Shown here piece by piece: positions 1 to 64,000 of a stretch of DNA of 64,000 nt (positions within the stretch are counted from its first letter, which is position 1; each line of letters starts with the position of its first letter). Under the pieces are notes generated by a model that made no database searches, was not told the origin of the DNA, and saw only the letters and a list, made by a program, of their open reading frames with translations. The stretch is from the NCBI GenBank assembly GCA_009839835.1, contig VXOY01000010.1:4025-68024 (forward strand), in the 5' to 3' direction. Both the position numbers and the translations under genes were made by a program. Origin of the DNA: Candidatus Spechtbacteria bacterium SB0662_bin_43. Lineage in GTDB: Bacteria; Patescibacteriota; Minisyncoccia; Spechtbacterales; 2-12-FULL-38-22.

Positions 1-2411
1 CTATCAATATGTTTTGCTTCTGCGTTGAGCAGTGCCATCATAAACTCTGTTGGGTAGTGCGCCTTGAGGTACGCTGTTTGGTACGCTATTTCAGCGTACG
101 ACACTGCGTGGCTTCTGTTAAATCCATACCGTGCGAATCCAGGGAACAGAGACCATACTTTTTGTGCAGATTTTTTATCAATGCCGTTTTTTTTCATTCC
201 TGAAATAATTTTTGTCTCTTGTTCGTCCAGCAGTTCTTTGATTTTTTTACCGATTGCTTTGCGCAACGTGTCTGCTTCTGCAAGCGTAAATCCTGCAAGG
301 TCGCGCGCGATTTGCATCATTTGTTCTTGGTACACGCCAACGCCGTACGTATTTTTGAGGATAGGCTCTAATCTGGGGTGGTCGTATGTTGTCTCTTCTT
401 GACCGTGTTTCCTCCTAATATACGTTGGGATTAGTTCCATAGGACCTGGGCGATAGAGCGATATCATAACGACAATGTCTTCAAACTCGGTTGGTTTCAA
501 GTCTTTGAGGTAGCGACGCATCCCGCCTGACTCCAATTGGAACACGCCTGTTGTGTCTCCTTTTTGGAGTAGTTCGTATACCTTTGCGTCTTTGTGGTCT
601 ACAGTTTCAATATTTATTTCTACTCCGTGTGTTTTGTGTACCTCTTGCAGGGTATTTTCAATGATGGTGAGGTTTTTAAGACCCAGAAAGTCCATTTTAA
701 GAAGTCCTAAGTCTTCTATAGCGTGCATCTCGTATTGTGTGATAATTGTTTCTGTGTCTTTTGTTGCGTGCTGGAGGGGAATGAGTTCGGTGAGCGGTTC
801 TTTGGTAATCACGACACCGCACGCGTGTGTAGATGCGTGGCGCGTTACTCCCTCTAATCTCCGCGCGTTATCAATGAGCATTTTTGCCTGTTCGTCTGTT
901 GCGTAAATTGTTTTCAATTCCTCTACATTTTGCAGCGCATTATCCAGAGACGACATAAACGGAATCATCTTTGATATTCTGTCGCAGTACTGGTATTCGT
1001 AGTCCAGTGCGCGTCCAACGTCACGGATAGCAGCACGGGCTGCCATCGTTCCAAAGGTGATGATTTGAGCAACGTTTTCTTTTCCATATTTATCCGATAC
1101 ATACTTGAGAACCTCATCTCTTCGGGTGTCTGCAAAGTCAAGGTCAATATCTGGCATTGAGATACGGTCAGGGTTCAAGAAACGTTCAAAAATCAGCCCA
1201 TATTTTATTGGGTCAATGTTCGTAATGTTGAGAAGGTACGATACTAGTGATCCTGCAGCACTCCCTCGTCCAGGACCCACAACAATTTTGTTGTCCTTTG
1301 CCCAGATTACAAAATCTGCAACAATAAGCATATACGCCTCGTACCCCATTCTAATGATGATATTCAACTCGTAATCTAACCGTTCCAGAATCTCATTTTT
1401 TTCCTTTGATTGCGGAGCAATATCTTTGTCGTAGTCGGTGAGTGAGGATGTATCAAGACCATAGCGTTCGTGTAGCCCCAGGACGCACTGCTTTCGCAGG
1501 TACGATGCAGCAGTGTACCCTTTTGGCACTTCGTAGTGGGGGAGTTGATAATCACCCAATGGTATTTCTACATTGCACCTATCTGCTATTTTTTGTGCGT
1601 TGCTCACAGCATCAGGGTGGTCTGGGAACGCTTGGTTCATCTCTTCAGGGGAAACGATCGACAGGTCAAGGTGGGTGAGTTTCATTCTCCTTTCTTCCTT
1701 GATTGTGTTTCCTGTCTGGATTGCGAGTAGTATGTCGTGTGCGTTTTGGTCGTCTTTGTTGAGGTAGTGCGAGTCTGCTGTTGCAACCATTGGCGTATCA
1801 GTCTCTTTGCTCAGCGCAAAGATTGCTTCGTTCACTTTCTTTTGTTCAGGGTCGTTGATATTGTGCTGCACTTCTAAGTAGTAATTTTCTTTTCCAAAAA
1901 TGGCTTTGTGCTCTTCGATGATTTTTTTTGTGTCTCGCATCCTGCCCTCCAAGATAGCAGAGCCAAGTTCTCCTCCTAAACAGCCCGAGAGCGCGATAAT
2001 ACCCTCTGCGTATTTTGCGAGCGTTTCTTTATCAAGGCGAGGTTTGTAGTAGAAACCCTCCAAGTGGGAGAGGGTTGAGAGCTTGATCAGGTTCTTATAC
2101 CCTGTATTGTCTTTTGCAAGCAGGATAATGTGCCACCTTTTTTCGTTTATGTTGGGGTTTTTGTCCTGCATTGTATGACTGGTAACATACCCCTCCATTC
2201 CAATAATTGGTTTAATCCCTTGTTTTTTTGCCTCTTTGTAGAGCTCAATCGCACCATACATATTGCCGTGGTCTGTTACCGCAACTGCGTTCATTCCTAA
2301 GTCTTTTGCTCTCTGCACCAAGGCAGGTATTTTTGAGAGCCCATCCAAGAGCGAATAGTCAGAATGCGTATGGAGGTGAACAAATTGTGGTTTTGTTTTC
2401 ATTGCTTTCAT
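1..2411 (-). CDS. dnaE: DNA polymerase III alpha subunit, N-terminal ~800 codons (PHP domain); gene continues past window start
   Basis: Manual minus-strand translation from ATG at 2411 gives MKAMKTKPQFVHLHTHSDYSLLDG...AVTDHGNMYG (PHP domain); near position 1 the same frame reads FNRSHAVSYAEIAYQTAYLKAHYPTEF (DnaE finger/thumb region). No stop before the window edge, hence absent from the ORF track. Confidence 0.9.
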   Translation of the reverse strand, partial: MKAMKTKPQFVHLHTHSDYSLLDGLSKIPALVQRAKDLGMNAVAVTDHGNMYGAIELYKEAKKQGIKPIIGMEGYVTSHTMQDKNPNINEKRWHIILLAKDNTGYKNLIKLSTLSHLEGFYYKPRLDKETLAKYAEGIIALSGCLGGELGSAILEGRMRDTKKIIEEHKAIFGKENYYLEVQHNINDPEQKKVNEAIFALSKETDTPMVATADSHYLNKDDQNAHDILLAIQTGNTIKEERRMKLTHLDLSIVSPEEMNQAFPDHPDAVSNAQKIADRCNVEIPLGDYQLPHYEVPKGYTAASYLRKQCVLGLHERYGLDTSSLTDYDKDIAPQSKEKNEILERLDYELNIIIRMGYEAYMLIVADFVIWAKDNKIVVGPGRGSAAGSLVSYLLNITNIDPIKYGLIFERFLNPDRISMPDIDLDFADTRRDEVLKYVSDKYGKENVAQIITFGTMAARAAIRDVGRALDYEYQYCDRISKMIPFMSSLDNALQNVEELKTIYATDEQAKMLIDNARRLEGVTRHASTHACGVVITKEPLTELIPLQHATKDTETIITQYEMHAIEDLGLLKMDFLGLKNLTIIENTLQEVHKTHGVEINIETVDHKDAKVYELLQKGDTTGVFQLESGGMRRYLKDLKPTEFEDIVVMISLYRPGPMELIPTYIRRKHGQEETTYDHPRLEPILKNTYGVGVYQEQMMQIARDLAGFTLAEADTLRKAIGKKIKELLDEQETKIISGMKKNGIDKKSAQKVWSLFPGFARYGFNRSHAVSYAEIAYQTAYLKAHYPTEFMMALLNAEAKHID

Positions 2412-2503
2412 TCTACCATAGAATGGATTTGTAAAAGGAGTGCAGCGAGTGTAAGCCATTGGTTGATTGTTTGTGGATAATGATGTTGTGGGGTGGTGGG
2501 TAG

Positions 2504-3175
2504 GTGTTCATCCTCTCCCTTCTGCTGTTTTTGTGGTATCGTAAAAACATTGGCATGAACTTTCAGTACGAGAAAAAGGTAGCCAAGAAGTTTGGCTACC
2601 AGTACATAGCAGGTATTGACGAGGTGGGAAGAGGACCGTTGGCAGGTCCTGTTGTTGCGTGTGCGTTTATGTTTTTGAGCCATCGCGTTCCTCGTTCTGT
2701 TGTGCGACAGGTGCGGGATTCGAAAGTAGTGTCGCACAAGAAACGATGCGAGTTGTTTCGTATTTTTTGCGAGTGGAAGAACGAAGGGATTGTTGATTTT
2801 GAAACCGCCTCTGTTCGCCCCGCAACAATAGATGCGCTCAACATCCAGAAGGCAACTATTATTGCGATGAGACGAGCGTTCTCAAAACTCAAAACAAGAC
2901 CACAGTATGTTATTGTGGATAAAATATCGCATCAAGGAACACTGCTATCGTGTGATTACGAGGTTCGTGTCAAGGCAGATAGAGATGTGTTGTCGTGTGC
3001 TGCTGCGTCAATTGTGGGAAAGGTGAGGCGAGATAGCGGTATGGTACGATACCATACCCGTTACCCTGAGTATGGTTTTGCGCGCCACAAAGGGTATCCT
3101 ACTGCTGCACACTACGCAGCGTTGAGGAGGTATGGCACAACAGATATTCATCGGAAAAGTTTTCGTTTGGTGTAA
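2504..3175 (+). CDS. rnhB: Ribonuclease HII (real start probably the internal Met at 2555)
   Basis: GIDEVGRGPLAGPVV active-site motif, ~200-aa size. Confidence 0.9.
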   Translation: MFILSLLLFLWYRKNIGMNFQYEKKVAKKFGYQYIAGIDEVGRGPLAGPVVACAFMFLSHRVPRSVVRQVRDSKVVSHKKRCELFRIFCEWKNEGIVDFETASVRPATIDALNIQKATIIAMRRAFSKLKTRPQYVIVDKISHQGTLLSCDYEVRVKADRDVLSCAAASIVGKVRRDSGMVRYHTRYPEYGFARHKGYPTAAHYAALRRYGTTDIHRKSFRLV

Positions 3176-3272
3176 TCGGGGTATAGCGTTGTGTTGCATT
3201 TTTTGACAAGTTTCGTTATTGTAAGGATGTGTATTGCTCAAGCGATATTATCAGTAACTTACCTATACACGT

Positions 3273-3494
3273 ATGGCAGTCCCAAAAAATAGGCACACAA
3301 AATCACGACGTAACAAGAGGCGTTCTCATATAAAATTGTCTCCTGCACCCCACGGAATATGCGAAAAGTGCGGAGTTCGTACGCCCCCTCATTTTCTCTG
3401 CGAGAACTGCGGTTCGTACAAAGGGAGAGAAATGGTTGATGTTCTCAAGAAACGAACTAAGAAGGAAAGAAGGGAAGTAGCGACCAATGGGTAG
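3273..3494 (+). CDS. rpmF: 50S ribosomal protein L32
   Basis: MAVPKNRHTKSRRNKRRSH N-terminus typical of L32; Cys pairs CEKC...CENC zinc ribbon. Confidence 0.85.
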   Translation: MAVPKNRHTKSRRNKRRSHIKLSPAPHGICEKCGVRTPPHFLCENCGSYKGREMVDVLKKRTKKERREVATNG

Positions 3495-3551
3495 ATAAGG
3501 CAGGCAAGTTTTTCACAACGTAGTTATAGTTAGTTTGATTTTGTTCTTTTT

Positions 3552-4046
3552 ATGGCATCACGACACCTTGCTCGTTCAGTAGCACTCCAAGTTCTTTATG
3601 AATTGGATTTTTGGTGTGCGGACAATGACCTTACGCTGCAAGAATCTGATAGATACCAAAAGAAGAGTGACGTTATCACAAAGAATGTTGCTGAATTTGC
3701 TCCTGGCACCAGCGAGTTAGGGTTTATCACCTCGTTGATAGAAGGAGTTATCAAGTACCAAAAGAAGATAGACGCTATTATTGAAAAGTCGGCTCCTGAG
3801 TGGCCTCTGAGCCACATCACCACAGTTGATAGAAATGTTCTGCGAATAGGAATTTTTGAGTTATTGTGGGGTAATAGAAAAGAGGTGCCACCAAAGGTTG
3901 CGATCAACGAAGCAATAGAGTTGGCAAAGAATTTTGGCGGCGAATCATCGGGCAAGTTCGTCAACGGTGTATTGGGAGCAATTTATCGTGAAATAGGCGA
4001 GCCACAAAAAGATGAAAGGACAAGGGTGCGTTTGAATAAAGGTTAA
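3552..4046 (+). CDS. nusB: Transcription antitermination factor NusB
   Basis: [17 protein letters not shown] NusB signature, ~160 aa. Confidence 0.8.
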
Positions 4047-4057
4047 CTCTAATAATA

Positions 4058-4756
4058 ATGGATATTAAACACGATTTTTCAGCTCTTGAGAAGAAAGTTT
4101 CTGTATCGTTCAAAGATAAAGATTTATTGAAAAAAGCATTTGTTCATCGTTCGTATATTAATGAACACCCTGAGTTTGAGATGGGTCATAACGAGCGGTT
4201 GGAATTTTTAGGGGATGCTGTCTTGGAATTAGTTGTTACCGAGTATCTCTTCCGTCATCACCACAACGCAGAGGGTGACCTCACCGCGTATCGCGCTTCA
4301 CTGGTTAATAGTAAAATGTTGGCGCGCGTGGGGAGTGATCTTGATTTTAATAATTATTTGTTGCTGTCCAAAGGTGAAGCAAAGGACATAGATGGCAGGG
4401 CGCGTAGTTTTATTATCGCAGACGCAGTAGAAGCGTTTATTGGAGCAATGCATTTAGACCAGGGTTTTGATGTTGCAAAGCGGTTTATCACCGATCACGT
4501 CATCATCCACTTGGACGAAGTTTTAGAGAAAAAATTATACCAAGATCCAAAGAGTGCACTCCAAGAAAAAGCGCAAGAAAGGAAGAGCGTTACCCCAAGA
4601 TACGAAGTATTGCGCGAGACCGGCCCTGACCACGAAAAGACGTTTTGTGTGGGCGTGTATTTTGAGAGCATCCTGGTCGCTGAAGGACAAGGTTCTAACA
4701 AACAAGAGGCAGAAGAAGACGCTGCGAAAAAGGCGCTGCAAAAAAATAATTGGTAG
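4058..4756 (+). CDS. rnc: Ribonuclease III
   Basis: ERLEFLGDAVLELVV catalytic signature plus C-terminal dsRBD (KSALQEKAQE...). Confidence 0.9.
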   Translation: MDIKHDFSALEKKVSVSFKDKDLLKKAFVHRSYINEHPEFEMGHNERLEFLGDAVLELVVTEYLFRHHHNAEGDLTAYRASLVNSKMLARVGSDLDFNNYLLLSKGEAKDIDGRARSFIIADAVEAFIGAMHLDQGFDVAKRFITDHVIIHLDEVLEKKLYQDPKSALQEKAQERKSVTPRYEVLRETGPDHEKTFCVGVYFESILVAEGQGSNKQEAEEDAAKKALQKNNW

Positions 4757-4823
4757 AATTCGCTCCACAAAGAACCTACGGTACAGCGCTGGATGCAGGA
4801 CGATAGTTCTGTACTTTACTATA

Positions 4824-6065
4824 ATGCAAAAAAATATCTCTCAACAAAACCGCAGGTTGTTTCTTTTAGGAACTATTCTATCCTGTGTTTTTGTGCTAGT
4901 GGTTTGGAGTATGGTTCTTGGTGCGCGGTCTGCGTCTGCGCAGAGTGCTGTTATTGAGGATATTCACACCATCAAAGATGGAGATTTGATACAGCAAGAA
5001 AACGACCCTGATGTCTATATCGTCAAAATTGTCGGCAACAAAGCGTTCAAAAGGCTGATACTCAATCCTGATATATTTAATTCATACGGTCACTTGTCGT
5101 GGGATGCTATTCTAACAGTACCTCCTTCTATTGTGGATGTGTATCAAACATCACGTTTGGTGATGGAGGTGTATCCTGATGGCACTCCTGTAACAGGTAG
5201 AGTGTATGTTCTTGAGCCAGATGGTGATGTTGGAGTAAAGCGATACCTCAACCTTTCACCAGAGCAATTTGAGAGCGCAGGATACGATAGAGATAGTATT
5301 TACTTTATCAACCGCCTTGAGGCAGGTCCTACCTTTTATAAAGAGGGAGAACCTATTACTCACGACACATCCACACAGCAACCTGGCACTTCTCAGTCCT
5401 CCCCAGAGAACACCCCTTCTCCTGAGCTTAATAAAGAGGAGAAAGAAGGGAGAGAAAATTGTACACAAGAGTGGCTTGAGCTTACAAAGCATGTGCTTGG
5501 AACCATAGAAGTGCTGGATGGGTTATGTATTGAGTTGATACCAAAAGACAGCGCTGTTGGAAAATTTATTCTATCAAAAAAGGTGAGTGGATTTTATGTT
5601 GTCAACGATAATAAAATAGCGGTCATTGAGGATAGGGGGTTCCAAACGTTATATTCTGAGTTGCATGAGGTGTGTCACGCACAACAGAATTGGTATTTTA
5701 CCTCGTTTTACGAAGATGGGAATATATTGACGGAGTGGATACGTACAAAAGCAGGTAGTGAATTTCTTGATATTGCTGGGTTTGAGCGAGTACGGACACA
5801 GCATGATACAATCGTATGGAGTGTTTCTTCTCGTAGTCCGTTTTTTGGAATATATGGTTACAATGATCCTATTGAGCTGGCGGCAGAGCTATGTACGTTA
5901 TCGTTCTTGTGGAAGTACGATGTGCGTGACGCTAAATACCAGTATACAAGAGATGAAATAGCAGATTTGCTACGAATAGGAAAGAGGAGCGGAGTATATG
6001 CGTGGATGCACAAATGGGTGATAGACCAGAACGAAGAAACGCTTGGTGAGCGAGAGAGAGGATGA
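4824..6065 (+). CDS. Hypothetical membrane-anchored/secreted protein with an HExxH motif (start moved to in-frame ATG 4824 to avoid overlapping rnc)
   Basis: ORF 4554..6065 overlaps rnc. In-frame Met at 4824 precedes a hydrophobic anchor LFLLGTILSCVFVLVVWSMVLGA. HEVCH motif near the C-terminus. No family recognised. Confidence 0.55.
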   Translation: MQKNISQQNRRLFLLGTILSCVFVLVVWSMVLGARSASAQSAVIEDIHTIKDGDLIQQENDPDVYIVKIVGNKAFKRLILNPDIFNSYGHLSWDAILTVPPSIVDVYQTSRLVMEVYPDGTPVTGRVYVLEPDGDVGVKRYLNLSPEQFESAGYDRDSIYFINRLEAGPTFYKEGEPITHDTSTQQPGTSQSSPENTPSPELNKEEKEGRENCTQEWLELTKHVLGTIEVLDGLCIELIPKDSAVGKFILSKKVSGFYVVNDNKIAVIEDRGFQTLYSELHEVCHAQQNWYFTSFYEDGNILTEWIRTKAGSEFLDIAGFERVRTQHDTIVWSVSSRSPFFGIYGYNDPIELAAELCTLSFLWKYDVRDAKYQYTRDEIADLLRIGKRSGVYAWMHKWVIDQNEETLGERERG

Positions 6066-6176
6066 AAACGTAATCAGTAATGTTCAATGATTGAGAATAT
6101 TGGCATATTGTCATCCCTCCATTTTTTTGTTATGATATTTTTGCTGTTATTCATAGTATGAAATAAATTATAGAGT

Positions 6177-6668
6177 ATGTTGAGACTTCGATTAAGAAGA
6201 GTAGGCAGGAAGCACGATCCGAGTTTTCGTATTGTTGTTACTGAAAATACCGCACCATTGAAGGGTAAATATTTAGAATCCATTGGTTTTTATAATGCAG
6301 TTTTAAAAAAACGAGAAGTGAACCACGAGCGAGCAAAGTACTGGTTGAGCAAAGGGGTGCAGCCCACAGATGTTGTCCATAACATCTTGGTGACCGAAGG
6401 AGTTATTGATGCCCCCAAAATCGCAGTTCATAAAAGGTCTCAAAAACAAGATCAGGGTCAAGAACAAGAGGAAAGTGAGGATGAAAAAGCAAAAGTGAAC
6501 AGCGAAGAAGGTGGTGGAGGTGAACCCAGTGAAGAGAAGAGTGCCAAAGAAGAGGAGAATAAAGAAGCAGAGGAAGTAAAGGAAGCAAAAGAAGAGAATA
6601 AGAAAGCAGGGAAGCAGGACAAGCAAGATGAAAGCGCAGAAGATGAAAAAAGTGAGACCAAAGAATAG
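6177..6668 (+). CDS. rpsP: 30S ribosomal protein S16 with ~80-aa C-terminal K/E-rich low-complexity extension
   Basis: MLRLRLRRVGRKHDPSFRIVV S16 N-terminus; tail EEESEDEKAKVNSEEGGGGEPSEEKSAKEEENKEAEEVKEAKEENKK. Confidence 0.85.
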   Translation: MLRLRLRRVGRKHDPSFRIVVTENTAPLKGKYLESIGFYNAVLKKREVNHERAKYWLSKGVQPTDVVHNILVTEGVIDAPKIAVHKRSQKQDQGQEQEESEDEKAKVNSEEGGGGEPSEEKSAKEEENKEAEEVKEAKEENKKAGKQDKQDESAEDEKSETKE

Positions 6669-6852
6669 AGGACATCTATAGGTGCCTGTGTTTTGATATG
6701 AGCACCTTTTCATCACCCATAGATTGATTGTGGTATGTGCTGTGTGTGAGTAATAGTATATTGACTTTTGCACCAGATACTATATTATAGAAGTGAGAAA
6801 TGGTCATTCTCAATTCTTAATACCATATAATTAATGTGCAGAAAATACAGAT

Positions 6853-7224
6853 ATGACTGACGACAAAGAGTTTCTTGAATATATTATAAAGGGCATTGTA
6901 AATAACCCAGACGACGTGATGGTTGAGAGAAAGGTTGATGAACTGGGTGTCCTCCTTACCTTGAAGGTGAATCCTGAAGATATGGGTCAGGTTATTGGCA
7001 AGGGTGGAGCTACTGCCCGTGCGGTCCGTACTCTACTCCGTATTGTTGGAATGAAGAGTAACGCGCGAGTCAATTTAAAAATTGAGGAGCCAGAAGGAAG
7101 CGCTCGTCGCACTTCTCAAGATGCAATGCAAGACAACGCATCAAACGAATCTCCTGAAGCCTCACAACCACAGGAGCAAGACTCAAAGGTTGACATTAAC
7201 GAGGCAATTGGTGACCTTGACTAA
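6853..7224 (+). CDS. KH-domain RNA-binding protein (YlqC/UPF0109 family) with acidic C-terminal tail
   Basis: VIGKGGATARAVRTLL KH GXXG loop; position between rpsP and trmD is the canonical one. Confidence 0.8.
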   Translation: MTDDKEFLEYIIKGIVNNPDDVMVERKVDELGVLLTLKVNPEDMGQVIGKGGATARAVRTLLRIVGMKSNARVNLKIEEPEGSARRTSQDAMQDNASNESPEASQPQEQDSKVDINEAIGDLD

Positions 7225-7236
7225 ATTTTATGTAGC

Positions 7237-7270
7237 AAAAAACCCTGCATCATACACTGCAGGGTTTTTT
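7237..7270. terminator. Rho-independent terminator hairpin (bidirectional type, A-tract / stem / T-tract)
   Basis: aaaaaaccctgca-tcatacac-tgcagggtttttt. Confidence 0.6.
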
Positions 7271-7283
7271 GTTGGCATAACCT

Positions 7284-7973
7284 ATGCAGTTTGATATTTT
7301 TACATTATTCCCCGATATCATTGATTCGTATAAGGGTGAGTCCATCATACGGCGAGCCATAGATGCTGGTGTTTTGCGCGTCCATAGCCATAACATCCGT
7401 GACTGGGCGCACGACAAGCACAGCACGGTTGACAATGTTCCGTACGGAGGTGGAGCAGGCATGGTGATGAAGGTAGAACCAATTTATAGGGCGATATGCG
7501 ATTGCTCGCTGTTTGAAATCAAGACAACAGAGCGTGGACTTGTACATAGCGATAAGCAACGGATTATTTTGTTGTCTGCAAAAGGGGAGCGGTTCACACA
7601 ACAAAAGGCACAAGAATTAGCGCAATACGAACACATTATGTTGATATGTGGGAGGTACGAAGGCGTTGATGAACGAGTTACGACCTATATTGCGGATGAA
7701 GAGATTTCTATTGGTGAGTACGTTTTGACAGGAGGAGAGATCCCCGCGCTCGTTCTTTTGGACGCTGTTGCGCGTCTCCACAAGGGCGTATTGGGGAATG
7801 TTGAGTCGCTCAAAGAGGAGTCGTTTACCACAGGTCACCCAAAGGAGTATCCGCACTACACCAGGCCTGCGGTTTTTTCTCCAAAACCAGGCGTGGAATG
7901 GAAAACACCCGATATTCTTTTGTCGGGGAATCATCAGGAAATTCAAAAGTGGAGGCAACAAGATTCTCGGTAA
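7284..7973 (+). CDS. trmD: tRNA (guanine37-N1)-methyltransferase
   Basis: MQFDIFTLFPDI...VPYGGGAGMVMKVEP TrmD signature. Confidence 0.9.
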   Translation: MQFDIFTLFPDIIDSYKGESIIRRAIDAGVLRVHSHNIRDWAHDKHSTVDNVPYGGGAGMVMKVEPIYRAICDCSLFEIKTTERGLVHSDKQRIILLSAKGERFTQQKAQELAQYEHIMLICGRYEGVDERVTTYIADEEISIGEYVLTGGEIPALVLLDAVARLHKGVLGNVESLKEESFTTGHPKEYPHYTRPAVFSPKPGVEWKTPDILLSGNHQEIQKWRQQDSR

Positions 7974-8508
7974 GAGTGAAGAAGAAAGCGGTATGTTAAT
8001 GGAGGGTACGTATGAAAATCCCACACTTTAATTCAGTGTGGGATTGATAGGAGGTGTGTCTTGGAAGTGAAAGTACGCAGTAGAGGAATCGTTGAGTTTT
8101 TGTACTTGTAGCGTGCCACAGATGATGCACTCCAAGATGAGTTTTGCAATGTCGTAAAACGTAAAGGTGCGACATGTGCACCGTATGCAGGACGTTATTC
8201 CTTCTACTCCTCTGAACATCACTTCTCCTTTCTGGTATCAGTACACTGTATTTATACACTATATTCGATGTAGTATCAATTGTATTGATGGTATGTAGGC
8301 GAAGGGGCGAGTACTGTTTTCAACAATCACATCAATCAATAGTACAAGAGTAGATTGTTCGTATGCAAGACATCAAGGATGTGCAGTGCTGTGTGTGGCA
8401 GGGTTCTTGACTTTATATATTAGTGTGTTATTCTATAGATAGTTCTTGAACACAAGACCTCTGCATGTGTTGTGAATACAGGGGTTTTCAAAAGAAAGGA
8501 AGTTTCTG

Positions 8509-9300
8509 ATGGCTACGAAGGACTATCCTGCATTGAGCAGGGAGCCTTTGCGGGTTCATCACAGGGCTGTCGTGGGATTGAGCGATAAGAACCTACGCGG
8601 ACAGGAGATGATGGACGAGTTCCTCATAGGATCGTTCTGGAGGAGAATCTTTGATGGAGTCAAGGAACCATTGTTTGAGTGCTATGATGAGTACATGACG
8701 TTGGATCTTGTTGTGCTCACGCCACAAGAGGTTGGATTGCACACAGACAATAGGATTTCTTTGTCATCTTTCTTCTCGCACGTTGTGCGCACTTTTCCTG
8801 AATTAGAGCTCGTAAAGCCAGAAGTTGCTTTTCGGGTACAAAGAGACTACGATCTGGAGATTGGGGAGGCACACTATTTTGCGATTCCTCAACCAGGCGT
8901 CATCATGCGTGACTACGATCTTGGTACGCGGGAAATAGGGTTTGGTCTTTCGCACGGAGGCCTACGACTGATGGGTGTGCCGCACTTGCAAAAAGAGAAC
9001 GCCGTGTATCGGATTCTACAACCTGTTCCTCGTTACGACATCCATTGGACTAGACACGATGTCAGGTGGGTGTTTGCGTTGAAGGCGCAGGTTGATATGG
9101 GTGCGACGCCCACTGATGAGAATATTCGCGAGTCCTCTCACCAGAGCAGTGGCAATACTGGTGTTTCGTATGACGCACGGAGTCATTACCAAACAGCGCA
9201 GAATGGTGATGGGTTAATCTTTGATGACAAGTCAACGGAAGAACAGATGGACAGGGATCTTGACGACGCACTGTCATTTCTGAAGAGAGTCCACCGATGA
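8509..9300 (+). CDS. Hypothetical protein, GC-rich (~55%) gene with GAAAGGAAG SD-like leader
   Basis: Clean 263-aa ORF. Composition clearly higher GC than flanks. No recognisable motifs. Confidence 0.55.
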   Translation: MATKDYPALSREPLRVHHRAVVGLSDKNLRGQEMMDEFLIGSFWRRIFDGVKEPLFECYDEYMTLDLVVLTPQEVGLHTDNRISLSSFFSHVVRTFPELELVKPEVAFRVQRDYDLEIGEAHYFAIPQPGVIMRDYDLGTREIGFGLSHGGLRLMGVPHLQKENAVYRILQPVPRYDIHWTRHDVRWVFALKAQVDMGATPTDENIRESSHQSSGNTGVSYDARSHYQTAQNGDGLIFDDKSTEEQMDRDLDDALSFLKRVHR

Positions 9301-9468
9301 CTCCCTGATACGGCAGAATACACATTCTGCCGTTTTTCTTTTTTAATATGCGAATGTAAGTCTGGTTGCAAGGATACAGGTGTTGACAAAATCATATATA
9401 TATATAATCATAGTGGTTCCAGTCATACGATTGGGATAGAGACTGTGCTCAAGAAAGGAGCGTAGGAA

Positions 9469-10590
9469 ATGACAGGTTCGAGCGTGATACGGAGCCAGGG
9501 ACCCAAGCGCTACAATCACTTCACGGGCAGGAGCGTTTTCATCTCCACTGTGCGTGGCGGCCGACCCGACAAGAAAAAGACCAGTGTACAACATCCTGTG
9601 GTGCAACGCGATCCATTCGTTGACCCCCAGGCGTTCGGGAACGAAGATCCAGTGTTTCAGTACACCGATCCTGAAACCCAGGACTGGCTGGTGCAGATCA
9701 TTCCAAACCTGTGGCCCATTCTTTCTCTTGAACGAAAGGAACGATTCGACAGAGATGCGATTATTGGAGAAGGATTTCACGAGGTGGTGATCACAAAAGA
9801 TCCCACCTACTCCTTCGCGGACTTCTCGCAGCAATACACAGAGCTTGTGTTGAAGGCTCTTGCTATGCGGTCAAACGCGATCCTTCGTGAGTGCCCGAGC
9901 ATTAAGGAGATTTCTATCTTCCAGTGCTATGGGTTACAGGCAGGAGGCTCTCAACCCCACCCTCATCTACAGATCTTCGCTCACAACGATGTTTCACCAG
10001 AGGTGAAACATCGCGAGGAGATGATGCTTCTCTTCTGGAAGAAGCACAACATCAATGTGATTGATGCTGTGATACAGGATGCAGAAGAGGATCCAAGTCT
10101 GGTTGTCTACCGCAACAGCAGTTACGTGGTCGTTTGTTCGCACGCACCCTCAGCCGAATACGAGGTTCAGATTCTGCCAACCTACACAGAAAAGACCGCC
10201 TACACGAACCGAGGCTTGAACGCGGAAATGTTGGACGATCAGAGGAGAAGGGATCTTGCTGAGGCACTGAATGTCGCGACTCGCGCACTCAAAATCGCCC
10301 TGAATGATCCTCCGTACAACATCTTGGTTCGTTCCCTTACGAAGGGTATGGCGAACATGATTATTCCTACGGACCAGCATTTTCTCGGATGGTACATTGA
10401 CATTCGTCCCACCTACGGCTACCAGCCGTTTGGGCTCCAGCCGTTACGGGGAGACGATACAGTGACCGTCGAGCCCGAGTACGCAGCAAACGATTTGCGC
10501 CTTGCCTTAAAGCATCCTGATTTCCCAAACAGGGAACAGATGTCGTGGCAAGACCAGTACGCCAACACGATCGCGATGCTGGTTCAGTAG
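9469..10590 (+). CDS. HIT-superfamily GalT-branch nucleotidyltransferase/phosphorylase-like protein (GalT/Apa2-like)
   Basis: GGSQPHPHLQIFA matches the GalT H-x-H-x-Q active-site block (cf. SNPHPHGQIWA). Upstream VQIIPNLWP resembles the (V/I)PNK(F/Y)P block. GC-rich, GAAAGGAG leader. Confidence 0.65.
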   Translation: MTGSSVIRSQGPKRYNHFTGRSVFISTVRGGRPDKKKTSVQHPVVQRDPFVDPQAFGNEDPVFQYTDPETQDWLVQIIPNLWPILSLERKERFDRDAIIGEGFHEVVITKDPTYSFADFSQQYTELVLKALAMRSNAILRECPSIKEISIFQCYGLQAGGSQPHPHLQIFAHNDVSPEVKHREEMMLLFWKKHNINVIDAVIQDAEEDPSLVVYRNSSYVVVCSHAPSAEYEVQILPTYTEKTAYTNRGLNAEMLDDQRRRDLAEALNVATRALKIALNDPPYNILVRSLTKGMANMIIPTDQHFLGWYIDIRPTYGYQPFGLQPLRGDDTVTVEPEYAANDLRLALKHPDFPNREQMSWQDQYANTIAMLVQ

Positions 10591-10657
10591 AGATCCGAAC
10601 CATCCGCTGTTCAAACCTCTTGTTCGTTCGCGCCAATGATCCAGCGCGAAGATGCAC

Positions 10658-10697
10658 AGACCCCGTAGCACGCAACCAGCGTGATACGGGGTCTTAT
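10658..10697. terminator. Terminator-like hairpin after GalT-like gene
   Basis: agaccccgta...tacggggtct stem followed by a T-rich tail. Confidence 0.45.
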
Positions 10698-10721
10698 TGA
10701 ATTACGGGTTTTTCTGTGTCT

Positions 10722-11114
10722 CTACTTTTGTTCTTTGATGTATCGCTTCTTTTGGTAGATGTACCTGAACGACAAGAATAGTAGTGGAGATCCTACTACG
10801 ATGTCTGCCACTGCTTGTGAGATAGCTCCTTGGACTCGCTTCCTATCGTTTTTCTTACAGTTTTCGTATCGTTCCTTTTGCGCTTTTTCATCCTCTTTGT
10901 CGTACGAGTCGTATACTCTGATGTACTCGTTTTCCAAGCATCGCGAATCTGCTGAAAAAACGTATGTATACATCACATTGCGCACCAAAGATATGACTCC
11001 GTATGATGTGTAAAAAAAAGATGATAAAAAGACAATAGCAAGCGCTATTGAAAAAATGGTCTTTGAGAAACTCGCCAACGTAATAGACGTTACTTTATGA
11101 TTTGAGTGCTCCAT
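10722..11114 (-). CDS. Hypothetical small membrane protein
   Basis: 130-aa ORF with two hydrophobic helices; no family recognised. Confidence 0.45.
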   Translation of the reverse strand: MEHSNHKVTSITLASFSKTIFSIALAIVFLSSFFYTSYGVISLVRNVMYTYVFSADSRCLENEYIRVYDSYDKEDEKAQKERYENCKKNDRKRVQGAISQAVADIVVGSPLLFLSFRYIYQKKRYIKEQK

Positions 11115-11231
11115 AGGACAATGAATAAATAATATCTTATTCTATGGTATCACAATCGAATATATATATATATATGATTTTTGTGGATAAAGACGAACGC
11201 TCGCTGTGTCAGGTGCAGACAGTGTTCCAGT

Positions 11232-12116
11232 TTATTCCGTATCAGGTATAGGTAGCATTCCTGTGAACGAGAGTTGTGCTGGACCACTCATATACACTGG
11301 TTCACTTTTGTTGTTGGTGCCATCCCATTGCATTTTTAAGTCACCACCTGGCAGCGAAACTGTTGCTTGTTTATCTGAAAGTCCACGAAGTCGCGCAGCT
11401 ACTAATACAGCGCACGCGCCAGACCCGCAGGCGAGCGTGACACCCACTCCGCGCTCCCATACCCGCATTTTGATGTGATGTGGCGATACTATGTTTGCGA
11501 CTTCAAAGTTCGTTTTGTTTGGAAAGTCAGGGTGTGTTTCTACGATTGGACCAATGTCAGTCAGCGGGAAATCGTCTATTGGCATGTCAATGAACAGTAC
11601 TGCGTGCGGGTTTCCCATTCCTATACACGCTAAGTCGTAGGTTGTATTGTTGATTTGTAGTGTATGGTGTATGTCTGGTGATGATTGAGCATTGAGAACA
11701 GGGATGGTCTCTGGGTCTAACACAACAGGCTCCATAGCAACACGTACGCTATCTACAATTGACCCAGACATATGTATCTCTACTTGCACTATACCTGAAC
11801 CAGTTTCAACCGTTATATTTCTGTTTTTTGGTTTGAAATCGGCACGCTCAATGAGATATTTAACAAAACAACGAATTCCATTACCACACATATCGCTATA
11901 TGATCCATCTGCATTTACGATAACCATATGAGCATCAGCATTATTACTATCTGCTGCAATAAGAATTCCATCTGCGCCAATACCAAAGTGACGATCGCAA
12001 ATTTTTGGTGTTATCATCGTCCAGTCTCTATTTAGAAAATGACTGTTGGAGCCCAATGCATCAATCAGTATAAAATCATTACCAATACCCTGAACTTTTG
12101 TGAATGGAATAGACAT
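11232..12116 (-). CDS. dapF: Diaminopimelate epimerase
   Basis: FTKVQGIGNDFILID and MCGNGIRCF catalytic Cys blocks. Confidence 0.9.
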   Translation of the reverse strand: MSIPFTKVQGIGNDFILIDALGSNSHFLNRDWTMITPKICDRHFGIGADGILIAADSNNADAHMVIVNADGSYSDMCGNGIRCFVKYLIERADFKPKNRNITVETGSGIVQVEIHMSGSIVDSVRVAMEPVVLDPETIPVLNAQSSPDIHHTLQINNTTYDLACIGMGNPHAVLFIDMPIDDFPLTDIGPIVETHPDFPNKTNFEVANIVSPHHIKMRVWERGVGVTLACGSGACAVLVAARLRGLSDKQATVSLPGGDLKMQWDGTNNKSEPVYMSGPAQLSFTGMLPIPDTE

Positions 12117-12330
12117 ACATTTATTATATCATTGAAACAGCAAAGAATGCGGAGCCATGTGTATTGGCACACCATACCAACGGAGAAGTGCTGTATTGAT
12201 TTACAAAATGCAGAAAATGTTTTATGCTGGTTGATACTGACACAAAATAGAACCAATCAGGAGATTCTTTTTGTGTCACAACAACCCATAACCAGGATGG
12301 CACGCAGCGCACATCCAAAGAGAGGATTGA

Positions 12331-12633
12331 ATGATGGGTAACTCTACATCAAAAAGGCGAGACGGTTTTGAAGCCGCCAGTCAAGAATTCAAAGATGGTG
12401 AATACCAGAAGGGTCGAGAAGCCGCTCTCAATGGTGAGGACCTGTCTGTAGATGCGAACGAATATCAGCAACAGGGCTATAAAGAAGGCGAATGGATCAA
12501 TGGTTATAAAGCCGCACGGAATGGTAAAGATTTGCCTCCAGATGCCAGCGATGCCTTTCAAAGAGGATATGAGGAGGTTGAATTTGAGTTCAATGGCGGA
12601 CATCCTCCTTCATGGCGCCCACCATCCTTTTAA
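12331..12633 (+). CDS. Small hypothetical protein with internal ~20-aa repeats
   Basis: Repeats EYQKGREAALNGEDLSVDANEYQQ / GYKEGEWINGYKAARNGKDLPPDASDAFQ; followed by a hairpin terminator at ~12655-12690. Confidence 0.4.
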   Translation: MMGNSTSKRRDGFEAASQEFKDGEYQKGREAALNGEDLSVDANEYQQQGYKEGEWINGYKAARNGKDLPPDASDAFQRGYEEVEFEFNGGHPPSWRPPSF

Positions 12634-12870
12634 TCTCCACAGTGCTGTCCATAAAATGAGTGAGGTAATCTTCTGGATTGCCTCACTCACCCAAATTCTT
12701 TTGTCTTTATACGAGACTTTTTTGTTTTTAAGAAGAGCATTGTACATTTTCTTTCAAAGGTACTATTTGATTGGTATCTTGGTGGTTGCTATAATATGAG
12801 GTGTTGGTTCTTCTATTTATAATAAGGTAGACAGTGGCGATTATTCAGGGCGTATTGACATAGAAGTCAT

Positions 12871-15408
12871 ATGGCAAATTCCAAAGAAGCACAATCACGG
12901 ATAAAGATTAACAAGTTTTTAGAAGACGCAGGGTGGCGGTTTTTTGATACAGAAAAAGGTGAGGCAAACATTCGGCTTGAAGCCAGTGTAAAAATAACCC
13001 AACAAGATATTGATGAAATGGGAGAGGATTTTGAGAATACCCAAAGAGGATTTGTAGATTATTTATTGTTGGATGATAAGGGATTTCCTTTTGTTGTCTT
13101 GGAAGCAAAGAGAGAAGGTAAAAATCCATTAGATGGTAAAGAACAAGCACGTAGGTACGCCCAGTCGCAGAATGCCAGGTTTGTTTTACTATCAAATGGC
13201 AATACGCATTACTTTTGGGATTTGGAAAGCGGTAACCCAGAAGTTATTATAGAGTTTCCAAAACAAGAATCATTGTTGCATCGTTCAGGGTTTCAGCCAG
13301 ATAACCAACGGCTATCCAGTGAAAGCGTTAAAGAGGATTATATTGCTTTGACGCAAAATCCAAACTATAAAGAGGATCCTCGTTATCGGGACAAAAGCAC
13401 AAGGGAAGAATATCTCTCTCAGGAGGACTTACGAATTTTACGTCCCTATCAACTCAGAGCAATTCATGCATTACAAAAGAGTGCTGGTGAAGGTAGTACC
13501 AGGTTTCTCTTTGAGATGGCAACAGGTACAGGGAAAACTCTTGTGGCAGGTGCGGTTATAAAACTTTTTTTGAGAACAGGCAACGCGAAACGAATTTTGT
13601 TTTTGGTTGATAGAGTAGAATTAAAAAATCAGGCGTATGATAATTTTAATACTTACTTAAAGAACGATTGCACATCTGTTATTTATAAAAACAACAGAGA
13701 CGACTGGCAGAAGGCAGAGATAGTCATCTCAACTGTTCAGAGTCTTGCTTCTCAAGATAAGTATAAGAAGTTTTCGCCAACTGACTTTGGCTTGGTGATT
13801 TCTGATGAGGCACACCGCTCAATTGGAGGGAGTAATGGGAATTATAGGGCAGTGTTTGAGTATTTTGTCGGATATAAGTTGGGACTCACCGCAACACCAA
13901 AAGATTACTTGAAAAATGTTGATTCACAAAAATTACCTCAAAAAGACCCTCGTGCGTGGGAACGTAGGCAGCTTTTGGATACCTATACGACTTTCGGTTG
14001 TCCAAGCGGTGAACCAACATTTCGTTACACACTAATCAGTGGTGTGAAAGATGAATATCTTATCAATCCTATTGCTGTTGATGCACGAACAGAAATAACC
14101 ACTCAGTTACTTTCAGAAAAGGGCTATGCTATTATTGCTGAGAATGATGAAGGAGAAAAAGAGGAAGGAGTGTTTTTTCATAAAGATTTTGAGAAAAAGT
14201 TTTTCTCAGATAATACTAATAAAGCATTCTGTGGGACGATTATTAAAAATGCTCTGCGAGATCCTATCAGCAGAGAAATTGGCAAGACCATTGTGTTTTG
14301 TGTTAGACAGAGCCACGCTTCTAAGATTACACAGATATTGAATCAAATGGCGGACAAAGTGTGGCCTGGCAAATACAACTCTGACTTTGCGGTACAGGTC
14401 ACATCAAATGTTCCTGATGCTCAACAAATGACGATGAATTTCGCAAACAATAATCTTACAGGACGCACCAATTTTCTCCCTGGTTATAAGTCAAGCAAGA
14501 CAAGAGTATGTGTAACAGTCGGGATGATGACAACAGGATATGACTGCAAGGATATTTTAAATCTTGCGTTGCTTCGTCCTATTTTTTCTCCAACAGACTT
14601 TGTGCAGATTAAGGGACGAGGTACCCGTAAGTTTACCTTCGGGTACAAAAATGAAGATGGGGAAGAGATAAAGAAAGAAAAAGATACATTCAAGATGTTT
14701 GATTTCTTTGCGAACTGTGAGTATTTTGAGGAAAAGTTTGATTATGATGAGGCACTCCAATTGTCAGTTGCACAGAGGAATGGCAGTAGTTTTTCTGCGG
14801 ATGATTTCAGCATCCAAAGTACGATGGACGAGGCAACTACTTATGCTCCTGATACTGTTACTCGGTACAAAGAAAAGCAGATTAGCAGTGCAGGGATGAA
14901 AGTAGATCGTAAATTATTTGAAAAAGCCAAAGAAGAAATTGGAAAGGATAAAGATATTCAAGATGCTGTTATGCAAGAACAGTGGGACAAGGCAATCAAT
15001 ATCACTGTGCATAAGTATCAAGATAAGCCTGAGCTCTATATCAATCTTGATAAACTTCGTCGTAGCGAGAGCTTAGATAGACGATTGACGTGGCGTGAGG
15101 TATTAGAGCGAGTATTTGGATTTGTTGATACCTTTCCATCAAAAGATGAAAAATTAGAGGAAGAATGCGAGAAGTTTATCTCTATTGATAAGCCCAAGAG
15201 TAAGTATGTACCATATATTAAGAATTTTATTAAGGCATACCTTACAGATGAAAGGTTTCATGCAATTATTGAAAACAGAAACTATGGAGAGCTCAATAAC
15301 TACGCGGGTTTTCCAATGTCAGATTTTAAGGCATTAGGAGAAGATTTACGCAAGAAATTACCCGAATACATAAAAGATTATATACCCATCAATCAATATA
15401 AGGAATAA
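12871..15408 (+). CDS. hsdR: Type I restriction enzyme R subunit (compact, 845 aa)
   Basis: N-terminal HsdR_N nuclease MANSKEAQSRIKINKFLEDAGWRF...DYLLLDDKGFPFVVLEAKREG. SF2 motifs EMATGTGKT (I), DEAHRS (II), LGLTATP (III), TTGYDCKD / QIKGRGTRK (V/VI). Confidence 0.85.
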   Translation: MANSKEAQSRIKINKFLEDAGWRFFDTEKGEANIRLEASVKITQQDIDEMGEDFENTQRGFVDYLLLDDKGFPFVVLEAKREGKNPLDGKEQARRYAQSQNARFVLLSNGNTHYFWDLESGNPEVIIEFPKQESLLHRSGFQPDNQRLSSESVKEDYIALTQNPNYKEDPRYRDKSTREEYLSQEDLRILRPYQLRAIHALQKSAGEGSTRFLFEMATGTGKTLVAGAVIKLFLRTGNAKRILFLVDRVELKNQAYDNFNTYLKNDCTSVIYKNNRDDWQKAEIVISTVQSLASQDKYKKFSPTDFGLVISDEAHRSIGGSNGNYRAVFEYFVGYKLGLTATPKDYLKNVDSQKLPQKDPRAWERRQLLDTYTTFGCPSGEPTFRYTLISGVKDEYLINPIAVDARTEITTQLLSEKGYAIIAENDEGEKEEGVFFHKDFEKKFFSDNTNKAFCGTIIKNALRDPISREIGKTIVFCVRQSHASKITQILNQMADKVWPGKYNSDFAVQVTSNVPDAQQMTMNFANNNLTGRTNFLPGYKSSKTRVCVTVGMMTTGYDCKDILNLALLRPIFSPTDFVQIKGRGTRKFTFGYKNEDGEEIKKEKDTFKMFDFFANCEYFEEKFDYDEALQLSVAQRNGSSFSADDFSIQSTMDEATTYAPDTVTRYKEKQISSAGMKVDRKLFEKAKEEIGKDKDIQDAVMQEQWDKAINITVHKYQDKPELYINLDKLRRSESLDRRLTWREVLERVFGFVDTFPSKDEKLEEECEKFISIDKPKSKYVPYIKNFIKAYLTDERFHAIIENRNYGELNNYAGFPMSDFKALGEDLRKKLPEYIKDYIPINQYKE

Positions 15409-15415
15409 TAAAGTT

Positions 15416-15485
15416 AGTTTACATCTCTTGACGAGATATAAACTAAATCGCATTTTAGTTTATATCTATAGGTAAGATGTAAACT
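15416..15485. promoter_or_regulatory. Nested perfect palindrome (A-B-loop-B'-A') in the hsdR / AlbA_2-gene spacer; candidate operator or RNA hairpin
   Basis: agtttacatct(15416-26) ... gatataaactaaa(15435-47) tcgca tttagtttatatc(15454-66) ... agatgtaaact(15475-85). A further gatataaacta copy at ~15558. Confidence 0.4.
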
Positions 15486-15597
15486 AAAATAAAAGATAGT
15501 TTTTGTTGACTGATGAAATCTGAGTTAGGTCGCGATTTAATGTATAGTGATAGGCGTGATATAAACTATTGTCCAAAAATATGCCATAATAAATAGC

Positions 15598-17031
15598 ATG
15601 GATGATATCGTGAATACAATTCTGAATATCCCAGAAGAGACACAAACCATTGAGTTTAAACGTTTAGCTGGCGATAAAGTTGTTCGTAAGATTTTGCAGA
15701 CTATCGTTGCTATGGCAAATACTGATGGCGGAACGATTATCTTAGGCGTTGATGACCCAGAGAAGACAGCATTGAAGGGATGTGATAGGATTTTCGGAGT
15801 TGAAGAGGATAAGGTTTTGCTTGATGAGATTTTGAAAGAGCAGTCAAAAATTAATCCACAACTTCAAGGTATTCAGTTTCGCCATATCAAGGCACAAGGT
15901 GATAAAACAATTGTTTTGATAACAGTTGAAAAATCTAAAGAATCATTAGTCTCATTGAGTAATGATGTTTTTACTCGTCTCAATAAAAGTAATAAAAAAT
16001 TAAACCCACAAGAAATTGTAAAGTGGAGTTATACCAAAGGATTTATAAAGGCGGATAAAGAATTGGTGGATGTGGATTTTGAACTTTTACAGACAAAATA
16101 TTTTGATGTCTGGTGCGGTGCAATGGGTATCTCTGGAGGAACCATCCAAAGCATTTTATCTCAGGCTGGTTTGGCAAAAAAAGGTCAGGAAGAAATCTTG
16201 CGACCAACAAGAGCAGCCGTTCTACTTTTCGCCGAACATCCTACTTACCTAATGGAAATACATTGTACTGTGCGAGTTATACAACTCCGAGGCACATTAG
16301 AACGATTTGAGACTGTTCCTAATTATGTTAGTAAGCCAAAAACTATTGGTGGTCCAATCATAGAAGTAATTCGTAATTCTCACGAGTATGTTTTGAGTTT
16401 ATTGGGGGCAGGTATAGAAATTCATTCTGGTTTTGTTAATACTTTTAAGATTCCCGAACGAGCAGTGAAAGAGGCTATTACGAATGCTGTCATACATCGT
16501 GATTACCGTATTCAAAGAGATGTTGAGATTCGTGTTTTTGAAGATAGAGTTGAGGTATTAAGTCCTGGGCTATTTACTTATAATATAACTGCGAATAATA
16601 TAGGGTTCGTGCGTGCAGATGGTGAGAGGAATGATTTGCTGGTCAAACATCTGCGAGAATTTCCTAATCCACCGAATTTAAACTTCAATGAAGGCGTTCG
16701 TGCAATGAGGGCGGAAATGGATAAGCAAAATTTATACCCTCCGATTTTTATGACATACCCTACATACCCTGACTCTGTGAACGTTATTCTCCTGAACGAA
16801 GAAAGACCGACAGAGTGGGAAAAGGTAAGACTATACCTATCAAGAAATAGGTATATTGATAATAAAACAGCAAGAAACATAACAGGGGTTGTACAAATGC
16901 ATGATATGTCACGTATGCTCAAGAGATGGACAGAGCAAGGATTTTTGGTAAAAATTGATGCCGAGTCTAAGTATTTTAAGGGTACAAAATATAAATTAGC
17001 AAATATTGATGAGATGGGTATAGAGCAGTGA
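15598..17031 (+). CDS. AlbA_2 (Schlafen-like, divergent AAA) + HATPase_c_4-like + wHTH protein embedded in the hsd operon
   Basis: N-terminal ETQTIEFKRLAGDKV...MANTDGGTIILGVDD (AlbA_2/pfam04326-like). C-terminal EAITNAVIHRDY block typical of the RecG-C-terminal-like HATPase_c_4 domain. Stop 17031 sits 10 nt before the hsdM start. Confidence 0.7.
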   Translation: MDDIVNTILNIPEETQTIEFKRLAGDKVVRKILQTIVAMANTDGGTIILGVDDPEKTALKGCDRIFGVEEDKVLLDEILKEQSKINPQLQGIQFRHIKAQGDKTIVLITVEKSKESLVSLSNDVFTRLNKSNKKLNPQEIVKWSYTKGFIKADKELVDVDFELLQTKYFDVWCGAMGISGGTIQSILSQAGLAKKGQEEILRPTRAAVLLFAEHPTYLMEIHCTVRVIQLRGTLERFETVPNYVSKPKTIGGPIIEVIRNSHEYVLSLLGAGIEIHSGFVNTFKIPERAVKEAITNAVIHRDYRIQRDVEIRVFEDRVEVLSPGLFTYNITANNIGFVRADGERNDLLVKHLREFPNPPNLNFNEGVRAMRAEMDKQNLYPPIFMTYPTYPDSVNVILLNEERPTEWEKVRLYLSRNRYIDNKTARNITGVVQMHDMSRMLKRWTEQGFLVKIDAESKYFKGTKYKLANIDEMGIEQ

Positions 17032-17040
17032 GAGTTTTAC

Positions 17041-19512
17041 TTGCAAACCCAAATGCAAGTAAAACTTAAAACCCCATTAAATAGGCAAAAAACAGCATCT
17101 TTACTTGCAAATCACTCAAAATTCACTATGTTAGATGCAGAAACAAAACGACACATTGATGCAGCAAGGCAAGTTCTTGTTGGTAAGGTGCCAGACCCAA
17201 AGGCGCAAGTAGACCAAATTACCACAGCCTTGATTTACAAGTTTATGGACGATATGGACAAAGAGTCGCAGGAGCTTGGTGGTAAGGCACAATTTTTCTC
17301 TGGGGATTTTAGTCAATATTCGTGGACGAAGATTTTAGATAGTAAATTATCTGGACAAGAGCGATTCAATTTGTATAATGAAGCAATTAAGAAGATGCCT
17401 CGCAATGAAAATATACCCCAACTTTTCAGAGATATTTTCAAAGATGCACTTCTACCATATCGCGATTCTGCAACTCTTTCACTGTTCTTGAAAGAGATTG
17501 ATAATTTTACATACGATCATAGCGAGAATCTGGGCGATGCATTTGAATATCTACTCTCTATACTTGGCTCGCAAGGGGACGCAGGTCAATTCCGCACACC
17601 TCGTCATATTATTGATTTTATTGTTGATGTTGTAGATCCAAAAAAGAATGAGACTATTTTGGATCCTGCGTGTGGAACAGCAGGCTTTCTTATATCCGCG
17701 TACAAGCATATTGTTGAAAATAATGATGGCAAGGATAATAAAACAGGAGAATTAACAGATAAAGAAACAACCTTAACACCAGACGAAAAACAGCGACTGG
17801 TCAAGAACGTTGTAGGGTATGATATTTCGCCCGATATGGTGAAGCTATCGTTGGTGAATATGTATCTTCATAAGTTTACCAGTCCGCAGATCTTTGAGTA
17901 CGATACTCTTACCAGCGAATCAAGATGGGATGATCAATTTGATGTAATCCTGGCTAATCCACCATTTATGACACCAAAAGGTGGTATTCGTCCACACAAG
18001 CGATTTTCCGTTCAAGCGAGTCGTTCCGAAGTACTTTTCGTGGATTACATTTTGGAGCATCTTAACTTAAAAGGACGTGCAGGTATTATTGTGCCTGAAG
18101 GGATTATATTCAAAGCAGATAAAGCATATAAATCACTCCGTAAGAAATTGATAGATGATGGATTGGTTGCTGTCGTGAGTTTACCTGCAGGCGTGTTTAA
18201 ACCATACTCAGGCGTAAAAACATCAGTTTTATTTTTTGATAATCAGGTTGCAAAAACAACAGATGAATTATTGTTTATAAAAATAGAAAATGATGGGTAT
18301 GAACTTGGAGACCAGAGGAGAAAAATCAAGGAGAATGATTTACCCGAAGCACTGGAAGTATTACAGCAATGGAAGCAGGGTAAGAAGAAAGAAAGCGAAC
18401 TTGCTTTATGGGTGAAGAAAGAAAAAATCGCAAAAAGCGAGGATTATAGCTTGGTAGGCGATAGATATGGAGAAGTAAAAGAAAACAAAAAGCAAAAATA
18501 TCCAATGGTGGAACTGGGAGAGGTTTGTGGTTTTCAGCGTGGCACAATGATTACGAAGAATATGACAGAAGAAGGCGATGTTCCTGTAATTGCGAGCTCT
18601 AAACGACCTTCGTACTACCACAATCAATCTAATAGACAGCCGCCTACGATTACAATATCATCATCTGGTGATGCTGGTTTTGTCAATTTTTTTGAGATTC
18701 CTATATTTGCATCTGACTGTTTTACGGTAGAACCCTTAGATAAAGATCAAATCAATATCTATTTTCTTTACTCTATACTAAAATCAAAACAAGAGTGTAT
18801 CTATAAACTGCAGAAAGGGGTAGCGCAGAAACATGTGTATCCAAAGGATATATCAACAATCAAGATTCCTCTTCCGCCACTTAAAATTCAACAACAAATC
18901 GTGGAAGAGATTGAAGTAAAGCAAAATGCCATCAATCATGCTCAAGAAATCATCAAAAATCTAGAGAGAGAGAGATTGTATTTTGGTAACGAAATTAGAA
19001 AACTAAAAAATGTAAAATGGGTTGAATTGGGTGAGGTGGTACAGACGATTGTTCCACCAAAAAAGATTAAAAAGAGAGATTTTGCACAAGTGGGAGATTA
19101 TCCAATTATAGATCAGTCACAGAGTCAGATTGCTGGGTGGAGTAGTGATGAATCTGCGGTTGTTAAAATTCAAAATCCTGTGGTAATATTTGGCGATCAC
19201 ACGTGCGCTATAAAATACGCTGATAGGCCGTTTATTCAAGGTGCTGATGGTTGTAAAATACTAGAGGTGTGTAGTAATTTGATGCCTAAATTTTTATTTT
19301 TCTATTTAAAAAATCACCCTATTCAAAAAGAAGGGTATAAGCGCAATTTCACTAGACTCAGGTTACTCAAAGTTCCTCTCCTGTCACATGAAATTCAAAA
19401 ACAACTCGTCGCAGAAGCAGAAAAAGAAGAAGCAATAATCAAAGCAAACCAAACCCTTATTAAAATAATGGAAGATAAGATTGATAAGGTTTTGCGGGAG
19501 GTAGGCAAGTAG
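17041..19512 (+). CDS. Type I R-M methyltransferase-specificity fusion (HsdM N-terminal ~480 aa + full two-TRD HsdS)
   Basis: HsdM motifs DPACGTAGFL (motif I) and ILANPPF (motif IV). S part: two TRDs, each opened by VELGEV, separated by the conserved IPLPPLKIQQQIVEEIE central repeat. Confidence 0.85.
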   Translation: MQTQMQVKLKTPLNRQKTASLLANHSKFTMLDAETKRHIDAARQVLVGKVPDPKAQVDQITTALIYKFMDDMDKESQELGGKAQFFSGDFSQYSWTKILDSKLSGQERFNLYNEAIKKMPRNENIPQLFRDIFKDALLPYRDSATLSLFLKEIDNFTYDHSENLGDAFEYLLSILGSQGDAGQFRTPRHIIDFIVDVVDPKKNETILDPACGTAGFLISAYKHIVENNDGKDNKTGELTDKETTLTPDEKQRLVKNVVGYDISPDMVKLSLVNMYLHKFTSPQIFEYDTLTSESRWDDQFDVILANPPFMTPKGGIRPHKRFSVQASRSEVLFVDYILEHLNLKGRAGIIVPEGIIFKADKAYKSLRKKLIDDGLVAVVSLPAGVFKPYSGVKTSVLFFDNQVAKTTDELLFIKIENDGYELGDQRRKIKENDLPEALEVLQQWKQGKKKESELALWVKKEKIAKSEDYSLVGDRYGEVKENKKQKYPMVELGEVCGFQRGTMITKNMTEEGDVPVIASSKRPSYYHNQSNRQPPTITISSSGDAGFVNFFEIPIFASDCFTVEPLDKDQINIYFLYSILKSKQECIYKLQKGVAQKHVYPKDISTIKIPLPPLKIQQQIVEEIEVKQNAINHAQEIIKNLERERLYFGNEIRKLKNVKWVELGEVVQTIVPPKKIKKRDFAQVGDYPIIDQSQSQIAGWSSDESAVVKIQNPVVIFGDHTCAIKYADRPFIQGADGCKILEVCSNLMPKFLFFYLKNHPIQKEGYKRNFTRLRLLKVPLLSHEIQKQLVAEAEKEEAIIKANQTLIKIMEDKIDKVLREVGK

Positions 19513-19529
19513 TGGCAGGATGATTATTT

Positions 19530-20234
19530 ATGGATTCTGTATATCAAATTTTTGATTATTTACCGATTAGATATCAGATAGACAGCGATTTTGATTATTT
19601 TGAATTTCTCAAAAACTCAGTAGAACAAAATTATCACATAGAGAATTATCATTTTGCAAGCATTGCACTCCACATGGTGTTTATGGGGATTGTATACCAT
19701 CACCTTTATATCTTGACTTGTGAGAGTGGTGGAAGACGAGATGCTCTGTTAAGAGATTCTAAGAAGATTCGTAATCAATACAATAAAAGAGGGAAAGTAT
19801 TGTCTTGGCAAAATTTTTCATCAGAAAATGAGCGTAGTGTTTTTAAATTCTTGAAGACTGTTGGAGCAAAAAATGATATGATTGATCAGTTGAAGCAGTT
19901 AGTTGATCAACGCAATGACTTAGTCCATACCAACGGATCGCTTTTGCAAGATCAGGTGCTTTTCGATGAGAAGGCAAATGACTATTTGCAAGGTATTAAA
20001 AATATCCACTATGTTTGTAGAGAGGAATATAAAAATTTATTTTTGAAGTTCTTGAATGAACTTCAATTTGATATTGAGGATATTCAGGATGCCGAGATGT
20101 ATCTTGAAAATTTCATTCGTAAATATGCTGTTAGCAGAAATTTACTTTCACATCTCGGAGATATAGTGCCAAAGAGTAGATATCTCCAAGGAACCCAATT
20201 ACTGTATAGTATTATTCAGGACAGGGGTTTGTGA
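19530..20234 (+). CDS. Hypothetical 234-aa protein, possible HEPN-like (R-x4-H) Abi-type component; 18 nt after hsdMS stop
   Basis: Soluble, helical-looking sequence. Single R-x4-H motif QRNDLVHT. Operonic spacing with hsdMS. No firm family call. Confidence 0.55.
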   Translation: MDSVYQIFDYLPIRYQIDSDFDYFEFLKNSVEQNYHIENYHFASIALHMVFMGIVYHHLYILTCESGGRRDALLRDSKKIRNQYNKRGKVLSWQNFSSENERSVFKFLKTVGAKNDMIDQLKQLVDQRNDLVHTNGSLLQDQVLFDEKANDYLQGIKNIHYVCREEYKNLFLKFLNELQFDIEDIQDAEMYLENFIRKYAVSRNLLSHLGDIVPKSRYLQGTQLLYSIIQDRGL

Positions 20235-20362
20235 TATAATAAGTGCCAGTCATCTTATCATTAATTTAATACGTTCTTTAAAAGCGATAAATTTATTTTG
20301 CGATATAATAAGAAGATGGTGTGTTATCTAGAGACGACGAGAGATACTAAATTAGAGTCATT

Positions 20363-22081
20363 ATGAGGTATACAAAATTTACAATTCAGAACTATAAGGG
20401 AATAGTTGGTCCGCTTATTGTTGATACTCATAAAATATCCCTCATGCCAATTATTGGAGTCAATGAGTGTGGTAAAACTACAATTTTGCAGGCAATTTTC
20501 GGTTTTGATTATTCTAATGATGTTTTCAATAAGACTGTTCAGCATTTGGAGGATATACATAATTTATATGAAACTAGTGATCAAACTCCCATCATCAGTG
20601 CGGAGATTGAGATAACAAATGATGAAATAAAAGATATTTTGGAAGAATTAGTTAATGATAATCAATGGTCTGATAAGGCACAGGCATATTTAGGATACTG
20701 TAAAGATATAAGTTTTACGTTTGCTATTGATAGAAATATGAGGACACGCAAGTATAATATTAAGTATAGGAAATTTACAGACAAAAATTTTAATCATGTA
20801 TTTGCTAAATCCATTATAGAAAAACTACCTTTCATTCTTTTCTTTGATGATTTTCGTGATAATATAGAAGAAAAAATTGAGATTAAAAAAGATTCTGACG
20901 GTAATCTCAGTGGATGGCTTGCGATAGTAGATCGCCTCTTTCGGGTTGCAGATGAAAATTTTGATATCCTACAGCTACCTAGCCTGGAGGAACGTAAGCA
21001 AAAAACAATTTTGGCCGCAGTAAATAAATTACTTAATGACACTCTAACACAAGAATGGCAGAATTTTAGACTTGATGACAAAGAGGCCCTGGAAATACAA
21101 GTGGACTATAAGCAGGAATCGGAGATGGTGGCGAATGGACAACCCGTACATAGGCACTTTGTGAGGTTTGATGTCGTAGAGAAAGATAAGGATGGCTATA
21201 AACATTTCTTTTTCGTTAGAAATCGTAGCAAGGGATTTTTCTGGTTTTTTAACTTTGTGATGAAATTGGAGTTCAATCCTAAATTAGTAGATAGTGCAGA
21301 AGGTGCAATTTATTTATTGGATGAACCAGGATCGTATCTGCATGCATCCGCACAAACAAAGCTATGCGAGAAATTGAAGTCATTGTCTGGTACCAATATA
21401 GTTTTGTACTGCACCCATTCTCATTATCTTCTTGATCCTAACGTAATACCATTCAACAACATCAAGGTGGCAGAGAAGAATCCCAGAAATTTTGCAATAA
21501 GGTTATTTCCCATTCATCAAGCTAGTGTATCTAGGAAAAATTCCAGATCAGCATTTCAGCCAATCATGGATGCACTCAAGATTAACCCCTTCGCACTAGA
21601 TATTAATCCTAATGAATGTGTGCTGATTGTTGAAGGTATAGATGATCATTATGCTTTTGAGATGTTGAAGGGCGATAGAAACGTTAAAATCCTGCCAGGA
21701 GTAGGAGCAGATTCTATACGGTATTTCATTTCACTAATGATTGCGTGGGGAGTTGATTATAGAGCATTGTGGGATAATGATCCAGTTGGGGCAAAAGCGA
21801 AAAAATCGGCAGGAGAGTTTTTCGGCGAAGTTGAATATAAAGATAAATTTTATTTGCTCCCACACGAAAATACCAAAAAGAAAAAGACCATTCTCCAAGA
21901 TTTATTTGATGGAGATGACATTTCCATCATTAAAAAAGAGCTGAGTTTACCCAAAAATACATCATTTAGTAGAGTTATCCAATCTTTATTTCATTCTGAC
22001 AAAAGACAACATGTTTTAAAGAAAGTATCTAAAAAAACAAAAGATAATTTTAAAAGAGTATTTATGATACTGAGTCTTTAA
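20363..22081 (+). CDS. OLD-family ATP-dependent endonuclease (ABC-type ATPase + Toprim)
   Basis: Walker A GVNECGKTT, Walker B/D-loop AIYLLDEPGSYLHASAQ, H-loop YCTHSHY. C-terminal Toprim VLIVEGIDDHYAFE ... ALWDNDPVG. 572 aa, like P2 Old / GajA. Confidence 0.8.
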   Translation: MRYTKFTIQNYKGIVGPLIVDTHKISLMPIIGVNECGKTTILQAIFGFDYSNDVFNKTVQHLEDIHNLYETSDQTPIISAEIEITNDEIKDILEELVNDNQWSDKAQAYLGYCKDISFTFAIDRNMRTRKYNIKYRKFTDKNFNHVFAKSIIEKLPFILFFDDFRDNIEEKIEIKKDSDGNLSGWLAIVDRLFRVADENFDILQLPSLEERKQKTILAAVNKLLNDTLTQEWQNFRLDDKEALEIQVDYKQESEMVANGQPVHRHFVRFDVVEKDKDGYKHFFFVRNRSKGFFWFFNFVMKLEFNPKLVDSAEGAIYLLDEPGSYLHASAQTKLCEKLKSLSGTNIVLYCTHSHYLLDPNVIPFNNIKVAEKNPRNFAIRLFPIHQASVSRKNSRSAFQPIMDALKINPFALDINPNECVLIVEGIDDHYAFEMLKGDRNVKILPGVGADSIRYFISLMIAWGVDYRALWDNDPVGAKAKKSAGEFFGEVEYKDKFYLLPHENTKKKKTILQDLFDGDDISIIKKELSLPKNTSFSRVIQSLFHSDKRQHVLKKVSKKTKDNFKRVFMILSL

Positions 22082-22249
22082 TGTTTGTCTTGTGGAATAC
22101 GTGTGGAAGGATTGGGTATTGTATATTTTGGTGGTGTGATGTATAATGATTGAACCGAAATGTACAAGGTATATTTTGGTGTTCTTTGAAAATTGAATAC
22201 GAGTAAATAGTTATACAACAACCATTTATAGTTGTTTCGAATATTTTTT

Positions 22250-23707
<1,458 letters not shown>

Positions 23708-24031
23708 ACATTTTTTTGTAGTTTTTTTCTTTTCTCTATCTTTTTTGAAAAGAGGAAAATGAAGTTGTCGACCAGATAGTATGTTTTGTGTAGTAGTGAT
23801 TTTCCATTGTTCTTTGATGATGGAATTTGATCTACGAACACAACACGTACAACAGCGATGAGGCAGGAATGGTACTTTCATATTCGTATGAAAGTACCAT
23901 TCCTTGCCTTGTCTCTGTATGCTGAAATGAGGGAAAGCATTTTCTTTCTCTGCTTGTAGGCAAGCTACACAGGAGTATGAACCTGTATTTCATATAATAT
24001 TCGGAACAACTATGAGTGGTTGTGTAACCTC

Positions 24032-24061
24032 AAAAAACCCTGATTTTATCAGGGTTTTTTG
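24032..24061. terminator. Bidirectional Rho-independent terminator
   Basis: caaaaaaccctga-tttta-tcagggtttttt. Confidence 0.6.
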
Positions 24062-24144
24062 AGAACAGAGATTTATTTGATAGAGTGCAATATGCCCAAA
24101 TTATATTTTGGTGTTTTCAGAAAGGTAGTATATGATAAATGTGA

Positions 24145-24846
24145 TTGAACGCCACGCGACAGAAAGGATCTCTGATGAAGTTCGCGGTTGTTGTTTTTCC
24201 GGGAACGTGGAGTGACTGGGATTGCGTTTACGCCTTACAAGATTTAGGTCAGACAGCAGAGCGGGTCTGGCATCAAGAGTCAGCGCTTGACGACTATGAT
24301 GGAGTCATTTTACCGGGTGGCTTCTCGTACGGCGATCACCTTCGTTGTGGCGCAATAGCAAAGTTCTCGCCAGTGATGTCCGCTGTTGAACGATTTGCCA
24401 TGACTGGCAGACCGATTCTCGGTATCTGTAATGGCTTCCAGATTCTGTGCGAGGCAGGCTTGTTGCCTGGAGCATTGCTTCGTAACGCGTCGTTGCAATT
24501 CCGCTGTCAGCCGCAGAAATTGACGGTTGAGCGATTGGATACTGGATTCACTAACCTTTGTCAGCCAAGGCAGATCGTCCAAGTTCCAATCTCGCACGGT
24601 GAAGGGCAGTATTTCGCTCCAGAATCTGTACTGGATGAGCTTGAGGAAGACGACCGTGTTCTGTTCCGCTATACAGATGGTAACCCTAATGGATCGCTCC
24701 GTGACATTGCTGGAATCATGAATTCAATGGGCAATGTACTCGGCATGATGCCGCACCCCGAACGCGCGTCTGACGAATTACTTGGCGGAACCGATGGCAA
24801 CTGCATCTGGCGATCAATAATTCAGGAGTGGGGCAGCGATGGCTGA
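24145..24846 (+). CDS. purQ: Phosphoribosylformylglycinamidine synthase I (glutaminase subunit); likely start at Met 24175
   Basis: MKFAVVVFPGT...GVILPGGFSYGD...GICNGFQIL (catalytic Cys)...HGEG...MMPHPER. GC-rich, GAAAGGAT leader. Confidence 0.85.
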   Translation: MNATRQKGSLMKFAVVVFPGTWSDWDCVYALQDLGQTAERVWHQESALDDYDGVILPGGFSYGDHLRCGAIAKFSPVMSAVERFAMTGRPILGICNGFQILCEAGLLPGALLRNASLQFRCQPQKLTVERLDTGFTNLCQPRQIVQVPISHGEGQYFAPESVLDELEEDDRVLFRYTDGNPNGSLRDIAGIMNSMGNVLGMMPHPERASDELLGGTDGNCIWRSIIQEWGSDG

Positions 24847-24872
24847 TAAGGCATCTCTGCTTCAGCTTAAAA

Positions 24873-24920
24873 ATCCCCCGTCAAAGCAAAAATCTTTGCT
24901 GGAGCGGGGGCGTTATTTTT
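24873..24920. terminator. Terminator hairpin after purQ
   Basis: cccccg...cggggg stem with inner gcaaa/tttgc, followed by cgttattttt. Confidence 0.45.
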
Positions 24921-25024
24921 GACGGGAATACTATAAGTCTACTAACTATGAGTGATTATTTTTGGGGTATTGACAGGTTATATATATATTATAATGTGGA
25001 TATATCATTAAACAGATACTAATC

Positions 25025-25585
25025 ATGAAAAATAAAAACCTACTTTTTGCATTGGCTGGACTTATTCTTGTTGCTGTTATTGTGAGTGTTGTTATGGCTG
25101 TGATGGGTGAGGATGATGAAGATACTAATGAAAATGTTGCTGCTACACAAGATACGGTTGGCTCGGATACTAAGAACCTGAGTGACATTTATGCAAAGTT
25201 TCCTGATTTTGATATAGTGTTGAATAAATCGGGTATCACGGAGGAACAACGAGAGAATGCTATACGAAACACACGAACGTTTATTGCTTTGTGTGATGAG
25301 ATATATGGATCTATAGAGAGGGCAAGTGGCTTGGAGGCGAGTCAATTGTATAGCATAGGTAGACTTCTTCACAACGATAACTATACGCACCCACAAGCAT
25401 TATTCTGTGCTCGAATCACTGCCCCTCCTTCGTACTTCGGTACGTACAAATACGATAATCAACTGGTATCTCTTGAGTATAATGAGCAAGGTGAAACAAG
25501 TATATACGATGTTTGGGAAGAGATAGAGGCATTTCCAGAATACGGCTATGATACCAGTCGGTACATACAGTATATAGGATTTTAG
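25025..25585 (+). CDS. Hypothetical membrane-anchored protein
   Basis: MKNKNLLFALAGLILVAVIVSVVMAVMG anchor, then acidic stretch; no family. Confidence 0.55.
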   Translation: MKNKNLLFALAGLILVAVIVSVVMAVMGEDDEDTNENVAATQDTVGSDTKNLSDIYAKFPDFDIVLNKSGITEEQRENAIRNTRTFIALCDEIYGSIERASGLEASQLYSIGRLLHNDNYTHPQALFCARITAPPSYFGTYKYDNQLVSLEYNEQGETSIYDVWEEIEAFPEYGYDTSRYIQYIGF

Positions 25586-25602
25586 CGTATGCAAATATAT
25601 CC

Positions 25603-25631
25603 TAAAAACCCTGATTTTATAAGGGTTTTTA
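25603..25631. terminator. Bidirectional Rho-independent terminator (same aaaaccctg...cagggtttt family as 7237 and 24032)
   Basis: aaaaaccct-gattttata-agggttttt. Confidence 0.6.
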
Positions 25632-25974
25632 GATAATTGCGGGCTTTGTGTTTTAAAAACGTCAAACCCCTACCGCTTCGGGTAGGGGTTGGTTGCTGCG
25701 CTGTTGCCTGCGGGTGTTGCCGACTGTTGCGAATCCTTTTGGGAAGGCAACTGGTTTGCGTTCGCAGACGCGCGTTCTTGCTGCCTGCGACGCTTCCGCC
25801 GTTGTCGGCGTCGCATTCCTTCGCCTCCTGCTGCCATTGTGATACCTCCTTGGTTGCGAGCAGTGGTTATTCACATTATAGCATATAAATATATTTTGTC
25901 AAGTACAGGCATTGACAACGTACAGATATAGTGTGAAAATATTACTATACAATATACGATTAAGTACTTATAGT

Positions 25975-26058
25975 ATGAAAAACATGAATCGCAGGAATAT
26001 CATCCTTGGTCTTATTGGGTTCGCTGTGCTTGTTAGTATAGCGATGATGATATTTTAA
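25975..26058 (+). CDS. Putative 27-aa hydrophobic peptide, paralogous to the N-terminus of the 25025 protein
   Basis: MKNMNRRNIILGLIGFAVLVSIAMMIF vs MKNKNLLFALAGLILVAVIVSVVMAVM. Preceded by TTGACA ~55 nt upstream, as for the 25025 gene. Confidence 0.3.
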   Translation: MKNMNRRNIILGLIGFAVLVSIAMMIF

Positions 26059-26083
26059 GGCTGATAATTTTTTCTCTTTTAGA

Positions 26084-26118
26084 TAAATAAAAGCGACCCG
26101 TTGCAGTGTGGGTCGCCT
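26084..26118 (-). terminator. Rho-independent terminator for the minus-strand atp / carbonic-anhydrase-like transcription unit
   Basis: On minus strand: gcgacccacactgcaacgggtcgc followed by ttttatttat. Confidence 0.55.
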
Positions 26119-26160
26119 ATGGTTGAGGTGCTGATACCTTTTAATAAGTGCGAGTTACGC

Positions 26161-26721
26161 CTATGGTTTGGACGAGACGATTTTTCTCATAACAACGCTG
26201 TCTGGATGCTGCATACTGTGTCCATCTGCGATGTAGAGGTGGGGTGTTACTGCGTCCAGATATGGAGTCATTGCTTCTTGCAGGAAGTCCTTGACACTTA
26301 GCAGGTCTCTCTTCTGTTGCTGCATTTCGCAGTACCGCTTTGGAATACGGTAGCCTCCGCAGTTGGTGTGGCAGAAGAGGTATAGGTGCTGGATGTTGTG
26401 CAGTGTGCTTGCTACTTCAAGGGCATCTATTGTGGTAACCAACGCCCTTGTTGCACGGGAAATCTTTACTGCGTCTACTGTTTGCGAGTCGCGCGGATTG
26501 ATGAGGTTGGTCGTAGCGTACGCAAGAATGCCTGCTCCTCCTGGAATGCTCAGGAATGAGTCAAACGAGCCTGGGTGCTTTGCTTGGATGAACTGATGGA
26601 TCGCTGCATGGAATCGCGGGTCAATGCACGACACAACAAATGCGTCTGAACTGTGCGAGTTCATTCGTTCTCGCGCAACAGGAAGTACTGCTTCGCTCAC
26701 TATCACGTTGCGTCCTTTCAC
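26161..26721 (-). CDS. Beta-class carbonic anhydrase-like protein
   Basis: VVSCIDPRF (C-x-D-x-R) and FCHTNCGGY (H-x-x-C-G) zinc-ligand blocks. 4-nt overlap with the atpC stop. Confidence 0.6.
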   Translation of the reverse strand: MKGRNVIVSEAVLPVARERMNSHSSDAFVVSCIDPRFHAAIHQFIQAKHPGSFDSFLSIPGGAGILAYATTNLINPRDSQTVDAVKISRATRALVTTIDALEVASTLHNIQHLYLFCHTNCGGYRIPKRYCEMQQQKRDLLSVKDFLQEAMTPYLDAVTPHLYIADGHSMQHPDSVVMRKIVSSKP

Positions 26722-26960
26722 GCAAGGAGGATGGTTGCTTGTCCGTCTGCAAGCTCAAAGATGCCTCGGTCTGGCACCTCTATGAACTGAGGTTCGTGCT
26801 CCTTGCTTTTGAGGACTATAACTCCTTTTTGTATGTTTGTCAAAAGAGGGAGGTGGTGGGGAAGGATAGTGAATTGTCCCTCTGTTCCTGGTGCGGTAAT
26901 GCTCTGTACCTCTCCTTTGTAGAGCGTTTTTTGCAGAGTAAGGATGTGGGTAGGGATCAT
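26718..26960 (-). CDS. atpC: F-type ATP synthase epsilon subunit (short, beta-sandwich domain only)
   Basis: LQKTLYKGEVQSITAPGTEGQFTILPHHLPLLT matches the epsilon N-domain; last gene of the atp operon. Confidence 0.8.
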   Translation of the reverse strand: MIPTHILTLQKTLYKGEVQSITAPGTEGQFTILPHHLPLLTNIQKGVIVLKSKEHEPQFIEVPDRGIFELADGQATILLA

Positions 26961-26965
26961 ACTAT

Positions 26966-29301
<2,336 letters not shown>

Positions 29302-29304
29302 AGA

Positions 29305-30861
29305 TTAGTGAGCGTTTTGCAAGAATGTTTGGTTGAATTCTTGGATGAGTGTTTTGATTTTCGCCTCCAAATTCTGGTCTATAGCACCTTTTTGTTGTAG
29401 TTCGTTCTGGACAGGTTTGCCAACACCAGACGCGTACTCAATGAATTGTTTCTCCCATTGCTGGATTGTATTGGTTGGAATGTCATCGATCAAGCCGTTG
29501 ATACCTGCGTAGAGAACGAGCACTTGCGCGTACCACGGCAAGGGTTTGTTCAAGGGTTGCTTGAGGAGTTCTGATAGTTGCTCTCCTCGTTTCAGGCGGT
29601 CTTGTGTCTCTTGGTCTAAGTCAGACCCGAACTGAGCAAACGAGGCAAGTTCGCGGTACTGCGCCAGTTCCAATCGGAGCGTTCCAGCAACCGATTTCAT
29701 TGCTTTTGTTTGTGCAGACGATCCAACACGAGACACCGATAGCCCTACGTTTAGGGCAGGACGCAGCCCTTTGTAAAAAAGGTCTGGTTCTAAATATATC
29801 TGCCCATCGGTTATTGATATGACGTTGGTTGGGATGTAGCTGGAAACATCTCCTGCTTGGGTTTCTATCACAGGGATTGCAGTGAGGGAACCGCCTCCTT
29901 TTTCATCGCTGAGTTTTGCTGCGCGTTCCAGTAGGCGAGAGTGGAGGTAAAAGACGTCTCCAGGGTATGCTTCTCGTCCTGGTGGTCGACGGAGGAGTAA
30001 TGAGAGTTCGCGGTACGCCCAGGCGTGTTTTGTGAGGTCGTCATAAAACACAACTGCGTGGCGACCATTGTCCCTGAAATACTCTCCAAGCGTGGCTCCT
30101 GTGTAGGGTGCGATATATTGTACGGCAGGGCTCACAGACGCTGGCGCTGAGACAATAATGGTGTACGCCATTGCGTTGCGCGAACGGAGTGTCTCTGCTA
30201 TGCGCGCAACCCGCGATGCTTTTTGACCAATCGCAACATAGATACAGATAGGGCGAGATTCTTGAGGTTCGTTCAGTTGGCTCAAAATTGTGTCAATAAT
30301 GAGGGTTGTCTTCCCAATCTGCTTATCTCCGATAATGAGTTCCCGCTGCCCTCGTCCGATAGGGATCATCGCGTCTATTGCTTTGATACCTGTTTGGAGT
30401 GGTTCGTGCACACTTTTTCTTTCAAGAACGCTCGGAGCATCTTTTTCTATAGGAGAGGTTTGCGATGCACCAATGGATTTCCCTTCAAGAGAGATACCGA
30501 GTGGATCTATGATGTGTCCTACAAGTTCGTCTCCAACAGGTACTTCCAGCACTCGTTCTGTTGTTTTTGCCGTGTCTCCAACGCGGAGCTGGTGTGCGTC
30601 CCCAAGAATAACAACATCTACCTGTTGCTCCTTCAAGTTGAGCGCCATACCAAAGAGAACGTTATCGTTCGGTATATTTTCTGGTGCTGTACCTGCGGTT
30701 TCTGGGTAGAGTGCGACCATCTCGTTGGCGCGTACATTATCCAATCCGCTAATCGTTGCTATTCCATCTGTTATTCGTTCAATTGTTCCAATAGATTCGG
30801 TTGCGATTCCTGTAATTCCTGAAAGTTCTTTTTTGAGTTGTTCAATAATAAAGTCTGACAT
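29305..30861 (-). CDS. atpA: F-type ATP synthase alpha subunit
   Basis: [10 protein letters not shown]-loop variant; 518 aa. Confidence 0.95.
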
Positions 30862-30866
30862 ACCTT

Positions 30867-31250
30867 TTAACGTGTTAAGGCGTATTCAAGCTGTTTTGTT
30901 GCCCGCGACAGAGTGGCATAAAAAACAAGGTTATTTTTCTGTACCACAACGCCTGCAATACAGTGTGGATTTTCTGTGAACGAGTACGTTCCTCTTCCAA
31001 AGTGCTGCCGTATTGTGTTTTTTTCCTGCTCTGTTAATCCGTGTGCTGTGGTAACACGGATGGTTTGTTGTTTTTTGCGTTGCTCCTTGAGTCGTGCGAG
31101 TTCTTTGATGATGTGCGGTAGGAGTGCTGTGGTGCGTTCTTTTTTGAGTAACGCAACAACATTTTTTAATGTCGTTTGTTGCTGTTGCTCGTTTTGTTGT
31201 TGCGACAGTTCGTCAAGAGCGATCGCGTATTGTTGTGCTGAGTAGGGCAT
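30867..31250 (-). CDS. atpH: F-type ATP synthase delta (OSCP) subunit, short form
   Basis: 127 aa. Position between b and alpha. Weak sequence signal, call by synteny. Confidence 0.65.
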
Positions 31251-31256
31251 ACAATG

Positions 31257-31766
31257 TTATGTGTTGTATAGTTGTGCCACCCTTTTTACTGACCGTTCGT
31301 AAATCTGTTGGCGTACATCGTCGTCAACAGATTCTTGTAAGATCTTTTCAAGGGCAGGGATGAGGAATTTTGCGGTCTGTTTTTCTACATCTCGCGTCAT
31401 CTCTTGTTTTTCTGCGGCAATTTCTGTTCTGGCTCTTGCGAAGAGTGCGTCAATCTCTTCCTGCGTTTTTATGAGTTGCTTTTCTCTATCTTGGTTCGCG
31501 GTTGTCTTTGCTTGAGCGATAATTTTTCGCGCTTCGTCTCGCGCTTTAATCAGTTGTTCCTCGTGGTACGTTCGTAGGTTTTCCATCTGTTCGTCAATTT
31601 CCTCTGCTTTTTGGAGCGAGGTTTCTATGGTGTCTCTTCTTTCGTTGAGAACCCGAAACAGCGGTTTATACGTAAAGTGTGTCAGGATAAGCAAAAGAAT
31701 CAAATAGTTTATCGTTTGTGCGAGGAACAACATCTCATTAAGACGGAACTTGTCGAGGATTTCCAT
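31257..31766 (-). CDS. atpF: F-type ATP synthase subunit b
   Basis: N-terminal TM helix followed by long charged coiled coil (EEQLIKARDEARKIIAQAK). Confidence 0.8.
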   Translation of the reverse strand: MEILDKFRLNEMLFLAQTINYLILLLILTHFTYKPLFRVLNERRDTIETSLQKAEEIDEQMENLRTYHEEQLIKARDEARKIIAQAKTTANQDREKQLIKTQEEIDALFARARTEIAAEKQEMTRDVEKQTAKFLIPALEKILQESVDDDVRQQIYERSVKRVAQLYNT

Positions 31767-31771
31767 ACAAT

Positions 31772-31987
31772 TTAGCCGAATTTAATTATAAGTGCAACTA
31801 CTAATGCATAAATAGCGATAGCTTCTGCGAATGCGATCGCTAATATCATAGCAGTTTGAATTTTTGGAGCTGCTTCAGGGTTGCGTCCAATAGCGCTCAT
31901 TGCGTGAGCTGCCATATAACCGATTGCTAATGCGGGCCCTAATGCACCGATGCCAATAGCGAAAGCCATTGAGAAATTTGGATCCAT
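31772..31987 (-). CDS. atpE: F-type ATP synthase subunit c
   Basis: 71 aa, two TM helices, GRNPE loop and conserved acidic residue in AFAEAIAIYALVVALI. Confidence 0.9.
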   Translation of the reverse strand: MDPNFSMAFAIGIGALGPALAIGYMAAHAMSAIGRNPEAAPKIQTAMILAIAFAEAIAIYALVVALIIKFG

Positions 31988-32045
31988 AATGTGTTGTTAT
32001 ACAAGTATATATATATACTTGTATAGGGTAATTAGTTGATAATAA

Positions 32046-32103
32046 GCCTTCGCATTTGAAGGCTTCTCTATGGTGTTGAGACGCTCAACACCATAGAGAA
32101 GCC
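32046..32103 (-). promoter_or_regulatory. Two overlapping, mutually exclusive hairpins in the atpB-atpE spacer (candidate attenuator / processing / stability element)
   Basis: gccttc-gcattt-gaaggc (32046-63) overlaps the 20-bp stem ggcttctctatggtgttgag-acg-ctcaacaccatagagaagcc (32061-32103), which abuts the atpB stop. Further upstream (TA)n palindrome acaagtatatatatatacttgt at 32001-22. Confidence 0.45.
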
Positions 32104-32104
32104 C

Positions 32105-32989
32105 TTAATGTTCTGCTTCTGTTGTTGCAACTTGTATAAAGATAAGTGTGAGCATTGAGAATACCAACGCTTGGATAAATCCTACAAATATTTCTAATCC
32201 ATAAGACGGCAGTGGGGCAATATATGCTAATAGTCCCAATATACTGATAAGAAGAACTTCTCCTGCAAAGACATTCCCGAATAGACGAAAAGAGAACGAT
32301 ATAATTTTTGATAGTTCTCCAAAAAGCTCCAAGATGCCCACAAAAAAAAGGATAGGGCTTGCAAACGTGATGTATTTACTCAGGTGTGCCTTTTTCCCAA
32401 TAGCCCTAATAGCAAAGAAATGGGTTGCTACCACTGATATGGCTGCTAACGCAAGGGTCATATTGAGGTCAGCGTACGTAGAACGAAACAGATGAACAGC
32501 TTCTCCGTCTTGATTAACAACATCAATACTACCAACACCAGGAAGAAGCCCTAACCAGTTTGAAAGCAAGATAAAGAGAAAAAAAGTCGCGATAAGAGGG
32601 AATGCTTGCTCTGCTTTGCGGCGAGACCCTAAAATACCGGTCATAAAATTAAGACCGGACTCAACGATTGTTTCTCCAATGTTTTGCAACGTGTGGGGTA
32701 CAAAACGGATACGATAGGTAATCAGTATCCCTATAACAATAAGGAGAGCAATAGTTACCCAGCTCATTATGAGCGAGTTTGTTATTGGAAAAGACCCTAT
32801 AGTAGCAATTGTGTCTGCGTAAAGATGTGGCTTAGGCGTATCTGGTCGCGGGGGAAAAATAGCAAATGAAATCAGTAGTAAAAGACCAATAGCAAGAGGA
32901 ATCTTCGGTATGTCAGAAAAAGTTCTGGGTATGCTCATTTGTGCAAGGAAAATATAACGGATAATAAGCGAAAAATCGTGATTCAGCAA
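32105..32989 (-). CDS. atpB: F-type ATP synthase subunit a
   Basis: Polytopic membrane protein with conserved R in LSFRLFGNVFAGEVLL. Confidence 0.9.
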   Translation of the reverse strand: MLNHDFSLIIRYIFLAQMSIPRTFSDIPKIPLAIGLLLLISFAIFPPRPDTPKPHLYADTIATIGSFPITNSLIMSWVTIALLIVIGILITYRIRFVPHTLQNIGETIVESGLNFMTGILGSRRKAEQAFPLIATFFLFILLSNWLGLLPGVGSIDVVNQDGEAVHLFRSTYADLNMTLALAAISVVATHFFAIRAIGKKAHLSKYITFASPILFFVGILELFGELSKIISFSFRLFGNVFAGEVLLISILGLLAYIAPLPSYGLEIFVGFIQALVFSMLTLIFIQVATTEAEH

Positions 32990-33126
32990 TACCTATTTAT
33001 TTTACAGAGCAATAGTTTCATTTGTCAATACCTCTTTTTTCACATGGTTAGGGTTTTATTTCTATTCAAGCGTCTTTGAGAAATAAAAAAGTTGTGTATT
33101 TTTGTGTTGCATGGTATAGTGAAGGT

Positions 33127-33250
33127 ACTGATCGTTGTTCGCTCACGGTCAGTACCTCCTTCCAGCCGCCCCACTTCTTTCACTTCCTGCTGTGTGACAG
33201 GAGTGGGGTGGCGCATCTTTCTAATACACACCCTTTGATGGGTGTTTTTT
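33127..33250 (+). ncRNA. Candidate small structured RNA (promoter-to-terminator unit, ~124 nt)
   Basis: TTGTGT(33092)-17 nt with TGn-TATAGT(33115-20) extended -10. Two long hairpins: gaaggtactgatcg...ggtcagtacctcc; ccccacttctttcacttcctg-ctgtgtga-caggagtgggg. Terminator acaccc-tttgat-gggtgt-tttttt (33228-50). Could alternatively be the atp-operon leader read on the other strand. Confidence 0.3.
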
Positions 33251-33289
33251 GTTGAAGTTGAGAAAGTGAGCCAAAAAAGATTTTACTAC

Positions 33290-33408
33290 ACAGCGACCTC
33301 TAAAAGATTTTTTCTGTGCTAAACCGATTACCGCTAACCACCAGAAAAAACGTTTTTCGGTCGCTGATGGTGGTAGTTGAGGTATAAAAAGTAAAATCCT
33401 TTTTTTGG
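33290..33408. repeat. Family-A intergenic structured repeat, copy 1 (~88% identical to copy at 62466)
   Basis: acagcgacctctaaaagattttttctg...cagaaaaaacgtttttcggtcgctg with imperfect long stem, then conserved tataaaaagtaaaatccttttttt module. Confidence 0.6.
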
Positions 33409-33441
33409 TTTCTTTTCAGCTAACCATCTTATACGTAAAAA

Positions 33442-34053
33442 TTGTATTTTGTTTATTGGGGCAGAGATATAGTATATAATAAAACTATGAAAATGACGCA
33501 GCGAATGTACGATGCGGTAAACACTGTGGCAATTCTCCATAATGGTCAGTATCGCAAAGACAAGGTAACACCGTTTATAACCCATCCATTTTTTGTTGGT
33601 ATGGTGTTGTCTCGTTACACAGACGATGAAGACGTCGTGATAGCTGGTTTGTTTCACGATGTTTTAGAGGATGTCCCAGGGCAGACGCGAGACCATATTG
33701 CAAGCGGTTTTGGTGATAGGATTGCGGATATTGTTGTGGGCGTAACGCACAATACAGAGATTGATTGGAAAACAAGCCGTACAGATTATTTGGATATGCT
33801 TCGTTCTGGCAGTGAGGAATCGTTGATGGTTGCGTGTGCAGACAAAATACACAACATCACCTCACATATTGAGGGTGTTCGCAAAGGAGGAGAGCAATTT
33901 TGGAGTTATTTTTCAGCACCAAAACAAGAGTATAAGTGGTTCTACGAATCCACGCTTTCTATTGCTCAAGATCGGTTAAAGAACCCAATCGTTGATGAAC
34001 TGCGCGGCGTGGTCCAACGAGCAAATGAGGAAATTTTTGCGCCCAGCGAGTGA
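33442..34053 (+). CDS. HD-domain phosphohydrolase (RelA/SpoT-hydrolase-like); likely start Met 33487
   Basis: ITHPFFVGMVL...AGLFHDVLED (H...HD motif of (p)ppGpp-hydrolase-type HD domains). Confidence 0.7.
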   Translation: MYFVYWGRDIVYNKTMKMTQRMYDAVNTVAILHNGQYRKDKVTPFITHPFFVGMVLSRYTDDEDVVIAGLFHDVLEDVPGQTRDHIASGFGDRIADIVVGVTHNTEIDWKTSRTDYLDMLRSGSEESLMVACADKIHNITSHIEGVRKGGEQFWSYFSAPKQEYKWFYESTLSIAQDRLKNPIVDELRGVVQRANEEIFAPSE

Positions 34054-34056
34054 TGT

Positions 34057-34512
34057 ATGGGAAAAAGCGTCCGTTATGATACATCCTTTGGCGTTGTCCC
34101 TGTGTTGCAAGAGCAAGCAGAGTGGTATTTTCTTCTCATACAACACCAGACAAGCGACCCTTCCGAAAAAGGGCACTGGTCATTTCCAAAGGGACATAAG
34201 GAGAGTGGCGAAACAGACATTGAAACAGCAGTTCGGGAATTGAAAGAGGAAACAGGCATCGTTGATATGAGGCTGCACGATGAATGTGTTTTTGAGGAGC
34301 GTTACTCGTTTTGTGTTGATGGCATAGATGTGTATAAAACGGTAGTGTATTTTTTGTGCGTTGTAAAAAATCGCAACGTCGCTATTCAGATAGACGAAGT
34401 TGCAGACTATCAATGGGTTGCGTACGAAGACGCCTTACAAAAAGCGTCTTACGATAACACGCGAAACATTATTACGCAGGTGAATCGTGTTTTGCGCACA
34501 GGAAGTTTTTAA
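34057..34512 (+). CDS. NUDIX hydrolase
   Basis: Nudix box GHWSFPKGHKESGETDIETAVRELKEETGI. Confidence 0.85.
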   Translation: MGKSVRYDTSFGVVPVLQEQAEWYFLLIQHQTSDPSEKGHWSFPKGHKESGETDIETAVRELKEETGIVDMRLHDECVFEERYSFCVDGIDVYKTVVYFLCVVKNRNVAIQIDEVADYQWVAYEDALQKASYDNTRNIITQVNRVLRTGSF

Positions 34513-34550
34513 GAGTATGGTAAAATACTATAACAGTAGCAGCGTGAGTA

Positions 34551-35366
34551 ATGTGCAGTATGGTAAAGAAAAAAGAAACGAAAAAACAGAAGAAAACAAC
34601 ATCACATAGTTCTTCACAGAAACACAAACCTGTTCGCAAGAAAAAGACATTGTTCAAGCCATCTCTCCAGAAAGACATATCACAGCACGACCTTACCAGC
34701 ATTGAACAGATTACCAATATGATATTTGGGAGAGATTCGAGGATTGCTCGGTCGCTCCGTATTTTTTGGGAGACAAGGCGAGGGTTTCTTTTTTTGAGGC
34801 AATACAGGAAATCTGCAACATTTTTTGGGTCTGCGCGCGACCACCTTCCTCCAAGAATGTACACAGAAGCAACACAGTTGGCGCGCATGTTGGCTGATGA
34901 TAACTACGCTATTATCACTGGAGGAGGTGGAGGAATTATGGAGGCGGCAAATAAAGGGGCGTTTGAATCGGGTGGTAGGTCGGTTGGTCTGAATATAGAG
35001 TTGAAAAACGGACAGCGACAGAACGTGTACATCAATGAAGGTATGCCGTTTCACTACTTTTTTATCCGCAAATTAATGTTAGCGTTCTCATCAAAAATCT
35101 ACATCTTTTTTCCTGGTGGGTTTGGGACAATGGACGAGTTTTTTGAAATCGTGACGCTCATACAGACAGAAAAAATAGAAGATCCCATTCCCGTAGTAGT
35201 AGTAGGGAAAGAGTTCTGGAGCCCGCTGCTTGAATGGGTTGATAACCATCTGTACGAACGATTTGGAACAATTAGTAGAGACGACCAAAAAATATATACC
35301 CTGGTTGATAGTGCTGAAGAAGCGTACAAAGTTCTGCTTCAAAAGAAAAAATCAAAAAAGAAATAA
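34551..35366 (+). CDS. LOG-family protein (TIGR00730 Rossmann-fold nucleotide-binding / cytokinin-riboside-monophosphate phosphoribohydrolase-like); N-terminal basic extension, possible later start at 34719
   Basis: IITGGGGGIMEAANKGA and FPGGFGTMDEFFE LOG signature blocks. Confidence 0.75.
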   Translation: MCSMVKKKETKKQKKTTSHSSSQKHKPVRKKKTLFKPSLQKDISQHDLTSIEQITNMIFGRDSRIARSLRIFWETRRGFLFLRQYRKSATFFGSARDHLPPRMYTEATQLARMLADDNYAIITGGGGGIMEAANKGAFESGGRSVGLNIELKNGQRQNVYINEGMPFHYFFIRKLMLAFSSKIYIFFPGGFGTMDEFFEIVTLIQTEKIEDPIPVVVVGKEFWSPLLEWVDNHLYERFGTISRDDQKIYTLVDSAEEAYKVLLQKKKSKKK

Positions 35367-35375
35367 TAAAAATGT

Positions 35376-36398
35376 ATGTATGATACGCCCAAGATCATAG
35401 ATAAAAAAGTGTTGATAGCGCTTTGTTTCGTGCTTGTTGTTGGTGCAGGAGTTGCTATTAGTACGTTTGTGTTTTCTGAAGATACGAACGTATCTACCCG
35501 TGTCCCAGCAGGTGCTGTTCCCTCTGAAAATGTTGTTGGTAGCGATTCGCAAGAACAGGAAGCCAAACAACAACAAGGGGAAGATACCAATGACAATGGG
35601 AATAATACAGACCCACCAGAAAGCACTGAAGATGGAGACACGAATACGGTAGTGGATTCTGTCCGACCAACCACAACTGTACAAAATAATAACAATCCAT
35701 CTCCAATACCCGGGGATAGTTCTTCTGGTTTTGATGCTGCAAAGGTCATCAGCGCAACGAACGCGTATCGTGCGCAAAGAGGACTTGCTCCGTTGCGCTA
35801 TAACGAGGCGCTTGCACTATCTGCCAACAGAAAAGTTGATTTGATATTCCAAGAACAACACTTTGAACACAGATCCTTGAGCGGAAAAGAGGTAAGCGAT
35901 TTAATACAAGAAGCAGGGTACCAGTTTCTTGCTGTTGGAGAGAACTTGGCATTGGGCACCTACAGGAGCGAACAAGAAATTGTAGAATTGTGGATACAGT
36001 CTCCTGCGCACCATGCAATACTCGTAAGTCCTTATTTTGAAGACATAGCAATAGGCATCAAGCAAGGTGTGTTTGAGGGGCAACGTGTATGGGTAGCAGT
36101 GCAACATTTTGGTAGGCCAGCTGCGGCATGCGCTCCAGTTGCACCGCAACAAGCCCTCAAACAACGGATAGATAGTCAATCCGAACAGCTACGTGTCTGG
36201 GAGCAAGAGATACAGGAGAAACAAGCAGTGTTGAAGAAATACGCCCCATCGTATGGAGTAGAGTATAATCAGGTTGCTCGCGAATACGACTCATTGGTGC
36301 AACAGTATAACGCGTTATTGCAGGAGGCAAAACAGGCAATTAATACCTATAACAAACAAGCAAAAGCATATAACGACTGTATAAGCATGGGAGTATGA
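35376..36398 (+). CDS. Membrane-anchored CAP (SCP/PR-1-like) domain protein with C-terminal coiled coil
   Basis: N-terminal TM anchor. CAP blocks NAYRAQRGLAPLRYNEAL ... GENLALG ... WIQSPAHHAILVSPYFEDIAIG. Confidence 0.7.
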   Translation: MYDTPKIIDKKVLIALCFVLVVGAGVAISTFVFSEDTNVSTRVPAGAVPSENVVGSDSQEQEAKQQQGEDTNDNGNNTDPPESTEDGDTNTVVDSVRPTTTVQNNNNPSPIPGDSSSGFDAAKVISATNAYRAQRGLAPLRYNEALALSANRKVDLIFQEQHFEHRSLSGKEVSDLIQEAGYQFLAVGENLALGTYRSEQEIVELWIQSPAHHAILVSPYFEDIAIGIKQGVFEGQRVWVAVQHFGRPAAACAPVAPQQALKQRIDSQSEQLRVWEQEIQEKQAVLKKYAPSYGVEYNQVAREYDSLVQQYNALLQEAKQAINTYNKQAKAYNDCISMGV

Positions 36399-37219
36399 AC
36401 GCACAGGAACAACAATTTCACGCCTCTGTAATGGAATACTATCAGCAATACGGAAGGCACTCATTGCCCTGGCGAGTTGCACGCGGTACAGAAAGTATTA
36501 ATCCGTACTGTGTTGTGGTGTCAGAGTATATGCTCCAACAAACACAAGTTGCGCGGGTACTCACAAAATATCCGTTGTTTTTGTCCCGCTTCCCAACAGT
36601 AAATGCGTTGGCAGCAGCACCCCAGTCTGCAGTTGTGCGAGTGTGGCAGGGGTTAGGGTACAATAGGCGGGCAATAGCACTCCATAGAAGCGCATTACGA
36701 ATTGTTCAGGAGTATGGCGGTCGCATTCCTCGTGCGTATGAGGACTTGATTTCTTTGCCCGGTATTGGTCATGCAACTGCAGGAGCGATTCAAGCATTTG
36801 CTTTTAACAAGCCAGTTGTTTTCATTGAGACAAACATTCGGAGGGCATTCATTGACTTTTTCTTTACCTCCTCAGAAAACGTTGCAGACAAAGACATCAT
36901 GCCACTCGTAGAAAAAACACAAGGCAACGTGTCGTCACGGGAGTGGTACTACGCCTTGATGGATTACGGAGCCTTTCTATCAAAACAGAAAAACAACCCG
37001 AACCGCAAAAGCGCTCACTACTCTTTGCAATCACCATTTGAGGGGTCAAATCGGCAATTGCGCGCCGCAACCATTCGTATGCTCCTTGATAGGCCACGAT
37101 CGCGAGATGATATTGTAGAAACGCTGTCTGTTGCAGAAGATCGTATGGAAACTATCCTTTTTTCGCTCCAAAAAGACGGCTTTATTCGGCAAGACGCTAC
37201 GATGATTTTTCTGGTGTAG
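36395..37219 (+). CDS. MutY-family A/G-specific adenine glycosylase-like HhH-GPD protein (short, no NUDIX-like C-domain)
   Basis: LPWRVARGTESINPYCVVVSEYMLQQTQVARV and LPGIGHATAGAI (HhH) blocks. Confidence 0.7.
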   Translation: MNAQEQQFHASVMEYYQQYGRHSLPWRVARGTESINPYCVVVSEYMLQQTQVARVLTKYPLFLSRFPTVNALAAAPQSAVVRVWQGLGYNRRAIALHRSALRIVQEYGGRIPRAYEDLISLPGIGHATAGAIQAFAFNKPVVFIETNIRRAFIDFFFTSSENVADKDIMPLVEKTQGNVSSREWYYALMDYGAFLSKQKNNPNRKSAHYSLQSPFEGSNRQLRAATIRMLLDRPRSRDDIVETLSVAEDRMETILFSLQKDGFIRQDATMIFLV

Positions 37220-37337
37220 GTTATGTGATTAAACCAGCAATGAAAATAAGTGCAAGATTGTTTTTCTGGTGATATGGTGTATAGTAGGTAAGGTATCCGT
37301 TGTGTTCTCATGAGCACCACAAGAAAGGAGTTTTGCA

Positions 37338-37634
37338 ATGGATGTGCCCCTTCTGATGTACCTGGTCATGGTACCAGTCTCGGTGCTCGTCGTATCCTTT
37401 ATGGGATTCGCAGGGTTGTCGCTTCGGTACGAACAGCGGCACACCAAGGTCAAGGCAGCCGTGTCGTTCTTGTTGATCGGCTCGCTCACCTTTCTGGGCC
37501 CAGTTATCGGAGGAGTGGTGGACGTTGCATATCTTCCCATATTGTACATCCCCTGTATCGCAGGGTGGTGCACGATGTGTATCGCAGCATTCGCTCCTCA
37601 TCCGTACGACATCGTGCGCATGGTGTCGCGTTGA
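37338..37634 (+). CDS. Small GC-rich membrane protein (98 aa), GAAAGGAG leader
   Basis: Three hydrophobic segments; ORF ends 4 nt before a strong terminator; ~58% GC. Confidence 0.5.
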   Translation: MDVPLLMYLVMVPVSVLVVSFMGFAGLSLRYEQRHTKVKAAVSFLLIGSLTFLGPVIGGVVDVAYLPILYIPCIAGWCTMCIAAFAPHPYDIVRMVSR

Positions 37635-37638
37635 GGAC

Positions 37639-37681
37639 GGCTCCTATTGAGTACCCGCTGTACTCAATAGGAGCCTTTTTG
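37639..37681 (+). terminator. Rho-independent terminator
   Basis: ggctcctattgagtac-ccgctg-tactcaataggagcc-tttttg. Confidence 0.7.
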
Positions 37682-37784
37682 TATCATAATAATAGTGTGT
37701 GTATCACAGAAATTTCTCTCTTGCCCTCCCTCCAAGTGCTTTTTTGAGTGCGTATTATAGGAAGTAGTGGCGTGATTTTTACCT

Positions 37785-39116
37785 ATGCTGTGGGCAAATA
37801 TATGTTCTACGGGGTGTATTGGTGTGTTGCTTGGAGTTTTCCTTGCTTCATTTTTCAACATTCATAGCGTTGCTATTGCACTTCTTTTTTGTGCTGCATC
37901 GTTTGGATGCTTGCTCTTCTGGAACAATGAGAAAATACGGTATGGATCCATTGTGCTGGTCGCAAGTTGCGCAGGCATAGTTTTGTATTACCACGCAACA
38001 GTATCTATTTTGGAAGGAGATATTGCTGCACCACAAGACCCTGTATCGTTCTATGGACATATTGAAGATGTTGATCGCCGAAGCAATGGGAGGGTATTTT
38101 TGCGAGTCGAGCCCCAGGATACCCTACAGTACCCTGTACGAATCACAACGTACAACGATACCCGCGCTTTTGCTGTTGGCGACAAGGTGCAGGTTCAGGG
38201 GGTGCTCGAGGTTCCGCAGTCATTCAATGGTTTTGATTATCGCGGGTATTTGGCAAAAGAGGGTATTGCGTTTGTTGCGGCATCACCTACGATTGTTGAG
38301 GTAGGTGACAGGAAGAAGAATGTAGCAACTGTACTTTTTGATATACGAATGGAGATGGCGCGCGGATTAGAAAAGATGCTTCCGCCTGACAATGCCGCGT
38401 TATACAAGGCAATGCTATTGGGGCAGAGGGGTGATATATCGCGCACAAAACAGGATGCAATACGAGGCGCTGGGTTGAGCCACATTGTTGCTATATCAGG
38501 TCTCCATATCGCTCTGCTTTTTGGTATTGTGTTTATCGTGCTGTCGCTTGTACCTGTACACCGTACTGTTGTAGGAGCGGTTGCAGTCCTTTGTATTGCG
38601 TTCTACATTATGATGATTGGTGCGCCTGCAAGCGCTGTACGCGCAGGCTTGATGATAGGCGCTCTGCTCCTTGCTTCAACGGTTGGTCGTCCCAATGTGC
38701 CGTACCGAGTACTGCTCCTTGTTGCCACAATTATGGTGTGTTTCAATCCTCTTATTGTGCGGTACGACATCGGGTTTCAGCTCTCGTTTGCCGCAGTTGC
38801 CGCGATTTTGTTTGTCGTGGGTAGTCGCACCTTGTCTTCTGCCTTAAGAACGTATGACCTCTTCAACATCCGTTCGTTTCTCCTTGTAACAGTTGCTGCG
38901 TACCTTGCGACATTTCCTCTCGTACTCTTACATTTTGACGATGTTGCAGAGTGGGGGATTATCGCGAACATACTTGTTGTTCCTCTCATTCCTGCTCTCT
39001 TGGTTGCGGGCATTATTGTCGCATTGCTTGGAGTCATTGGTGCTCCTGCGCTCCTTGCAGCACCTGCATTTTCACTATCGTGGTACGTTTTAGAAATTGC
39101 ACAATGGCTTTCGTAA
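37785..39116 (+). CDS. comEC: ComEC/Rec2 competence channel protein, membrane part (DUF4131 + competence domain)
   Basis: Polytopic. LLGQRGDISRTKQDAIRGAGLSHIVAISGLHIALLFGIV competence-domain block. Confidence 0.8.
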   Translation: MLWANICSTGCIGVLLGVFLASFFNIHSVAIALLFCAASFGCLLFWNNEKIRYGSIVLVASCAGIVLYYHATVSILEGDIAAPQDPVSFYGHIEDVDRRSNGRVFLRVEPQDTLQYPVRITTYNDTRAFAVGDKVQVQGVLEVPQSFNGFDYRGYLAKEGIAFVAASPTIVEVGDRKKNVATVLFDIRMEMARGLEKMLPPDNAALYKAMLLGQRGDISRTKQDAIRGAGLSHIVAISGLHIALLFGIVFIVLSLVPVHRTVVGAVAVLCIAFYIMMIGAPASAVRAGLMIGALLLASTVGRPNVPYRVLLLVATIMVCFNPLIVRYDIGFQLSFAAVAAILFVVGSRTLSSALRTYDLFNIRSFLLVTVAAYLATFPLVLLHFDDVAEWGIIANILVVPLIPALLVAGIIVALLGVIGAPALLAAPAFSLSWYVLEIAQWLS

Positions 39117-39937
39117 AGAACCATCTTTTGTTTTTCATAGCACTGCTTGCATTTGTTGCCGTGAGTCTGTTTGCGTTTGTCGTAAATACCCGTGACCCTG
39201 AGTTAGTGGTTCATTTTTTGAACGTTGGTCAGGGTGATGCTATTTTTGTGGAGATGCCAACAGGGCACACCCTCCTTATAGATGGAGGGTTGTCAGGCAG
39301 CGAAACAGCATATATCATTGGTTCACTACTGCCATTTTATGAACGAGATATAGATGTGGTGATAGCAACGCATCTGGACAGCGACCATATTGGAGGTTTA
39401 ATTTCTGTGCTTTCGTATTTTGATATTGGGACAATTGTTGTTCCGCAGCGAAGAGGGGATACCACAGTGTTGTCTTCATTTTGGTATATGGTTGATAAGG
39501 AGCAGAGCAATGTTGTTACAGGAGAGCAAGGGATGAAAATAGCGTTTGGAGACGATATTGTTTTAGAAATTCTCTCACCTGCGAGCGATGGATTGTATTT
39601 TTCAGAAAATCAGAGTTCAATTGTTGCAAAACTATCGTACAAGAACGACTCATTCCTTTTTACAGGCGACATAGACCAGCGTATTGAGAGAAGTCTACTT
39701 GCGCGCACCATTGATGTATCTGCCGATGTTTTGAAAGTTGCCCATCACGGTAGCGCCTCATCCAGCCTCCCTGCGTTCATTGAAGCTGTCTCGCCAACAA
39801 TAGCCGTCATACAAGTAGGCAAAAACTCGTATGGACACCCACACAAAGACGTTATCTACACCCTCAAAGACACAACCATCCTCCGCAACGACATCCACGG
39901 ACATATTTCTATAAAAAGTAATGGCAATTCGCTGTGA
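39104..39937 (+). CDS. ComEC C-terminal-type metallo-beta-lactamase-fold protein encoded as a separate gene (own TM anchor)
   Basis: MAFVKNHLLFFIALLAFVAVSLF anchor. MBL blocks VHFLNVGQGDAIFVE ... ATHLDSDHIGGL ... KVAHHGSASS. 13-nt overlap with upstream ORF, different frame. Confidence 0.75.
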   Translation: MAFVKNHLLFFIALLAFVAVSLFAFVVNTRDPELVVHFLNVGQGDAIFVEMPTGHTLLIDGGLSGSETAYIIGSLLPFYERDIDVVIATHLDSDHIGGLISVLSYFDIGTIVVPQRRGDTTVLSSFWYMVDKEQSNVVTGEQGMKIAFGDDIVLEILSPASDGLYFSENQSSIVAKLSYKNDSFLFTGDIDQRIERSLLARTIDVSADVLKVAHHGSASSSLPAFIEAVSPTIAVIQVGKNSYGHPHKDVIYTLKDTTILRNDIHGHISIKSNGNSL

Positions 39938-40046
39938 GAGAAAATGCGTTTGCTGGGTTAGTTCTTATGCAGCTGTGGTGTAGTGCGTAATCACACCGTG
40001 TTTCGTCTTTCTTTTGAGTCTCAAAATAGGATGAATGAGTAGGGGC

Positions 40047-40075
40047 TTGCAATTCGCAACCAAGTTGCGTATAAT
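40047..40075 (+). promoter_or_regulatory. Sigma70-type promoter (TTGCAA-17-TATAAT) giving a leaderless transcript, with embedded palindrome (candidate Fur-family operator)
   Basis: -35 40047-52, -10 40070-75, ATG at 40082 (TSS about +7 after -10). Spacer contains cgcaac-caa-gttgcg (40055-69). Confidence 0.5.
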
Positions 40076-40081
40076 ACTAAT

Positions 40082-40513
40082 ATGCTTACAATGATAGACA
40101 ATACGTTCCAAGAAATAAGAGCCCAAGGTAAAAAACTTACCAAAACACGTAGGGCTGTTATCAAGATGCTCTGTCGTTCACATCGCTTACTCACCGCCCC
40201 TGAGATACAGGAAAAGCTGAATCAGCAAGGTATTTCTGTCAATAAAACTTCTGTATATAGAGAACTGGAATTCTTAACGAGTCAAAAAGTTATACAGCAA
40301 GTGAGTATCAGCCCAGGGGTAACTCATTATGAGTCAGCCCTTCGTTCTCACCACCATCATCTCGTATGTACTGGCTGCGGAGATGCTACAGACATTGACA
40401 CGAAAGAGCTTGAAAAACACGTACAGAATATACAGACCAAGGCACAACAGCAAGGGTTCAGAGTACGAGACCATTCATTAGAATTTTATGGTCTGTGCGC
40501 CAATTGTAAATAA
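40082..40513 (+). CDS. Fur-family metalloregulator (Fur/Zur/PerR)
   Basis: wHTH region TAPEIQEKLNQQGISVNKTSVYRELEFL. Metal site HHHHLVCTGCG ... CANC. Confidence 0.8.
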   Translation: MLTMIDNTFQEIRAQGKKLTKTRRAVIKMLCRSHRLLTAPEIQEKLNQQGISVNKTSVYRELEFLTSQKVIQQVSISPGVTHYESALRSHHHHLVCTGCGDATDIDTKELEKHVQNIQTKAQQQGFRVRDHSLEFYGLCANCK

Positions 40514-40538
40514 TAATAATAATTAAATAATCATTACT

Positions 40539-41486
40539 ATGAGAATAGCATTTGTCGGCAAAGGTGGATCGGGTAAAAGTACCTTTTCAGCTTTGTTTTT
40601 CTTACACCTCATTAAAAATAATCACAACGTCATGTGTTTTGACGCTGATTTAAATATTCATGTACCTCAATTATTAGGAATGGATTTTCCAGAAAAAAAG
40701 TCTCTCTCATCAAATGAAAACACCAAGAGAGTTAAGGAGTACCTCATTGGAGAAAGCAAAAAAATCGCCTCCCCAGATTACTTCCAAAAAACCACCCCTC
40801 CCTCGCGTGGTGTTAACCTCTTTGAGCTCACGCCTGAAAATGAGATTATTGCATCATTTACAGAACCTTACAGCACTGGTTATGTAGCTATTGTTGGCAC
40901 GTACGAAGAAGATGAAATCGGGAGAAGTTGTTATCACACTAATTTGTCAATCTTAGAAAACATTTTGACCTTTGCCAAATTACAAGACGAAGACTGGATA
41001 ATAACTGATATGGTTGCTGGTATTGACGCCTTTTCCAATACCTTACACAAACAGTACGACGCACTCTTTTTGATCGTTGAGCCTACACAAGAGAGTATCG
41101 CTGTGTACGATCAATACAAAAAATTGGCGCAGCACGCTGGAATCAACGACCGCTTGTATGTTGTAGGAAACAAAATTGAAGACGAAGACGACGAGCAGTT
41201 TATCGCTGAGAATATTGATGACGGACACTACGTTGGCTCTCTCAAAAAAAGCAGCGCGCTCAAAAAATTGCGACAAAAAGGAGACCCGCTGACACCTGAT
41301 ATCTTTTCATATCTGGATGAATCCCTGTTTGAAAAACTCACAGAAATAAGCAAGAGAATGAAAAAGGATCCAAATACCAGATTAGAGGAGTTGTATCAAT
41401 TACACCTTAAGTATATTGACCAAGATTATATTAGGAACACAGTGGGTGATTTGTCCACTCAAATAGATGAGGAATTTGAGTTTTGA
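40539..41486 (+). CDS. MinD/ParA-superfamily P-loop ATPase (CooC/metallochaperone-like)
   Basis: Deviant Walker A IAFVGKGGSGKST followed by CFDADLN. Confidence 0.65.
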   Translation: MRIAFVGKGGSGKSTFSALFFLHLIKNNHNVMCFDADLNIHVPQLLGMDFPEKKSLSSNENTKRVKEYLIGESKKIASPDYFQKTTPPSRGVNLFELTPENEIIASFTEPYSTGYVAIVGTYEEDEIGRSCYHTNLSILENILTFAKLQDEDWIITDMVAGIDAFSNTLHKQYDALFLIVEPTQESIAVYDQYKKLAQHAGINDRLYVVGNKIEDEDDEQFIAENIDDGHYVGSLKKSSALKKLRQKGDPLTPDIFSYLDESLFEKLTEISKRMKKDPNTRLEELYQLHLKYIDQDYIRNTVGDLSTQIDEEFEF

Positions 41487-41489
41487 TAT

Positions 41490-42923
41490 ATGTATACACT
41501 CACCCCCATTATTCATCCCCAGATACATAAAACGTTGACCGATAAGGAGAAGATGAGAGAACTTCAAAACGCCTTTGGATCCCCTCTGAATCTGATATAC
41601 CCTCAAATCGTTACTGAAAATCTGAAACAGTTTTATGAAGTTTTTGCGTCTCATAAGATCAAGGGCGAAATTCTCTACGCCTATAAAGCCAATAAGTCAA
41701 CTGCTATTCTCAAAGAATTGAGTGTGACGAATTGCAAAATAGATGTTGCTTCAGAAAAAGAGTTGCAACAAGCGTTGTCAGCAGGTTTTGTTGGCGCTCG
41801 CATAGAAGCGACTGGTCCGAAAAACCGTGCCTTTATGAGGTTAGCACTACAGCATAGTGCAATCATCAATCTCAATAGCCCAAGCGAGCTGGAAACAATG
41901 TTGGAGCTACGCGAAGAATTGAATATTTTGATTCCTACCCCAGTCTTTATGAGGCTCAAAGAGTTCAAGTCAAAACAAACAAACGTTATTCAAAAAGACG
42001 TGAAGTTTGGTTTCAGTATCAACGAAGCAAAGAACGCACTCAAAACTATACATACTCATAAAGACAACCTTGATTTTATAGGTTTCTCGTTCCACCTCAC
42101 GAGCACCAGTGAAAAAGAACGGCTCGTTGCTATTGAACAGTCCTTATATTTAACTCTTGAGGCTATCAAACTGGGCTTAGACCCCAAGGGGATTAATATC
42201 GGTGGTGGCTTTAGTATAAATTACTTGGAGAGTAGTACTGAGTGGAACAACTACGTGTCTGCTATAAAAGCCTCTCTGCTTGACCCAACAAAACCCTCAA
42301 TGAGTTGGAATCAGTCAGGATTAGGACTGTGGGCTGAAAATGGAAAAATAAGAGGCGTAGCTACATTTTCAGACTTTTACAGACCGTACAATCAATTTGA
42401 AGAGCTCAATAAAGTGCTCAGCGCGGAACTGCCCACGTTTGGAACGATAAGTCAATTCTTGCAAGAAAATATGCTACACGTGTTTATTGAACCAGGCAGA
42501 TCAATGCTGGATCAATCTGGTGTCACGTTGGCTAAGGTAGGGTCAATCAACACATCTCTCAAGGATGAAACAGTTATTTTTTTGGATATGAATAGGTCTC
42601 ATATTAGCTCAATTGAACTTGAGTTTATGTCAGACCCACTGATTATTCCCAGTAACGCTAATAAAAAAACAAAAGCAAAAGACGGAGTCTTCTTGAGCGG
42701 AAATCTATGTTTGCCGCATGATTTTATCTGTCGGAGAAAAGTATTCTTTCCTTATTCTCCTCAACCAGGTGACATTTTGGCTTTCATCAATACCGCTGGC
42801 TATTTTATGGACTTTACTGAAAGTGAAACCATCCAACACCCGCACGCGTCAAAACTTGCTATTCATTCATCTGGTTGGTCGCTTGATGAAAAATATGAAC
42901 CATCCTTAATCACTAAAAATTAA
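41490..42923 (+). CDS. PLP-dependent decarboxylase, Orn/DAP/Arg decarboxylase family (alanine-racemase fold)
   Basis: YAYKANKS (PLP-lysine block, cf. YAVKAN) and NIGGGFSI glycine-rich block. Confidence 0.7.
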   Translation: MYTLTPIIHPQIHKTLTDKEKMRELQNAFGSPLNLIYPQIVTENLKQFYEVFASHKIKGEILYAYKANKSTAILKELSVTNCKIDVASEKELQQALSAGFVGARIEATGPKNRAFMRLALQHSAIINLNSPSELETMLELREELNILIPTPVFMRLKEFKSKQTNVIQKDVKFGFSINEAKNALKTIHTHKDNLDFIGFSFHLTSTSEKERLVAIEQSLYLTLEAIKLGLDPKGINIGGGFSINYLESSTEWNNYVSAIKASLLDPTKPSMSWNQSGLGLWAENGKIRGVATFSDFYRPYNQFEELNKVLSAELPTFGTISQFLQENMLHVFIEPGRSMLDQSGVTLAKVGSINTSLKDETVIFLDMNRSHISSIELEFMSDPLIIPSNANKKTKAKDGVFLSGNLCLPHDFICRRKVFFPYSPQPGDILAFINTAGYFMDFTESETIQHPHASKLAIHSSGWSLDEKYEPSLITKN

Positions 42924-42928
42924 GAATT

Positions 42929-44227
42929 ATGGTAGCTCAATCAATAACCGATTTAATTGGAAATACACCACTACTAAAAATATCTAAGAACGTTCATGGA
43001 TTACAAAACATTGAACTATACGCCAAGCTGGAATTGTTTAATCCGTGGGGATCAGTCAAAGACAGAACCGCTTGGGGAATTTTGCAACCCCATTTAGATG
43101 AGCTTGGGACAAAAGATGTTATTGAGCGATCGAGCGGCAATACAGCGAAGGCATTGCAGATGATTGCCTCTATCCATGGGAGTAATTTAAAAACAATAAC
43201 CAACAGGATACGAGTTCAAGAAGCAAAGGATGTTCTCACACTCATAGGAACTCAAATCCAGGAACTCCCAGGCAAGAGTGATTGTTACGACCCTCATGAC
43301 CCGAATGATCCTGTAGCCTACATACAGCAGGAGATTGCTCAAAATAAGGATACGTATCTGTATAGCGACCAATACTTCAATGATTTAAACAGGAAGATAC
43401 ATTACGATACCACTGGAAAAGAGATAGTAGATGACATAGGAGATGTTGACTTCTTTATCGGAGGTCTCGGCACAACTGGCTCAACCCTTGGTACTGCCGA
43501 ACGTATCAAAGAACATAGCCCCGACGTAACAGTTATAGGGATTGTTGCTGAGAAGGATGATTATATCCCTGGTATCAGAAACTACGATGAAATCCTTGAA
43601 GTAGGTTTGTTTAATCCTGATTTTTATAAAGACATTGTTTCCGTTAACTCATCAGATTCTTTAGAAAGCATGATGAAGTTAATAAGGTCTGATGGTCTCT
43701 TGGCAGGCCCAACAACAGGAGCATCTTTGAAAGGATCTATAGATTATTTGCAAGAAATAGACACGACCTTAGATACACCCAAAAAAGCAGTGATTATCGC
43801 CTGCGACAGAGTAGAGTGGTATATCTCTTACATAAAGGACAGAAAACCAGAGTGGTTTGGAGAAGCGCGTGAGGAGCGCTGGGATGACAACGTCAAACAA
43901 TCCGCGTCAGTTGATCTTGATGTTGCGACAATCTCAGACTGGATTAAGAAAAACTCACCCTTAATTGTTGACCTGCGCCAGCCAATTTCTTTCAAGACCG
44001 TTCACATCCCTCATTCACTGAACCTACCATATGATAATTTGGATTTAGTGTTGAATACCACAAATCCTTTTCGCACCAACCAAAAAATTCTTTTTGTCTG
44101 TCCTATTGGAGAAAAATCATCGCGAGTAGCAAATTACCTAAAAACAAAAGATGTTGAGGCGTACAGTTTGCAAGGAGGAATCAACGCCTGGAGAGATCAG
44201 AACTTACCATTAGAACGAGATGTATAG
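42929..44227 (+). CDS. Cysteine-synthase-fold (CysK/CysM/SbnA-like) PLP enzyme fused to a C-terminal rhodanese domain
   Basis: IGNTPLLKI...NPWGSVKDRTAWGIL (PLP-Lys block) ... GIVAE ...; C-terminal rhodanese with catalytic Cys loop FVCPIGEKSSRVA. Confidence 0.7.
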   Translation: MVAQSITDLIGNTPLLKISKNVHGLQNIELYAKLELFNPWGSVKDRTAWGILQPHLDELGTKDVIERSSGNTAKALQMIASIHGSNLKTITNRIRVQEAKDVLTLIGTQIQELPGKSDCYDPHDPNDPVAYIQQEIAQNKDTYLYSDQYFNDLNRKIHYDTTGKEIVDDIGDVDFFIGGLGTTGSTLGTAERIKEHSPDVTVIGIVAEKDDYIPGIRNYDEILEVGLFNPDFYKDIVSVNSSDSLESMMKLIRSDGLLAGPTTGASLKGSIDYLQEIDTTLDTPKKAVIIACDRVEWYISYIKDRKPEWFGEAREERWDDNVKQSASVDLDVATISDWIKKNSPLIVDLRQPISFKTVHIPHSLNLPYDNLDLVLNTTNPFRTNQKILFVCPIGEKSSRVANYLKTKDVEAYSLQGGINAWRDQNLPLERDV

Positions 44228-45443
44228 AGTTATGTTAGACATCAAATCGCAATTCCCATTTTTCACAAACCATCCAGATGTGGTGTACTTGGATAGTGCT
44301 GCTACTACTCAAAAACCAAAAGTTGTTATAGATGCTTTGGCTGATTTTTACACGAACGACAATGCAAATGCCGGTAGGTCATCTTATTCATTAGCAAGCA
44401 AACTCGCAACACAGATTGAACACATCAGGGCAGACGTACAGCGCTTTATCGGCGCTCATGACGCCCAAGAAATACTGTTTACTGCGGGTGCGACTGATTC
44501 ATTGAATAAAGTAGCCTACTCTCTTGGCATGAACTATTTACAAGACAACGATGAAATACTGTATTGTCCGTATGACCACAAATCATTCGTACTCCCTTGG
44601 TTGAATGTACAAAAACTTTTAAAGGATAAAGGCATACATATCAGAATGGTTCCTTTTGAAATGACGAAAATGGGAAGCATTGATCGCGAGGACTTATTTT
44701 CTAAGATTACGGCTAAAACCAAAGTAATCAACGCTACCCATATACACAACATTTACGGGGCTGACAGCGATATTAATCAAATCAAAAAACACATTGGCGA
44801 TAAAGATATAATAATCAATGTGGATGCCTCTCAAAGCGTTGGTCATATACCTGTCAATGTTCAGGAGCTCGGAGCTGATACACTCTCTTTTTCAGGACAC
44901 AAAATGTTCGCTGGGCAAGGGATTGGCGTTTTATACATTAGTCAGCGTCTCCAACAGTTTATTCCTCCTGTATTTGTTGGTGGTGGCAATGGCATAACAA
45001 TAAAAGACAGGAATAAAGAAATCAGCAGCTTTACTCAATCGTACGAAGCCGGCACTCAAAACTACGCGGGAATTATAACATTAGGCAAAGCGATTGAATT
45101 CATAGAAAAGGTAGGTATTGAAAAAATTCACACACACCTTGCTGAATTGACCCAGTATTTAGTTAGTAAACTAAGGAGCATAAAAGGTATAGAGTTTGCG
45201 TATGGTCCATATTATTGGAGATGTAGCGACGGTATGGGTATAGTGTCATTTAAAATTGATAAAATCTCCCCTGAAGAATTAGGGTTTATCCTCGCCGAAA
45301 AAGGTATTTTGGTACGTACTGGCGACCACTGTATTAGCACACACGACGAATTCAACGACACCATTCGCGTAAGTATGCATATTTACAACACAAAAGAAGA
45401 CATTGATAAACTTCAAGATGTGTTAGAAAAAATTGTTGGTTAG
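44220..45443 (+). CDS. Class-V aminotransferase / cysteine desulfurase (SufS/CsdA-like)
   Basis: VYLDSAATTQKP N-terminal block, SFSGHKMFAGQGIGVLY (PLP-Lys), HHC-like TGDHCIS. Confidence 0.75.
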   Translation: MYRVMLDIKSQFPFFTNHPDVVYLDSAATTQKPKVVIDALADFYTNDNANAGRSSYSLASKLATQIEHIRADVQRFIGAHDAQEILFTAGATDSLNKVAYSLGMNYLQDNDEILYCPYDHKSFVLPWLNVQKLLKDKGIHIRMVPFEMTKMGSIDREDLFSKITAKTKVINATHIHNIYGADSDINQIKKHIGDKDIIINVDASQSVGHIPVNVQELGADTLSFSGHKMFAGQGIGVLYISQRLQQFIPPVFVGGGNGITIKDRNKEISSFTQSYEAGTQNYAGIITLGKAIEFIEKVGIEKIHTHLAELTQYLVSKLRSIKGIEFAYGPYYWRCSDGMGIVSFKIDKISPEELGFILAEKGILVRTGDHCISTHDEFNDTIRVSMHIYNTKEDIDKLQDVLEKIVG

Positions 45444-45512
45444 GTATGGACAGATTGTATAGACGTTGTATCAATGTACGAGTGTAAGGTATTGGCTGCA
45501 ATGCTACAAGTA

Positions 45513-45541
45513 TTGACTTTTTGACAAAAGTATGCTATAAT
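45513..45541 (+). promoter_or_regulatory. Near-consensus sigma70 promoter TTGACT-17-TATAAT
   Basis: -35 45513-18, spacer 17 nt, -10 45536-41; ~95-nt leader to GTG start with GGGGAGGG SD-like. Confidence 0.55.
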
Positions 45542-45639
45542 ACACATACAGACGATGAGAGATGGGCAAGATGGTGGATGATTCTTACTCTCTCTCTCTG
45601 TATTAGTCACACTGACTGCATCACGGGGAGGGAAAAACC

Positions 45640-46359
45640 GTGAACTTCATCAAAACAGGCTTTGGGCGAGCCTTGATCGCTCTTTCCGTGGGTCTAACAG
45701 CTCTTGTCGGCGTTGTCGCCATTGCCTCGGCAGATGGCGGACAACACCACCCTTCTGGACCGCCAGACTCGTCCCAGTTCGTCTGGTTGACGCAGGACGA
45801 GTTCGAAGAGGCGTGCGACATGGAAGTTCTCGTCACCGTGCACCAGGACGATGTCTATTGGGCGCAACAGGACTACTTTGTGGGTCCTACTACCCATGTG
45901 GCAGGACGCTGGGAACCTGTGTTCTTCGCAGAAGTCGCTCCTGGGGATGATCTGTGTGCCACCGTCAGCGTTTTCGTGAATATGGAAATCAGCCTCTTGT
46001 CCGACGAGGTTCCTGGAGCACTACTGACTGGCAACGAGACCGACTGGTATAGGGCATGCTCACGTCACAGCGAGTTGTCTATCGGCTTGTCTGTTGGCAT
46101 CGCCTGCTGGGGGTACGAACTTATCTTCTTGGGTCTGTATCACGGAAATTTCCTGCATGCAGCCTACCAGGTTCGTCCGCCTGCATGGCATCGCGATCGC
46201 TCGATTACCACGTACTACGGATTCGAGTACCAAGTGGAGAGCTTCACGTTGAGCTACTTCACTGAATTCGCCCTCAGGCAGAGCGTCATCTCAGGTGTTT
46301 CGGTTCTCATCGTTGACGCACGAGACGCCATCAACGAGAGCAGCGTCACGACAAATTGA
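45640..46359 (+). CDS. GC-rich secreted hypothetical protein (GTG start)
   Basis: Signal-peptide-like LIALSVGLTALVGVVAIASA; ~56% GC; no family. Confidence 0.55.
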   Translation: MNFIKTGFGRALIALSVGLTALVGVVAIASADGGQHHPSGPPDSSQFVWLTQDEFEEACDMEVLVTVHQDDVYWAQQDYFVGPTTHVAGRWEPVFFAEVAPGDDLCATVSVFVNMEISLLSDEVPGALLTGNETDWYRACSRHSELSIGLSVGIACWGYELIFLGLYHGNFLHAAYQVRPPAWHRDRSITTYYGFEYQVESFTLSYFTEFALRQSVISGVSVLIVDARDAINESSVTTN

Positions 46360-46410
46360 TGACTGCCCTCAATCCAGATTCCGTCTGCGACTTCATCCAC
46401 CGCAGATGCA

Positions 46411-46452
46411 AACCCTCTTACTTGCGTTCAGCGAGCAAGAGGGTTTATTGAT
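46411..46452 (+). terminator. Terminator hairpin
   Basis: aaccctctt-acttgcgttcagcgagc-aagagggtt-tattgatttt. Confidence 0.5.
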
Positions 46453-46553
46453 TTTAATGAAGGAGTAGAGATTATTTCTGGTATGGGTCTGCTTGCGGGT
46501 AAAAACTTGTGTTTCCTCACCTGTGCTATTTTAATCAAGAAAATACAGTAGTG

Positions 46554-46625
46554 CTCCCCGGGTAGGATTCGAACCTACAACCCGCTCCTTAACAGGGAGA
46601 CGCTCTACCATTGAGCTACCGGGGA
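46554..46625 (-). tRNA. tRNA-Asn (anticodon GTT)
   Basis: Minus-strand read tccccgg-tagctcaatggtagagc-...cctGTTaagg...-ggttcgaatcctac-ccgggga. Anticodon loop CUGUUAA. No encoded CCA. Confidence 0.85.
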
Positions 46626-46737
46626 ATAGTTGTGTTTTGTATATTTTACGACTTTCTTATTATACCTTCTTTTATCTTTCTGACAATAGATATTCTTTTC
46701 CGGTGCGCATTAAAAGAGTATAGGTTGTGGTGTTTTT

Positions 46738-47259
46738 TTGATAGAGTATGGTACAAACAAGTATATGATAGCGTTATTGGAAAACATACGGAGTATGCAT
46801 AATGTTGGTTCTGTTTTTAGAACCTGTGATGGGGTAGGGGTGAAGAAGGTGTACCTCTGTGGCTATACTCCTGCTCCTGTGCACGAGATATTAGGACACA
46901 AAAGACCTCAAATTGAGAAGGTTGCTTTGGGGAGTACCGATACTGTTGCGTGGGAAAAAGTTTCTGTTGCGTGGCGATTGGTGGAGCGATTGAAGAAGGA
47001 GAAGTACACGATTATGGCTCTGGAACAAAGCAGTGCAGCGGTTTCTCTGGACACAGTGTCTTTGTCCAAGGGTGAGTGGGATACGACCGTGCTTGTTGTT
47101 GGAAATGAGATTGAGGGCGTGAGTAAGCCTGTATTAAAAAGAGCAGATACTATCGTGGATATTCCTATGTTGGGAGCAAAGCGTTCCTTGAATGTTTCTG
47201 TTGCGTTTGGTGTTGCAGTGTACACGTTACTATTTTCAATAAAGAGAGAGGAGGGGTGA
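46738..47259 (+). CDS. SpoU/TrmH-family RNA 2'-O-methyltransferase
   Basis: HNVGSVFRTCDGVGV ... VVGNEIEGVS ... NVSVAFGVAVY SPOUT blocks. Confidence 0.75.
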   Translation: MIEYGTNKYMIALLENIRSMHNVGSVFRTCDGVGVKKVYLCGYTPAPVHEILGHKRPQIEKVALGSTDTVAWEKVSVAWRLVERLKKEKYTIMALEQSSAAVSLDTVSLSKGEWDTTVLVVGNEIEGVSKPVLKRADTIVDIPMLGAKRSLNVSVAFGVAVYTLLFSIKREEG

Positions 47260-47359
47260 TATACGGAGGAGGGGAAGAGGTATCCCTTGATTATAGCGCC
47301 TATTTTGTTATATAATGGGCGTGATGCGCTATGCATCAAGAGACTGAAGGGACAGAACA

Positions 47360-48019
47360 ATGAGCCAGTCTCGTAGTGCTCGTGAGACCAGGTTGCAGCA
47401 CGAGCAGCAACAAGAAGGCATCCAAGGGGAAGATGTGGAGGCGTTAAATCCACTTTCTGTCCTCGGGAGTGTGAAGATCCTTCTGGCTGGTGCTGACACC
47501 ACAATCCAGAAGGATCTGCAGAAGTTTGAGGATTTTGTACACAGAACGCAGGAAACAATCAACGAGAGTCCGTTCGCAAACAACAATCTTGTACGGTTGA
47601 TTGCGTACAAGGTGATTCTGGTCGTGTTGCACAAATACCTTGTCAACCGTTCTTTCATCAAGCCCTACAAAGGGTTTGTGGACTCGGTGTTTCGGGGTAT
47701 TTACACTTTCACGACCGTGTCGCTGGTCTCAAAAGCAACTCCGTCACTGGTTGATAGGCGTGTCCGAGAGTCGTACTACGACATTACCTACAACATCGTT
47801 CGTGTCTTCTTGAAGAAAGAGTACGACCACGACGCTGTTGTCAGTATCGTTGAGGACATTGTTCGTGAATACGAGGCACAGTGCAGCGCGCTTGAGAACG
47901 GCGAAGCGCACGAGCACGATTCCCAGCACCGTTCCACAATCCTTGCCCAGTGTATTGTGAACCGTCTGTTCACAGAATATTGGGAAACACAATTTGATGT
48001 CCGTGTTTTTCCAGGCTGA
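47360..48019 (+). CDS. GC-rich hypothetical protein
   Basis: 219-aa ORF, ~52% GC, GAAGGGA leader; no family. Confidence 0.5.
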   Translation: MSQSRSARETRLQHEQQQEGIQGEDVEALNPLSVLGSVKILLAGADTTIQKDLQKFEDFVHRTQETINESPFANNNLVRLIAYKVILVVLHKYLVNRSFIKPYKGFVDSVFRGIYTFTTVSLVSKATPSLVDRRVRESYYDITYNIVRVFLKKEYDHDAVVSIVEDIVREYEAQCSALENGEAHEHDSQHRSTILAQCIVNRLFTEYWETQFDVRVFPG

Positions 48020-48142
48020 GGTGCGTTGTTGCATTAAGGTACTTTACTTTCAATCACAAGACAGTACGCGTCATCACCTCGAACCCTATGTATAGGACTG
48101 CTCTCAGCACTCGTGGCTGGAGGAGGCATTATGCATCATCCA

Positions 48143-48171
48143 CACCCTATGTATAGGGTGTTTCTTTTTTT
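48143..48171 (+). terminator. Rho-independent terminator
   Basis: caccctat-gt-atagggtg-tttcttttttt. Confidence 0.6.
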
Positions 48172-48221
48172 GCAACATTACAGCCAGTTCTGTACACTTT
48201 TTCTGTTTTTCAATATATGAA

Positions 48222-48323
48222 AGAGAATACGATTTTACTTTTTTATGCCCAGCTTATGTATAAAGACAATTTCATATACAGTGGTGGTAGTTTATGCATA
48301 AAAAAGTAAAATCGTATTCTCTC
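48222..48323. repeat. Family-B long-hairpin intergenic element, copy 1 (27-bp perfect stem)
   Basis: agagaatacgattttacttttttatgc ... cccagcttatgtataaagacaatttcatatacagtggtggtagttta ... gcataaaaaagtaaaatcgtattctct. Confidence 0.65.
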
Positions 48324-48418
48324 TAAAGTGTCGTGTGTTTTATTACAATACTACGTTTTTGGTATAATAGTATGATATACATAGGAAAAGGGGAGAGAAA
48401 TAAGGATAATATTATGAT

Positions 48419-49162
48419 ATGGATCGCGAACGGATAAAAAAACAGGGTATCATTTTTTTGCTTACTATCTGTATTGTGTGCGGTGTTAGTGCGATAGGCA
48501 TTGTGCTCGTACAAACGTTGCAGGTCAGCGAACAGGTTTTGATCGTCCGATACGAAGACACGGAAAGCATACAAGAAGCAGAAAAGCTGGGCGTTGATTT
48601 TCTGGAGGTAGGGGAGTTGATGACTGTACCACTGGGAGATGATCGGTATCGTGTTGGGGCGTTTGTTACAAATCCGAATAAAAATTGGATTGCTCAGTCG
48701 TTTGAATACAATGTTATAGCAGACACTGTTCCTCAACGTCATATTGCAGCAGGGGTGAGTAGTGTTGGTATGGCGCAGGATGTGTTGTTGGTTGCCGATG
48801 TGTTTGTTGATGAGTTTGCTCTTTACGATGTAGCGTTTGTAATACACCAGGTTGATTGGGAACCGCGAGACAATAGTCGTGCTATAGTACGGGTTCGGAA
48901 TCCTATATTTGAGTACGGTAGTCGCAACGGAACGTTTTTCGTTGAGGTTTCAGGCACTCTTGTGAACGACTCTGATTCGTTCGTACACGAAGGCTCTCTC
49001 GGTATCATTGGAACTGATACGAGTGGAGATACAACGTTACTTGGAGAAACGAAGTTTTACTCGTTGCATCCTTCGTCTCAACAACATTTTACGTTGCAAT
49101 ACGAGGCTGATGAGGATGTCGTGGTACACGATATCCGTTTTGTTATCTCTTCATTAGAGTAG
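48419..49162 (+). CDS. Hypothetical membrane-anchored protein
   Basis: N-terminal TM helix IIFLLTICIVCGVSAIGIVLV; no family. Confidence 0.5.
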   Translation: MDRERIKKQGIIFLLTICIVCGVSAIGIVLVQTLQVSEQVLIVRYEDTESIQEAEKLGVDFLEVGELMTVPLGDDRYRVGAFVTNPNKNWIAQSFEYNVIADTVPQRHIAAGVSSVGMAQDVLLVADVFVDEFALYDVAFVIHQVDWEPRDNSRAIVRVRNPIFEYGSRNGTFFVEVSGTLVNDSDSFVHEGSLGIIGTDTSGDTTLLGETKFYSLHPSSQQHFTLQYEADEDVVVHDIRFVISSLE

Positions 49163-50286
49163 TGTGTATGGTTTGGTCGTGGATACTATCTTTGAAAAAT
49201 CACGATTGGGTACTGAATGGCGCGTCTTGTGTTGTGATATGTATTGGGTTGCTGTCGCTTTTTAGTGCTGGGACTGACCAGTTCTATAAACAGATTATTT
49301 GGATTTTTTTGGGAGGCATCTTGTTTCTTATAGTGAGTTCGCTTGATTACCGCATTTTTTCTGCTCATTTCTTTCCTGCACTTGCGTTGTATCTCGTGAG
49401 TGTTTTGGGGATTGTTGCTGTTGATCTTGTTGGCATTACTGTTCGCGGGAGCGAACGGTGGATTGATACAGGACTATTTCTGATAGAACCTGTTGAACCT
49501 CTGAAAATAGCGTTGATTTTGATATTGGCAAAGTATTTCTCGGTGCGGAACAGAGAGGTGCATAAGGCAAGAAACGTCATTGTGCCCGTGATTTACTTCT
49601 TTATCCCTGCGTTTCTGGTTTTTCTACAGCCCGACCTTGGTTCGCTCATCGTTCTATTCGGTATTTGGCTTGGGATGGTTATTGTTGCAGGGACAAAAAT
49701 AAGACACTCTTTCGTCATTGTATTGGGTGGAATATCTTTGTCTGTGATAGCGTGGTTATTTTTTCTGTACGATTACCAAAAAGAGAGAATTATATCGTTT
49801 TTGAATCCCTCGCTTGATCCTCTGGGTTCAAGCTACAATGCGATTCAGTCTGTTATTACTGTTTCGTCTGGTGGTTTATGGGGCAAGGGATTAGGGCAGG
49901 GAACTCAATCTCAGTTAGGTTTTTTGCCTGAAGCAACAACCGATTTTATTTACGCAGCAATCGTGGAAGAAATGGGCATTATTGTTGGGTGTCTTATCAT
50001 TGTTCTGTTCTGTGTTATCGTGTGGAGGCTGTGTCGCATAGCGTTGCGGGCGAGGAGTAATTTTGCGCGCATTGCGGTTTTTGGAGTTGCGCTTCTGATA
50101 GCGATACAGGCTGGTTTCAATATCGGTATGGTTGTCGGAATCCTGCCTATTACTGGACTCACGCTTCCGTTGATGAGCTATGGCGGGAGTAGCATGGTAA
50201 CGATATGCGTTGCGTTGGGAATCGCACAAAGCGTGCATAGAAATTCGTACGTAGAGTACGAAAAAACTGTTATTGCGTTGGAGTAG
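49162..50286 (+). CDS. SEDS-family peptidoglycan glycosyltransferase (FtsW/RodA)
   Basis: 10-TM profile with conserved GLTLPLMSYGGSSMV C-terminal block. Confidence 0.85.
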   Translation: MCMVWSWILSLKNHDWVLNGASCVVICIGLLSLFSAGTDQFYKQIIWIFLGGILFLIVSSLDYRIFSAHFFPALALYLVSVLGIVAVDLVGITVRGSERWIDTGLFLIEPVEPLKIALILILAKYFSVRNREVHKARNVIVPVIYFFIPAFLVFLQPDLGSLIVLFGIWLGMVIVAGTKIRHSFVIVLGGISLSVIAWLFFLYDYQKERIISFLNPSLDPLGSSYNAIQSVITVSSGGLWGKGLGQGTQSQLGFLPEATTDFIYAAIVEEMGIIVGCLIIVLFCVIVWRLCRIALRARSNFARIAVFGVALLIAIQAGFNIGMVVGILPITGLTLPLMSYGGSSMVTICVALGIAQSVHRNSYVEYEKTVIALE

Positions 50287-50436
50287 GTGGTTGCCGCGTC
50301 ATTGAAGCACAGAATCAGATAACAGGGGTATTGACAAAATAGTAAAAGTATATTATAGGAAAGGTGCAGATGCGTCACTGCATTATAAAAGCGCGCAAGA
50401 AACCAGTGAGTCGGGTCAGCAAGAAAGGATACAGCA

Positions 50437-52188
50437 ATGTCCGACCAACACACTGTGAGTGGGGGGTCGCAACGACGTCGGTCGGCGTTGTTGTCTCTCC
50501 TTATGCTCTTCACTATCGCAGCACTTGGGCTCGGCGCTTTCGCCGCGTACATGGTGTTGCGGAGCGAGGAGACGCAAGAGGGTCTGCCGCCGTTGACCGT
50601 GATGGTGCAAGACCACGAAGGAGAGCCGGTCAAGCTCGCAACCGTCGCAATTGAGCCTCTGGGCTCAACCGACCGGATGGAGCTTGTTTCCAGGCAGACC
50701 GACCATCGCGGAATGGTCTTTCTGCGCCCCAACGGGTCGTGGGACCAGGACACCGTGTCGTCAATCGAGATGATCGTGGATGTCAACGACGATGGGATGT
50801 CTGAGTACTCCGCAGTTCTCACGCTTCTGGGCGAAGTGTGGGTAGCCAATAAGTCGCATCCCTGGCTGGCTATCACGACCGAGGGTCTGGTGGCTACGCT
50901 GGAGGAAGGTCTCGTGATGAGCGAGGCTGAGGGTGACGATTCAAGTGCTACCAACGACCAGCTCATTGTGGCAGAGGAAGTCACAACAGAAGAGACCGTA
51001 GCCGTTGCAACAACGCAGCGGTCAGGCTCGCGACAACCTCAGTCACAGCAGCCCGCACAACCAGAGACTGTTGCAGCGCAGCAAGAGCGGCAATTCACAT
51101 TCCCAGTGGTTCAGACACTGAGTGGCGTGACCGTGTCGTTCAACTGTGGTGACACTGGGGTGTCGGCAACGCTCGAGTCGTTCGAAGTCCGGCTCAGTGT
51201 CGCGGAGGATGGTCGCATCGTTGCGATTATCACCGTTATTGAGAGCGAGGTCAATCCAGACCTCGTAGGTGAGTCGTTCGTCTTTGATCTCGAGGAGAAC
51301 GGGTTTGAAAGCTCGATTCGAGTTGACGACTACTCACTCTCCGATCTTCGTTCCCACACCTCGTCAATGATCCGAGAGGTCGGCAAAGCCGAACTCGAGA
51401 ATCGGCGAACAGCGATTCTCGAAGCGAACGATTTCCGGTGTTTCTATGGCAGAGCGACTGTGGAGCGCGCAGTTGAGCACTCATGCCCGGGTGAGCTTGG
51501 TGGAACGATTTCCACCACTCCCGTGGTTGTTACTATCAACCGCGACACCATCGAAAACACTCCGGTGATTACCGATGGTGGTACGGCTGGTACGTACCCC
51601 TTGAGTGCCATCACGGTTTTGGGCGATCGCGCTACGGGCCAACAGGACGCAGACAACTTTGCCTCTGCTATCGCGGATCAGGTGGCGCAACATCGCTACA
51701 ACATCGCGCTTGCGAGAGTGAAGGCGCAGTGTCTCACTGACCAGGGCAGCGAAGATGTCGTTGGGCAGGGTGACGACACCCTGCAGGAGGACGACATGCT
51801 TGAGGAGGCCGAAGACGACCTCTTAGAGGCCGACGAGGACACCTCTTCTTCAAGCCCAGGGTCTGGCGCTGGAGAGCCGTTGCCTATCATGGCATCAATT
51901 CAGCGAGTCCAGATGTACGTCACTCTGTCTGATGGCACCAGGGTAGATATGGAACCGTTCGAGGCGGTGGTCGTGATCGACCCCGACCTCATTGTGACGG
52001 CAGCCATTGACAACGCACTGGTCCTGGACATCGTGAGTTACGGGCTTCCTGAGTCGGTGAACGCAAGCCAGGCAACGCAGCGGTTCGCGTTCCTGATGCT
52101 CAACACCTTGATTGCTGTTGAGCGACAACAGCGAGCCGAGGCGTACGCCAGTCTGCATGGCATTACGGACTACACAGTGCCTAAGTAG
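50437..52188 (+). CDS. GC-rich (~58%) membrane-anchored acidic hypothetical protein
   Basis: LLSLLMLFTIAALGLGAFAAYMVL anchor; D/E-rich stretches; AGAAAGGAT leader. Confidence 0.55.
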   Translation: MSDQHTVSGGSQRRRSALLSLLMLFTIAALGLGAFAAYMVLRSEETQEGLPPLTVMVQDHEGEPVKLATVAIEPLGSTDRMELVSRQTDHRGMVFLRPNGSWDQDTVSSIEMIVDVNDDGMSEYSAVLTLLGEVWVANKSHPWLAITTEGLVATLEEGLVMSEAEGDDSSATNDQLIVAEEVTTEETVAVATTQRSGSRQPQSQQPAQPETVAAQQERQFTFPVVQTLSGVTVSFNCGDTGVSATLESFEVRLSVAEDGRIVAIITVIESEVNPDLVGESFVFDLEENGFESSIRVDDYSLSDLRSHTSSMIREVGKAELENRRTAILEANDFRCFYGRATVERAVEHSCPGELGGTISTTPVVVTINRDTIENTPVITDGGTAGTYPLSAITVLGDRATGQQDADNFASAIADQVAQHRYNIALARVKAQCLTDQGSEDVVGQGDDTLQEDDMLEEAEDDLLEADEDTSSSSPGSGAGEPLPIMASIQRVQMYVTLSDGTRVDMEPFEAVVVIDPDLIVTAAIDNALVLDIVSYGLPESVNASQATQRFAFLMLNTLIAVERQQRAEAYASLHGITDYTVPK

Positions 52189-52281
52189 TTCGCGCCTCTA
52201 CGGGCGGAGCATTCATTTGCTCCGCCCGTTCCATTTTTAATCTCATTCTTTTTTTTAGTGCAGAGATTTTCTCATAGAGAG

Positions 52282-52384
52282 TATAGACGATGGTATTTAC
52301 TTTTTTATGCCAAGGTCATCTATGAAACAATTGTATCTATATAGGTAGTATTTATGCATAAAAAAGCAAATACCATCGTCTATA
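52282..52384. repeat. Family-B long-hairpin intergenic element, copy 2 (29-bp stem, one mismatch)
   Basis: tatagacgatggtatttacttttttatgc-caagg...gtagtattta-tgcataaaaaagcaaataccatcgtctata. Confidence 0.6.
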
Positions 52385-52497
52385 ATGTATAACTTGTAGC
52401 GAACAATAAGAGAGTTTTATAGATATAAACGAATTTTTACAATGGGGATTTATCCAGTATCGTAAACGAGCAAGATGGTGTATACTTATAAGAGTAT

Positions 52498-53196
52498 ATG
52501 ATGAAAAGCATTAAAACTATTTTACGGGGACACGTGAAAGACGCTGTGTACGCTGCGAACGATGGAGCTGTAACAACCTTTGCAGTTGTTGCAGGAGTTG
52601 TTGGAGCCTCATTGGGTAAGCCTGAACTTTTGATTCTTGGGTTTGCAAGCCTGTTTGCCGATGGTTTTTCTATGGCAACAGGTAATTTTTTAGGAACGCG
52701 ATCTGAAAGCGATCAATACGTGCACGAAAAGGAAGCAATGAAGAAAGAATTCAGCGGAGATGGGCGCCTGGCGAAAGAAGATGCGGGCAAGTTTCTGAAA
52801 GAAAGGGGTTTTTCAGACCAAGACGCAGAACAATTGTCTGCGGTGATGGTCAGGAACAAGCCATTTTTCCTTGACATTATGATATCGCATCGCTTGGGTA
52901 TCAGCGACAGCAACACAAAAGACGCGTTGCGTAGTGCTGTGATAACGTTTCTTTCATTTTTATTCGCAGGTATTATTCCACTTCTGCCCTATATCTTTTT
53001 GAGTAGCCAAGATACTTCGCATAATTTTGTGTGGGCGTGTGTTTTCACCGGTGTCGCGCTTTTTGGTATTGGCGCGCTTCGGACGTTGTACTCGGATAAG
53101 AAGTGGTGGAGTGGAGGGTTTGAGATGTTGCTTGTTGGAGGCGTTGCAGCAATTATCGCGTATGCAGCAGGGTATGCGATTCAAGGAATCGTTTAG
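52498..53196 (+). CDS. VIT1/CCC1-family (putative Fe/Mn transporter) membrane protein
   Basis: ANDGAVTTFAVVAGVVGA N-terminal VIT block and C-terminal hydrophobic half. Confidence 0.7.
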   Translation: MMKSIKTILRGHVKDAVYAANDGAVTTFAVVAGVVGASLGKPELLILGFASLFADGFSMATGNFLGTRSESDQYVHEKEAMKKEFSGDGRLAKEDAGKFLKERGFSDQDAEQLSAVMVRNKPFFLDIMISHRLGISDSNTKDALRSAVITFLSFLFAGIIPLLPYIFLSSQDTSHNFVWACVFTGVALFGIGALRTLYSDKKWWSGGFEMLLVGGVAAIIAYAAGYAIQGIV

Positions 53197-53226
53197 CAGC
53201 ATCTCTATTACGAAACTATCAACGTA

Positions 53227-53308
53227 GAATTTTCTTTTTTATGCCCAGCTCACTACAAAGACAATCTTGTGTACGGTAGTGGCATTGTATGCATAAAAAA
53301 GAAAATCC
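53227..53308. repeat. Family-B long-hairpin intergenic element, copy 3 (shorter stem)
   Basis: gaattttcttttttatgc-ccagctcactacaaagacaatcttgtgtacggtagtggcattgta-tgcataaaaaagaaaatcc. Confidence 0.6.
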
Positions 53309-53376
53309 TCCCGCTGATACTCATTAATATATACACAAACAGCGCAGTGTTCGTTATCATTTAATTCGTTATTTTT

Positions 53377-54411
53377 ATGGCACGTACCATAGCTATCAAT
53401 GGGTTTGGAAGGATAGGAAGAGCGGTTTTCAAACAAGCAATAGAACGTTCTCGTGATTTCAATGTTGTTGCTGTCAATGATTTGGCAACACCAGAAAACT
53501 TAGCATATCTCTTGCAGTACGACTCGGCAAATGGAAAATATGATAAAAGCGTCCGCGTCAAGAAAAAGGGAGAGATGCACTACCTCATCGTAGACGATAA
53601 GCGGTACGTGTTGTACGCAATGCAGGACCCTACGCAGTTGCCGTGGGGTGATTTGGGTGTAGATGTTGTTATTGAATCAACGGGTATTTTTACAACAAAA
53701 GAGAAGGCGCAGCAGCATATTGCAGCAGGCGCAAAGCGGGTTGTTATTTCCGCACCTGCAAAAGACGAAAACACACCGCATATTTTGATGGGTTCTAATC
53801 ACAAAACCTTATGCAAAGAGGGGCTGGATACCGTGACTTCAAACGCCTCTTGTACAACCAATGCAGTAACGCCCCTTATGGCTATTTTGTCAGAGAGCCT
53901 GGGGGTTGTAAAAAGTTTGATGACAACAGTCCACGGATACACTGCGAGTCAATCGTTGGTTGATTCCACAGTAAAAGGGGATGATTTTTTGCGAGGTCGG
54001 GCAGCAGCAATGAATATCGTTCCTTCGAACACAGGTGCCGCAAAAGCGACCGCAAAAGCCCTACCTCATTTGAATGATAGGTTTGACGCAGTTGCAGTTC
54101 GCGTTCCTGTTATTGTAGGGTCTCTGGTAGATTTAACCGTGCTCGTTGAAAAGAAGACGAGTGTAGAAGCAGTGAACGCACTGTTCCGCGAAGCCCAAGA
54201 CAGTGATAGGTGGAAGGGGATTCTGGAGGTGAGTGATACACCGCTCGTCTCATCAGACATTGTCGGCAACACGAGCGCGTCTATCGTTGATACAACGTAC
54301 ACCCGTGTTGTTGATGGCGATTTTATTAAAATTCTCGCGTGGTACGACAACGAATGGGGATATACGCACACTCTTCTTGAACACGCACAGCAGGTTGGTA
54401 ATCTTGTATAG
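53377..54411 (+). CDS. gap: Glyceraldehyde-3-phosphate dehydrogenase
   Basis: INGFGRIGR NAD fold and ASCTTNAVTPL active-site Cys block. Confidence 0.95.
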   Translation: MARTIAINGFGRIGRAVFKQAIERSRDFNVVAVNDLATPENLAYLLQYDSANGKYDKSVRVKKKGEMHYLIVDDKRYVLYAMQDPTQLPWGDLGVDVVIESTGIFTTKEKAQQHIAAGAKRVVISAPAKDENTPHILMGSNHKTLCKEGLDTVTSNASCTTNAVTPLMAILSESLGVVKSLMTTVHGYTASQSLVDSTVKGDDFLRGRAAAMNIVPSNTGAAKATAKALPHLNDRFDAVAVRVPVIVGSLVDLTVLVEKKTSVEAVNALFREAQDSDRWKGILEVSDTPLVSSDIVGNTSASIVDTTYTRVVDGDFIKILAWYDNEWGYTHTLLEHAQQVGNLV

Positions 54412-54417
54412 TCAATA

Positions 54418-56061
54418 ATGAAAATAGGCGAACAATTAGAATCTATTCTTGAGGGTGATGTTTCAATGGACTCAAAGGTTCTTGCAGAGCACTCAAGAGA
54501 CGCGAGCTTATTTCGGGTAGCGCCACGTGTCGTTGTGTTTCCTCGGTCGTCTTCTGATGTGCAGCAGGTCGTCCGCTTTGTTAATAGGAACAAGAAGGCG
54601 CACTCCAGACTTTCTATCACAGCGCGGAGCGCAGGCACTGATATGAGCGGAGGCCCATTGAACGACTCCATTATTTTGTCGTTCACAAAGTATATGAATA
54701 AATTGAAGATGCATAAAAAGACCGCAACTGTGGAGCCAGGGTTGTACCATCGCGATTTTGAAAAACAGGTGTATCCACGAAACCTCTTTATGCCAAGCTA
54801 CCCTGCGTCAAAAGATTTAGCAGCGTTTGGTGGGCTGATTAACAATAACTCTGGAGGAGAATTGACGTTGCGATACGGAAAAACGAATAGATACGTGAAG
54901 AAACTCAAGGTGGTGTGTGCAGATGGCAACGAGTATGTGTTTGCTCCGCTCCATAAAAAGGAAAGGGAAGCAAAGTGCAGGAAGAACGATTTTGAAGGAG
55001 CGTTGTACCGTAAAACATACGGCTTAATCCAGAAGCACTACGACGCTATCTGCGCTGCGCGTCCCAATGTGTCAAAAAACTCAGCAGGATATGCGTTGTG
55101 GGATGTGTACGACAAAAAGAAAGATATTTTTGATCTAACACAGTTAATCGTTGGGGCTCAGGGTACGCTCGGGATGGTTGTTGAGGCAGATATAAAATTG
55201 GTGCCAATACCAAAGCACAGGCGACTCGCTGTTCTTTTTTTGAAAGAATGGGACAGGATCCCTGAGATAGTCAATGCTCTTCTGCCCCAGGATCCCGAGA
55301 GTATGGAGGTGTTTGACGATGAAACTTTGAAACTCGCGCTCCGTTTTTTTCCTGAAATCGCGAGCCGTACCGAGAACCAAAACATAGTGAAGATGGCGTT
55401 TCAATTCATGCCAGAGTTCTTGATAGGAGTACGGATGATGCGGTTACCCAAATTGGTGATTTTGGTAGAAATAGCAGAACATACAAAAAAAGAGGCAGAG
55501 AAAAAATTGAGCGCACTGGAGGAGGAGATGACGGCAATGAAGGTGATACATCGTTCTTTTCGAACAGAAGAGGAGGCAGAAAAATACTGGACTATTCGCA
55601 GAGAGAGCTTTGCGTTGTTGCGAAAGCATGTCGGCAACAAACGAACCGCACCATTTATTGATGATATTATCGTGCGACCCGATGTACTGCCAGTCGTATT
55701 GCCAAAGGTTTTGAGTGTGTTGAAACAATACTCTATCAAGGCAACGCTTGCAGGGCACGCAGGAGACGGCAATTTTCACATTATCCCTTTGATGAACCTT
55801 GAGGATCCGCGCGAACGTGCAAAAATTCCCATCGTTTCTGAAAAAGTGTACGATATTGTATTACAATACGGAGGCTCTATAACCGCAGAGCACAACGATG
55901 GGTTAATCCGTTCACCCTACCTGCAAAAGATGTATGGCAAGGATATGTACAAGATATTTCAAGAGGTAAAGCACATCTTTGACCCAAAGGGTATTTTTAA
56001 TCCACGGAAAAAAATGAGCGCTGGTATGGAGTACGCAAAAACCCACATTGACCATATATAG
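54418..56061 (+). CDS. FAD-linked oxidase (GlcD / D-lactate dehydrogenase-like)
   Basis: PCMH-type FAD-binding N-domain (VVFPRSSSDVQQVV...ARSAGTDMSGG) and C-terminal FAD-oxidase domain. Confidence 0.7.
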   Translation: MKIGEQLESILEGDVSMDSKVLAEHSRDASLFRVAPRVVVFPRSSSDVQQVVRFVNRNKKAHSRLSITARSAGTDMSGGPLNDSIILSFTKYMNKLKMHKKTATVEPGLYHRDFEKQVYPRNLFMPSYPASKDLAAFGGLINNNSGGELTLRYGKTNRYVKKLKVVCADGNEYVFAPLHKKEREAKCRKNDFEGALYRKTYGLIQKHYDAICAARPNVSKNSAGYALWDVYDKKKDIFDLTQLIVGAQGTLGMVVEADIKLVPIPKHRRLAVLFLKEWDRIPEIVNALLPQDPESMEVFDDETLKLALRFFPEIASRTENQNIVKMAFQFMPEFLIGVRMMRLPKLVILVEIAEHTKKEAEKKLSALEEEMTAMKVIHRSFRTEEEAEKYWTIRRESFALLRKHVGNKRTAPFIDDIIVRPDVLPVVLPKVLSVLKQYSIKATLAGHAGDGNFHIIPLMNLEDPRERAKIPIVSEKVYDIVLQYGGSITAEHNDGLIRSPYLQKMYGKDMYKIFQEVKHIFDPKGIFNPRKKMSAGMEYAKTHIDHI

Positions 56062-56064
56062 TGT

Positions 56065-56514
56065 ATGAAAGTATATCTTGGAACAGACCACGCAGGGCAC
56101 GAACTCAAGGAGCACGTCAAAGATTGGCTTGCGTCTCGTTCTTTTGCAGTTGAGGATTGTGGTGCGTTTTCTTTAGATATTGGTGATGACTATAACGAAT
56201 TTGTGTTTCGTGTAGCAGAACATATTGCACAGAGCAATGTTGATAGAGGAATTATTTTTGGTGGCAGTGGTCAAGGAGAGGCAATGCAAGCGAATCGAGT
56301 ACAAGGTGTTCGTGCTGCAGTGTTCTACGGTGGCGATACAGAGATTGTGCGGCTGAGCAGAGAACACAATAACGCGAATATTTTATCAATTGGCGCGCGG
56401 TTCGTATCTCAAGAAGAGGCGTTACGGGTGATACAGATATGGTTGGGTGAGCCATTTTCAGGGCACGAACGACACAAGAGAAGGAATAAAAAGTTAGATG
56501 AACTCCTCACTTGA
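56065..56514 (+). CDS. rpiB: Ribose-5-phosphate isomerase B
   Basis: VYLGTDHAGHELK ... GIIFGGSGQGEAMQANR RpiB/LacAB blocks. Confidence 0.85.
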   Translation: MKVYLGTDHAGHELKEHVKDWLASRSFAVEDCGAFSLDIGDDYNEFVFRVAEHIAQSNVDRGIIFGGSGQGEAMQANRVQGVRAAVFYGGDTEIVRLSREHNNANILSIGARFVSQEEALRVIQIWLGEPFSGHERHKRRNKKLDELLT

Positions 56515-57148
56515 AATTATCCCTGCGATTCTTACAACGAGCGCTGAGGATGCACGAAAGAAAGCAGACGCAGTGTCTCCGTTTGTGCGATGGGTACAGC
56601 TGGATGTATGCGATGGCTTTTTTGCACCATCTGCTACCTGGGGCGATCCTCGCGCAATACGAACGCACCTCAGGAACGTTTTTGTGGAGGTTCATTTGAT
56701 GGTACAAAACCCAGAACAGAGCATAGACGAATGGTTGGATTCGGGCGTCAAGAGAATATATGTCCACTACGAATCAACCCAGCATCTGCCTTTGGTGCTG
56801 CAAAAGATACAAGACGCAAGCATAAAGGCAGGGGTCGCGTTACTACCCCAAACACCTGTTGATGTTGTTGAAGCCGTTGCTCATACCATAGACGCAGTCT
56901 TGTTATTTAGCGGCAATTTAGGCGCGTATGGAGGTGAGTTCTTGGAGGAACCAACATTGGCGAACATAGCAGCATTGCGAAAACAGTACACAGATATTAT
57001 GATAGAGGTAGATGGAGGTATGAATCCACACACAGCACAGAAGGTATATCGCAGCGGGGCACGGGCAATTGTGTCAGGAGGGTTTATTTTTCAAAGCAAT
57101 TCAGTGCGTGATGCTGTGGAACAATTGAAGAGTGTGGCGTATAATTAA
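56498..57148 (+). CDS. rpe: Ribulose-phosphate 3-epimerase-like protein
   Basis: IIPAILT...LDVCDGFFAP ... HLMV TIM-barrel epimerase blocks; pathway context. Confidence 0.65.
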   Translation: MNSSLEIIPAILTTSAEDARKKADAVSPFVRWVQLDVCDGFFAPSATWGDPRAIRTHLRNVFVEVHLMVQNPEQSIDEWLDSGVKRIYVHYESTQHLPLVLQKIQDASIKAGVALLPQTPVDVVEAVAHTIDAVLLFSGNLGAYGGEFLEEPTLANIAALRKQYTDIMIEVDGGMNPHTAQKVYRSGARAIVSGGFIFQSNSVRDAVEQLKSVAYN

Positions 57149-57156
57149 ACTATACA

Positions 57157-58026
57157 ATGCCAATACCACCTATTCATAACGACAAAGTCAAAGTACTTGA
57201 AAAAAAAGCGATTGAGATTCGCGAGGATATTTTACAGTCATTGTACGAGGCGGGCAGCGGTCACTCTGCTGGCCCATTGGGGATGGCAGATGTTTTCACT
57301 GCGTTGTATTTTCATATTCTGAATCATAAACCCCAGAATCCGTATTGGGAGGACAGGGATAGGATGGTTTTATCAAATGGCCATATTGTTCCTGGGCAGT
57401 ACGTTACGCTTGCGCACGCAGGGTATCTTCCCATAGAAGAGTTGAAGTCGTTGCGAAAACTGGGGACACGGCTCCAAGGACACCCTCACCGCCCTGCTTT
57501 GCCTGGCATTGAGACAACGAGTGGACCCTTAGGAAGCGGACTGGGGCAAGCATCTGGGATGGCGTGGAGCGCATTGCTTGATGGGAAAAAATGGCGCGTG
57601 TATTGTGTGATGAGCGATGGAGAGCAAGACGCAGGCAATACATGGGAGGCTGCTATGTGGGCAGGCAAGCATAGGTTGCATAACCTTACTGCAGTAATGG
57701 ATAGAAACAATATTCAAATAGATGGATACACTGAGGACGTGATGCCGCTTGAGCCCCTGAAAGAAAAGTACGAAGCGTTCAATTGGAAGGTACTTGAAAT
57801 AGATGGGCACAACATAGGAGAGATTGTCCGCGCATACAAGGAGGCTGAAGCAATTTTTGAAAAACCTGTCCTGATAATCGCAAATACTATTCCGGGATGG
57901 GGCGTTGAGTTTATGGAAAATAAGTACGAGTGGCACGGTAAGCCTCCGAGCTCATTGAAAGAATTAAAGGAGGCTCTGGACGATCTCCGCACCCTTGAAG
58001 GCAGGATTGAGAGCGAGCATAGATAA
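57157..58026 (+). CDS. Transketolase, N-terminal (TPP-binding) subunit of a split enzyme
   Basis: GSGHSAGPLGMADVF ... SDGEQDAGNTWEA blocks. Confidence 0.85.
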   Translation: MPIPPIHNDKVKVLEKKAIEIREDILQSLYEAGSGHSAGPLGMADVFTALYFHILNHKPQNPYWEDRDRMVLSNGHIVPGQYVTLAHAGYLPIEELKSLRKLGTRLQGHPHRPALPGIETTSGPLGSGLGQASGMAWSALLDGKKWRVYCVMSDGEQDAGNTWEAAMWAGKHRLHNLTAVMDRNNIQIDGYTEDVMPLEPLKEKYEAFNWKVLEIDGHNIGEIVRAYKEAEAIFEKPVLIIANTIPGWGVEFMENKYEWHGKPPSSLKELKEALDDLRTLEGRIESEHR

Positions 58027-58035
58027 TATGTTGCT

Positions 58036-59172
58036 ATGACAGCGAAATCCAAAAAACGACAATTAGAAAAAGCAAAACAACGCAACAATAAGGCGAGTCG
58101 CGAGGCGTTTTTTGATAAATTGAAAACAACAGGACACGAACCATTGCCTGACCCTACAAAGTTTAGAATAGGCAACGTCTTGAAACCCTTGTTTCTCCTC
58201 GGGGTTCTTGCCCTTGTACTCTTTTTCGGATATCAATCTCTCGTTGATTCCGATAGTGGGAGTATTGGATCGCAGGACAATAGTGGCAATACCAACACTG
58301 CTGTTGTACCTGATGATACGCAGACCCAAGATGACAAAGATAACACATCCAACAATGATAACATTAGCAGCGATACAGGTGATTTCTCGGTTGCTATCAG
58401 GAGTAGTATTGCTATTTCCGAGCCTACAACCATATCGTATGGCTTACCTTCGTCTCTATCAGCCGCAGAGGTTGCATTATTGGATAGCGAACTCCACCTT
58501 GTTGATAAAGATGGCGCGTACATTGGCTATATTACAGATTTGCCCTTGAGTGACACGAGTTTTGAGTGGAATCCTCAAGTTGTGTATCAAGAAAAAGGGA
58601 GCGAGGTTATTCAGGCACCACAGCAAGGACTCTATCACTTGATGATAGCGTTACGCCCCAATGACCAAGCAGAAACCCCACTGTCTGAATTGGAGCAGAC
58701 CACAATAAGCAATACGTTCGATATTGAGTACGATGAATCAGTAGAGGAGTCTCCATTTCGATGCTTTAGCCTTCGAGAATACAATCAGATACGAGGGTAC
58801 TCGTCGATAGTGAACCTCTTAGAGGAACGAGGTTTTACAGTGAGCGGGCAGGAAACGGCGTGTTATTCACCAGATCAATCGCCAGGAGAGTCGTCGCCAG
58901 ACCAAGCAGTAATGATAGTTCTTATGAACGAGCGTTCAGAACGTGGGTATCCTTTGATATTCCGCTTCGTCATAAAGAAATACTCAGAGGACGATAGAAC
59001 AGAGGTAGGTGCAGCTCAGGCAGTATATGCTATTCCGCGCGACCAAGAGCTAACGATTAACTCACTGAGCGTAGGGCGCAGACAGGGCGCTATTGTACCC
59101 CTTGTTGTGAATGGTTGGTCGCTGTTCAATTACAATTTTGTTACTAATGTTATTACCGCCGTTGCTGGATAG
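58036..59172 (+). CDS. Hypothetical membrane-anchored/secreted protein inserted between the two transketolase genes
   Basis: Basic N-terminus, TM helix PLFLLGVLALVLFFGY, S/T/D-rich linker; no family. Confidence 0.5.
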   Translation: MTAKSKKRQLEKAKQRNNKASREAFFDKLKTTGHEPLPDPTKFRIGNVLKPLFLLGVLALVLFFGYQSLVDSDSGSIGSQDNSGNTNTAVVPDDTQTQDDKDNTSNNDNISSDTGDFSVAIRSSIAISEPTTISYGLPSSLSAAEVALLDSELHLVDKDGAYIGYITDLPLSDTSFEWNPQVVYQEKGSEVIQAPQQGLYHLMIALRPNDQAETPLSELEQTTISNTFDIEYDESVEESPFRCFSLREYNQIRGYSSIVNLLEERGFTVSGQETACYSPDQSPGESSPDQAVMIVLMNERSERGYPLIFRFVIKKYSEDDRTEVGAAQAVYAIPRDQELTINSLSVGRRQGAIVPLVVNGWSLFNYNFVTNVITAVAG

Positions 59173-59189
59173 CAACTCCTTTACTACGT

Positions 59190-60209
59190 ATGAAGTATAA
59201 TTCTCGTCTTTCTCTTTCACAACCTCAGTTCACCCTTCAGTCAAAAGTAGAGTACGCAAAGACGCGGGATGGGTATGGGCGTGGTCTTGTTGAGGCAGGG
59301 GTTGCGAATAAAAATGTCATTGTTTTGTGTGCTGACCTGTCTGAGAGTACGCGGTCAGAATGGTTTGCAAAAGAGTTTCCCGACCGATTCGTTCAAATGG
59401 GGGTTGCAGAGCAGAATATGGCTACTGTTGCCGCAGGTATTGCAGCAACAGGAAAGATAGTTTTTATCTCCTCGTACGCAGCGTTTTCTCCGGGCCGCAA
59501 CAACGAACAGATTCGTACAACGATTAGTTATAATTCGTGGGGTGCGGACGAAGACAAGAAAATAACCGTTATTATTGCAGGAGCGCACGCAGGTATCTCT
59601 GTTGGACCAGACGGAGCAACGCACCAAGCGCTGGAAGACGTTGCATTGATGCGCGTACAACCAGGTATGGTCGTGGTTGTCCCAACTGATTTGCACGAAG
59701 CACAGAAAGCAACTGTTGCTTTGGCGCAGCGAAAAGGTCCCGCGTATATTCGTTTTGGAAGGGCAGAGTACCCAATTATAACAACAGAAAAAACGCCTTT
59801 TGAAATCGGCAAAGCATTTGTATATACTGAAGGGAAAGATGCAACTATTGTCGCGAATGGACCTTTGGTACACAAGGCGTTGTGTGCGGCATCCGCGCTG
59901 GCGGAGCAGGGTGTTGTGTGTGAGGTTATCAATTGCCCAACAGTCAAGCCGCTTGACGGAGAGACAATAGAGCGCTCTGTTCGCAAGACAAATGCGCTGG
60001 TAAGTGCCGAAGAACACCAGATAACCGGAGGTCTGGGGTCTGTGCTGGCTGAGTATCTCAGTACTCACTACCCCGTACCGCAAGAGTTTATCGGTGTCAA
60101 AGATCGGTTTGGTGAGTCTGGTACTCCTGATGAATTATTCCAGCGATTTGAGATGGATGTTGTACACATCCAAGAAGCAGTACAAAGAGTTATTCAACGA
60201 AAATCATAG
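59190..60209 (+). CDS. Transketolase, C-terminal (pyrimidine-binding + C-domain) subunit
   Basis: FVQMGVAEQNMATVAAGIA ... GPDGATHQALEDVALMR blocks. Confidence 0.85.
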   Translation: MKYNSRLSLSQPQFTLQSKVEYAKTRDGYGRGLVEAGVANKNVIVLCADLSESTRSEWFAKEFPDRFVQMGVAEQNMATVAAGIAATGKIVFISSYAAFSPGRNNEQIRTTISYNSWGADEDKKITVIIAGAHAGISVGPDGATHQALEDVALMRVQPGMVVVVPTDLHEAQKATVALAQRKGPAYIRFGRAEYPIITTEKTPFEIGKAFVYTEGKDATIVANGPLVHKALCAASALAEQGVVCEVINCPTVKPLDGETIERSVRKTNALVSAEEHQITGGLGSVLAEYLSTHYPVPQEFIGVKDRFGESGTPDELFQRFEMDVVHIQEAVQRVIQRKS

Positions 60210-60211
60210 GT

Positions 60212-61225
60212 ATGTTTTTGAGTAGAAAAAAATACGATATTGTCTCAGTTGGTTCAGCAGTATATGACGTCTATTTAGAGAGCAAGCATTTTCGCGCCAT
60301 TGAAGATGAATCGTTTGTAACAGGTACAGGGTTGTGTCTTGATTTGGGTGCAAAGTTATCCGTAGACAAGTTTCATCTCACAACAGGAGGAGGGGCGTTG
60401 AACACCGCGATAACATTTGCGAACCAAGGGTTGAGCGTTGCGCTTGCAACAAAGATAGGGAACGACACAAATGGTACTATTATACAGCACGTTATGCGCG
60501 AGCACGGTATTGCAACCGATTTTCTTACCGTTGATACAGATCGTCCAACAACGATGTCTATTTTGTTGCACGCAACGAAAAATGGGGAACGGAGCGTTAT
60601 CTCGTGCAAAGGTGCGTCAGCCTACCTCAATGCTCAAGAGCTGCCCATTGCAAAAGTATTGTCGCACACAAATTGGCTCTACATTACGCACATCCCTGAA
60701 GGGGGCAGTGGTTTATTTGAAGAATTGGTTATGTCAGCACGAAGAAAAGGGGTTGCTATTGCATTAAATCCAGGAAAGACACAGTTGAAAATGAGGCATG
60801 ATTTAGTGCCATTGCTTGCGAACGTGTCAGTGTTTTTTGTCAATCAAGAGGAGGCGTCGCTCCTGACTGGTGTAGAGTACGAAAAAGAAGACGAGGTGTT
60901 TTCTCGATTGGATGAATGGGTGGATGGCTTAGTGGTTATGACAAAAGGAAAACAGGGTGTGTCTGTTTCTGATGGTAAGACACAGTGGAGTGCGCCATGT
61001 TTGCCCGATGCAGGGTTTGTTGACAGGACAGGAGCAGGGGATGCATTTGGATCTGGCTTCACGTCTGTTCTCTTGCGCCACGGTAGCGTAGAAGAGGCAA
61101 TACAAGTTGGGAGTGCGAACGCAACTGCTGTCCTGCGAGAATGGGGAGCAAACAGGGGGCTTTTACAGCACGATGATTCGCCTGATAGGTTTGGAACAGT
61201 AGATATAGTAAAGACAAAACTATGA
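60212..61225 (+). CDS. PfkB-family carbohydrate/nucleoside kinase
   Basis: GGGALNTA N-terminal and DRTGAGDAFGSGF C-terminal PfkB signatures. Confidence 0.8.
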   Translation: MFLSRKKYDIVSVGSAVYDVYLESKHFRAIEDESFVTGTGLCLDLGAKLSVDKFHLTTGGGALNTAITFANQGLSVALATKIGNDTNGTIIQHVMREHGIATDFLTVDTDRPTTMSILLHATKNGERSVISCKGASAYLNAQELPIAKVLSHTNWLYITHIPEGGSGLFEELVMSARRKGVAIALNPGKTQLKMRHDLVPLLANVSVFFVNQEEASLLTGVEYEKEDEVFSRLDEWVDGLVVMTKGKQGVSVSDGKTQWSAPCLPDAGFVDRTGAGDAFGSGFTSVLLRHGSVEEAIQVGSANATAVLREWGANRGLLQHDDSPDRFGTVDIVKTKL

Positions 61226-62454
61226 TTCGTCTTCACGATATAGTGCGTATTAAGGAGAAAAAGATGAAAGAACTGGATGTCCATATGCAGGCAAAGGTTG
61301 GAATCTCTGGTGTGCGCGAACGGCTTGAGAACACAATACAACAAGGCATAAATTCAAAGTTAGGCATACTGGGACTATCAGAGGATTCGTCGTATGACGA
61401 GGTGCACAAGGGGATTTTTCGCGCTGTGCAACACGATGAGGCACAGTTGTATAAGTATGTTGGAATAGAGCCTTCCAATGTTGATTTTCAAAAGATTACT
61501 CAGCGCGCACGGGAAATGGGTGGTGAGCAGAACGGATTTTTTCTCAAAAAAGAGTGCGCCCGTAAAATATTAGAGAAACGTCCTCCTGAGACAACGATGA
61601 AGCAGTTGGGGTACTCGTCTGTTGAAGAGATGCTCTCGCGCGAGGATATTATGGATGTTTTCTCTGCCCTTCGTTTTACAGAGAGTACAGAGTGGATGCA
61701 CAAGACATTTGATGACGCGTACTCTCGTTTTACAGCGAACGACTTTGAGAAGCGCGCGATAGAGATTCGCGTCTTGGGCGACCAATGGAAAGAAGTTGCA
61801 GAAAAGTTTGTCGCAAAAAAACATCACAACGTGAGCCACCTGAAAGAGTTTGGCGTTATTTTTGTGAACCCTATTGCAGAGTCCGCACCAGGGAAATTCC
61901 TGCGCGACTTTGCGTTATTGCTCCACTACACGCACGAGATTGTATTTTATAGCAAGCTGTTTGAGCGATACATTGAGAGAGAAGATTTTAATGAGAGATT
62001 TTTGTCGCTGCTGCGTGGCGATGTTCCGCGACAGCCGCTTTTTCGGAGGAAGGGAGAGTGGTTGATTATTCAGCGATACCTCTGGAAAGAGAACCCGAAT
62101 GATAAACGGCTATTTGCGCCACGGGTGAATCCTGAATCGTTGCACTGGCGTAAGGCACAACAGGATATTGTCGCCTTGTCGCAAAAAGAGCAGATTGATG
62201 GATTTTCCCTCTGGGACGATTCCGACTACTTGGCAGCCTTCTTCCCGCACGCAAACGAGCTTGGAATGGTGAGCTTTGATATGGAAGACAGCGCGATGAG
62301 CTTTGTTGCGCACAACGAACAGCAAGACACTCGTTTTATCTATCACCAACAAGAGGCGCTCTGGAATAAAATATTCGCGTCATACGTTGGTGGGTACGAT
62401 AGATTGGAAGAGTACATTCTTGATTTTATGGACAGAGGGCGAATTACACTATAG
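61222..62454 (+). CDS. Hypothetical protein (410 aa)
   Basis: Clean ORF overlapping upstream stop by 4 nt (operonic); no recognisable motifs. Confidence 0.5.
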   Translation: MIRLHDIVRIKEKKMKELDVHMQAKVGISGVRERLENTIQQGINSKLGILGLSEDSSYDEVHKGIFRAVQHDEAQLYKYVGIEPSNVDFQKITQRAREMGGEQNGFFLKKECARKILEKRPPETTMKQLGYSSVEEMLSREDIMDVFSALRFTESTEWMHKTFDDAYSRFTANDFEKRAIEIRVLGDQWKEVAEKFVAKKHHNVSHLKEFGVIFVNPIAESAPGKFLRDFALLLHYTHEIVFYSKLFERYIEREDFNERFLSLLRGDVPRQPLFRRKGEWLIIQRYLWKENPNDKRLFAPRVNPESLHWRKAQQDIVALSQKEQIDGFSLWDDSDYLAAFFPHANELGMVSFDMEDSAMSFVAHNEQQDTRFIYHQQEALWNKIFASYVGGYDRLEEYILDFMDRGRITL

Positions 62455-62465
62455 GGTGCAGTATT

Positions 62466-62573
62466 ACAGCGACCTCCAAAAGATTTTTTCTGGACTAAAC
62501 TGATTACAGCAACCGCCAGAAAAAACTTTTTTCGGTCGCTATGTGATATGTATAGAAAGTAAATTCTTTTTTA
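62466..62573. repeat. Family-A intergenic structured repeat, copy 2
   Basis: acagcgacctccaaaagattttttctg...cagaaaaaactttttcggtcgcta + tatagaaagtaaattctttttt module; 20 nt upstream of fba start. Confidence 0.6.
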
Positions 62574-62592
62574 TAATATAAGATATTGTTGT

Positions 62593-63468
62593 ATGAAAAC
62601 ATTGCGCGAATTGCACAAGCAGGCAAGGGAAGAAAAGTGGGCAATGCCGCACTTTAATTTTTCTACCATTGACCAATTGCACAGTTTGATAGAGACAGCG
62701 CATAGTATGCGTTCTCCGTTTGTCGTTGGCTTGTCTGAAGGGGAGAGAAAAGCCGTTGGTCTTCGTCAGGCAGTTGCTTTGATACGGAGTTTTCGGGAGC
62801 AAGGAAAATGTGTTTTTTTGAACGCTGACCATTCGCACAGTAAAGAGAGCGCGTTTGAAGCAATAGACGCTGGGTTTGATTCTATCCATATTGATCTATC
62901 CAAAGAAGAGTACGAGAAGAATAAGCAAGACACTCAGGAAGTTGTTGAGTACGCACGGGCACGGAACAGCGACATTGAGGTTGAGGGAGAGTTAGGGTAT
63001 CTGGTTACGGATTCGTCAAAAGTGTACACCGATACAATAGAGATACCCGAAGATTCGTACACGCAGCCTGAGCAAGCAAAAGAGTACGTTGAATATACGC
63101 AGGTTGATAGGTTCTCTCCTGTATTTGGCAACTTGCACGGTATTGCGGCAAACACTCCACAGATACGGTTTGATATTATCGAGAGCATACGGAAGGTGGT
63201 TCCTGAACATGTCACCCTCGTTGTCCACGGAGGCTCTGGTATCACTGATGTTGATTTTCAACACATTGTGCGGTCTGGATTTAGTAACGCGCACATTAGT
63301 ACTGAGATACGACTTGCGTACGCGCAGGGATTGCGAAAAGCACTGAACGAGGATCCAGATGAGATCGCCCCATATCGTTTTGTAAAGCAGGCGCAAAAAG
63401 CACTCCAAGATGTTGCGCGAAAGAAGATACTACTCTTTGGTTCAGACAATACGATTGCACAAGAGTAA
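62593..63468 (+). CDS. fba: Class II fructose-1,6-bisphosphate aldolase
   Basis: FLNADHSH and VVHGGSGI zinc-ligand blocks of class II FBA/TBP aldolases. Confidence 0.8.
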   Translation: MKTLRELHKQAREEKWAMPHFNFSTIDQLHSLIETAHSMRSPFVVGLSEGERKAVGLRQAVALIRSFREQGKCVFLNADHSHSKESAFEAIDAGFDSIHIDLSKEEYEKNKQDTQEVVEYARARNSDIEVEGELGYLVTDSSKVYTDTIEIPEDSYTQPEQAKEYVEYTQVDRFSPVFGNLHGIAANTPQIRFDIIESIRKVVPEHVTLVVHGGSGITDVDFQHIVRSGFSNAHISTEIRLAYAQGLRKALNEDPDEIAPYRFVKQAQKALQDVARKKILLFGSDNTIAQE

Positions 63469-63491
63469 GAGATGCTGTATAATGATGTATT

Positions 63492-63797
63492 ATGAAAAAA
63501 ACAGAATTTGAATACAAGTACGTGAAGAAGTGCGCTGACTGTAAAACAATGTTCTCTTCTCGGTCTATTCATCTTGTGGATCGGTTCAAAAACGTTTCGC
63601 AAGTGTATGTTGAGTGTAAAAAATGCAAAAAATCTGTGTTGGTATATATTGTCAAAAGCGAAGGTCTCTTTGTGACGCAGATTGACGTGCCAACCGATAT
63701 GAAAAAAGAAGACATCATTCGTTTTCAAAATATGTCGCCAGTCAGCGAAGACGAAGTACTGGCGTTCCGCAAATGGATCAAAAAGAGTGCTGTCTAA
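63492..63797 (+). CDS. Small zinc-ribbon hypothetical protein
   Basis: CADCK ... CKKCKK Cys pairs; 101 aa. Confidence 0.45.
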   Translation: MKKTEFEYKYVKKCADCKTMFSSRSIHLVDRFKNVSQVYVECKKCKKSVLVYIVKSEGLFVTQIDVPTDMKKEDIIRFQNMSPVSEDEVLAFRKWIKKSAV

Positions 63798-63832
63798 ATC
63801 ATATCTAACAAGTGCTTATATACCTCATTCGT

Positions 63833-63864
63833 AAAAATCTCTCTATGTAATAGAGAGATTTTTT
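63833..63864 (+). terminator. Rho-independent terminator
   Basis: aaaaatctctcta-tgtaa-tagagagatttttt. Confidence 0.6.
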
Positions 63865-63888
63865 GATGGTGTGGTATAATACAATGTT

Positions 63889-64000
63889 ATGGATAAAGAA
63901 CAGAAACTTCAAAAATTAAACAACTTTGTTTTCTTTGACACAGAACAAGGCAAGGTGAATATAGATGTTTTCTTTGCAGATGACACTATATGGCTGACAC
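63889..64000 (+). CDS. RhuM/DinD-family (Fic-associated N-terminal-type) protein, 5' fragment running off the window
   Basis: MDKEQKLQKLNNFVFFDTEQGKVNIDVFFADDTIWLT matches the xxYxTEDGxxxIxVxxxxETVWLT N-terminal block of RhuM/DinD proteins. Extended -10 TGgTATAAT at 63866-74. Confidence 0.5.
   Translation, partial: MDKEQKLQKLNNFVFFDTEQGKVNIDVFFADDTIWLT

What the first reader, a model, noticed from the sequence alone, without database searches (positions are those of the whole stretch)
40047..45443. Leaderless Fur-family-headed operon: metalloregulator - CooC-like ATPase - PLP decarboxylase - CysK-fold/rhodanese fusion - SufS-like desulfurase
Five genes with 4-26-nt gaps or overlaps are driven by TTGCAA-17-TATAAT whose -10 ends 6 nt before the regulator's ATG (leaderless). 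A perfect cgcaac-caa-gttgcg palindrome in the spacer is a candidate autoregulatory box.

The enzyme set is a sulfur relay feeding a cysteine-synthase-fold enzyme: desulfurase, then rhodanese persulfide carrier fused to the CysK-fold enzyme. It sits beside an Orn/DAP/Arg-family decarboxylase and a metallochaperone-type ATPase, under metal control.

This resembles neither a standard cys operon nor suf. It recalls SbnA/SbnH-type logic (staphyloferrin B precursor synthesis) and O-phosphoserine sulfhydrylase/persulfide routes. It could therefore make a sulfur- or amine-containing metallophore or cofactor, or be a metal-regulated cysteine/lysine salvage route.
Basis: partly seen in the sequence, partly recalled or inferred. 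Interest (0 to 1): 0.6.

Follow-up and report, generated by a model that had tools for sequence, protein, structure and literature searches.

The report
Metal-starvation operon for a probable metal chelator
This five-gene operon in a tiny-genome (Patescibacteria) bacterium is real and is conserved across many phyla under zinc- or nickel-type repressors. It most likely makes a small metal-scavenging molecule, using a relative of the fungal enzyme that builds the zinc chelator aspergillomarasmine A plus a previously unnamed nickel-chaperone-like ATPase.

Summary
Five co-directional genes (40082-45443) have gaps of 25, 3, 5 and -8 nt. They follow TTGCAA-17-TATAAT, whose spacer holds the perfect palindrome CGCAAC-caa-GTTGCG, and the ATG lies 6 nt after the -10.

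The genes are not orthodox cys/lys/suf genes: every curated equivalog score falls below its cut-off.

The ATPase-decarboxylase-PALP/rhodanese(-desulfurase) cassette keeps its order in at least seven phyla. A shorter ATPase-PALP/rhodanese module is common in other Patescibacteria and occurs in some archaea.

The PALP/rhodanese protein is a full-length homologue of fungal aspergillomarasmine A (AMA) synthase, which is its top structural match. AMA binds only Zn, Co and Ni.

The ATPase is a CooC / ATPase-type-HypB-like protein. An invariant Cys-x-His sits where CooC has its Cys-x-Cys metal site.

Upstream operators are canonical Zur boxes in Micavibrio and Actinomycetota. In Patescibacteria and Alkaliphilus, and in this window, they are a Nur-like TGCAA-N5-TTGCA box.

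Actinobacterial versions add a DdaF-like ATP-grasp ligase, an MFS exporter and a siderophore-type binding protein.

Best reading (about 0.5): a Zn (or Ni/Co)-starvation operon that makes an aminoethyl- and/or sulfur-bearing chelator. The product, the role of sulfur and the ATPase's client remain unknown. I rate it a new variant of a known kind.

The parts
40047..40075 (+). Promoter: -35 TTGCAA (40047-40052), 17-nt spacer, -10 TATAAT (40070-40075)
   Evidence: Read directly and found by the scan at 10/12. The same -35 / 17 nt / -10 layout precedes the regulator gene in L007 and L040.
40055..40069 (.). Operator: perfect 6-3-6 palindrome CGCAAC-caa-GTTGCG. It is a variant of the conserved TGCAA-N5-TTGCA box and fills the promoter spacer.
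   Evidence: It is the only intergenic match in the window. The core equals the S. coelicolor Nur box tTGCaa-N5-ttGCAA (PMC2691836).
40082..40513 (+). Fur-family repressor (143 aa), probably leaderless. It has HHHH (residues 90-93), CxxC (96-99) and CxxC (139-142).
   Evidence: Pfam FUR 88 bits. NCBIfam scores are Fur 83, PerR 69 and Zur 45 bits, all below cut-off. A Fur-family gene lies next to the ATPase in 30 of 86 loci.
40539..41486 (+). CooC / ATPase-type-HypB-like P-loop NTPase (315 aa). Deviant Walker A GKGGSGKS (residues 7-14) and invariant C131-Y-H133 (40929-40937).
   Evidence: The profile scores E 3e-24 against CooC1 3kje, with SCYH aligned on CooC's QCYC. The AF2 model has pLDDT 92.7; its top Foldseek hits are CooC1 and then ATPase-type HypB. 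C-Y-H is present in 87 of 88 loci.
41490..42923 (+). Fold-type-III PLP decarboxylase (477 aa), DAP-decarboxylase-like but not LysA. K66 sits in YAYKANK, H202, GGGF 238-241, EPGR 334-337, C407, Y438.
   Evidence: Pfam. The lysA model scores 131 bits against a cut-off of 298. The best PDB matches are DAP decarboxylases at only E 1e-13.
42929..44227 (+). AMA-synthase-family fusion (432 aa). CysM-like PALP domain (residues 6-293: K44, SSGNT 68-72, PGIR 214-217), a linker (CD..Y..Y, 292-301), and a rhodanese domain (residues 335-423) with catalytic C391 (44099-44101).
   Evidence: The top four Foldseek hits are 8h4q/8h4h, aspergillomarasmine A synthetase. C391 is invariant in 139 type-A, 29 type-B and 40 fungal sequences.
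44220..45443 (+). SufS-like (group II) cysteine desulfurase (407 aa), overlapping the fusion gene by 8 nt. PLP Lys K228 and catalytic Cys C371 in RTGDHC.
   Evidence: Pfam 355 bits. The sufS model scores 367 bits against a cut-off of 475. The best PDB match is B. subtilis SufS, E 7e-71. Lys and Cys are kept in all 22 cassette desulfurases.

Best explanation
The region is a single operon that a Fur-family metal sensor represses. The sensor is probably zinc-responsive; nickel or cobalt is not excluded.

How it most likely works:
1. With metal bound, the regulator sits on the palindrome between -35 and -10 and blocks its own promoter. The mRNA is leaderless, or nearly so.
2. When the metal runs short, the operon is transcribed and makes a small chelator from three-carbon amino-acid units.
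3. The PALP domain of the AMA-synthase-like fusion forms a PLP-aminoacrylate, most likely from O-phosphoserine, and adds a nucleophile to C-beta.
4. The nucleophile is one of two things. It may be the amino group of an amino acid, as in AMA synthase and Fda4. Or it may be sulfur, delivered as a persulfide from the SufS-like desulfurase (Cys371) to the fused rhodanese (Cys391).
5. The DAP-decarboxylase-like enzyme removes the alpha-carboxylate of the new amino-acid end. This leaves an aminoethyl arm, as SbnH does in staphyloferrin B synthesis.
6. The CooC-like ATPase, with a Cys-x-His site at the predicted dimer interface, handles the metal. It either passes scarce metal on to or from the chelate or a client protein, or it couples metal status to synthase activity.

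What is shown here: gene structure, homologies, conserved catalytic residues, conserved synteny and conserved operators.

What is inferred: the metal, the substrates, the sulfur relay, whether the product is secreted, and the ATPase's role.
For: Cassette conservation:
- ATPase-deC-PALP/Rhd occurs in the same order in about 29 loci. These come from Patescibacteria, 'Ca. Lithacetigena', Alkaliphilus, Actinomycetota, Micavibrio, Melainabacteria and Bacteroidota.

The fusion protein:
- Its full length is homologous to AMA synthase. The top Foldseek hits are 8h4q/8h4h, E 1.8e-28, with about 460 aligned columns.
- It is 28% identical over residues 14-430 to type-B bacterial proteins. Those are about 50% identical to AMA synthase (E 4e-88).
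- AMA synthase adds O-phosphoserine units to Asp, and AMA binds only Zn, Co and Ni (PMC8319579).
- Fungal Fda4, also PLP plus a rhodanese-like domain, condenses O-phosphoserine with L-Ala (PMC12751119).

Operators:
- The E. coli Zur motif matches with 0 mismatches just upstream of the first cassette gene in Micavibrio L052. It matches with 1 mismatch in L087.
- The Micavibrio in-cassette regulators score best as Zur, 102 bits against 40 for the next family.
- TG[GA]AAAnGnTTTTCA boxes sit at a fixed -72 before the Actinoplanes ATPase genes.
- The TGCAA-N5-TTGCA box precedes the cassette and also znuA, COG0523, yibE/F and cbiMQO genes.

Actinobacterial loci add typical metallophore genes:
- a DdaF-like ATP-grasp ligase (336 bits against a cut-off of 302, plus DdaF at 188-200 bits);
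- an MFS transporter;
- Peripla_BP_2/ABC import genes.

Sulfur:
- A SufS-like or, alternatively, an IscS-like desulfurase (402 bits) sits in nearly all decarboxylase-containing cassettes, with its catalytic Cys kept.
- The rhodanese Cys is invariant.

ATPase:
- CooC1 and ATPase-type HypB are the nearest folds.
- The family's C-x-H aligns on CooC's C-x-C.

Background: Zur control of metallophore clusters is established for EDDS, coelibactin and pseudopaline (PMC6103462).
Against: - No exporter, importer or receptor gene lies near the operon in this window or in most Patescibacteria loci.
- Using cysteine sulfur to make a cysteine-like product is stoichiometrically pointless unless the product differs from cysteine.
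- Characterised relatives form C-N bonds yet keep the rhodanese Cys. The invariant Cys therefore does not prove sulfur transfer.
- The window's PALP domain scores slightly closer to CysM and the lanthionine synthase Fn1220 than to AMA synthase.
- The regulator's subtype cannot be read from its sequence.
- Its operator resembles a nickel (Nur) box, but the protein lacks Nur's His70/His72 equivalents (by inspection).
- All regulatory evidence is computational.
Confidence: 0.5

Rival explanations
1. Intracellular low-metal adaptation with no secreted chelator. The desulfurase, rhodanese and CysM-like domain form a persulfide-fed sulfhydrylase. Together with the decarboxylase they make a low-molecular-weight thiol or thioether, for example cysteamine, or lanthionine converted to S-aminoethylcysteine. 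This compound buffers or mobilises Zn/Ni inside the cell, and the ATPase acts as the chaperone that redistributes the metal.
For: - No transporter genes lie beside the Patescibacteria cassettes.
- The PALP domain keeps the CysK/CysM SVKDR and PGIR motifs. Its best sequence matches are CysM and the lanthionine synthase Fn1220.
- Desulfurase and decarboxylase co-occur.
- Stand-alone ATPase genes with Zur-type boxes in Actinoplanes show that the ATPase has a role independent of the synthase.
Against: - Actinobacterial loci carry MFS, binding-protein and ABC genes typical of secreted metallophores.
- The type-B partner is a close AMA-synthase homologue.
- No precedent is known to me for direct cysteine decarboxylation by this enzyme family.
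Confidence: 0.2
2. Metallocentre or cofactor maturation. The CooC-like ATPase inserts Ni or Zn into an unidentified client enzyme, and the PLP enzymes supply a sulfur- or amine-containing ligand. This would be analogous to CooC with CO dehydrogenase or HypB with hydrogenase.
For: - The nearest structures are the nickel chaperones CooC1 and ATPase-type HypB.
- The metal-site position is conserved.
- A desulfurase and a rhodanese are classical sulfur donors for cofactors (established knowledge).
- The same box precedes cbiMQO in Alkaliphilus.
Against: - No conserved candidate client gene lies in the neighbourhoods.
- No CO dehydrogenase, hydrogenase or urease genes were seen in the loci examined.
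- The cassette occurs in organisms with very small genomes.
- Zur-type control and the metallophore-type transporters fit acquisition better.
Confidence: 0.12
3. An iron-regulated (true Fur) siderophore-precursor operon of the staphyloferrin B type.
For: - The regulator's best curated-model hit is Bacillus-type Fur, 83 bits.
- The SbnA/SbnH-like enzyme pair is present.
- The binding proteins in the actinobacterial loci are siderophore-type.
Against: - All the regulator's scores fall far below their cut-offs.
- The operators are Zur-type or Nur-type, not the Fur-box type, by my recollection of the Fur consensus.
- Co-regulated neighbours are znuA, COG0523 and cbiMQO.
- There are no SbnB, NIS-synthetase or NRPS genes.
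- AMA does not bind Fe (PMC8319579).
Confidence: 0.08
4. Ordinary cysteine, lysine and Fe-S housekeeping genes that merely happen to be adjacent.
For: Domain-level names (CysM, LysA, SufS, MinD-like) are what automatic annotation gives.
Against: - All equivalog scores are below cut-off: lysA 131 against 298, cysKM 162 against 344, sufS 367 against 475.
- Order is conserved across at least seven phyla.
- The metal operators are shared.
Confidence: 0.02

Closest known systems
Aspergillomarasmine A (AMA) synthase of fungi (PDB 8H4H/8H4Q) and Fusarium Fda4
   Same: - The full architecture matches: a CysK/CysM-fold PALP domain, a conserved CD..Y..Y linker, and a C-terminal rhodanese domain with an invariant Cys.
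- It is the top structural match of the window protein.
- These enzymes catalyse O-phosphoserine-dependent beta-replacement.
- The product, AMA, chelates Zn, Co and Ni, the metals implied by the operators here.
   Different: - Identity is only 23-24%. Type-B bacterial proteins are about 50% identical.
- The window protein keeps the canonical SVKDR lysine motif and has a Cys/Asp-rich loop (C119-x-D-P-x-D) that fungi lack.
- It is always partnered with a decarboxylase, usually a desulfurase, and a CooC-like ATPase, none of which AMA synthesis needs.
- Its substrates are untested.
SbnA/SbnH of staphyloferrin B, and the Zur-regulated EDDS (aes) genes of Amycolatopsis japonicum
   Same: - A CysK-fold beta-replacement enzyme is paired with an Orn/DAP/Arg-family decarboxylase. 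My knowledge of SbnH and aesC is that this pairing yields an ethylenediamine or aminoethyl unit.
- Both are under metal-sensor control. Zur control of EDDS is in PMC6103462.
   Different: - There is no SbnB-type dehydrogenase, NIS synthetase or C-N lyase.
- The SbnA model scores 141 bits against a cut-off of 350.
- Here there is also a rhodanese fusion, a desulfurase and an ATPase.
CooC1 (CO dehydrogenase nickel insertase) and ATPase-type HypB
   Same: - MinD-type fold and a deviant Walker A with the signature lysine.
- A metal-binding motif at the same alignment position.
   Different: - Cys-x-His replaces Cys-x-Cys.
- By comparison of the query and CooC1 ranges in the alignments, there is an insertion of about 50 residues after the P-loop region and a C-terminal helical extension of about 60 residues.
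- No CODH/ACS or hydrogenase genes were seen in the loci examined.
- The genes sit under Zur/Nur-type operators.
CysM fed by a sulfur carrier (M. tuberculosis CysM-CysO; E. coli CysM with thiosulfate)
   Same: - CysM is the best sequence match of the PALP domain.
- I recognise the PGIR motif from CysM (from memory).
- The logic of a protein-bound sulfur donor attacking the aminoacrylate is shared.
   Different: - The donor would be a fused rhodanese persulfide charged by a dedicated desulfurase, not a thiocarboxylate carrier.
- The cysM model scores 159 bits against a cut-off of 394.
- Making cysteine from cysteine sulfur gives no net gain.
Zur and Nur repressors of the Fur family
   Same: - The Fur fold, an HHHH motif and two CxxC motifs.
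- The operator overlaps the promoter.
- The 6-5-6 core TGCAA-N5-TTGCA of relatives equals the Nur box.
- Orthologous cassettes elsewhere carry canonical Zur boxes.
   Different: - The window box is CGCAA-N5-TTGCG.
- The protein reaches no curated cut-off.
- It lacks equivalents of Nur's His70/His72 (by inspection).

Membership tests
Fur family (PF01475) | Match to the family model above the gathering score | tested here: met
   88.4 bits against a cut-off of 23.1, covering profile positions 2-121 of 121.
Zur subfamily | Best match to a curated Zur model, above its cut-off | tested here: not met
   The window protein scores Zur 45 bits (cut-off 167), Fur 83 and PerR 69. The Micavibrio in-cassette regulators do score best as Zur (102 bits), but also below cut-off.
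Zur subfamily | Operator of a recognised Zur-box type upstream of zinc-uptake-type genes | tested here: inconclusive
   Canonical Zur motifs precede orthologous cassettes in Micavibrio/L087 and Actinomycetota. The Patescibacteria-type box also precedes znuA and COG0523 genes. The window's own box is of the 6-5-6 Nur-like form.
Zur subfamily | Zinc-dependent DNA binding | not testable with these tools
   Needs EMSA or a reporter assay.
Nur subfamily (nickel) | 6-5-6 box tTGCaa-N5-ttGCAA | tested here: inconclusive
   Relatives carry TGCAA-N5-TTGCA. The window has CGCAA-N5-TTGCG, with one symmetric change per half-site. The consensus is from PMC2691836.
Nur subfamily (nickel) | Ni-site histidines (His70, His72 in the S1-S2 sheet; His126) | tested here: not met
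   By inspection, the window's S1-S2 region 'VSISPGVTHYES' has no HxH. Some type-B regulators have RHxHxHYE there. No formal alignment to Nur was possible.
CooC (CODH nickel-insertion ATPase) | MinD-type fold with deviant Walker A (GKGGxGK[ST]) | tested here: met
   GKGGSGKS is invariant. CooC1 is the top hit by profile (E 3e-24) and by fold.
CooC (CODH nickel-insertion ATPase) | Cys-x-Cys metal site at the dimer interface | tested here: not met
   The aligned motif is Cys-Tyr-His. It is invariant in 87 of 88 loci.
CooC (CODH nickel-insertion ATPase) | Genomic association with CODH/ACS | tested here: not met
   No CODH/ACS genes were seen among the recurrent neighbour clusters or in the Pfam-annotated loci. 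Not every neighbour was annotated.
LysA (diaminopimelate decarboxylase) | Score above the equivalog cut-off | tested here: not met
   TIGR01048 scores 131 bits against 297.9. PDB DAP decarboxylases reach only E 1e-13 over the N-terminal domain.
Orn/DAP/Arg decarboxylase fold-type III | PLP lysine, His, Gly-rich loop, EPGR, catalytic Cys and Tyr | tested here: met
   K66, H202, GGGF, EPGR, C407 and Y438 are invariant in four distant members. Assignment of roles is from my knowledge of the family.
CysK/CysM cysteine synthase | Score above the subfamily or equivalog cut-offs | tested here: not met
   cysKM 162 against 344; cysM 159 against 394; cysK 129 against 351.
SbnA | Score above the equivalog cut-off | tested here: not met
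   TIGR03945 scores 141 against 350.
AMA synthase / Fda4-type PALP-rhodanese enzymes | Single chain with PALP domain, conserved linker and C-terminal rhodanese carrying Cys | tested here: met
   Shared columns are K44, SSGN, PG-x-R217, D293, Y298, Y301, D348, R350, C391 and G394 across 139 type-A, 29 type-B and 40 fungal sequences. The top Foldseek hits are 8h4q/8h4h over both domains.
AMA synthase / Fda4-type PALP-rhodanese enzymes | O-phosphoserine plus an amino-acid amine gives a C-N bond | not testable with these tools
   Needs an enzyme assay.
SufS (group II cysteine desulfurase) | Score above the subfamily cut-off | tested here: not met
   TIGR01979 scores 367 against 475, although B. 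subtilis SufS is the best PDB match, E 7e-71.
SufS (group II cysteine desulfurase) | PLP lysine and catalytic cysteine (RxGxHC) | tested here: met
   K228 and C371 are invariant in the cassette desulfurases.
SufS (group II cysteine desulfurase) | Adjacent SufE/SufU acceptor and SufBCD | tested here: not met
   None are present in the operon or its flanks. The fused rhodanese is the only candidate acceptor.
Aminopolycarboxylate-type metallophore gene cluster | Beta-replacement enzyme plus decarboxylase, together with export and import genes, under a metal sensor | tested here: inconclusive
   The enzymes and the sensor are present in the window. Export and import genes appear only in actinobacterial relatives. 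No product is known.

The most novel reading that the evidence does not exclude
The CooC-like Cys-x-His ATPase together with an AMA-synthase-family enzyme forms a previously unrecognised metal-starvation module. It occurs in Patescibacteria, several other bacterial phyla and some archaea. If so, aspergillomarasmine-like aminopolycarboxylates, known only from fungi, would be widespread prokaryotic zinc or nickel scavengers. The window's four-enzyme version would make a new decarboxylated, possibly sulfur-containing, derivative, whose metal is handed over by a new class of NTPase metallochaperone.
Probability: 0.35. Interest if true: 0.85.

Novelty: new variant of a known kind. Interest (0 to 1): 0.68.

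Why it matters
- AMA is under study as an inhibitor of NDM-type metallo-beta-lactamases because it strips zinc. Finding its synthase family under zinc/nickel sensors in bacteria and archaea would give AMA-like compounds a natural role as zincophores or nickelophores, and a large pool of biocatalysts.
- The ATPase would be a second family of zinc-starvation NTPases alongside COG0523. Its conserved genetic partner makes its function testable.
- Patescibacteria have almost no biosynthesis. A retained and horizontally traded four-enzyme pathway implies that metal scavenging matters to their episymbiotic life.
- The conserved promoter, operator and leaderless-start design gives a first regulon motif for these uncultured organisms.

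Tried and rejected
- **Literature.** None found a paper describing this cassette or the ATPase family. PDB codes 8H4H/8H4Q are not in the library; their identity came from the fold-search description. One search was wasted on the prefix 'AMAS', and one search repeated.
- **Mis-specified pattern.** A first box pattern with N5 between 5-mers gave 0 hits and was corrected to N3.
- **Regulon within the window.** The three other pattern hits (10486, 11354, 25747) are intragenic and lack the AT flanks. tblastn found no znuA, COG0523, yibE/F or type-B gene in the window.
- **Orthodox CysK/LysA/SufS.** Rejected on curated cut-offs.
- **Fe-S scaffold role for the ATPase (ApbC/Nbp35-like).** There is only one invariant Cys, and the nearest folds are nickel chaperones.
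- **Serine kinase or carboxylate-activating role for the ATPase (BioD/CobQ-like).** Less likely. The family has the dimer-type signature lysine and the CooC metal-site position, and Actinoplanes has stand-alone Zur-box copies.
- **Cyanide detoxification (beta-cyanoalanine synthase plus rhodanese).** This does not explain the decarboxylase, the metal operators or the transporters.
- **Selenium metabolism.** No selD or related genes were seen in the loci examined.
- **Zinc-independent replacement of a zinc enzyme (SufU, CysRS, DapE).** No matching missing function was found, and it does not explain the actinobacterial transport and ligase genes.
- **ORF calling in high-GC Actinoplanes loci.** It failed with the simple longest-ORF method and was redone with a GC3 filter.

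Full report
**1. The observation**

The window comes from a Patescibacteria-type genome. It carries a 16S rRNA gene at 22246-23718, and the closest homologues of the operon proteins are labelled Patescibacteria.

At 40047-40075 the sequence reads TTGCAA, a 17-nt spacer, then TATAAT. The spacer contains CGCAAC-caa-GTTGCG (40055-40069). The first ATG of a 143-aa ORF lies 6 nt after the -10.

Five ORFs follow on the + strand, separated by 25, 3, 5 and -8 nt. None of the four downstream genes has an evident Shine-Dalgarno sequence. A separate strong promoter-like site at 45513-45541 serves the next gene.

Pfam confirms FUR, a CbiA/ParA-type P-loop, Orn_Arg_deC_N, PALP plus Rhodanese, and Aminotran_5.

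The promoter match by itself is not significant (12 sites found against 15.4 expected). The palindrome is rare: 0.46% of 17-nt windows hold one, or 0.04% with G/C-rich arms. It is also conserved, as section 4 shows.

**2. These are not housekeeping genes**

Every curated equivalog model scores below its cut-off:
- lysA, 131 against 298
- cysKM, 162 against 344
- cysM, 159 against 394
- SbnA, 141 against 350
- sufS, 367 against 475
- Fur, 83 against 220
- Zur, 45 against 167

The ATPase matches no curated family. Public sources call its homologues 'CO dehydrogenase maturation factor', 'iron-sulfur cluster carrier protein' or 'hypothetical'.

**3. Synteny**

Contigs encoding homologues of the fusion protein carry ATPase-decarboxylase-fusion-desulfurase in the same order. 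This holds in Alkaliphilus metalliredigens QYMF, other Patescibacteria and a 3.7-Mb genome, and in further metagenomic contigs.

A scan of species-representative genomes with an ATPase alignment found at least 534 loci, of which 80 were retrieved. tblastn and clustering show two recurrent designs.

*Type A*, which includes this window, is [Fur]-ATPase-deC-PALP/Rhd(~435 aa)-desulfurase. It occurs in:
- Patescibacteria
- 'Ca. Lithacetigena'
- Alkaliphilus
- Micromonospora and other Actinomycetota
- Bacteroidota

In Micavibrio and Melainabacteria the desulfurase lies first and belongs to the IscS lineage (402 bits) instead of the SufS lineage.

*Type B* is [Fur]-ATPase-PALP/Rhd(~490 aa). It occurs in:
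- Saccharibacteria
- Paceibacteria
- Peribacteria
- Kapaibacteria
- Gammaproteobacteria MAGs
- two archaeal MAGs

Further points:
- A Fur-family gene is adjacent in 30 of 86 loci.
- Actinoplanes carries the ATPase alone.
- The decarboxylase and a desulfurase almost always occur together.
- The operon's G+C (0.38-0.41) is below that of its flanks, and a 75%-identical cassette sits in a different phylum (L008). Both facts suggest horizontal spread.

**4. Regulation**

Upstream regions share operators. In Patescibacteria, a gammaproteobacterial MAG and Alkaliphilus, the box is aTGCAA-N5-TTGCAt.
- The degenerate pattern is about 12-fold enriched near the ATPase or Fur promoters (28 hits in 42.7 kb against 76 in 1372 kb).
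- In L006, L015 and L040 the box fills the -35/-10 spacer.
- L040 and L007 reproduce the window's whole layout, including the 6-7 nt between the -10 and the regulator's ATG. L007 has the window's own CGCAAC/GTTGCG half-sites.
- The same box precedes znuA (twice), a COG0523 gene and yibE/F genes. In Alkaliphilus it precedes both the cassette and cbiMQO.
- Its core equals the Nur box of S. coelicolor, tTGCaa-N5-ttGCAA. Nur is the nickel sensor that controls the nik transporters (PMC2691836).
- The window regulator lacks equivalents of Nur's nickel-site His70/His72, by inspection.

In other phyla the operators are zinc-type.
- The E. coli Zur motif TRWNAYRWTATAWYRTNWCA (PMC6103462) matches with 0 mismatches directly upstream of the first cassette gene in Micavibrio L052.
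- It matches with 1 mismatch in L087, before the cassette and beside its FUR gene, and with 2 mismatches in L080.
- The Micavibrio in-cassette regulators score best as Zur.
- Actinoplanes ATPase genes have TG[GA]AAAnGnTTTTCA at a fixed position of about -72. Similar boxes lie before cassette or transporter genes in L004, L030, L053, L063 and L088. That this is the actinobacterial Zur consensus is my recollection.

I conclude that the cassette is a member of zinc-starvation regulons in several phyla. In the window's lineage it sits in a regulon with a Nur-like operator. Zinc is the most likely signal here, and nickel or cobalt is not excluded.

**5. The fusion enzyme**

- Type-B proteins match PDB 8h4h/8h4q at E 4e-88 and about 50% identity.
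- The fold search identifies those entries as aspergillomarasmine A synthetase, apo and with O-phosphoserine. They are also the top four structural matches of the AlphaFold model of the window protein (pLDDT 90.4), covering both domains.
- The window protein aligns with a type-B protein over residues 14-430 (28% identity, E 3e-40).
- An alignment of 139 type-A, 29 type-B and 40 fungal sequences shares the PLP lysine, SSG(N/S)T, PG-x-R, a CD..Y..Y linker and the rhodanese D, R, C and G residues. The rhodanese Cys is invariant in all three groups.
- From the literature, AMA synthase alone builds AMA by adding O-phosphoserine units to aspartate, and AMA binds only Zn, Co and Ni (PMC8319579). Fda4, also PLP plus a rhodanese-like domain, joins O-phosphoserine to L-alanine (PMC12751119).
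- The window protein differs in keeping the CysK/CysM SVKDR motif. By sequence it scores slightly closer to CysM and the lanthionine synthase Fn1220.
- Bacterial members have an invariant Cys in a Cys/Asp-rich loop where fungi have Gln.

**6. The ATPase**

- A four-sequence profile matches CooC1 at E 3e-24. It places the family's S-C-Y-H on CooC's Q-C-Y-C, the Cys-x-Cys nickel/zinc site by my knowledge of CooC1.
- C-Y-H is present in 87 of 88 loci, and the deviant Walker A is invariant.
- The AlphaFold model (pLDDT 92.7, pTM 0.92) is nearest to CooC1 and then to ATPase-type HypB. Both are nickel chaperones. Nitrogenase Fe protein and MinD follow.
- The family has 147 representative clusters at E <= 1e-30.

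**7. The other enzymes**

- The decarboxylase keeps all the catalytic residues of its fold but is far from LysA.
- The desulfurase is closest to B. subtilis SufS and keeps the PLP Lys and catalytic Cys. So do the IscS-type substitutes.
- Recruitment of two non-orthologous desulfurases argues that persulfide generation itself is needed. The fused rhodanese is the obvious acceptor. This is an inference from the well-known desulfurase-to-rhodanese relays.

**8. Wider context**

- In Micromonospora and related loci the cassette continues with an ATP-grasp ligase (NF005543, 336 bits against a cut-off of 302). That ligase is related to dapdiamide synthase DdaF, which by my knowledge acts on a diaminopropionate derivative.
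- The same loci also carry an MFS transporter and Peripla_BP_2/ABC import genes.
- A Cryomorphaceae locus lacks the ATPase. It adds a FAD amine oxidase and an acetyltransferase-like protein, recalling fungal fda3 and fda5, and lies near FUR and a ZIP transporter.
- Zur control of metallophore clusters (EDDS, coelibactin, pseudopaline) is established (PMC6103462).

**9. Interpretation**

The best-supported reading is a metal-starvation operon that makes a small chelator of the aminopolycarboxylate or aminoethyl type, possibly carrying sulfur, with a new CooC-like NTPase handling the metal.

Weak points:
- No transport genes lie near the Patescibacteria cassettes.
- The role of sulfur is unresolved. 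A cysteine-to-cysteine relay would be futile, and the characterised relatives make C-N bonds.
- The sensor's metal is uncertain.
- All regulatory evidence is computational.

The rival readings are an intracellular thiol or thioether for metal buffering, cofactor maturation, an iron siderophore, and chance adjacency. They are ranked in the Rival explanations section, and chance adjacency is excluded.

**10. Novelty**

Ten full-text searches found no description of this cassette, of bacterial AMA-synthase homologues under Zur/Nur control, or of the Cys-x-His ATPase family. The library is incomplete, so prior work cannot be ruled out.

The kind of system, a Zur-type-regulated metallophore pathway with SbnA/SbnH logic, is known. 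The component set and its distribution are not. I therefore rate it a new variant of a known kind.

Noticed in passing
window 34285-34377: ARAGORN calls a 93-nt tRNA-Ile(gat) here. Rfam finds no tRNA match, even at E <= 1. The call is either false or an unusual, intron-bearing tRNA.
   Followed up: partly
window 22246-23718: A complete 16S rRNA gene stands alone. No 23S or 5S gene lies anywhere in the 64 kb, so the rRNA genes are unlinked.
   Followed up: no
window ~50000-52000: A G+C-rich island (0.57, against about 0.44 around it) overlaps ORF 50437-52188, 583 aa.
   Followed up: no
window 40000-45500 and 46553-46625: The operon's G+C is 0.38-0.41 against 0.44-0.52 in the flanks. A tRNA-Asn gene lies 1.1 kb downstream. 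A 64-75%-identical cassette occurs in 'Ca. Lithacetigena' (L008). In L007 the cassette is followed by a COG0523 gene and a serine recombinase. Together these point to horizontal transfer.
   Followed up: partly
window 45513-45640: A strong promoter-like site, TTGACT-17-(TG)TATAAT, and a (CT)6 run precede ORF 45640-46359. That ORF has a signal-peptide-like N-terminus.
   Followed up: no
window 40514-40538: The spacer between the Fur-family gene and the ATPase gene is an (AAT)5-rich stretch. None of the four downstream genes has an obvious Shine-Dalgarno sequence.
   Followed up: no
window 43283-43312 (fusion protein residues 119-128): A family-specific loop, C-x-D-P-x-D-P-N-D-P, has an invariant Cys in bacterial type-A and type-B proteins but Gln in fungal AMA synthases. 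Fungi also lack the ATPase partner. The loop has low model confidence. It may be a metal-binding or docking site.
   Followed up: partly
L011, L017, L020, L044, L057, L058, L072 (near 7300-8500): A YibE/F-family membrane protein with a His-rich tail lies beside the Fur-ATPase pair in seven Patescibacteria loci. In two of them it is preceded by the same box. It is a candidate metal transporter of this regulon.
   Followed up: partly
L001 10753 and 5530 (Alkaliphilus metalliredigens): The TGCAA-N5-TTGCA box precedes both the cassette and the downstream cbiM-cbiQ-cbiO (Ni/Co ECF importer) genes. This suggests a nickel/cobalt-type regulon in this cultured Firmicute.
   Followed up: partly
L088 7488-16700 (Cryomorphaceae MAG): A cassette variant lacks the ATPase. 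The decarboxylase, fusion and desulfurase are followed by a FAD amine oxidase, an acetyltransferase-like protein, an unknown 490-aa protein and a methyltransferase. FUR and a ZIP transporter lie nearby. The arrangement resembles the fungal fda3/4/5 module.
   Followed up: partly
L052 6653-7804, L076 6649-7734 (Micavibrio): A membrane protein with a very His-rich segment (HEGHDMPEGGHDGHHQNHDGHHGHH) lies just upstream of the Zur box and the cassette.
   Followed up: no

What the first reader, a model, noticed from the sequence alone, without database searches (positions are those of the whole stretch)
48222..53308. Family-B long-hairpin elements (3 copies) with compensatory stem changes - structured RNA or palindromic mobile unit
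Copies at 48222-48323, 52282-52384 and 53227-53308 share an invariant inner stem ttttttatgc/gcataaaaaa. They also share loop motifs atgcc[c/a]ag, aaagacaat / gaaacaat and ggtagt.

The outer 10-18 bp of each stem differ completely between copies yet stay perfectly complementary within a copy. Inside the loop, copies 1 and 3 swap tgtata/tataca for cactac/gtagtg.

That is the signature of selection on RNA secondary structure (or of an element that regenerates its palindrome on insertion), not of a simple terminator: the U-tracts are inside the stem and no T-run follows.

All copies sit just after plus-strand genes, two of them GC-rich hypotheticals (47360 and 50437); copy 3 follows the VIT1 gene.
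Basis: seen in the sequence. Interest (0 to 1): 0.65.

Follow-up and report, generated by a model that had tools for sequence, protein, structure and literature searches.

The report
Three-copy long-hairpin repeat, CPR bacterium
Three copies of a small non-coding hairpin sit between genes of an uncultured sponge-associated Spechtbacteria (CPR) bacterium; they share a conserved asymmetric core, each has its own well-paired outer stem, and the family matches no catalogued RNA or mobile-element family, but its function is still unknown.

Summary
Three co-oriented copies (48222-48322, 52282-52384, 53217-53319) share an invariant 11-bp inverted repeat, CTTTTTTATGC/GCATAAAAAAG, around a 45-47-nt asymmetric loop (3 hits, 0 expected by chance). 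The outer stems have unrelated sequences: 27 bp perfect in copy 1, 29 bp with one mismatch in copy 2, decayed in copy 3.

The host is the MAG 'Candidatus Spechtbacteria bacterium SB0662_bin_43'. Two further strains carry all three copies.
- The inner repeat never changes.
- Copy 1's stem is unchanged while its upstream flank changes.
- One strain has an exactly paired G-C to A-T switch in copy 2.
- Copy 3's right arm changes without compensation.

Between copies the loops are 61-74% identical, but the outer arms are at chance level (about 25%). The arms were therefore not inherited with the core. They are specific to each site.

My best reading is a locally copied palindromic core. Its long stem either existed before as a native hairpin or was made by fold-back/template-switch copying, and arm-to-arm correction or selection keeps it paired.

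No relatives turned up in Rfam, phage or plasmid records, genome or metagenome contigs, or relatives with about 60% VIT1 identity. No transposase or Tas gene lies nearby. Canonical terminators precede copies 1 and 2, so the element is not a terminator. An RNA-level role is neither shown nor excluded. Interest is moderate.

The parts
48222..48322 (+). Copy 1. Outer arms 48222-48237 / 48307-48322; invariant inner repeat 48238-48248 / 48296-48306; 47-nt loop 48249-48295. The stem is a perfect 27 bp.
   Evidence: 116 bits. The stem is identical in three strains (0/54 changes), while the spacer just upstream has 6 changes in the BPAM22-1 strain.
52282..52384 (+). Copy 2. Outer arms 52282-52299 / 52367-52384; inner repeat 52300-52310 / 52356-52366; 45-nt loop. 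The stem is 29 bp with one A.C mismatch in this strain (52299/52367).
   Evidence: 105 bits. Both other strains have T at 52367, giving a perfect stem. Strain L139 has the paired change 52289 G>A with 52377 C>T.
53217..53319 (+). Copy 3. Inner repeat 53234-53244 / 53291-53301; 46-nt loop. The outer stem is decayed (strictly paired part 53226-53309). It lies between VIT1 and GAPDH.
   Evidence: 89 bits. Between strains there are 5 loop changes and 5 right-arm changes, and no change in the left arm or the inner repeat. Relatives with about 60% VIT1 identity keep the VIT1-GAPDH adjacency with 28-78-nt spacers and no element.
48142..48171 (+). Context, not part of the element: canonical intrinsic terminator of the upstream 219-aa gene, 60 nt before copy 1.
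   Evidence: 8-bp stem, TTCTTTTTTT tail.
52200..52239 (+). Context, not part of the element: canonical intrinsic terminator of the upstream 583-aa gene, 52 nt before copy 2.
   Evidence: 12-bp stem with 9 G-C pairs, TCCATTTTTA tail.

Best explanation
This is a small, lineage-restricted, non-coding palindromic repeat. Its copied unit is only the core: a conserved inverted repeat of about 15 bp ((W)TTTWC-TTTTTTATGC / GCATAAAAAA-GWAAA(W)) around an asymmetric loop of about 46 nt.

The core has been copied locally into three neighbouring intergenic spacers. The long outer stem is specific to each site. It is either a native long AT-rich hairpin of this genome whose tip received the core, or it was created in place when DNA synthesis primed from the folded inner repeat copied one flank in inverted orientation (fold-back or template-switch synthesis).

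The same arm-to-arm templating, selection for a long hairpin, or both, then keeps the two arms complementary. Where this lapses, as in copy 3, the outer stem decays while the inner repeat persists.

What is shown:
- the anatomy of the three copies;
- the site-specific outer arms;
- a sequence-constrained inner repeat;
- one paired change that arose in place;
- uncompensated decay in copy 3;
- absence of the element from relatives.

What is inferred:
- the copying mechanism;
- any cellular role. The likeliest consequence is a hairpin of at least 27 bp in single-stranded DNA, or in any read-through RNA. In RNA it would be an RNase III substrate lying between a terminator and the next promoter.
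For: - Core versus arms: loops are 61-74% identical between copies, the inner repeat is 100% identical, and the outermost 12 stem positions are 8-33% identical (mean 25%) with transversions dominating. Local alignments of the flanks and arms are not significant (p 0.08-0.75).
- Rates between strains: the stems of copies 1-2 change more slowly than the loops. The loops change at about 55-80% of the third-codon-position rate. Arms inherited with the core should therefore be at least as similar as the loops, and they are not.
- Copies 1-2 have 27- and 29-bp Watson-Crick stems with almost no G.U pairs.
- The paired G-C to A-T change in L139 copy 2 and the 0/54 stem changes in copy 1 show that the arms do not evolve independently.
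- Template switching is the published explanation for keeping short inverted repeats perfect in bacteria (PMC5941160, PMC7202029).
- The genome carries other unique long perfect hairpins with 3-6-nt loops, for example 23865-23904 (18 bp, AT-rich), which could serve as recipients.
- Three copies fall within 5.1 kb and none in about 73 kb more of the same genome (P about 0.012), which suggests local copying.
- Copies 1-2 lie behind intrinsic terminators.
- No conserved reading frame exists on either strand (read from the sequences; the BPAM22-1 copy 1 also has a 1-nt loop insertion).
Against: - No empty site or presence/absence polymorphism was found, so copying or insertion has not been observed directly.
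- No transposase, HUH/Y1, integrase or Nop-domain gene lies in the window or its extensions, and there are no target-site duplications.
- All copies share one orientation, which is also that of the flanking genes. The core has sequence-conserved motifs. Both facts fit a strand-specific function (RNA, or a protein reading one strand) that this explanation does not need.
- The inner repeat shows 0 changes in 132 compared positions between strains and is identical in all copies. That points to a function for resident copies rather than a purely selfish or mutational origin.
- The paired change comes from a 4x long-read contig (L139).
- There are only three paralogues and three strains.
Confidence: 0.4

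Rival explanations
1. A structured RNA acting in cis or made as a small RNA. The hairpin would be transcribed, either as read-through from upstream genes or from its own promoter. Its long duplex plus conserved inner stem and loop would be recognised by a protein such as RNase III or another dsRNA-binding factor, to process, insulate or stabilise neighbouring transcripts. The pairing would be maintained by compensatory evolution.
For: - Stem covariation well above the controls.
- A paired change arising in place, and stem conservation compared with the flank.
- Uniform orientation, the same as the flanking genes.
- A conserved apical helix and loop motifs.
- The stems of copies 1-2 exceed the roughly 20 bp needed by RNase III, and an RNase III gene is in the window at 4058-4756.
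- Five of six transition mismatches would be G.U on the minus-strand RNA.
Against: - Copies 1-2 lie 52-60 nt after good intrinsic terminators and before the next promoters.
- No consistent promoter was found for either strand. The spacer upstream of copy 1 is the least conserved part of that intergenic region.
- There are almost no G.U pairs in the two intact copies.
- RNA selection cannot create the unrelated arms in the first place.
- Copy 3's outer stem decays on the + strand.
- No Rfam family matches. Only sub-threshold miRNA-hairpin matches appear, at 25-31 bits against gathering scores of 60-140.
Confidence: 0.3
2. A miniature mobile element of about 70-80 nt that specifically targets the tips of existing hairpins or palindromes. 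A hairpin- or cruciform-specific enzyme encoded elsewhere in the genome would insert it. The outer stems would then be host hairpins with their own role. (This overlaps with one branch of the best explanation, but here insertion is by a true transposase.)
For: - Site-specific arms, a conserved core and a TIR-like inner repeat of 11-15 bp.
- The genome has comparable unique AT-rich perfect hairpins.
- The element is absent from the VIT1-GAPDH spacer of relatives.
- From my own knowledge: insertion sequences that target palindromic units are known, for example IS1397 in enterobacterial PUs.
Against: - No transposase lies in about 78 kb.
- There are no target duplications and no remnant of an original hairpin loop on either side of the core. 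The junctions are symmetric: TTTWC/GWAAA.
- Only three clustered copies are known.
- No copy was found in any public collection outside this species.
Confidence: 0.12
3. Stand-alone guide-RNA-like units related to the stem-loop form of TIGR arrays (box C/D-like RNAs bound by Tas/Nop proteins). These arrays occur in CPR bacteria and have variable palindromic stems around conserved loop motifs.
For: There is an architectural resemblance: 'variable but consistently palindromic' stems flank units with conserved motifs, and TIGR systems are reported in Patescibacteria (PMC12045711). The loop can be read as conserved-variable-conserved-variable-conserved.
Against: - The units are not in tandem. They are 3.96 kb and 0.84 kb apart, with housekeeping genes between them.
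- No box C (RUGAUGA) occurs on either strand of any copy. The only CTGA lies in the right outer arm of copy 3, not in a loop.
- No Nop-domain protein is in the window or its extensions.
- The 'variable' loop segments are homologous between copies, so they are not spacers.
Confidence: 0.03
4. DNA operator or architectural sites for the downstream promoters. A protein would bind the two inner half-sites, or a cruciform, to regulate the 247aa-RodA-583aa operon, VIT1 and the GAPDH operon.
For: - Each copy ends about 14-50 nt before a promoter-like sequence.
- The element-to-start-codon region of copy 1 is 100% conserved between strains.
- The inner repeat is conserved at the sequence level.
Against: - The half-sites are 45-47 nt apart.
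- Site-specific but paired outer arms are not explained by binding to double-stranded DNA.
- The downstream genes have no evident common function.
- No other single or paired occurrences of the 11-mer exist in the window.
Confidence: 0.07
5. Unusual transcription terminators of the upstream genes.
For: The position is 3' of + strand genes, and the hairpins are very stable.
Against: No U-tract follows the stem. The T and A tracts are inside it. Canonical terminators already precede copies 1-2.
Confidence: 0.03

Closest known systems
REP / REPIN elements mobilised by RAYT transposases
   Same: Both are short extragenic palindromic repeats that form long hairpins in single-stranded DNA or mRNA. 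Both lie between genes, and compensatory changes across the hairpin are common (PMC3116915).
   Different: REPINs conserve the hairpin base (the REP 16-mers) and vary at the apex; here the apex is conserved and the base varies. REPINs occur in tens to hundreds of dispersed copies with a linked RAYT gene. Here there are three clustered copies and no RAYT in about 78 kb.
Bacterial MITEs (for example Correia/NEMIS, RUP, ERIC)
   Same: Similar in size (about 70-100 nt), in having terminal inverted repeats, in intergenic location and in being non-coding.
   Different: No target-site duplication is present. The DNA adjoining the inverted repeats is an inverted, not a direct, repeat and differs at each site. 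No autonomous partner is known, and the copy number is very low.
Quasipalindrome correction and palindrome extension by replication template switching (Ripley model)
   Same: It explains perfect Watson-Crick arms, paired changes without G.U intermediates, and arms templated on each other (PMC5941160, PMC7202029).
   Different: It is a mutational process, not an element family. It does not explain the conserved asymmetric core or why the core is present three times.
Intercistronic RNase III processing hairpins (phage T7 R sites; rRNA operon stems)
   Same: Both are long hairpins with internal loops, placed between co-oriented genes, with partly conserved sequence. This comparison rests on my own knowledge.
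   Different: Transcription through these elements is not shown, and two of the three lie behind terminators. T7 sites share lower-stem sequence and do not have site-specific arms.
TIGR-Tas stem-loop arrays
   Same: Both have variable palindromic stems enclosing conserved loop motifs, and TIGR arrays are reported in CPR bacteria (PMC12045711).
   Different: Here there is no tandem array, no box C/D motif pattern and no Tas protein. All three were tested and not met.
Integron attC sites
   Same: Both are structure-conserved, sequence-variable hairpins at the 3' side of co-oriented genes.
   Different: attC sites conserve the outer R''/R' core sites (RYYYAAC/GTTRRRY), which are absent here. No integrase is present, and the flanking genes are housekeeping genes with conserved synteny.

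Membership tests
Intrinsic (Rho-independent) terminator | G+C-rich stem, short loop, and a U-tract directly 3' of the stem | tested here: not met
   The stems are about 30% G+C, the loop is 45-47 nt and no T-run follows. The consensus scan instead places terminators at 48142-48161 and 52200-52229, upstream of copies 1-2.
Any Rfam 15 family | Score at or above the family's gathering threshold | tested here: not met
   At gathering thresholds the window yields only the 16S rRNA and tRNA-Asn. With permissive E-values there are only generic miRNA-precursor or sRNA hairpin matches, at 11-31 bits against thresholds of 38-245.
REP/REPIN-RAYT | Many dispersed extragenic copies with conserved REP arms at the base of the hairpin | tested here: not met
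   Three clustered copies in about 78 kb. The base of the hairpin is the non-conserved part. The rest of the genome could not be read.
REP/REPIN-RAYT | Associated RAYT (Y1 HUH transposase) gene | tested here: inconclusive
   No Y1_Tnp or other transposase domain was found in the window ORFs scanned or in the precomputed Pfam hits of the extensions. The remainder of the genome was not available.
MITE | Terminal inverted repeats | tested here: met
   An 11-bp invariant inverted repeat plus semi-conserved TTTWC/GWAAA.
MITE | Direct target-site duplication flanking the element | tested here: not met
   No direct repeats occur at the borders of either the core or the full hairpin (sequences). The flanks of the core are inverted repeats.
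Integron attC | R''/R' core sites (RYYYAAC ... GTTRRRY) at the ends, and an integron integrase with mobile cassettes | tested here: not met
   No GTTRRRY occurs in any copy on either strand. No integrase is in the window. The flanking genes are RodA, VIT1 and GAPDH, and VIT1-GAPDH synteny is conserved in relatives.
TIGR-Tas stem-loop array | Tandem units; box C / box D motifs flanking two spacers; adjacent Tas (Nop-domain) protein | tested here: not met
   The units are 3.96 kb and 0.84 kb apart. No RUGAUGA occurs, and no CUGA occurs in any loop. No Nop-domain hit was found (precomputed hits). Features taken from PMC12045711.
RNase III substrate hairpin | About 20 bp or more of near-perfect duplex in a transcribed RNA, with RNase III present | tested here: inconclusive
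   The duplex length is met for copies 1-2 (27 and 29 bp). An RNase III gene is present at 4058-4756. Transcription and cleavage cannot be tested with these tools.
IS200/IS605-derived PATE | Distinct subterminal hairpins at the left and right ends, conserved tetranucleotide cleavage/target site, and TnpA(Y1) in the genome | tested here: inconclusive
   The core holds only one short internal helix. TTAC/TTTC precedes the T-run, but it is mirrored by GTAA/GAAA, so it is part of the palindrome. No TnpA or TnpB is in the window.

The most novel reading that the evidence does not exclude
A previously undescribed kind of small element in a CPR bacterium. On each copying event its conserved asymmetric core acquires a new, perfectly complementary stem by inverted duplication of the adjoining target DNA. 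This would be a 'target-site inverted duplication' made by hairpin-primed synthesis, or alternatively a core that homes to the tips of host hairpins. Either way it yields a family defined by a constant apex and site-specific bases, the reverse of REPINs, and possibly one read by a host factor on a single strand.
Probability: 0.2. Interest if true: 0.7.

Novelty: new variant of a known kind. Interest (0 to 1): 0.4.

Why it matters
CPR/Patescibacteria have tiny, gene-dense genomes, and almost nothing is known about their non-coding repeats or RNA elements.

This family has a constant apex and site-specific, well-paired bases. It would be a compact natural case for separating two sources of apparent 'compensatory' stem evolution. 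One is selection on RNA structure. The other is DNA-level templating between palindrome arms. That distinction bears on every covariation-based RNA discovery pipeline, because the covariation signal here would pass naive tests although much of it cannot come from descent with compensation.

If the arms really are made at insertion, this would be a new insertion signature. If the element is only a stable oddity of one species, its value is mainly as a cautionary example.

Tried and rejected
- Exact-pattern scan of 185,579 representative genomes: 21 unrelated chance hits. The source MAG is evidently not in that set.
- Metagenome contigs and viral contigs scanned with a core-plus-loop pattern: 0 hits each.
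- Arms-only pattern in metagenome contigs: 106 stretches, none sharing the loop motifs. Most are one conserved human-gut locus, and about 12 belong to an unrelated hairpin family in WGS set VAPK01. Viral contigs gave 0.
- blastn of copy 1 against phage and plasmid collections: nothing meaningful.
- Rfam at gathering and at permissive thresholds: nothing.
- Covariance model R1 on the window with filters off, on the two extensions of the same genome, and on three relatives' loci: no further or degenerate copies. The remaining hits are generic hairpins.
- Analogous large-loop hairpins in relatives' loci: none.
- Coding potential of the core on both strands: short frames that are not conserved between copies. 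Rejected.
- Promoter reading of the core on both strands: no consistent -35/-10 pair. Rejected.
- Uptake-sequence idea: the 11-mer occurs only in the three pairs. Rejected.
- Inverton idea: all 9 instances in 3 strains have the same loop orientation. No support.
- Homology between outer arms or flanks of different copies: not significant.
- Extra matches of the outer arms elsewhere in the window: none.


Full report
**What is in the sequence**

Reading the three sites and aligning them shows a common plan.

- Outer left arm: 16-18 nt, different at each site.
- TTTWC.
- TTTTTTATGC.
- Loop: 45-47 nt.
- GCATAAAAAA.
- GWAAA.
- Outer right arm: the complement of the left arm.

The pattern TTTTTTATGC-N30-60-GCATAAAAAA occurs three times in the window, against 0.00 expected. 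The invariant inverted repeat is 11 bp long (CTTTTTTATGC/GCATAAAAAAG).

The inverted-repeat finder gives the arm lengths:

| Copy | Arms | Complementarity |
|---|---|---|
| 1 (48222-48322) | 27 nt | 100% |
| 2 (52275-52391) | 36 nt | 89%, with a clean 29-bp stem at 52282-52384 carrying one A.C mismatch |
| 3 | 19 nt | 95% |

Read further out, copy 3 is a stem of about 29 bp with several mismatches and a 1-nt indel. It is therefore a decayed long hairpin.

The loop is asymmetric, so each copy has an orientation, and all three have the same one. The loops share CCMAG, (A)AGACAAT, GGTAGT and TAT before the right inner arm.

The predicted folds are far more stable than shuffled sequence on both strands, with z-scores of -4.6 to -10.9.

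A covariance model built from all available versions and run with filters off finds only these three copies in the 64 kb. All lower hits are unrelated generic hairpins.

**Where the copies sit**

All three are intergenic, among + strand genes.

- Copies 1 and 2 are not at the 3' ends of the upstream genes in a functional sense. Canonical intrinsic terminators (48142-48161 with TTCTTTTTTT; 52200-52229 with TCCATTTTTA) lie 60 and 52 nt upstream of them.
- Promoter-like sequences for the next genes follow within about 14-50 nt. One example is TTACAA...TGGTATAAT after copy 1.
- Copy 3 starts 20 nt after the VIT1 stop codon and ends about 60 nt before the GAPDH start.

The neighbouring genes run in this order:

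1. a 219-aa orphan;
2. copy 1;
3. a 247-aa orphan, then RodA/FtsW, then a 583-aa orphan;
4. copy 2;
5. VIT1;
6. copy 3;
7. GAPDH, followed by a sugar-phosphate operon.

The 583-aa protein has only two homologues among 5.8 billion proteins.

No ORF in the window, or in the extensions of the same genome, carries a transposase, HUH/Y1, integrase or Nop domain. An RNase III gene is present at 4058-4756.

**Which organism, and what relatives show**

Protein names identify the source as the MAG 'Candidatus Spechtbacteria bacterium SB0662_bin_43' (CPR/Patescibacteria). Identical DNA occurs in Logan SRR9841444 and ENA ENGE20-1 assemblies.

Loci L028 and L030 extend the genome by about 10 kb to the right and about 4 kb to the left. 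They hold no further copy. Three copies thus fall within 5.1 kb of about 78 kb, with P about 0.012 for uniform placement.

Relatives whose VIT1 is 58-61% identical keep VIT1 directly upstream of GAPDH. Their spacers are 28-78 nt, against 180 nt here, and they have no element. The element is therefore an addition in this lineage.

Searches elsewhere found no relative:

- representative genomes, metagenome contigs and viral contigs;
- phage and plasmid records;
- Rfam.

**Comparison of three strains**

Two other strains could be read. One is BPAM22-1 (loci L140, L137 and L023). The other is a 132-kb long-read contig, of which L139 is a part. Overall DNA identity to the window is 94-98%.

I partitioned the substitutions by region.

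| Region | Result |
|---|---|
| Third codon positions | 4.6-9.9% changed |
| Inner repeat | 0 of 132 compared positions changed |
| Copy 1 stem | 0 of 54 positions changed in either strain; the spacer just upstream has 6 changes in BPAM22-1; the loop has 1-2 changes |
| Copy 2 | Window-specific T>C at 52367 creates the A.C mismatch, since both other strains have T. L139 has 52289 G>A together with 52377 C>T |
| Copy 3 | 5 loop changes (11%) and 5 right-arm changes; none in the left arm or the inner repeat |

Positions 52289 and 52377 are exact pairing partners (their coordinates sum to 104666, as do 52299 and 52367). This is a clean G-C to A-T replacement in an otherwise unchanged element. By my rough estimate, independent neutral mutations would give such a pair with a probability of only a few per cent.

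The arms of the intact copies therefore do not evolve independently. One copy is nevertheless losing its outer stem.

**Covariation statistics and what they mean**

I counted pairs on an alignment of the eight distinct versions, with arms aligned flush to the inner repeat.

- The 27-pair helix is 94.4% paired.
- Twelve pairs change on both sides, against 1-5 in slid controls.
- No shuffle reaches the observed covariation score.
- Only one pair varies on one side only, and G.U pairs are almost absent.

This signal comes almost entirely from the three paralogues, so the real question is where their different arms came from. answers it.

| Region compared between paralogues | Identity |
|---|---|
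| Loops | 73%, 74% and 61% (copy 1 vs copy 3: 10 transitions, 2 transversions) |
| Inner repeat | 100% |
| Outermost 12 stem positions | 8%, 33% and 33% (mostly transversions) |

The arm identity is at chance level, and local alignments of arms plus flanks are not significant. Between strains, the loops change at roughly 55-80% of the third-position rate, while the stems of copies 1-2 change more slowly than the loops. Arms inherited with the core and evolving under a pairing constraint should therefore be at least as similar as the loops.

They are not. So the arms were acquired separately at each site, and the copied unit is the core.

**How a site-specific, perfectly paired stem can arise**

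I consider two routes. I cannot separate them without an empty site.

(a) The core entered the tip of a pre-existing hairpin. This genome has unique long perfect hairpins with 3-6-nt loops. Examples are 23865-23904 (18 bp, AT-rich), 32056-32108 (25 bp), 37639-37675, 24029-24063 and 63833-63863. Against this route, no remnant of an original loop is left at the core borders. The borders are symmetric.

(b) The arms were made in place. A nascent strand ending in the right inner repeat folds back on the left inner repeat. It copies the left flank in inverted orientation and then returns to its template. This is the template-switch process known to perfect short inverted repeats in bacteria (PMC5941160, PMC7202029). 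It would also explain paired changes without G.U intermediates and the Watson-Crick perfection of copies 1-2.

Either way, the perfect identity of the inner repeat across copies and strains indicates that something reads it by sequence. The partial conservation of the loop motifs points the same way.

**RNA or DNA?**

For an RNA role:
- The orientation is uniform and matches the flanking genes.
- The apical loop AAGACAAT is conserved and closed by a short helix. That helix is 90% paired, with covarying pairs only in copy 3.
- The duplexes are long enough for RNase III, which the genome encodes.
- Five of six transition mismatches are A.C on the + strand and would be G.U on the minus strand. 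This is not significant (binomial p about 0.11).

Against an RNA role:
- Terminators lie upstream of two copies.
- No consistent promoter exists on either strand.
- The spacer upstream of copy 1 is the least conserved part of that intergenic region.
- G.U pairs are lacking in the intact copies.
- There is no Rfam relative.

I rank a DNA-level palindromic repeat first (0.40), which may still have consequences when transcribed. A genuine structured RNA comes second (0.30). The remaining rivals are:
- a transposase-driven element that targets hairpin tips (0.12);
- an operator or architectural DNA site (0.07);
- a TIGR-like RNA (0.03);
- a terminator (0.03).

**Comparison with known families**

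The element resembles REPINs in being an extragenic hairpin with compensated positions (PMC3116915). Its conservation gradient is inverted, however. It has three clustered copies and no RAYT in the sequence available.

It has MITE-like inverted repeats but no target duplication.

TIGR stem-loop arrays share the theme of variable palindromic stems around conserved loop motifs, and they occur in CPR bacteria (PMC12045711). Their defining features are tandem arrangement, box C/D motifs and a Tas protein. All three were tested and not met (Pfam calls).

The attC core sites are absent.

I therefore file it as a new variant of the general kind 'small intergenic palindromic repeat', not as a member of any named family.

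**Caveats**

- Only three paralogues and three closely related strains exist in the data I could reach.
- The rest of the genome could not be read.
- L139 is a 4x long-read contig with indel errors. Mirrored substitution errors are unlikely but not excluded.
- The last base of L137 lies at a contig end inside the palindrome, and I disregarded it.
- Function is not established.

Noticed in passing
window 22246-23718 (+), 23865-23904, 24029-24063: A bacterial 16S rRNA gene stands alone, with no 23S or 5S detected anywhere in the 64 kb (unlinked rRNA genes). It is followed by two long perfect hairpins, with 18-bp and 16-bp arms. The second has an A-tract and a T-tract and looks like a bidirectional terminator.
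   Followed up: no
window 34285-34377 (+): ARAGORN calls a 93-nt tRNA-Ile(GAT) inside the NUDIX ORF (34057-34512). Rfam does not report it at its gathering threshold, so it is probably a false positive.
   Followed up: no
window 45640-46359, 47360-48019, 50437-52188: These are orphan genes richer in G+C than the genome (55%, 49% and 58%, against 43.5% for the window) and with no Pfam domain. The 583-aa protein has only two homologues (90% and 56% identity) among 5.8 billion proteins. The 247-aa neighbour (48419-49162) has none outside its own 90% cluster.
   Followed up: partly
window 45444-46740 compared with L139 3710-8282: There is a strain-variable island beside tRNA-Asn (46553-46625, minus strand). 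The long-read strain carries DUF6941, an SDH-family protease, an HTH protein, an N6/N4 methyltransferase and DUF6996/6997 where this strain has the 239-aa orphan.
   Followed up: partly
window 12871-22081; L028 12668-16440: Two defence-type clusters. In the window: a Type I restriction R subunit, a Schlafen/AlbA_2 protein, a fused HsdM-HsdS and an AAA_15/AbiEii-like ATPase, in a low-GC stretch (37-38%). Just right of the window: RhuM, ThsB_TIR, 8xMP and an AAA_15 ATPase.
   Followed up: no
window 48084-48097 and 48144-48157: The small hairpin core CCCTATGTATAGG occurs twice, 60 nt apart, after the 219-aa gene. The second copy forms the terminator and the first has no T-run.
   Followed up: no
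window 32056-32108, 37639-37675, 63833-63863; L028 17213-17250: Further unique long perfect hairpins (14-25-bp arms, 3-6-nt loops) lie in intergenic DNA. They matter as possible recipient structures for the core.
   Followed up: partly
loci L033, L034, L036, L050, L056, L066, L075, L097, L107, L113, L133 (WGS set VAPK01): An unrelated long-hairpin repeat family in a metagenome: TAAGCCACCCCCC-CTTTTTTATGCCGATTTGGGTTA-[variable loop]-TAACCCAAATCGGCATAAAAAAG-GGGGGGTGGCTTA. Its stem of about 33 bp is conserved and its loop is variable. It shares the 12-mer with the window's element only because the search demanded the 11-mer.
   Followed up: partly
window 58036-59172 (+): A 378-aa ORF with no Pfam domain sits between the N-terminal and C-terminal halves of a split transketolase. 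A 349-aa ORF with no Pfam hit occupies the same position in the relative L027.
   Followed up: no
window 40082-40513 (+): A Fur-family regulator is encoded about 12 kb upstream of the VIT1 iron/manganese transporter. No Fur-box-like sequence was noticed in the elements.
   Followed up: no
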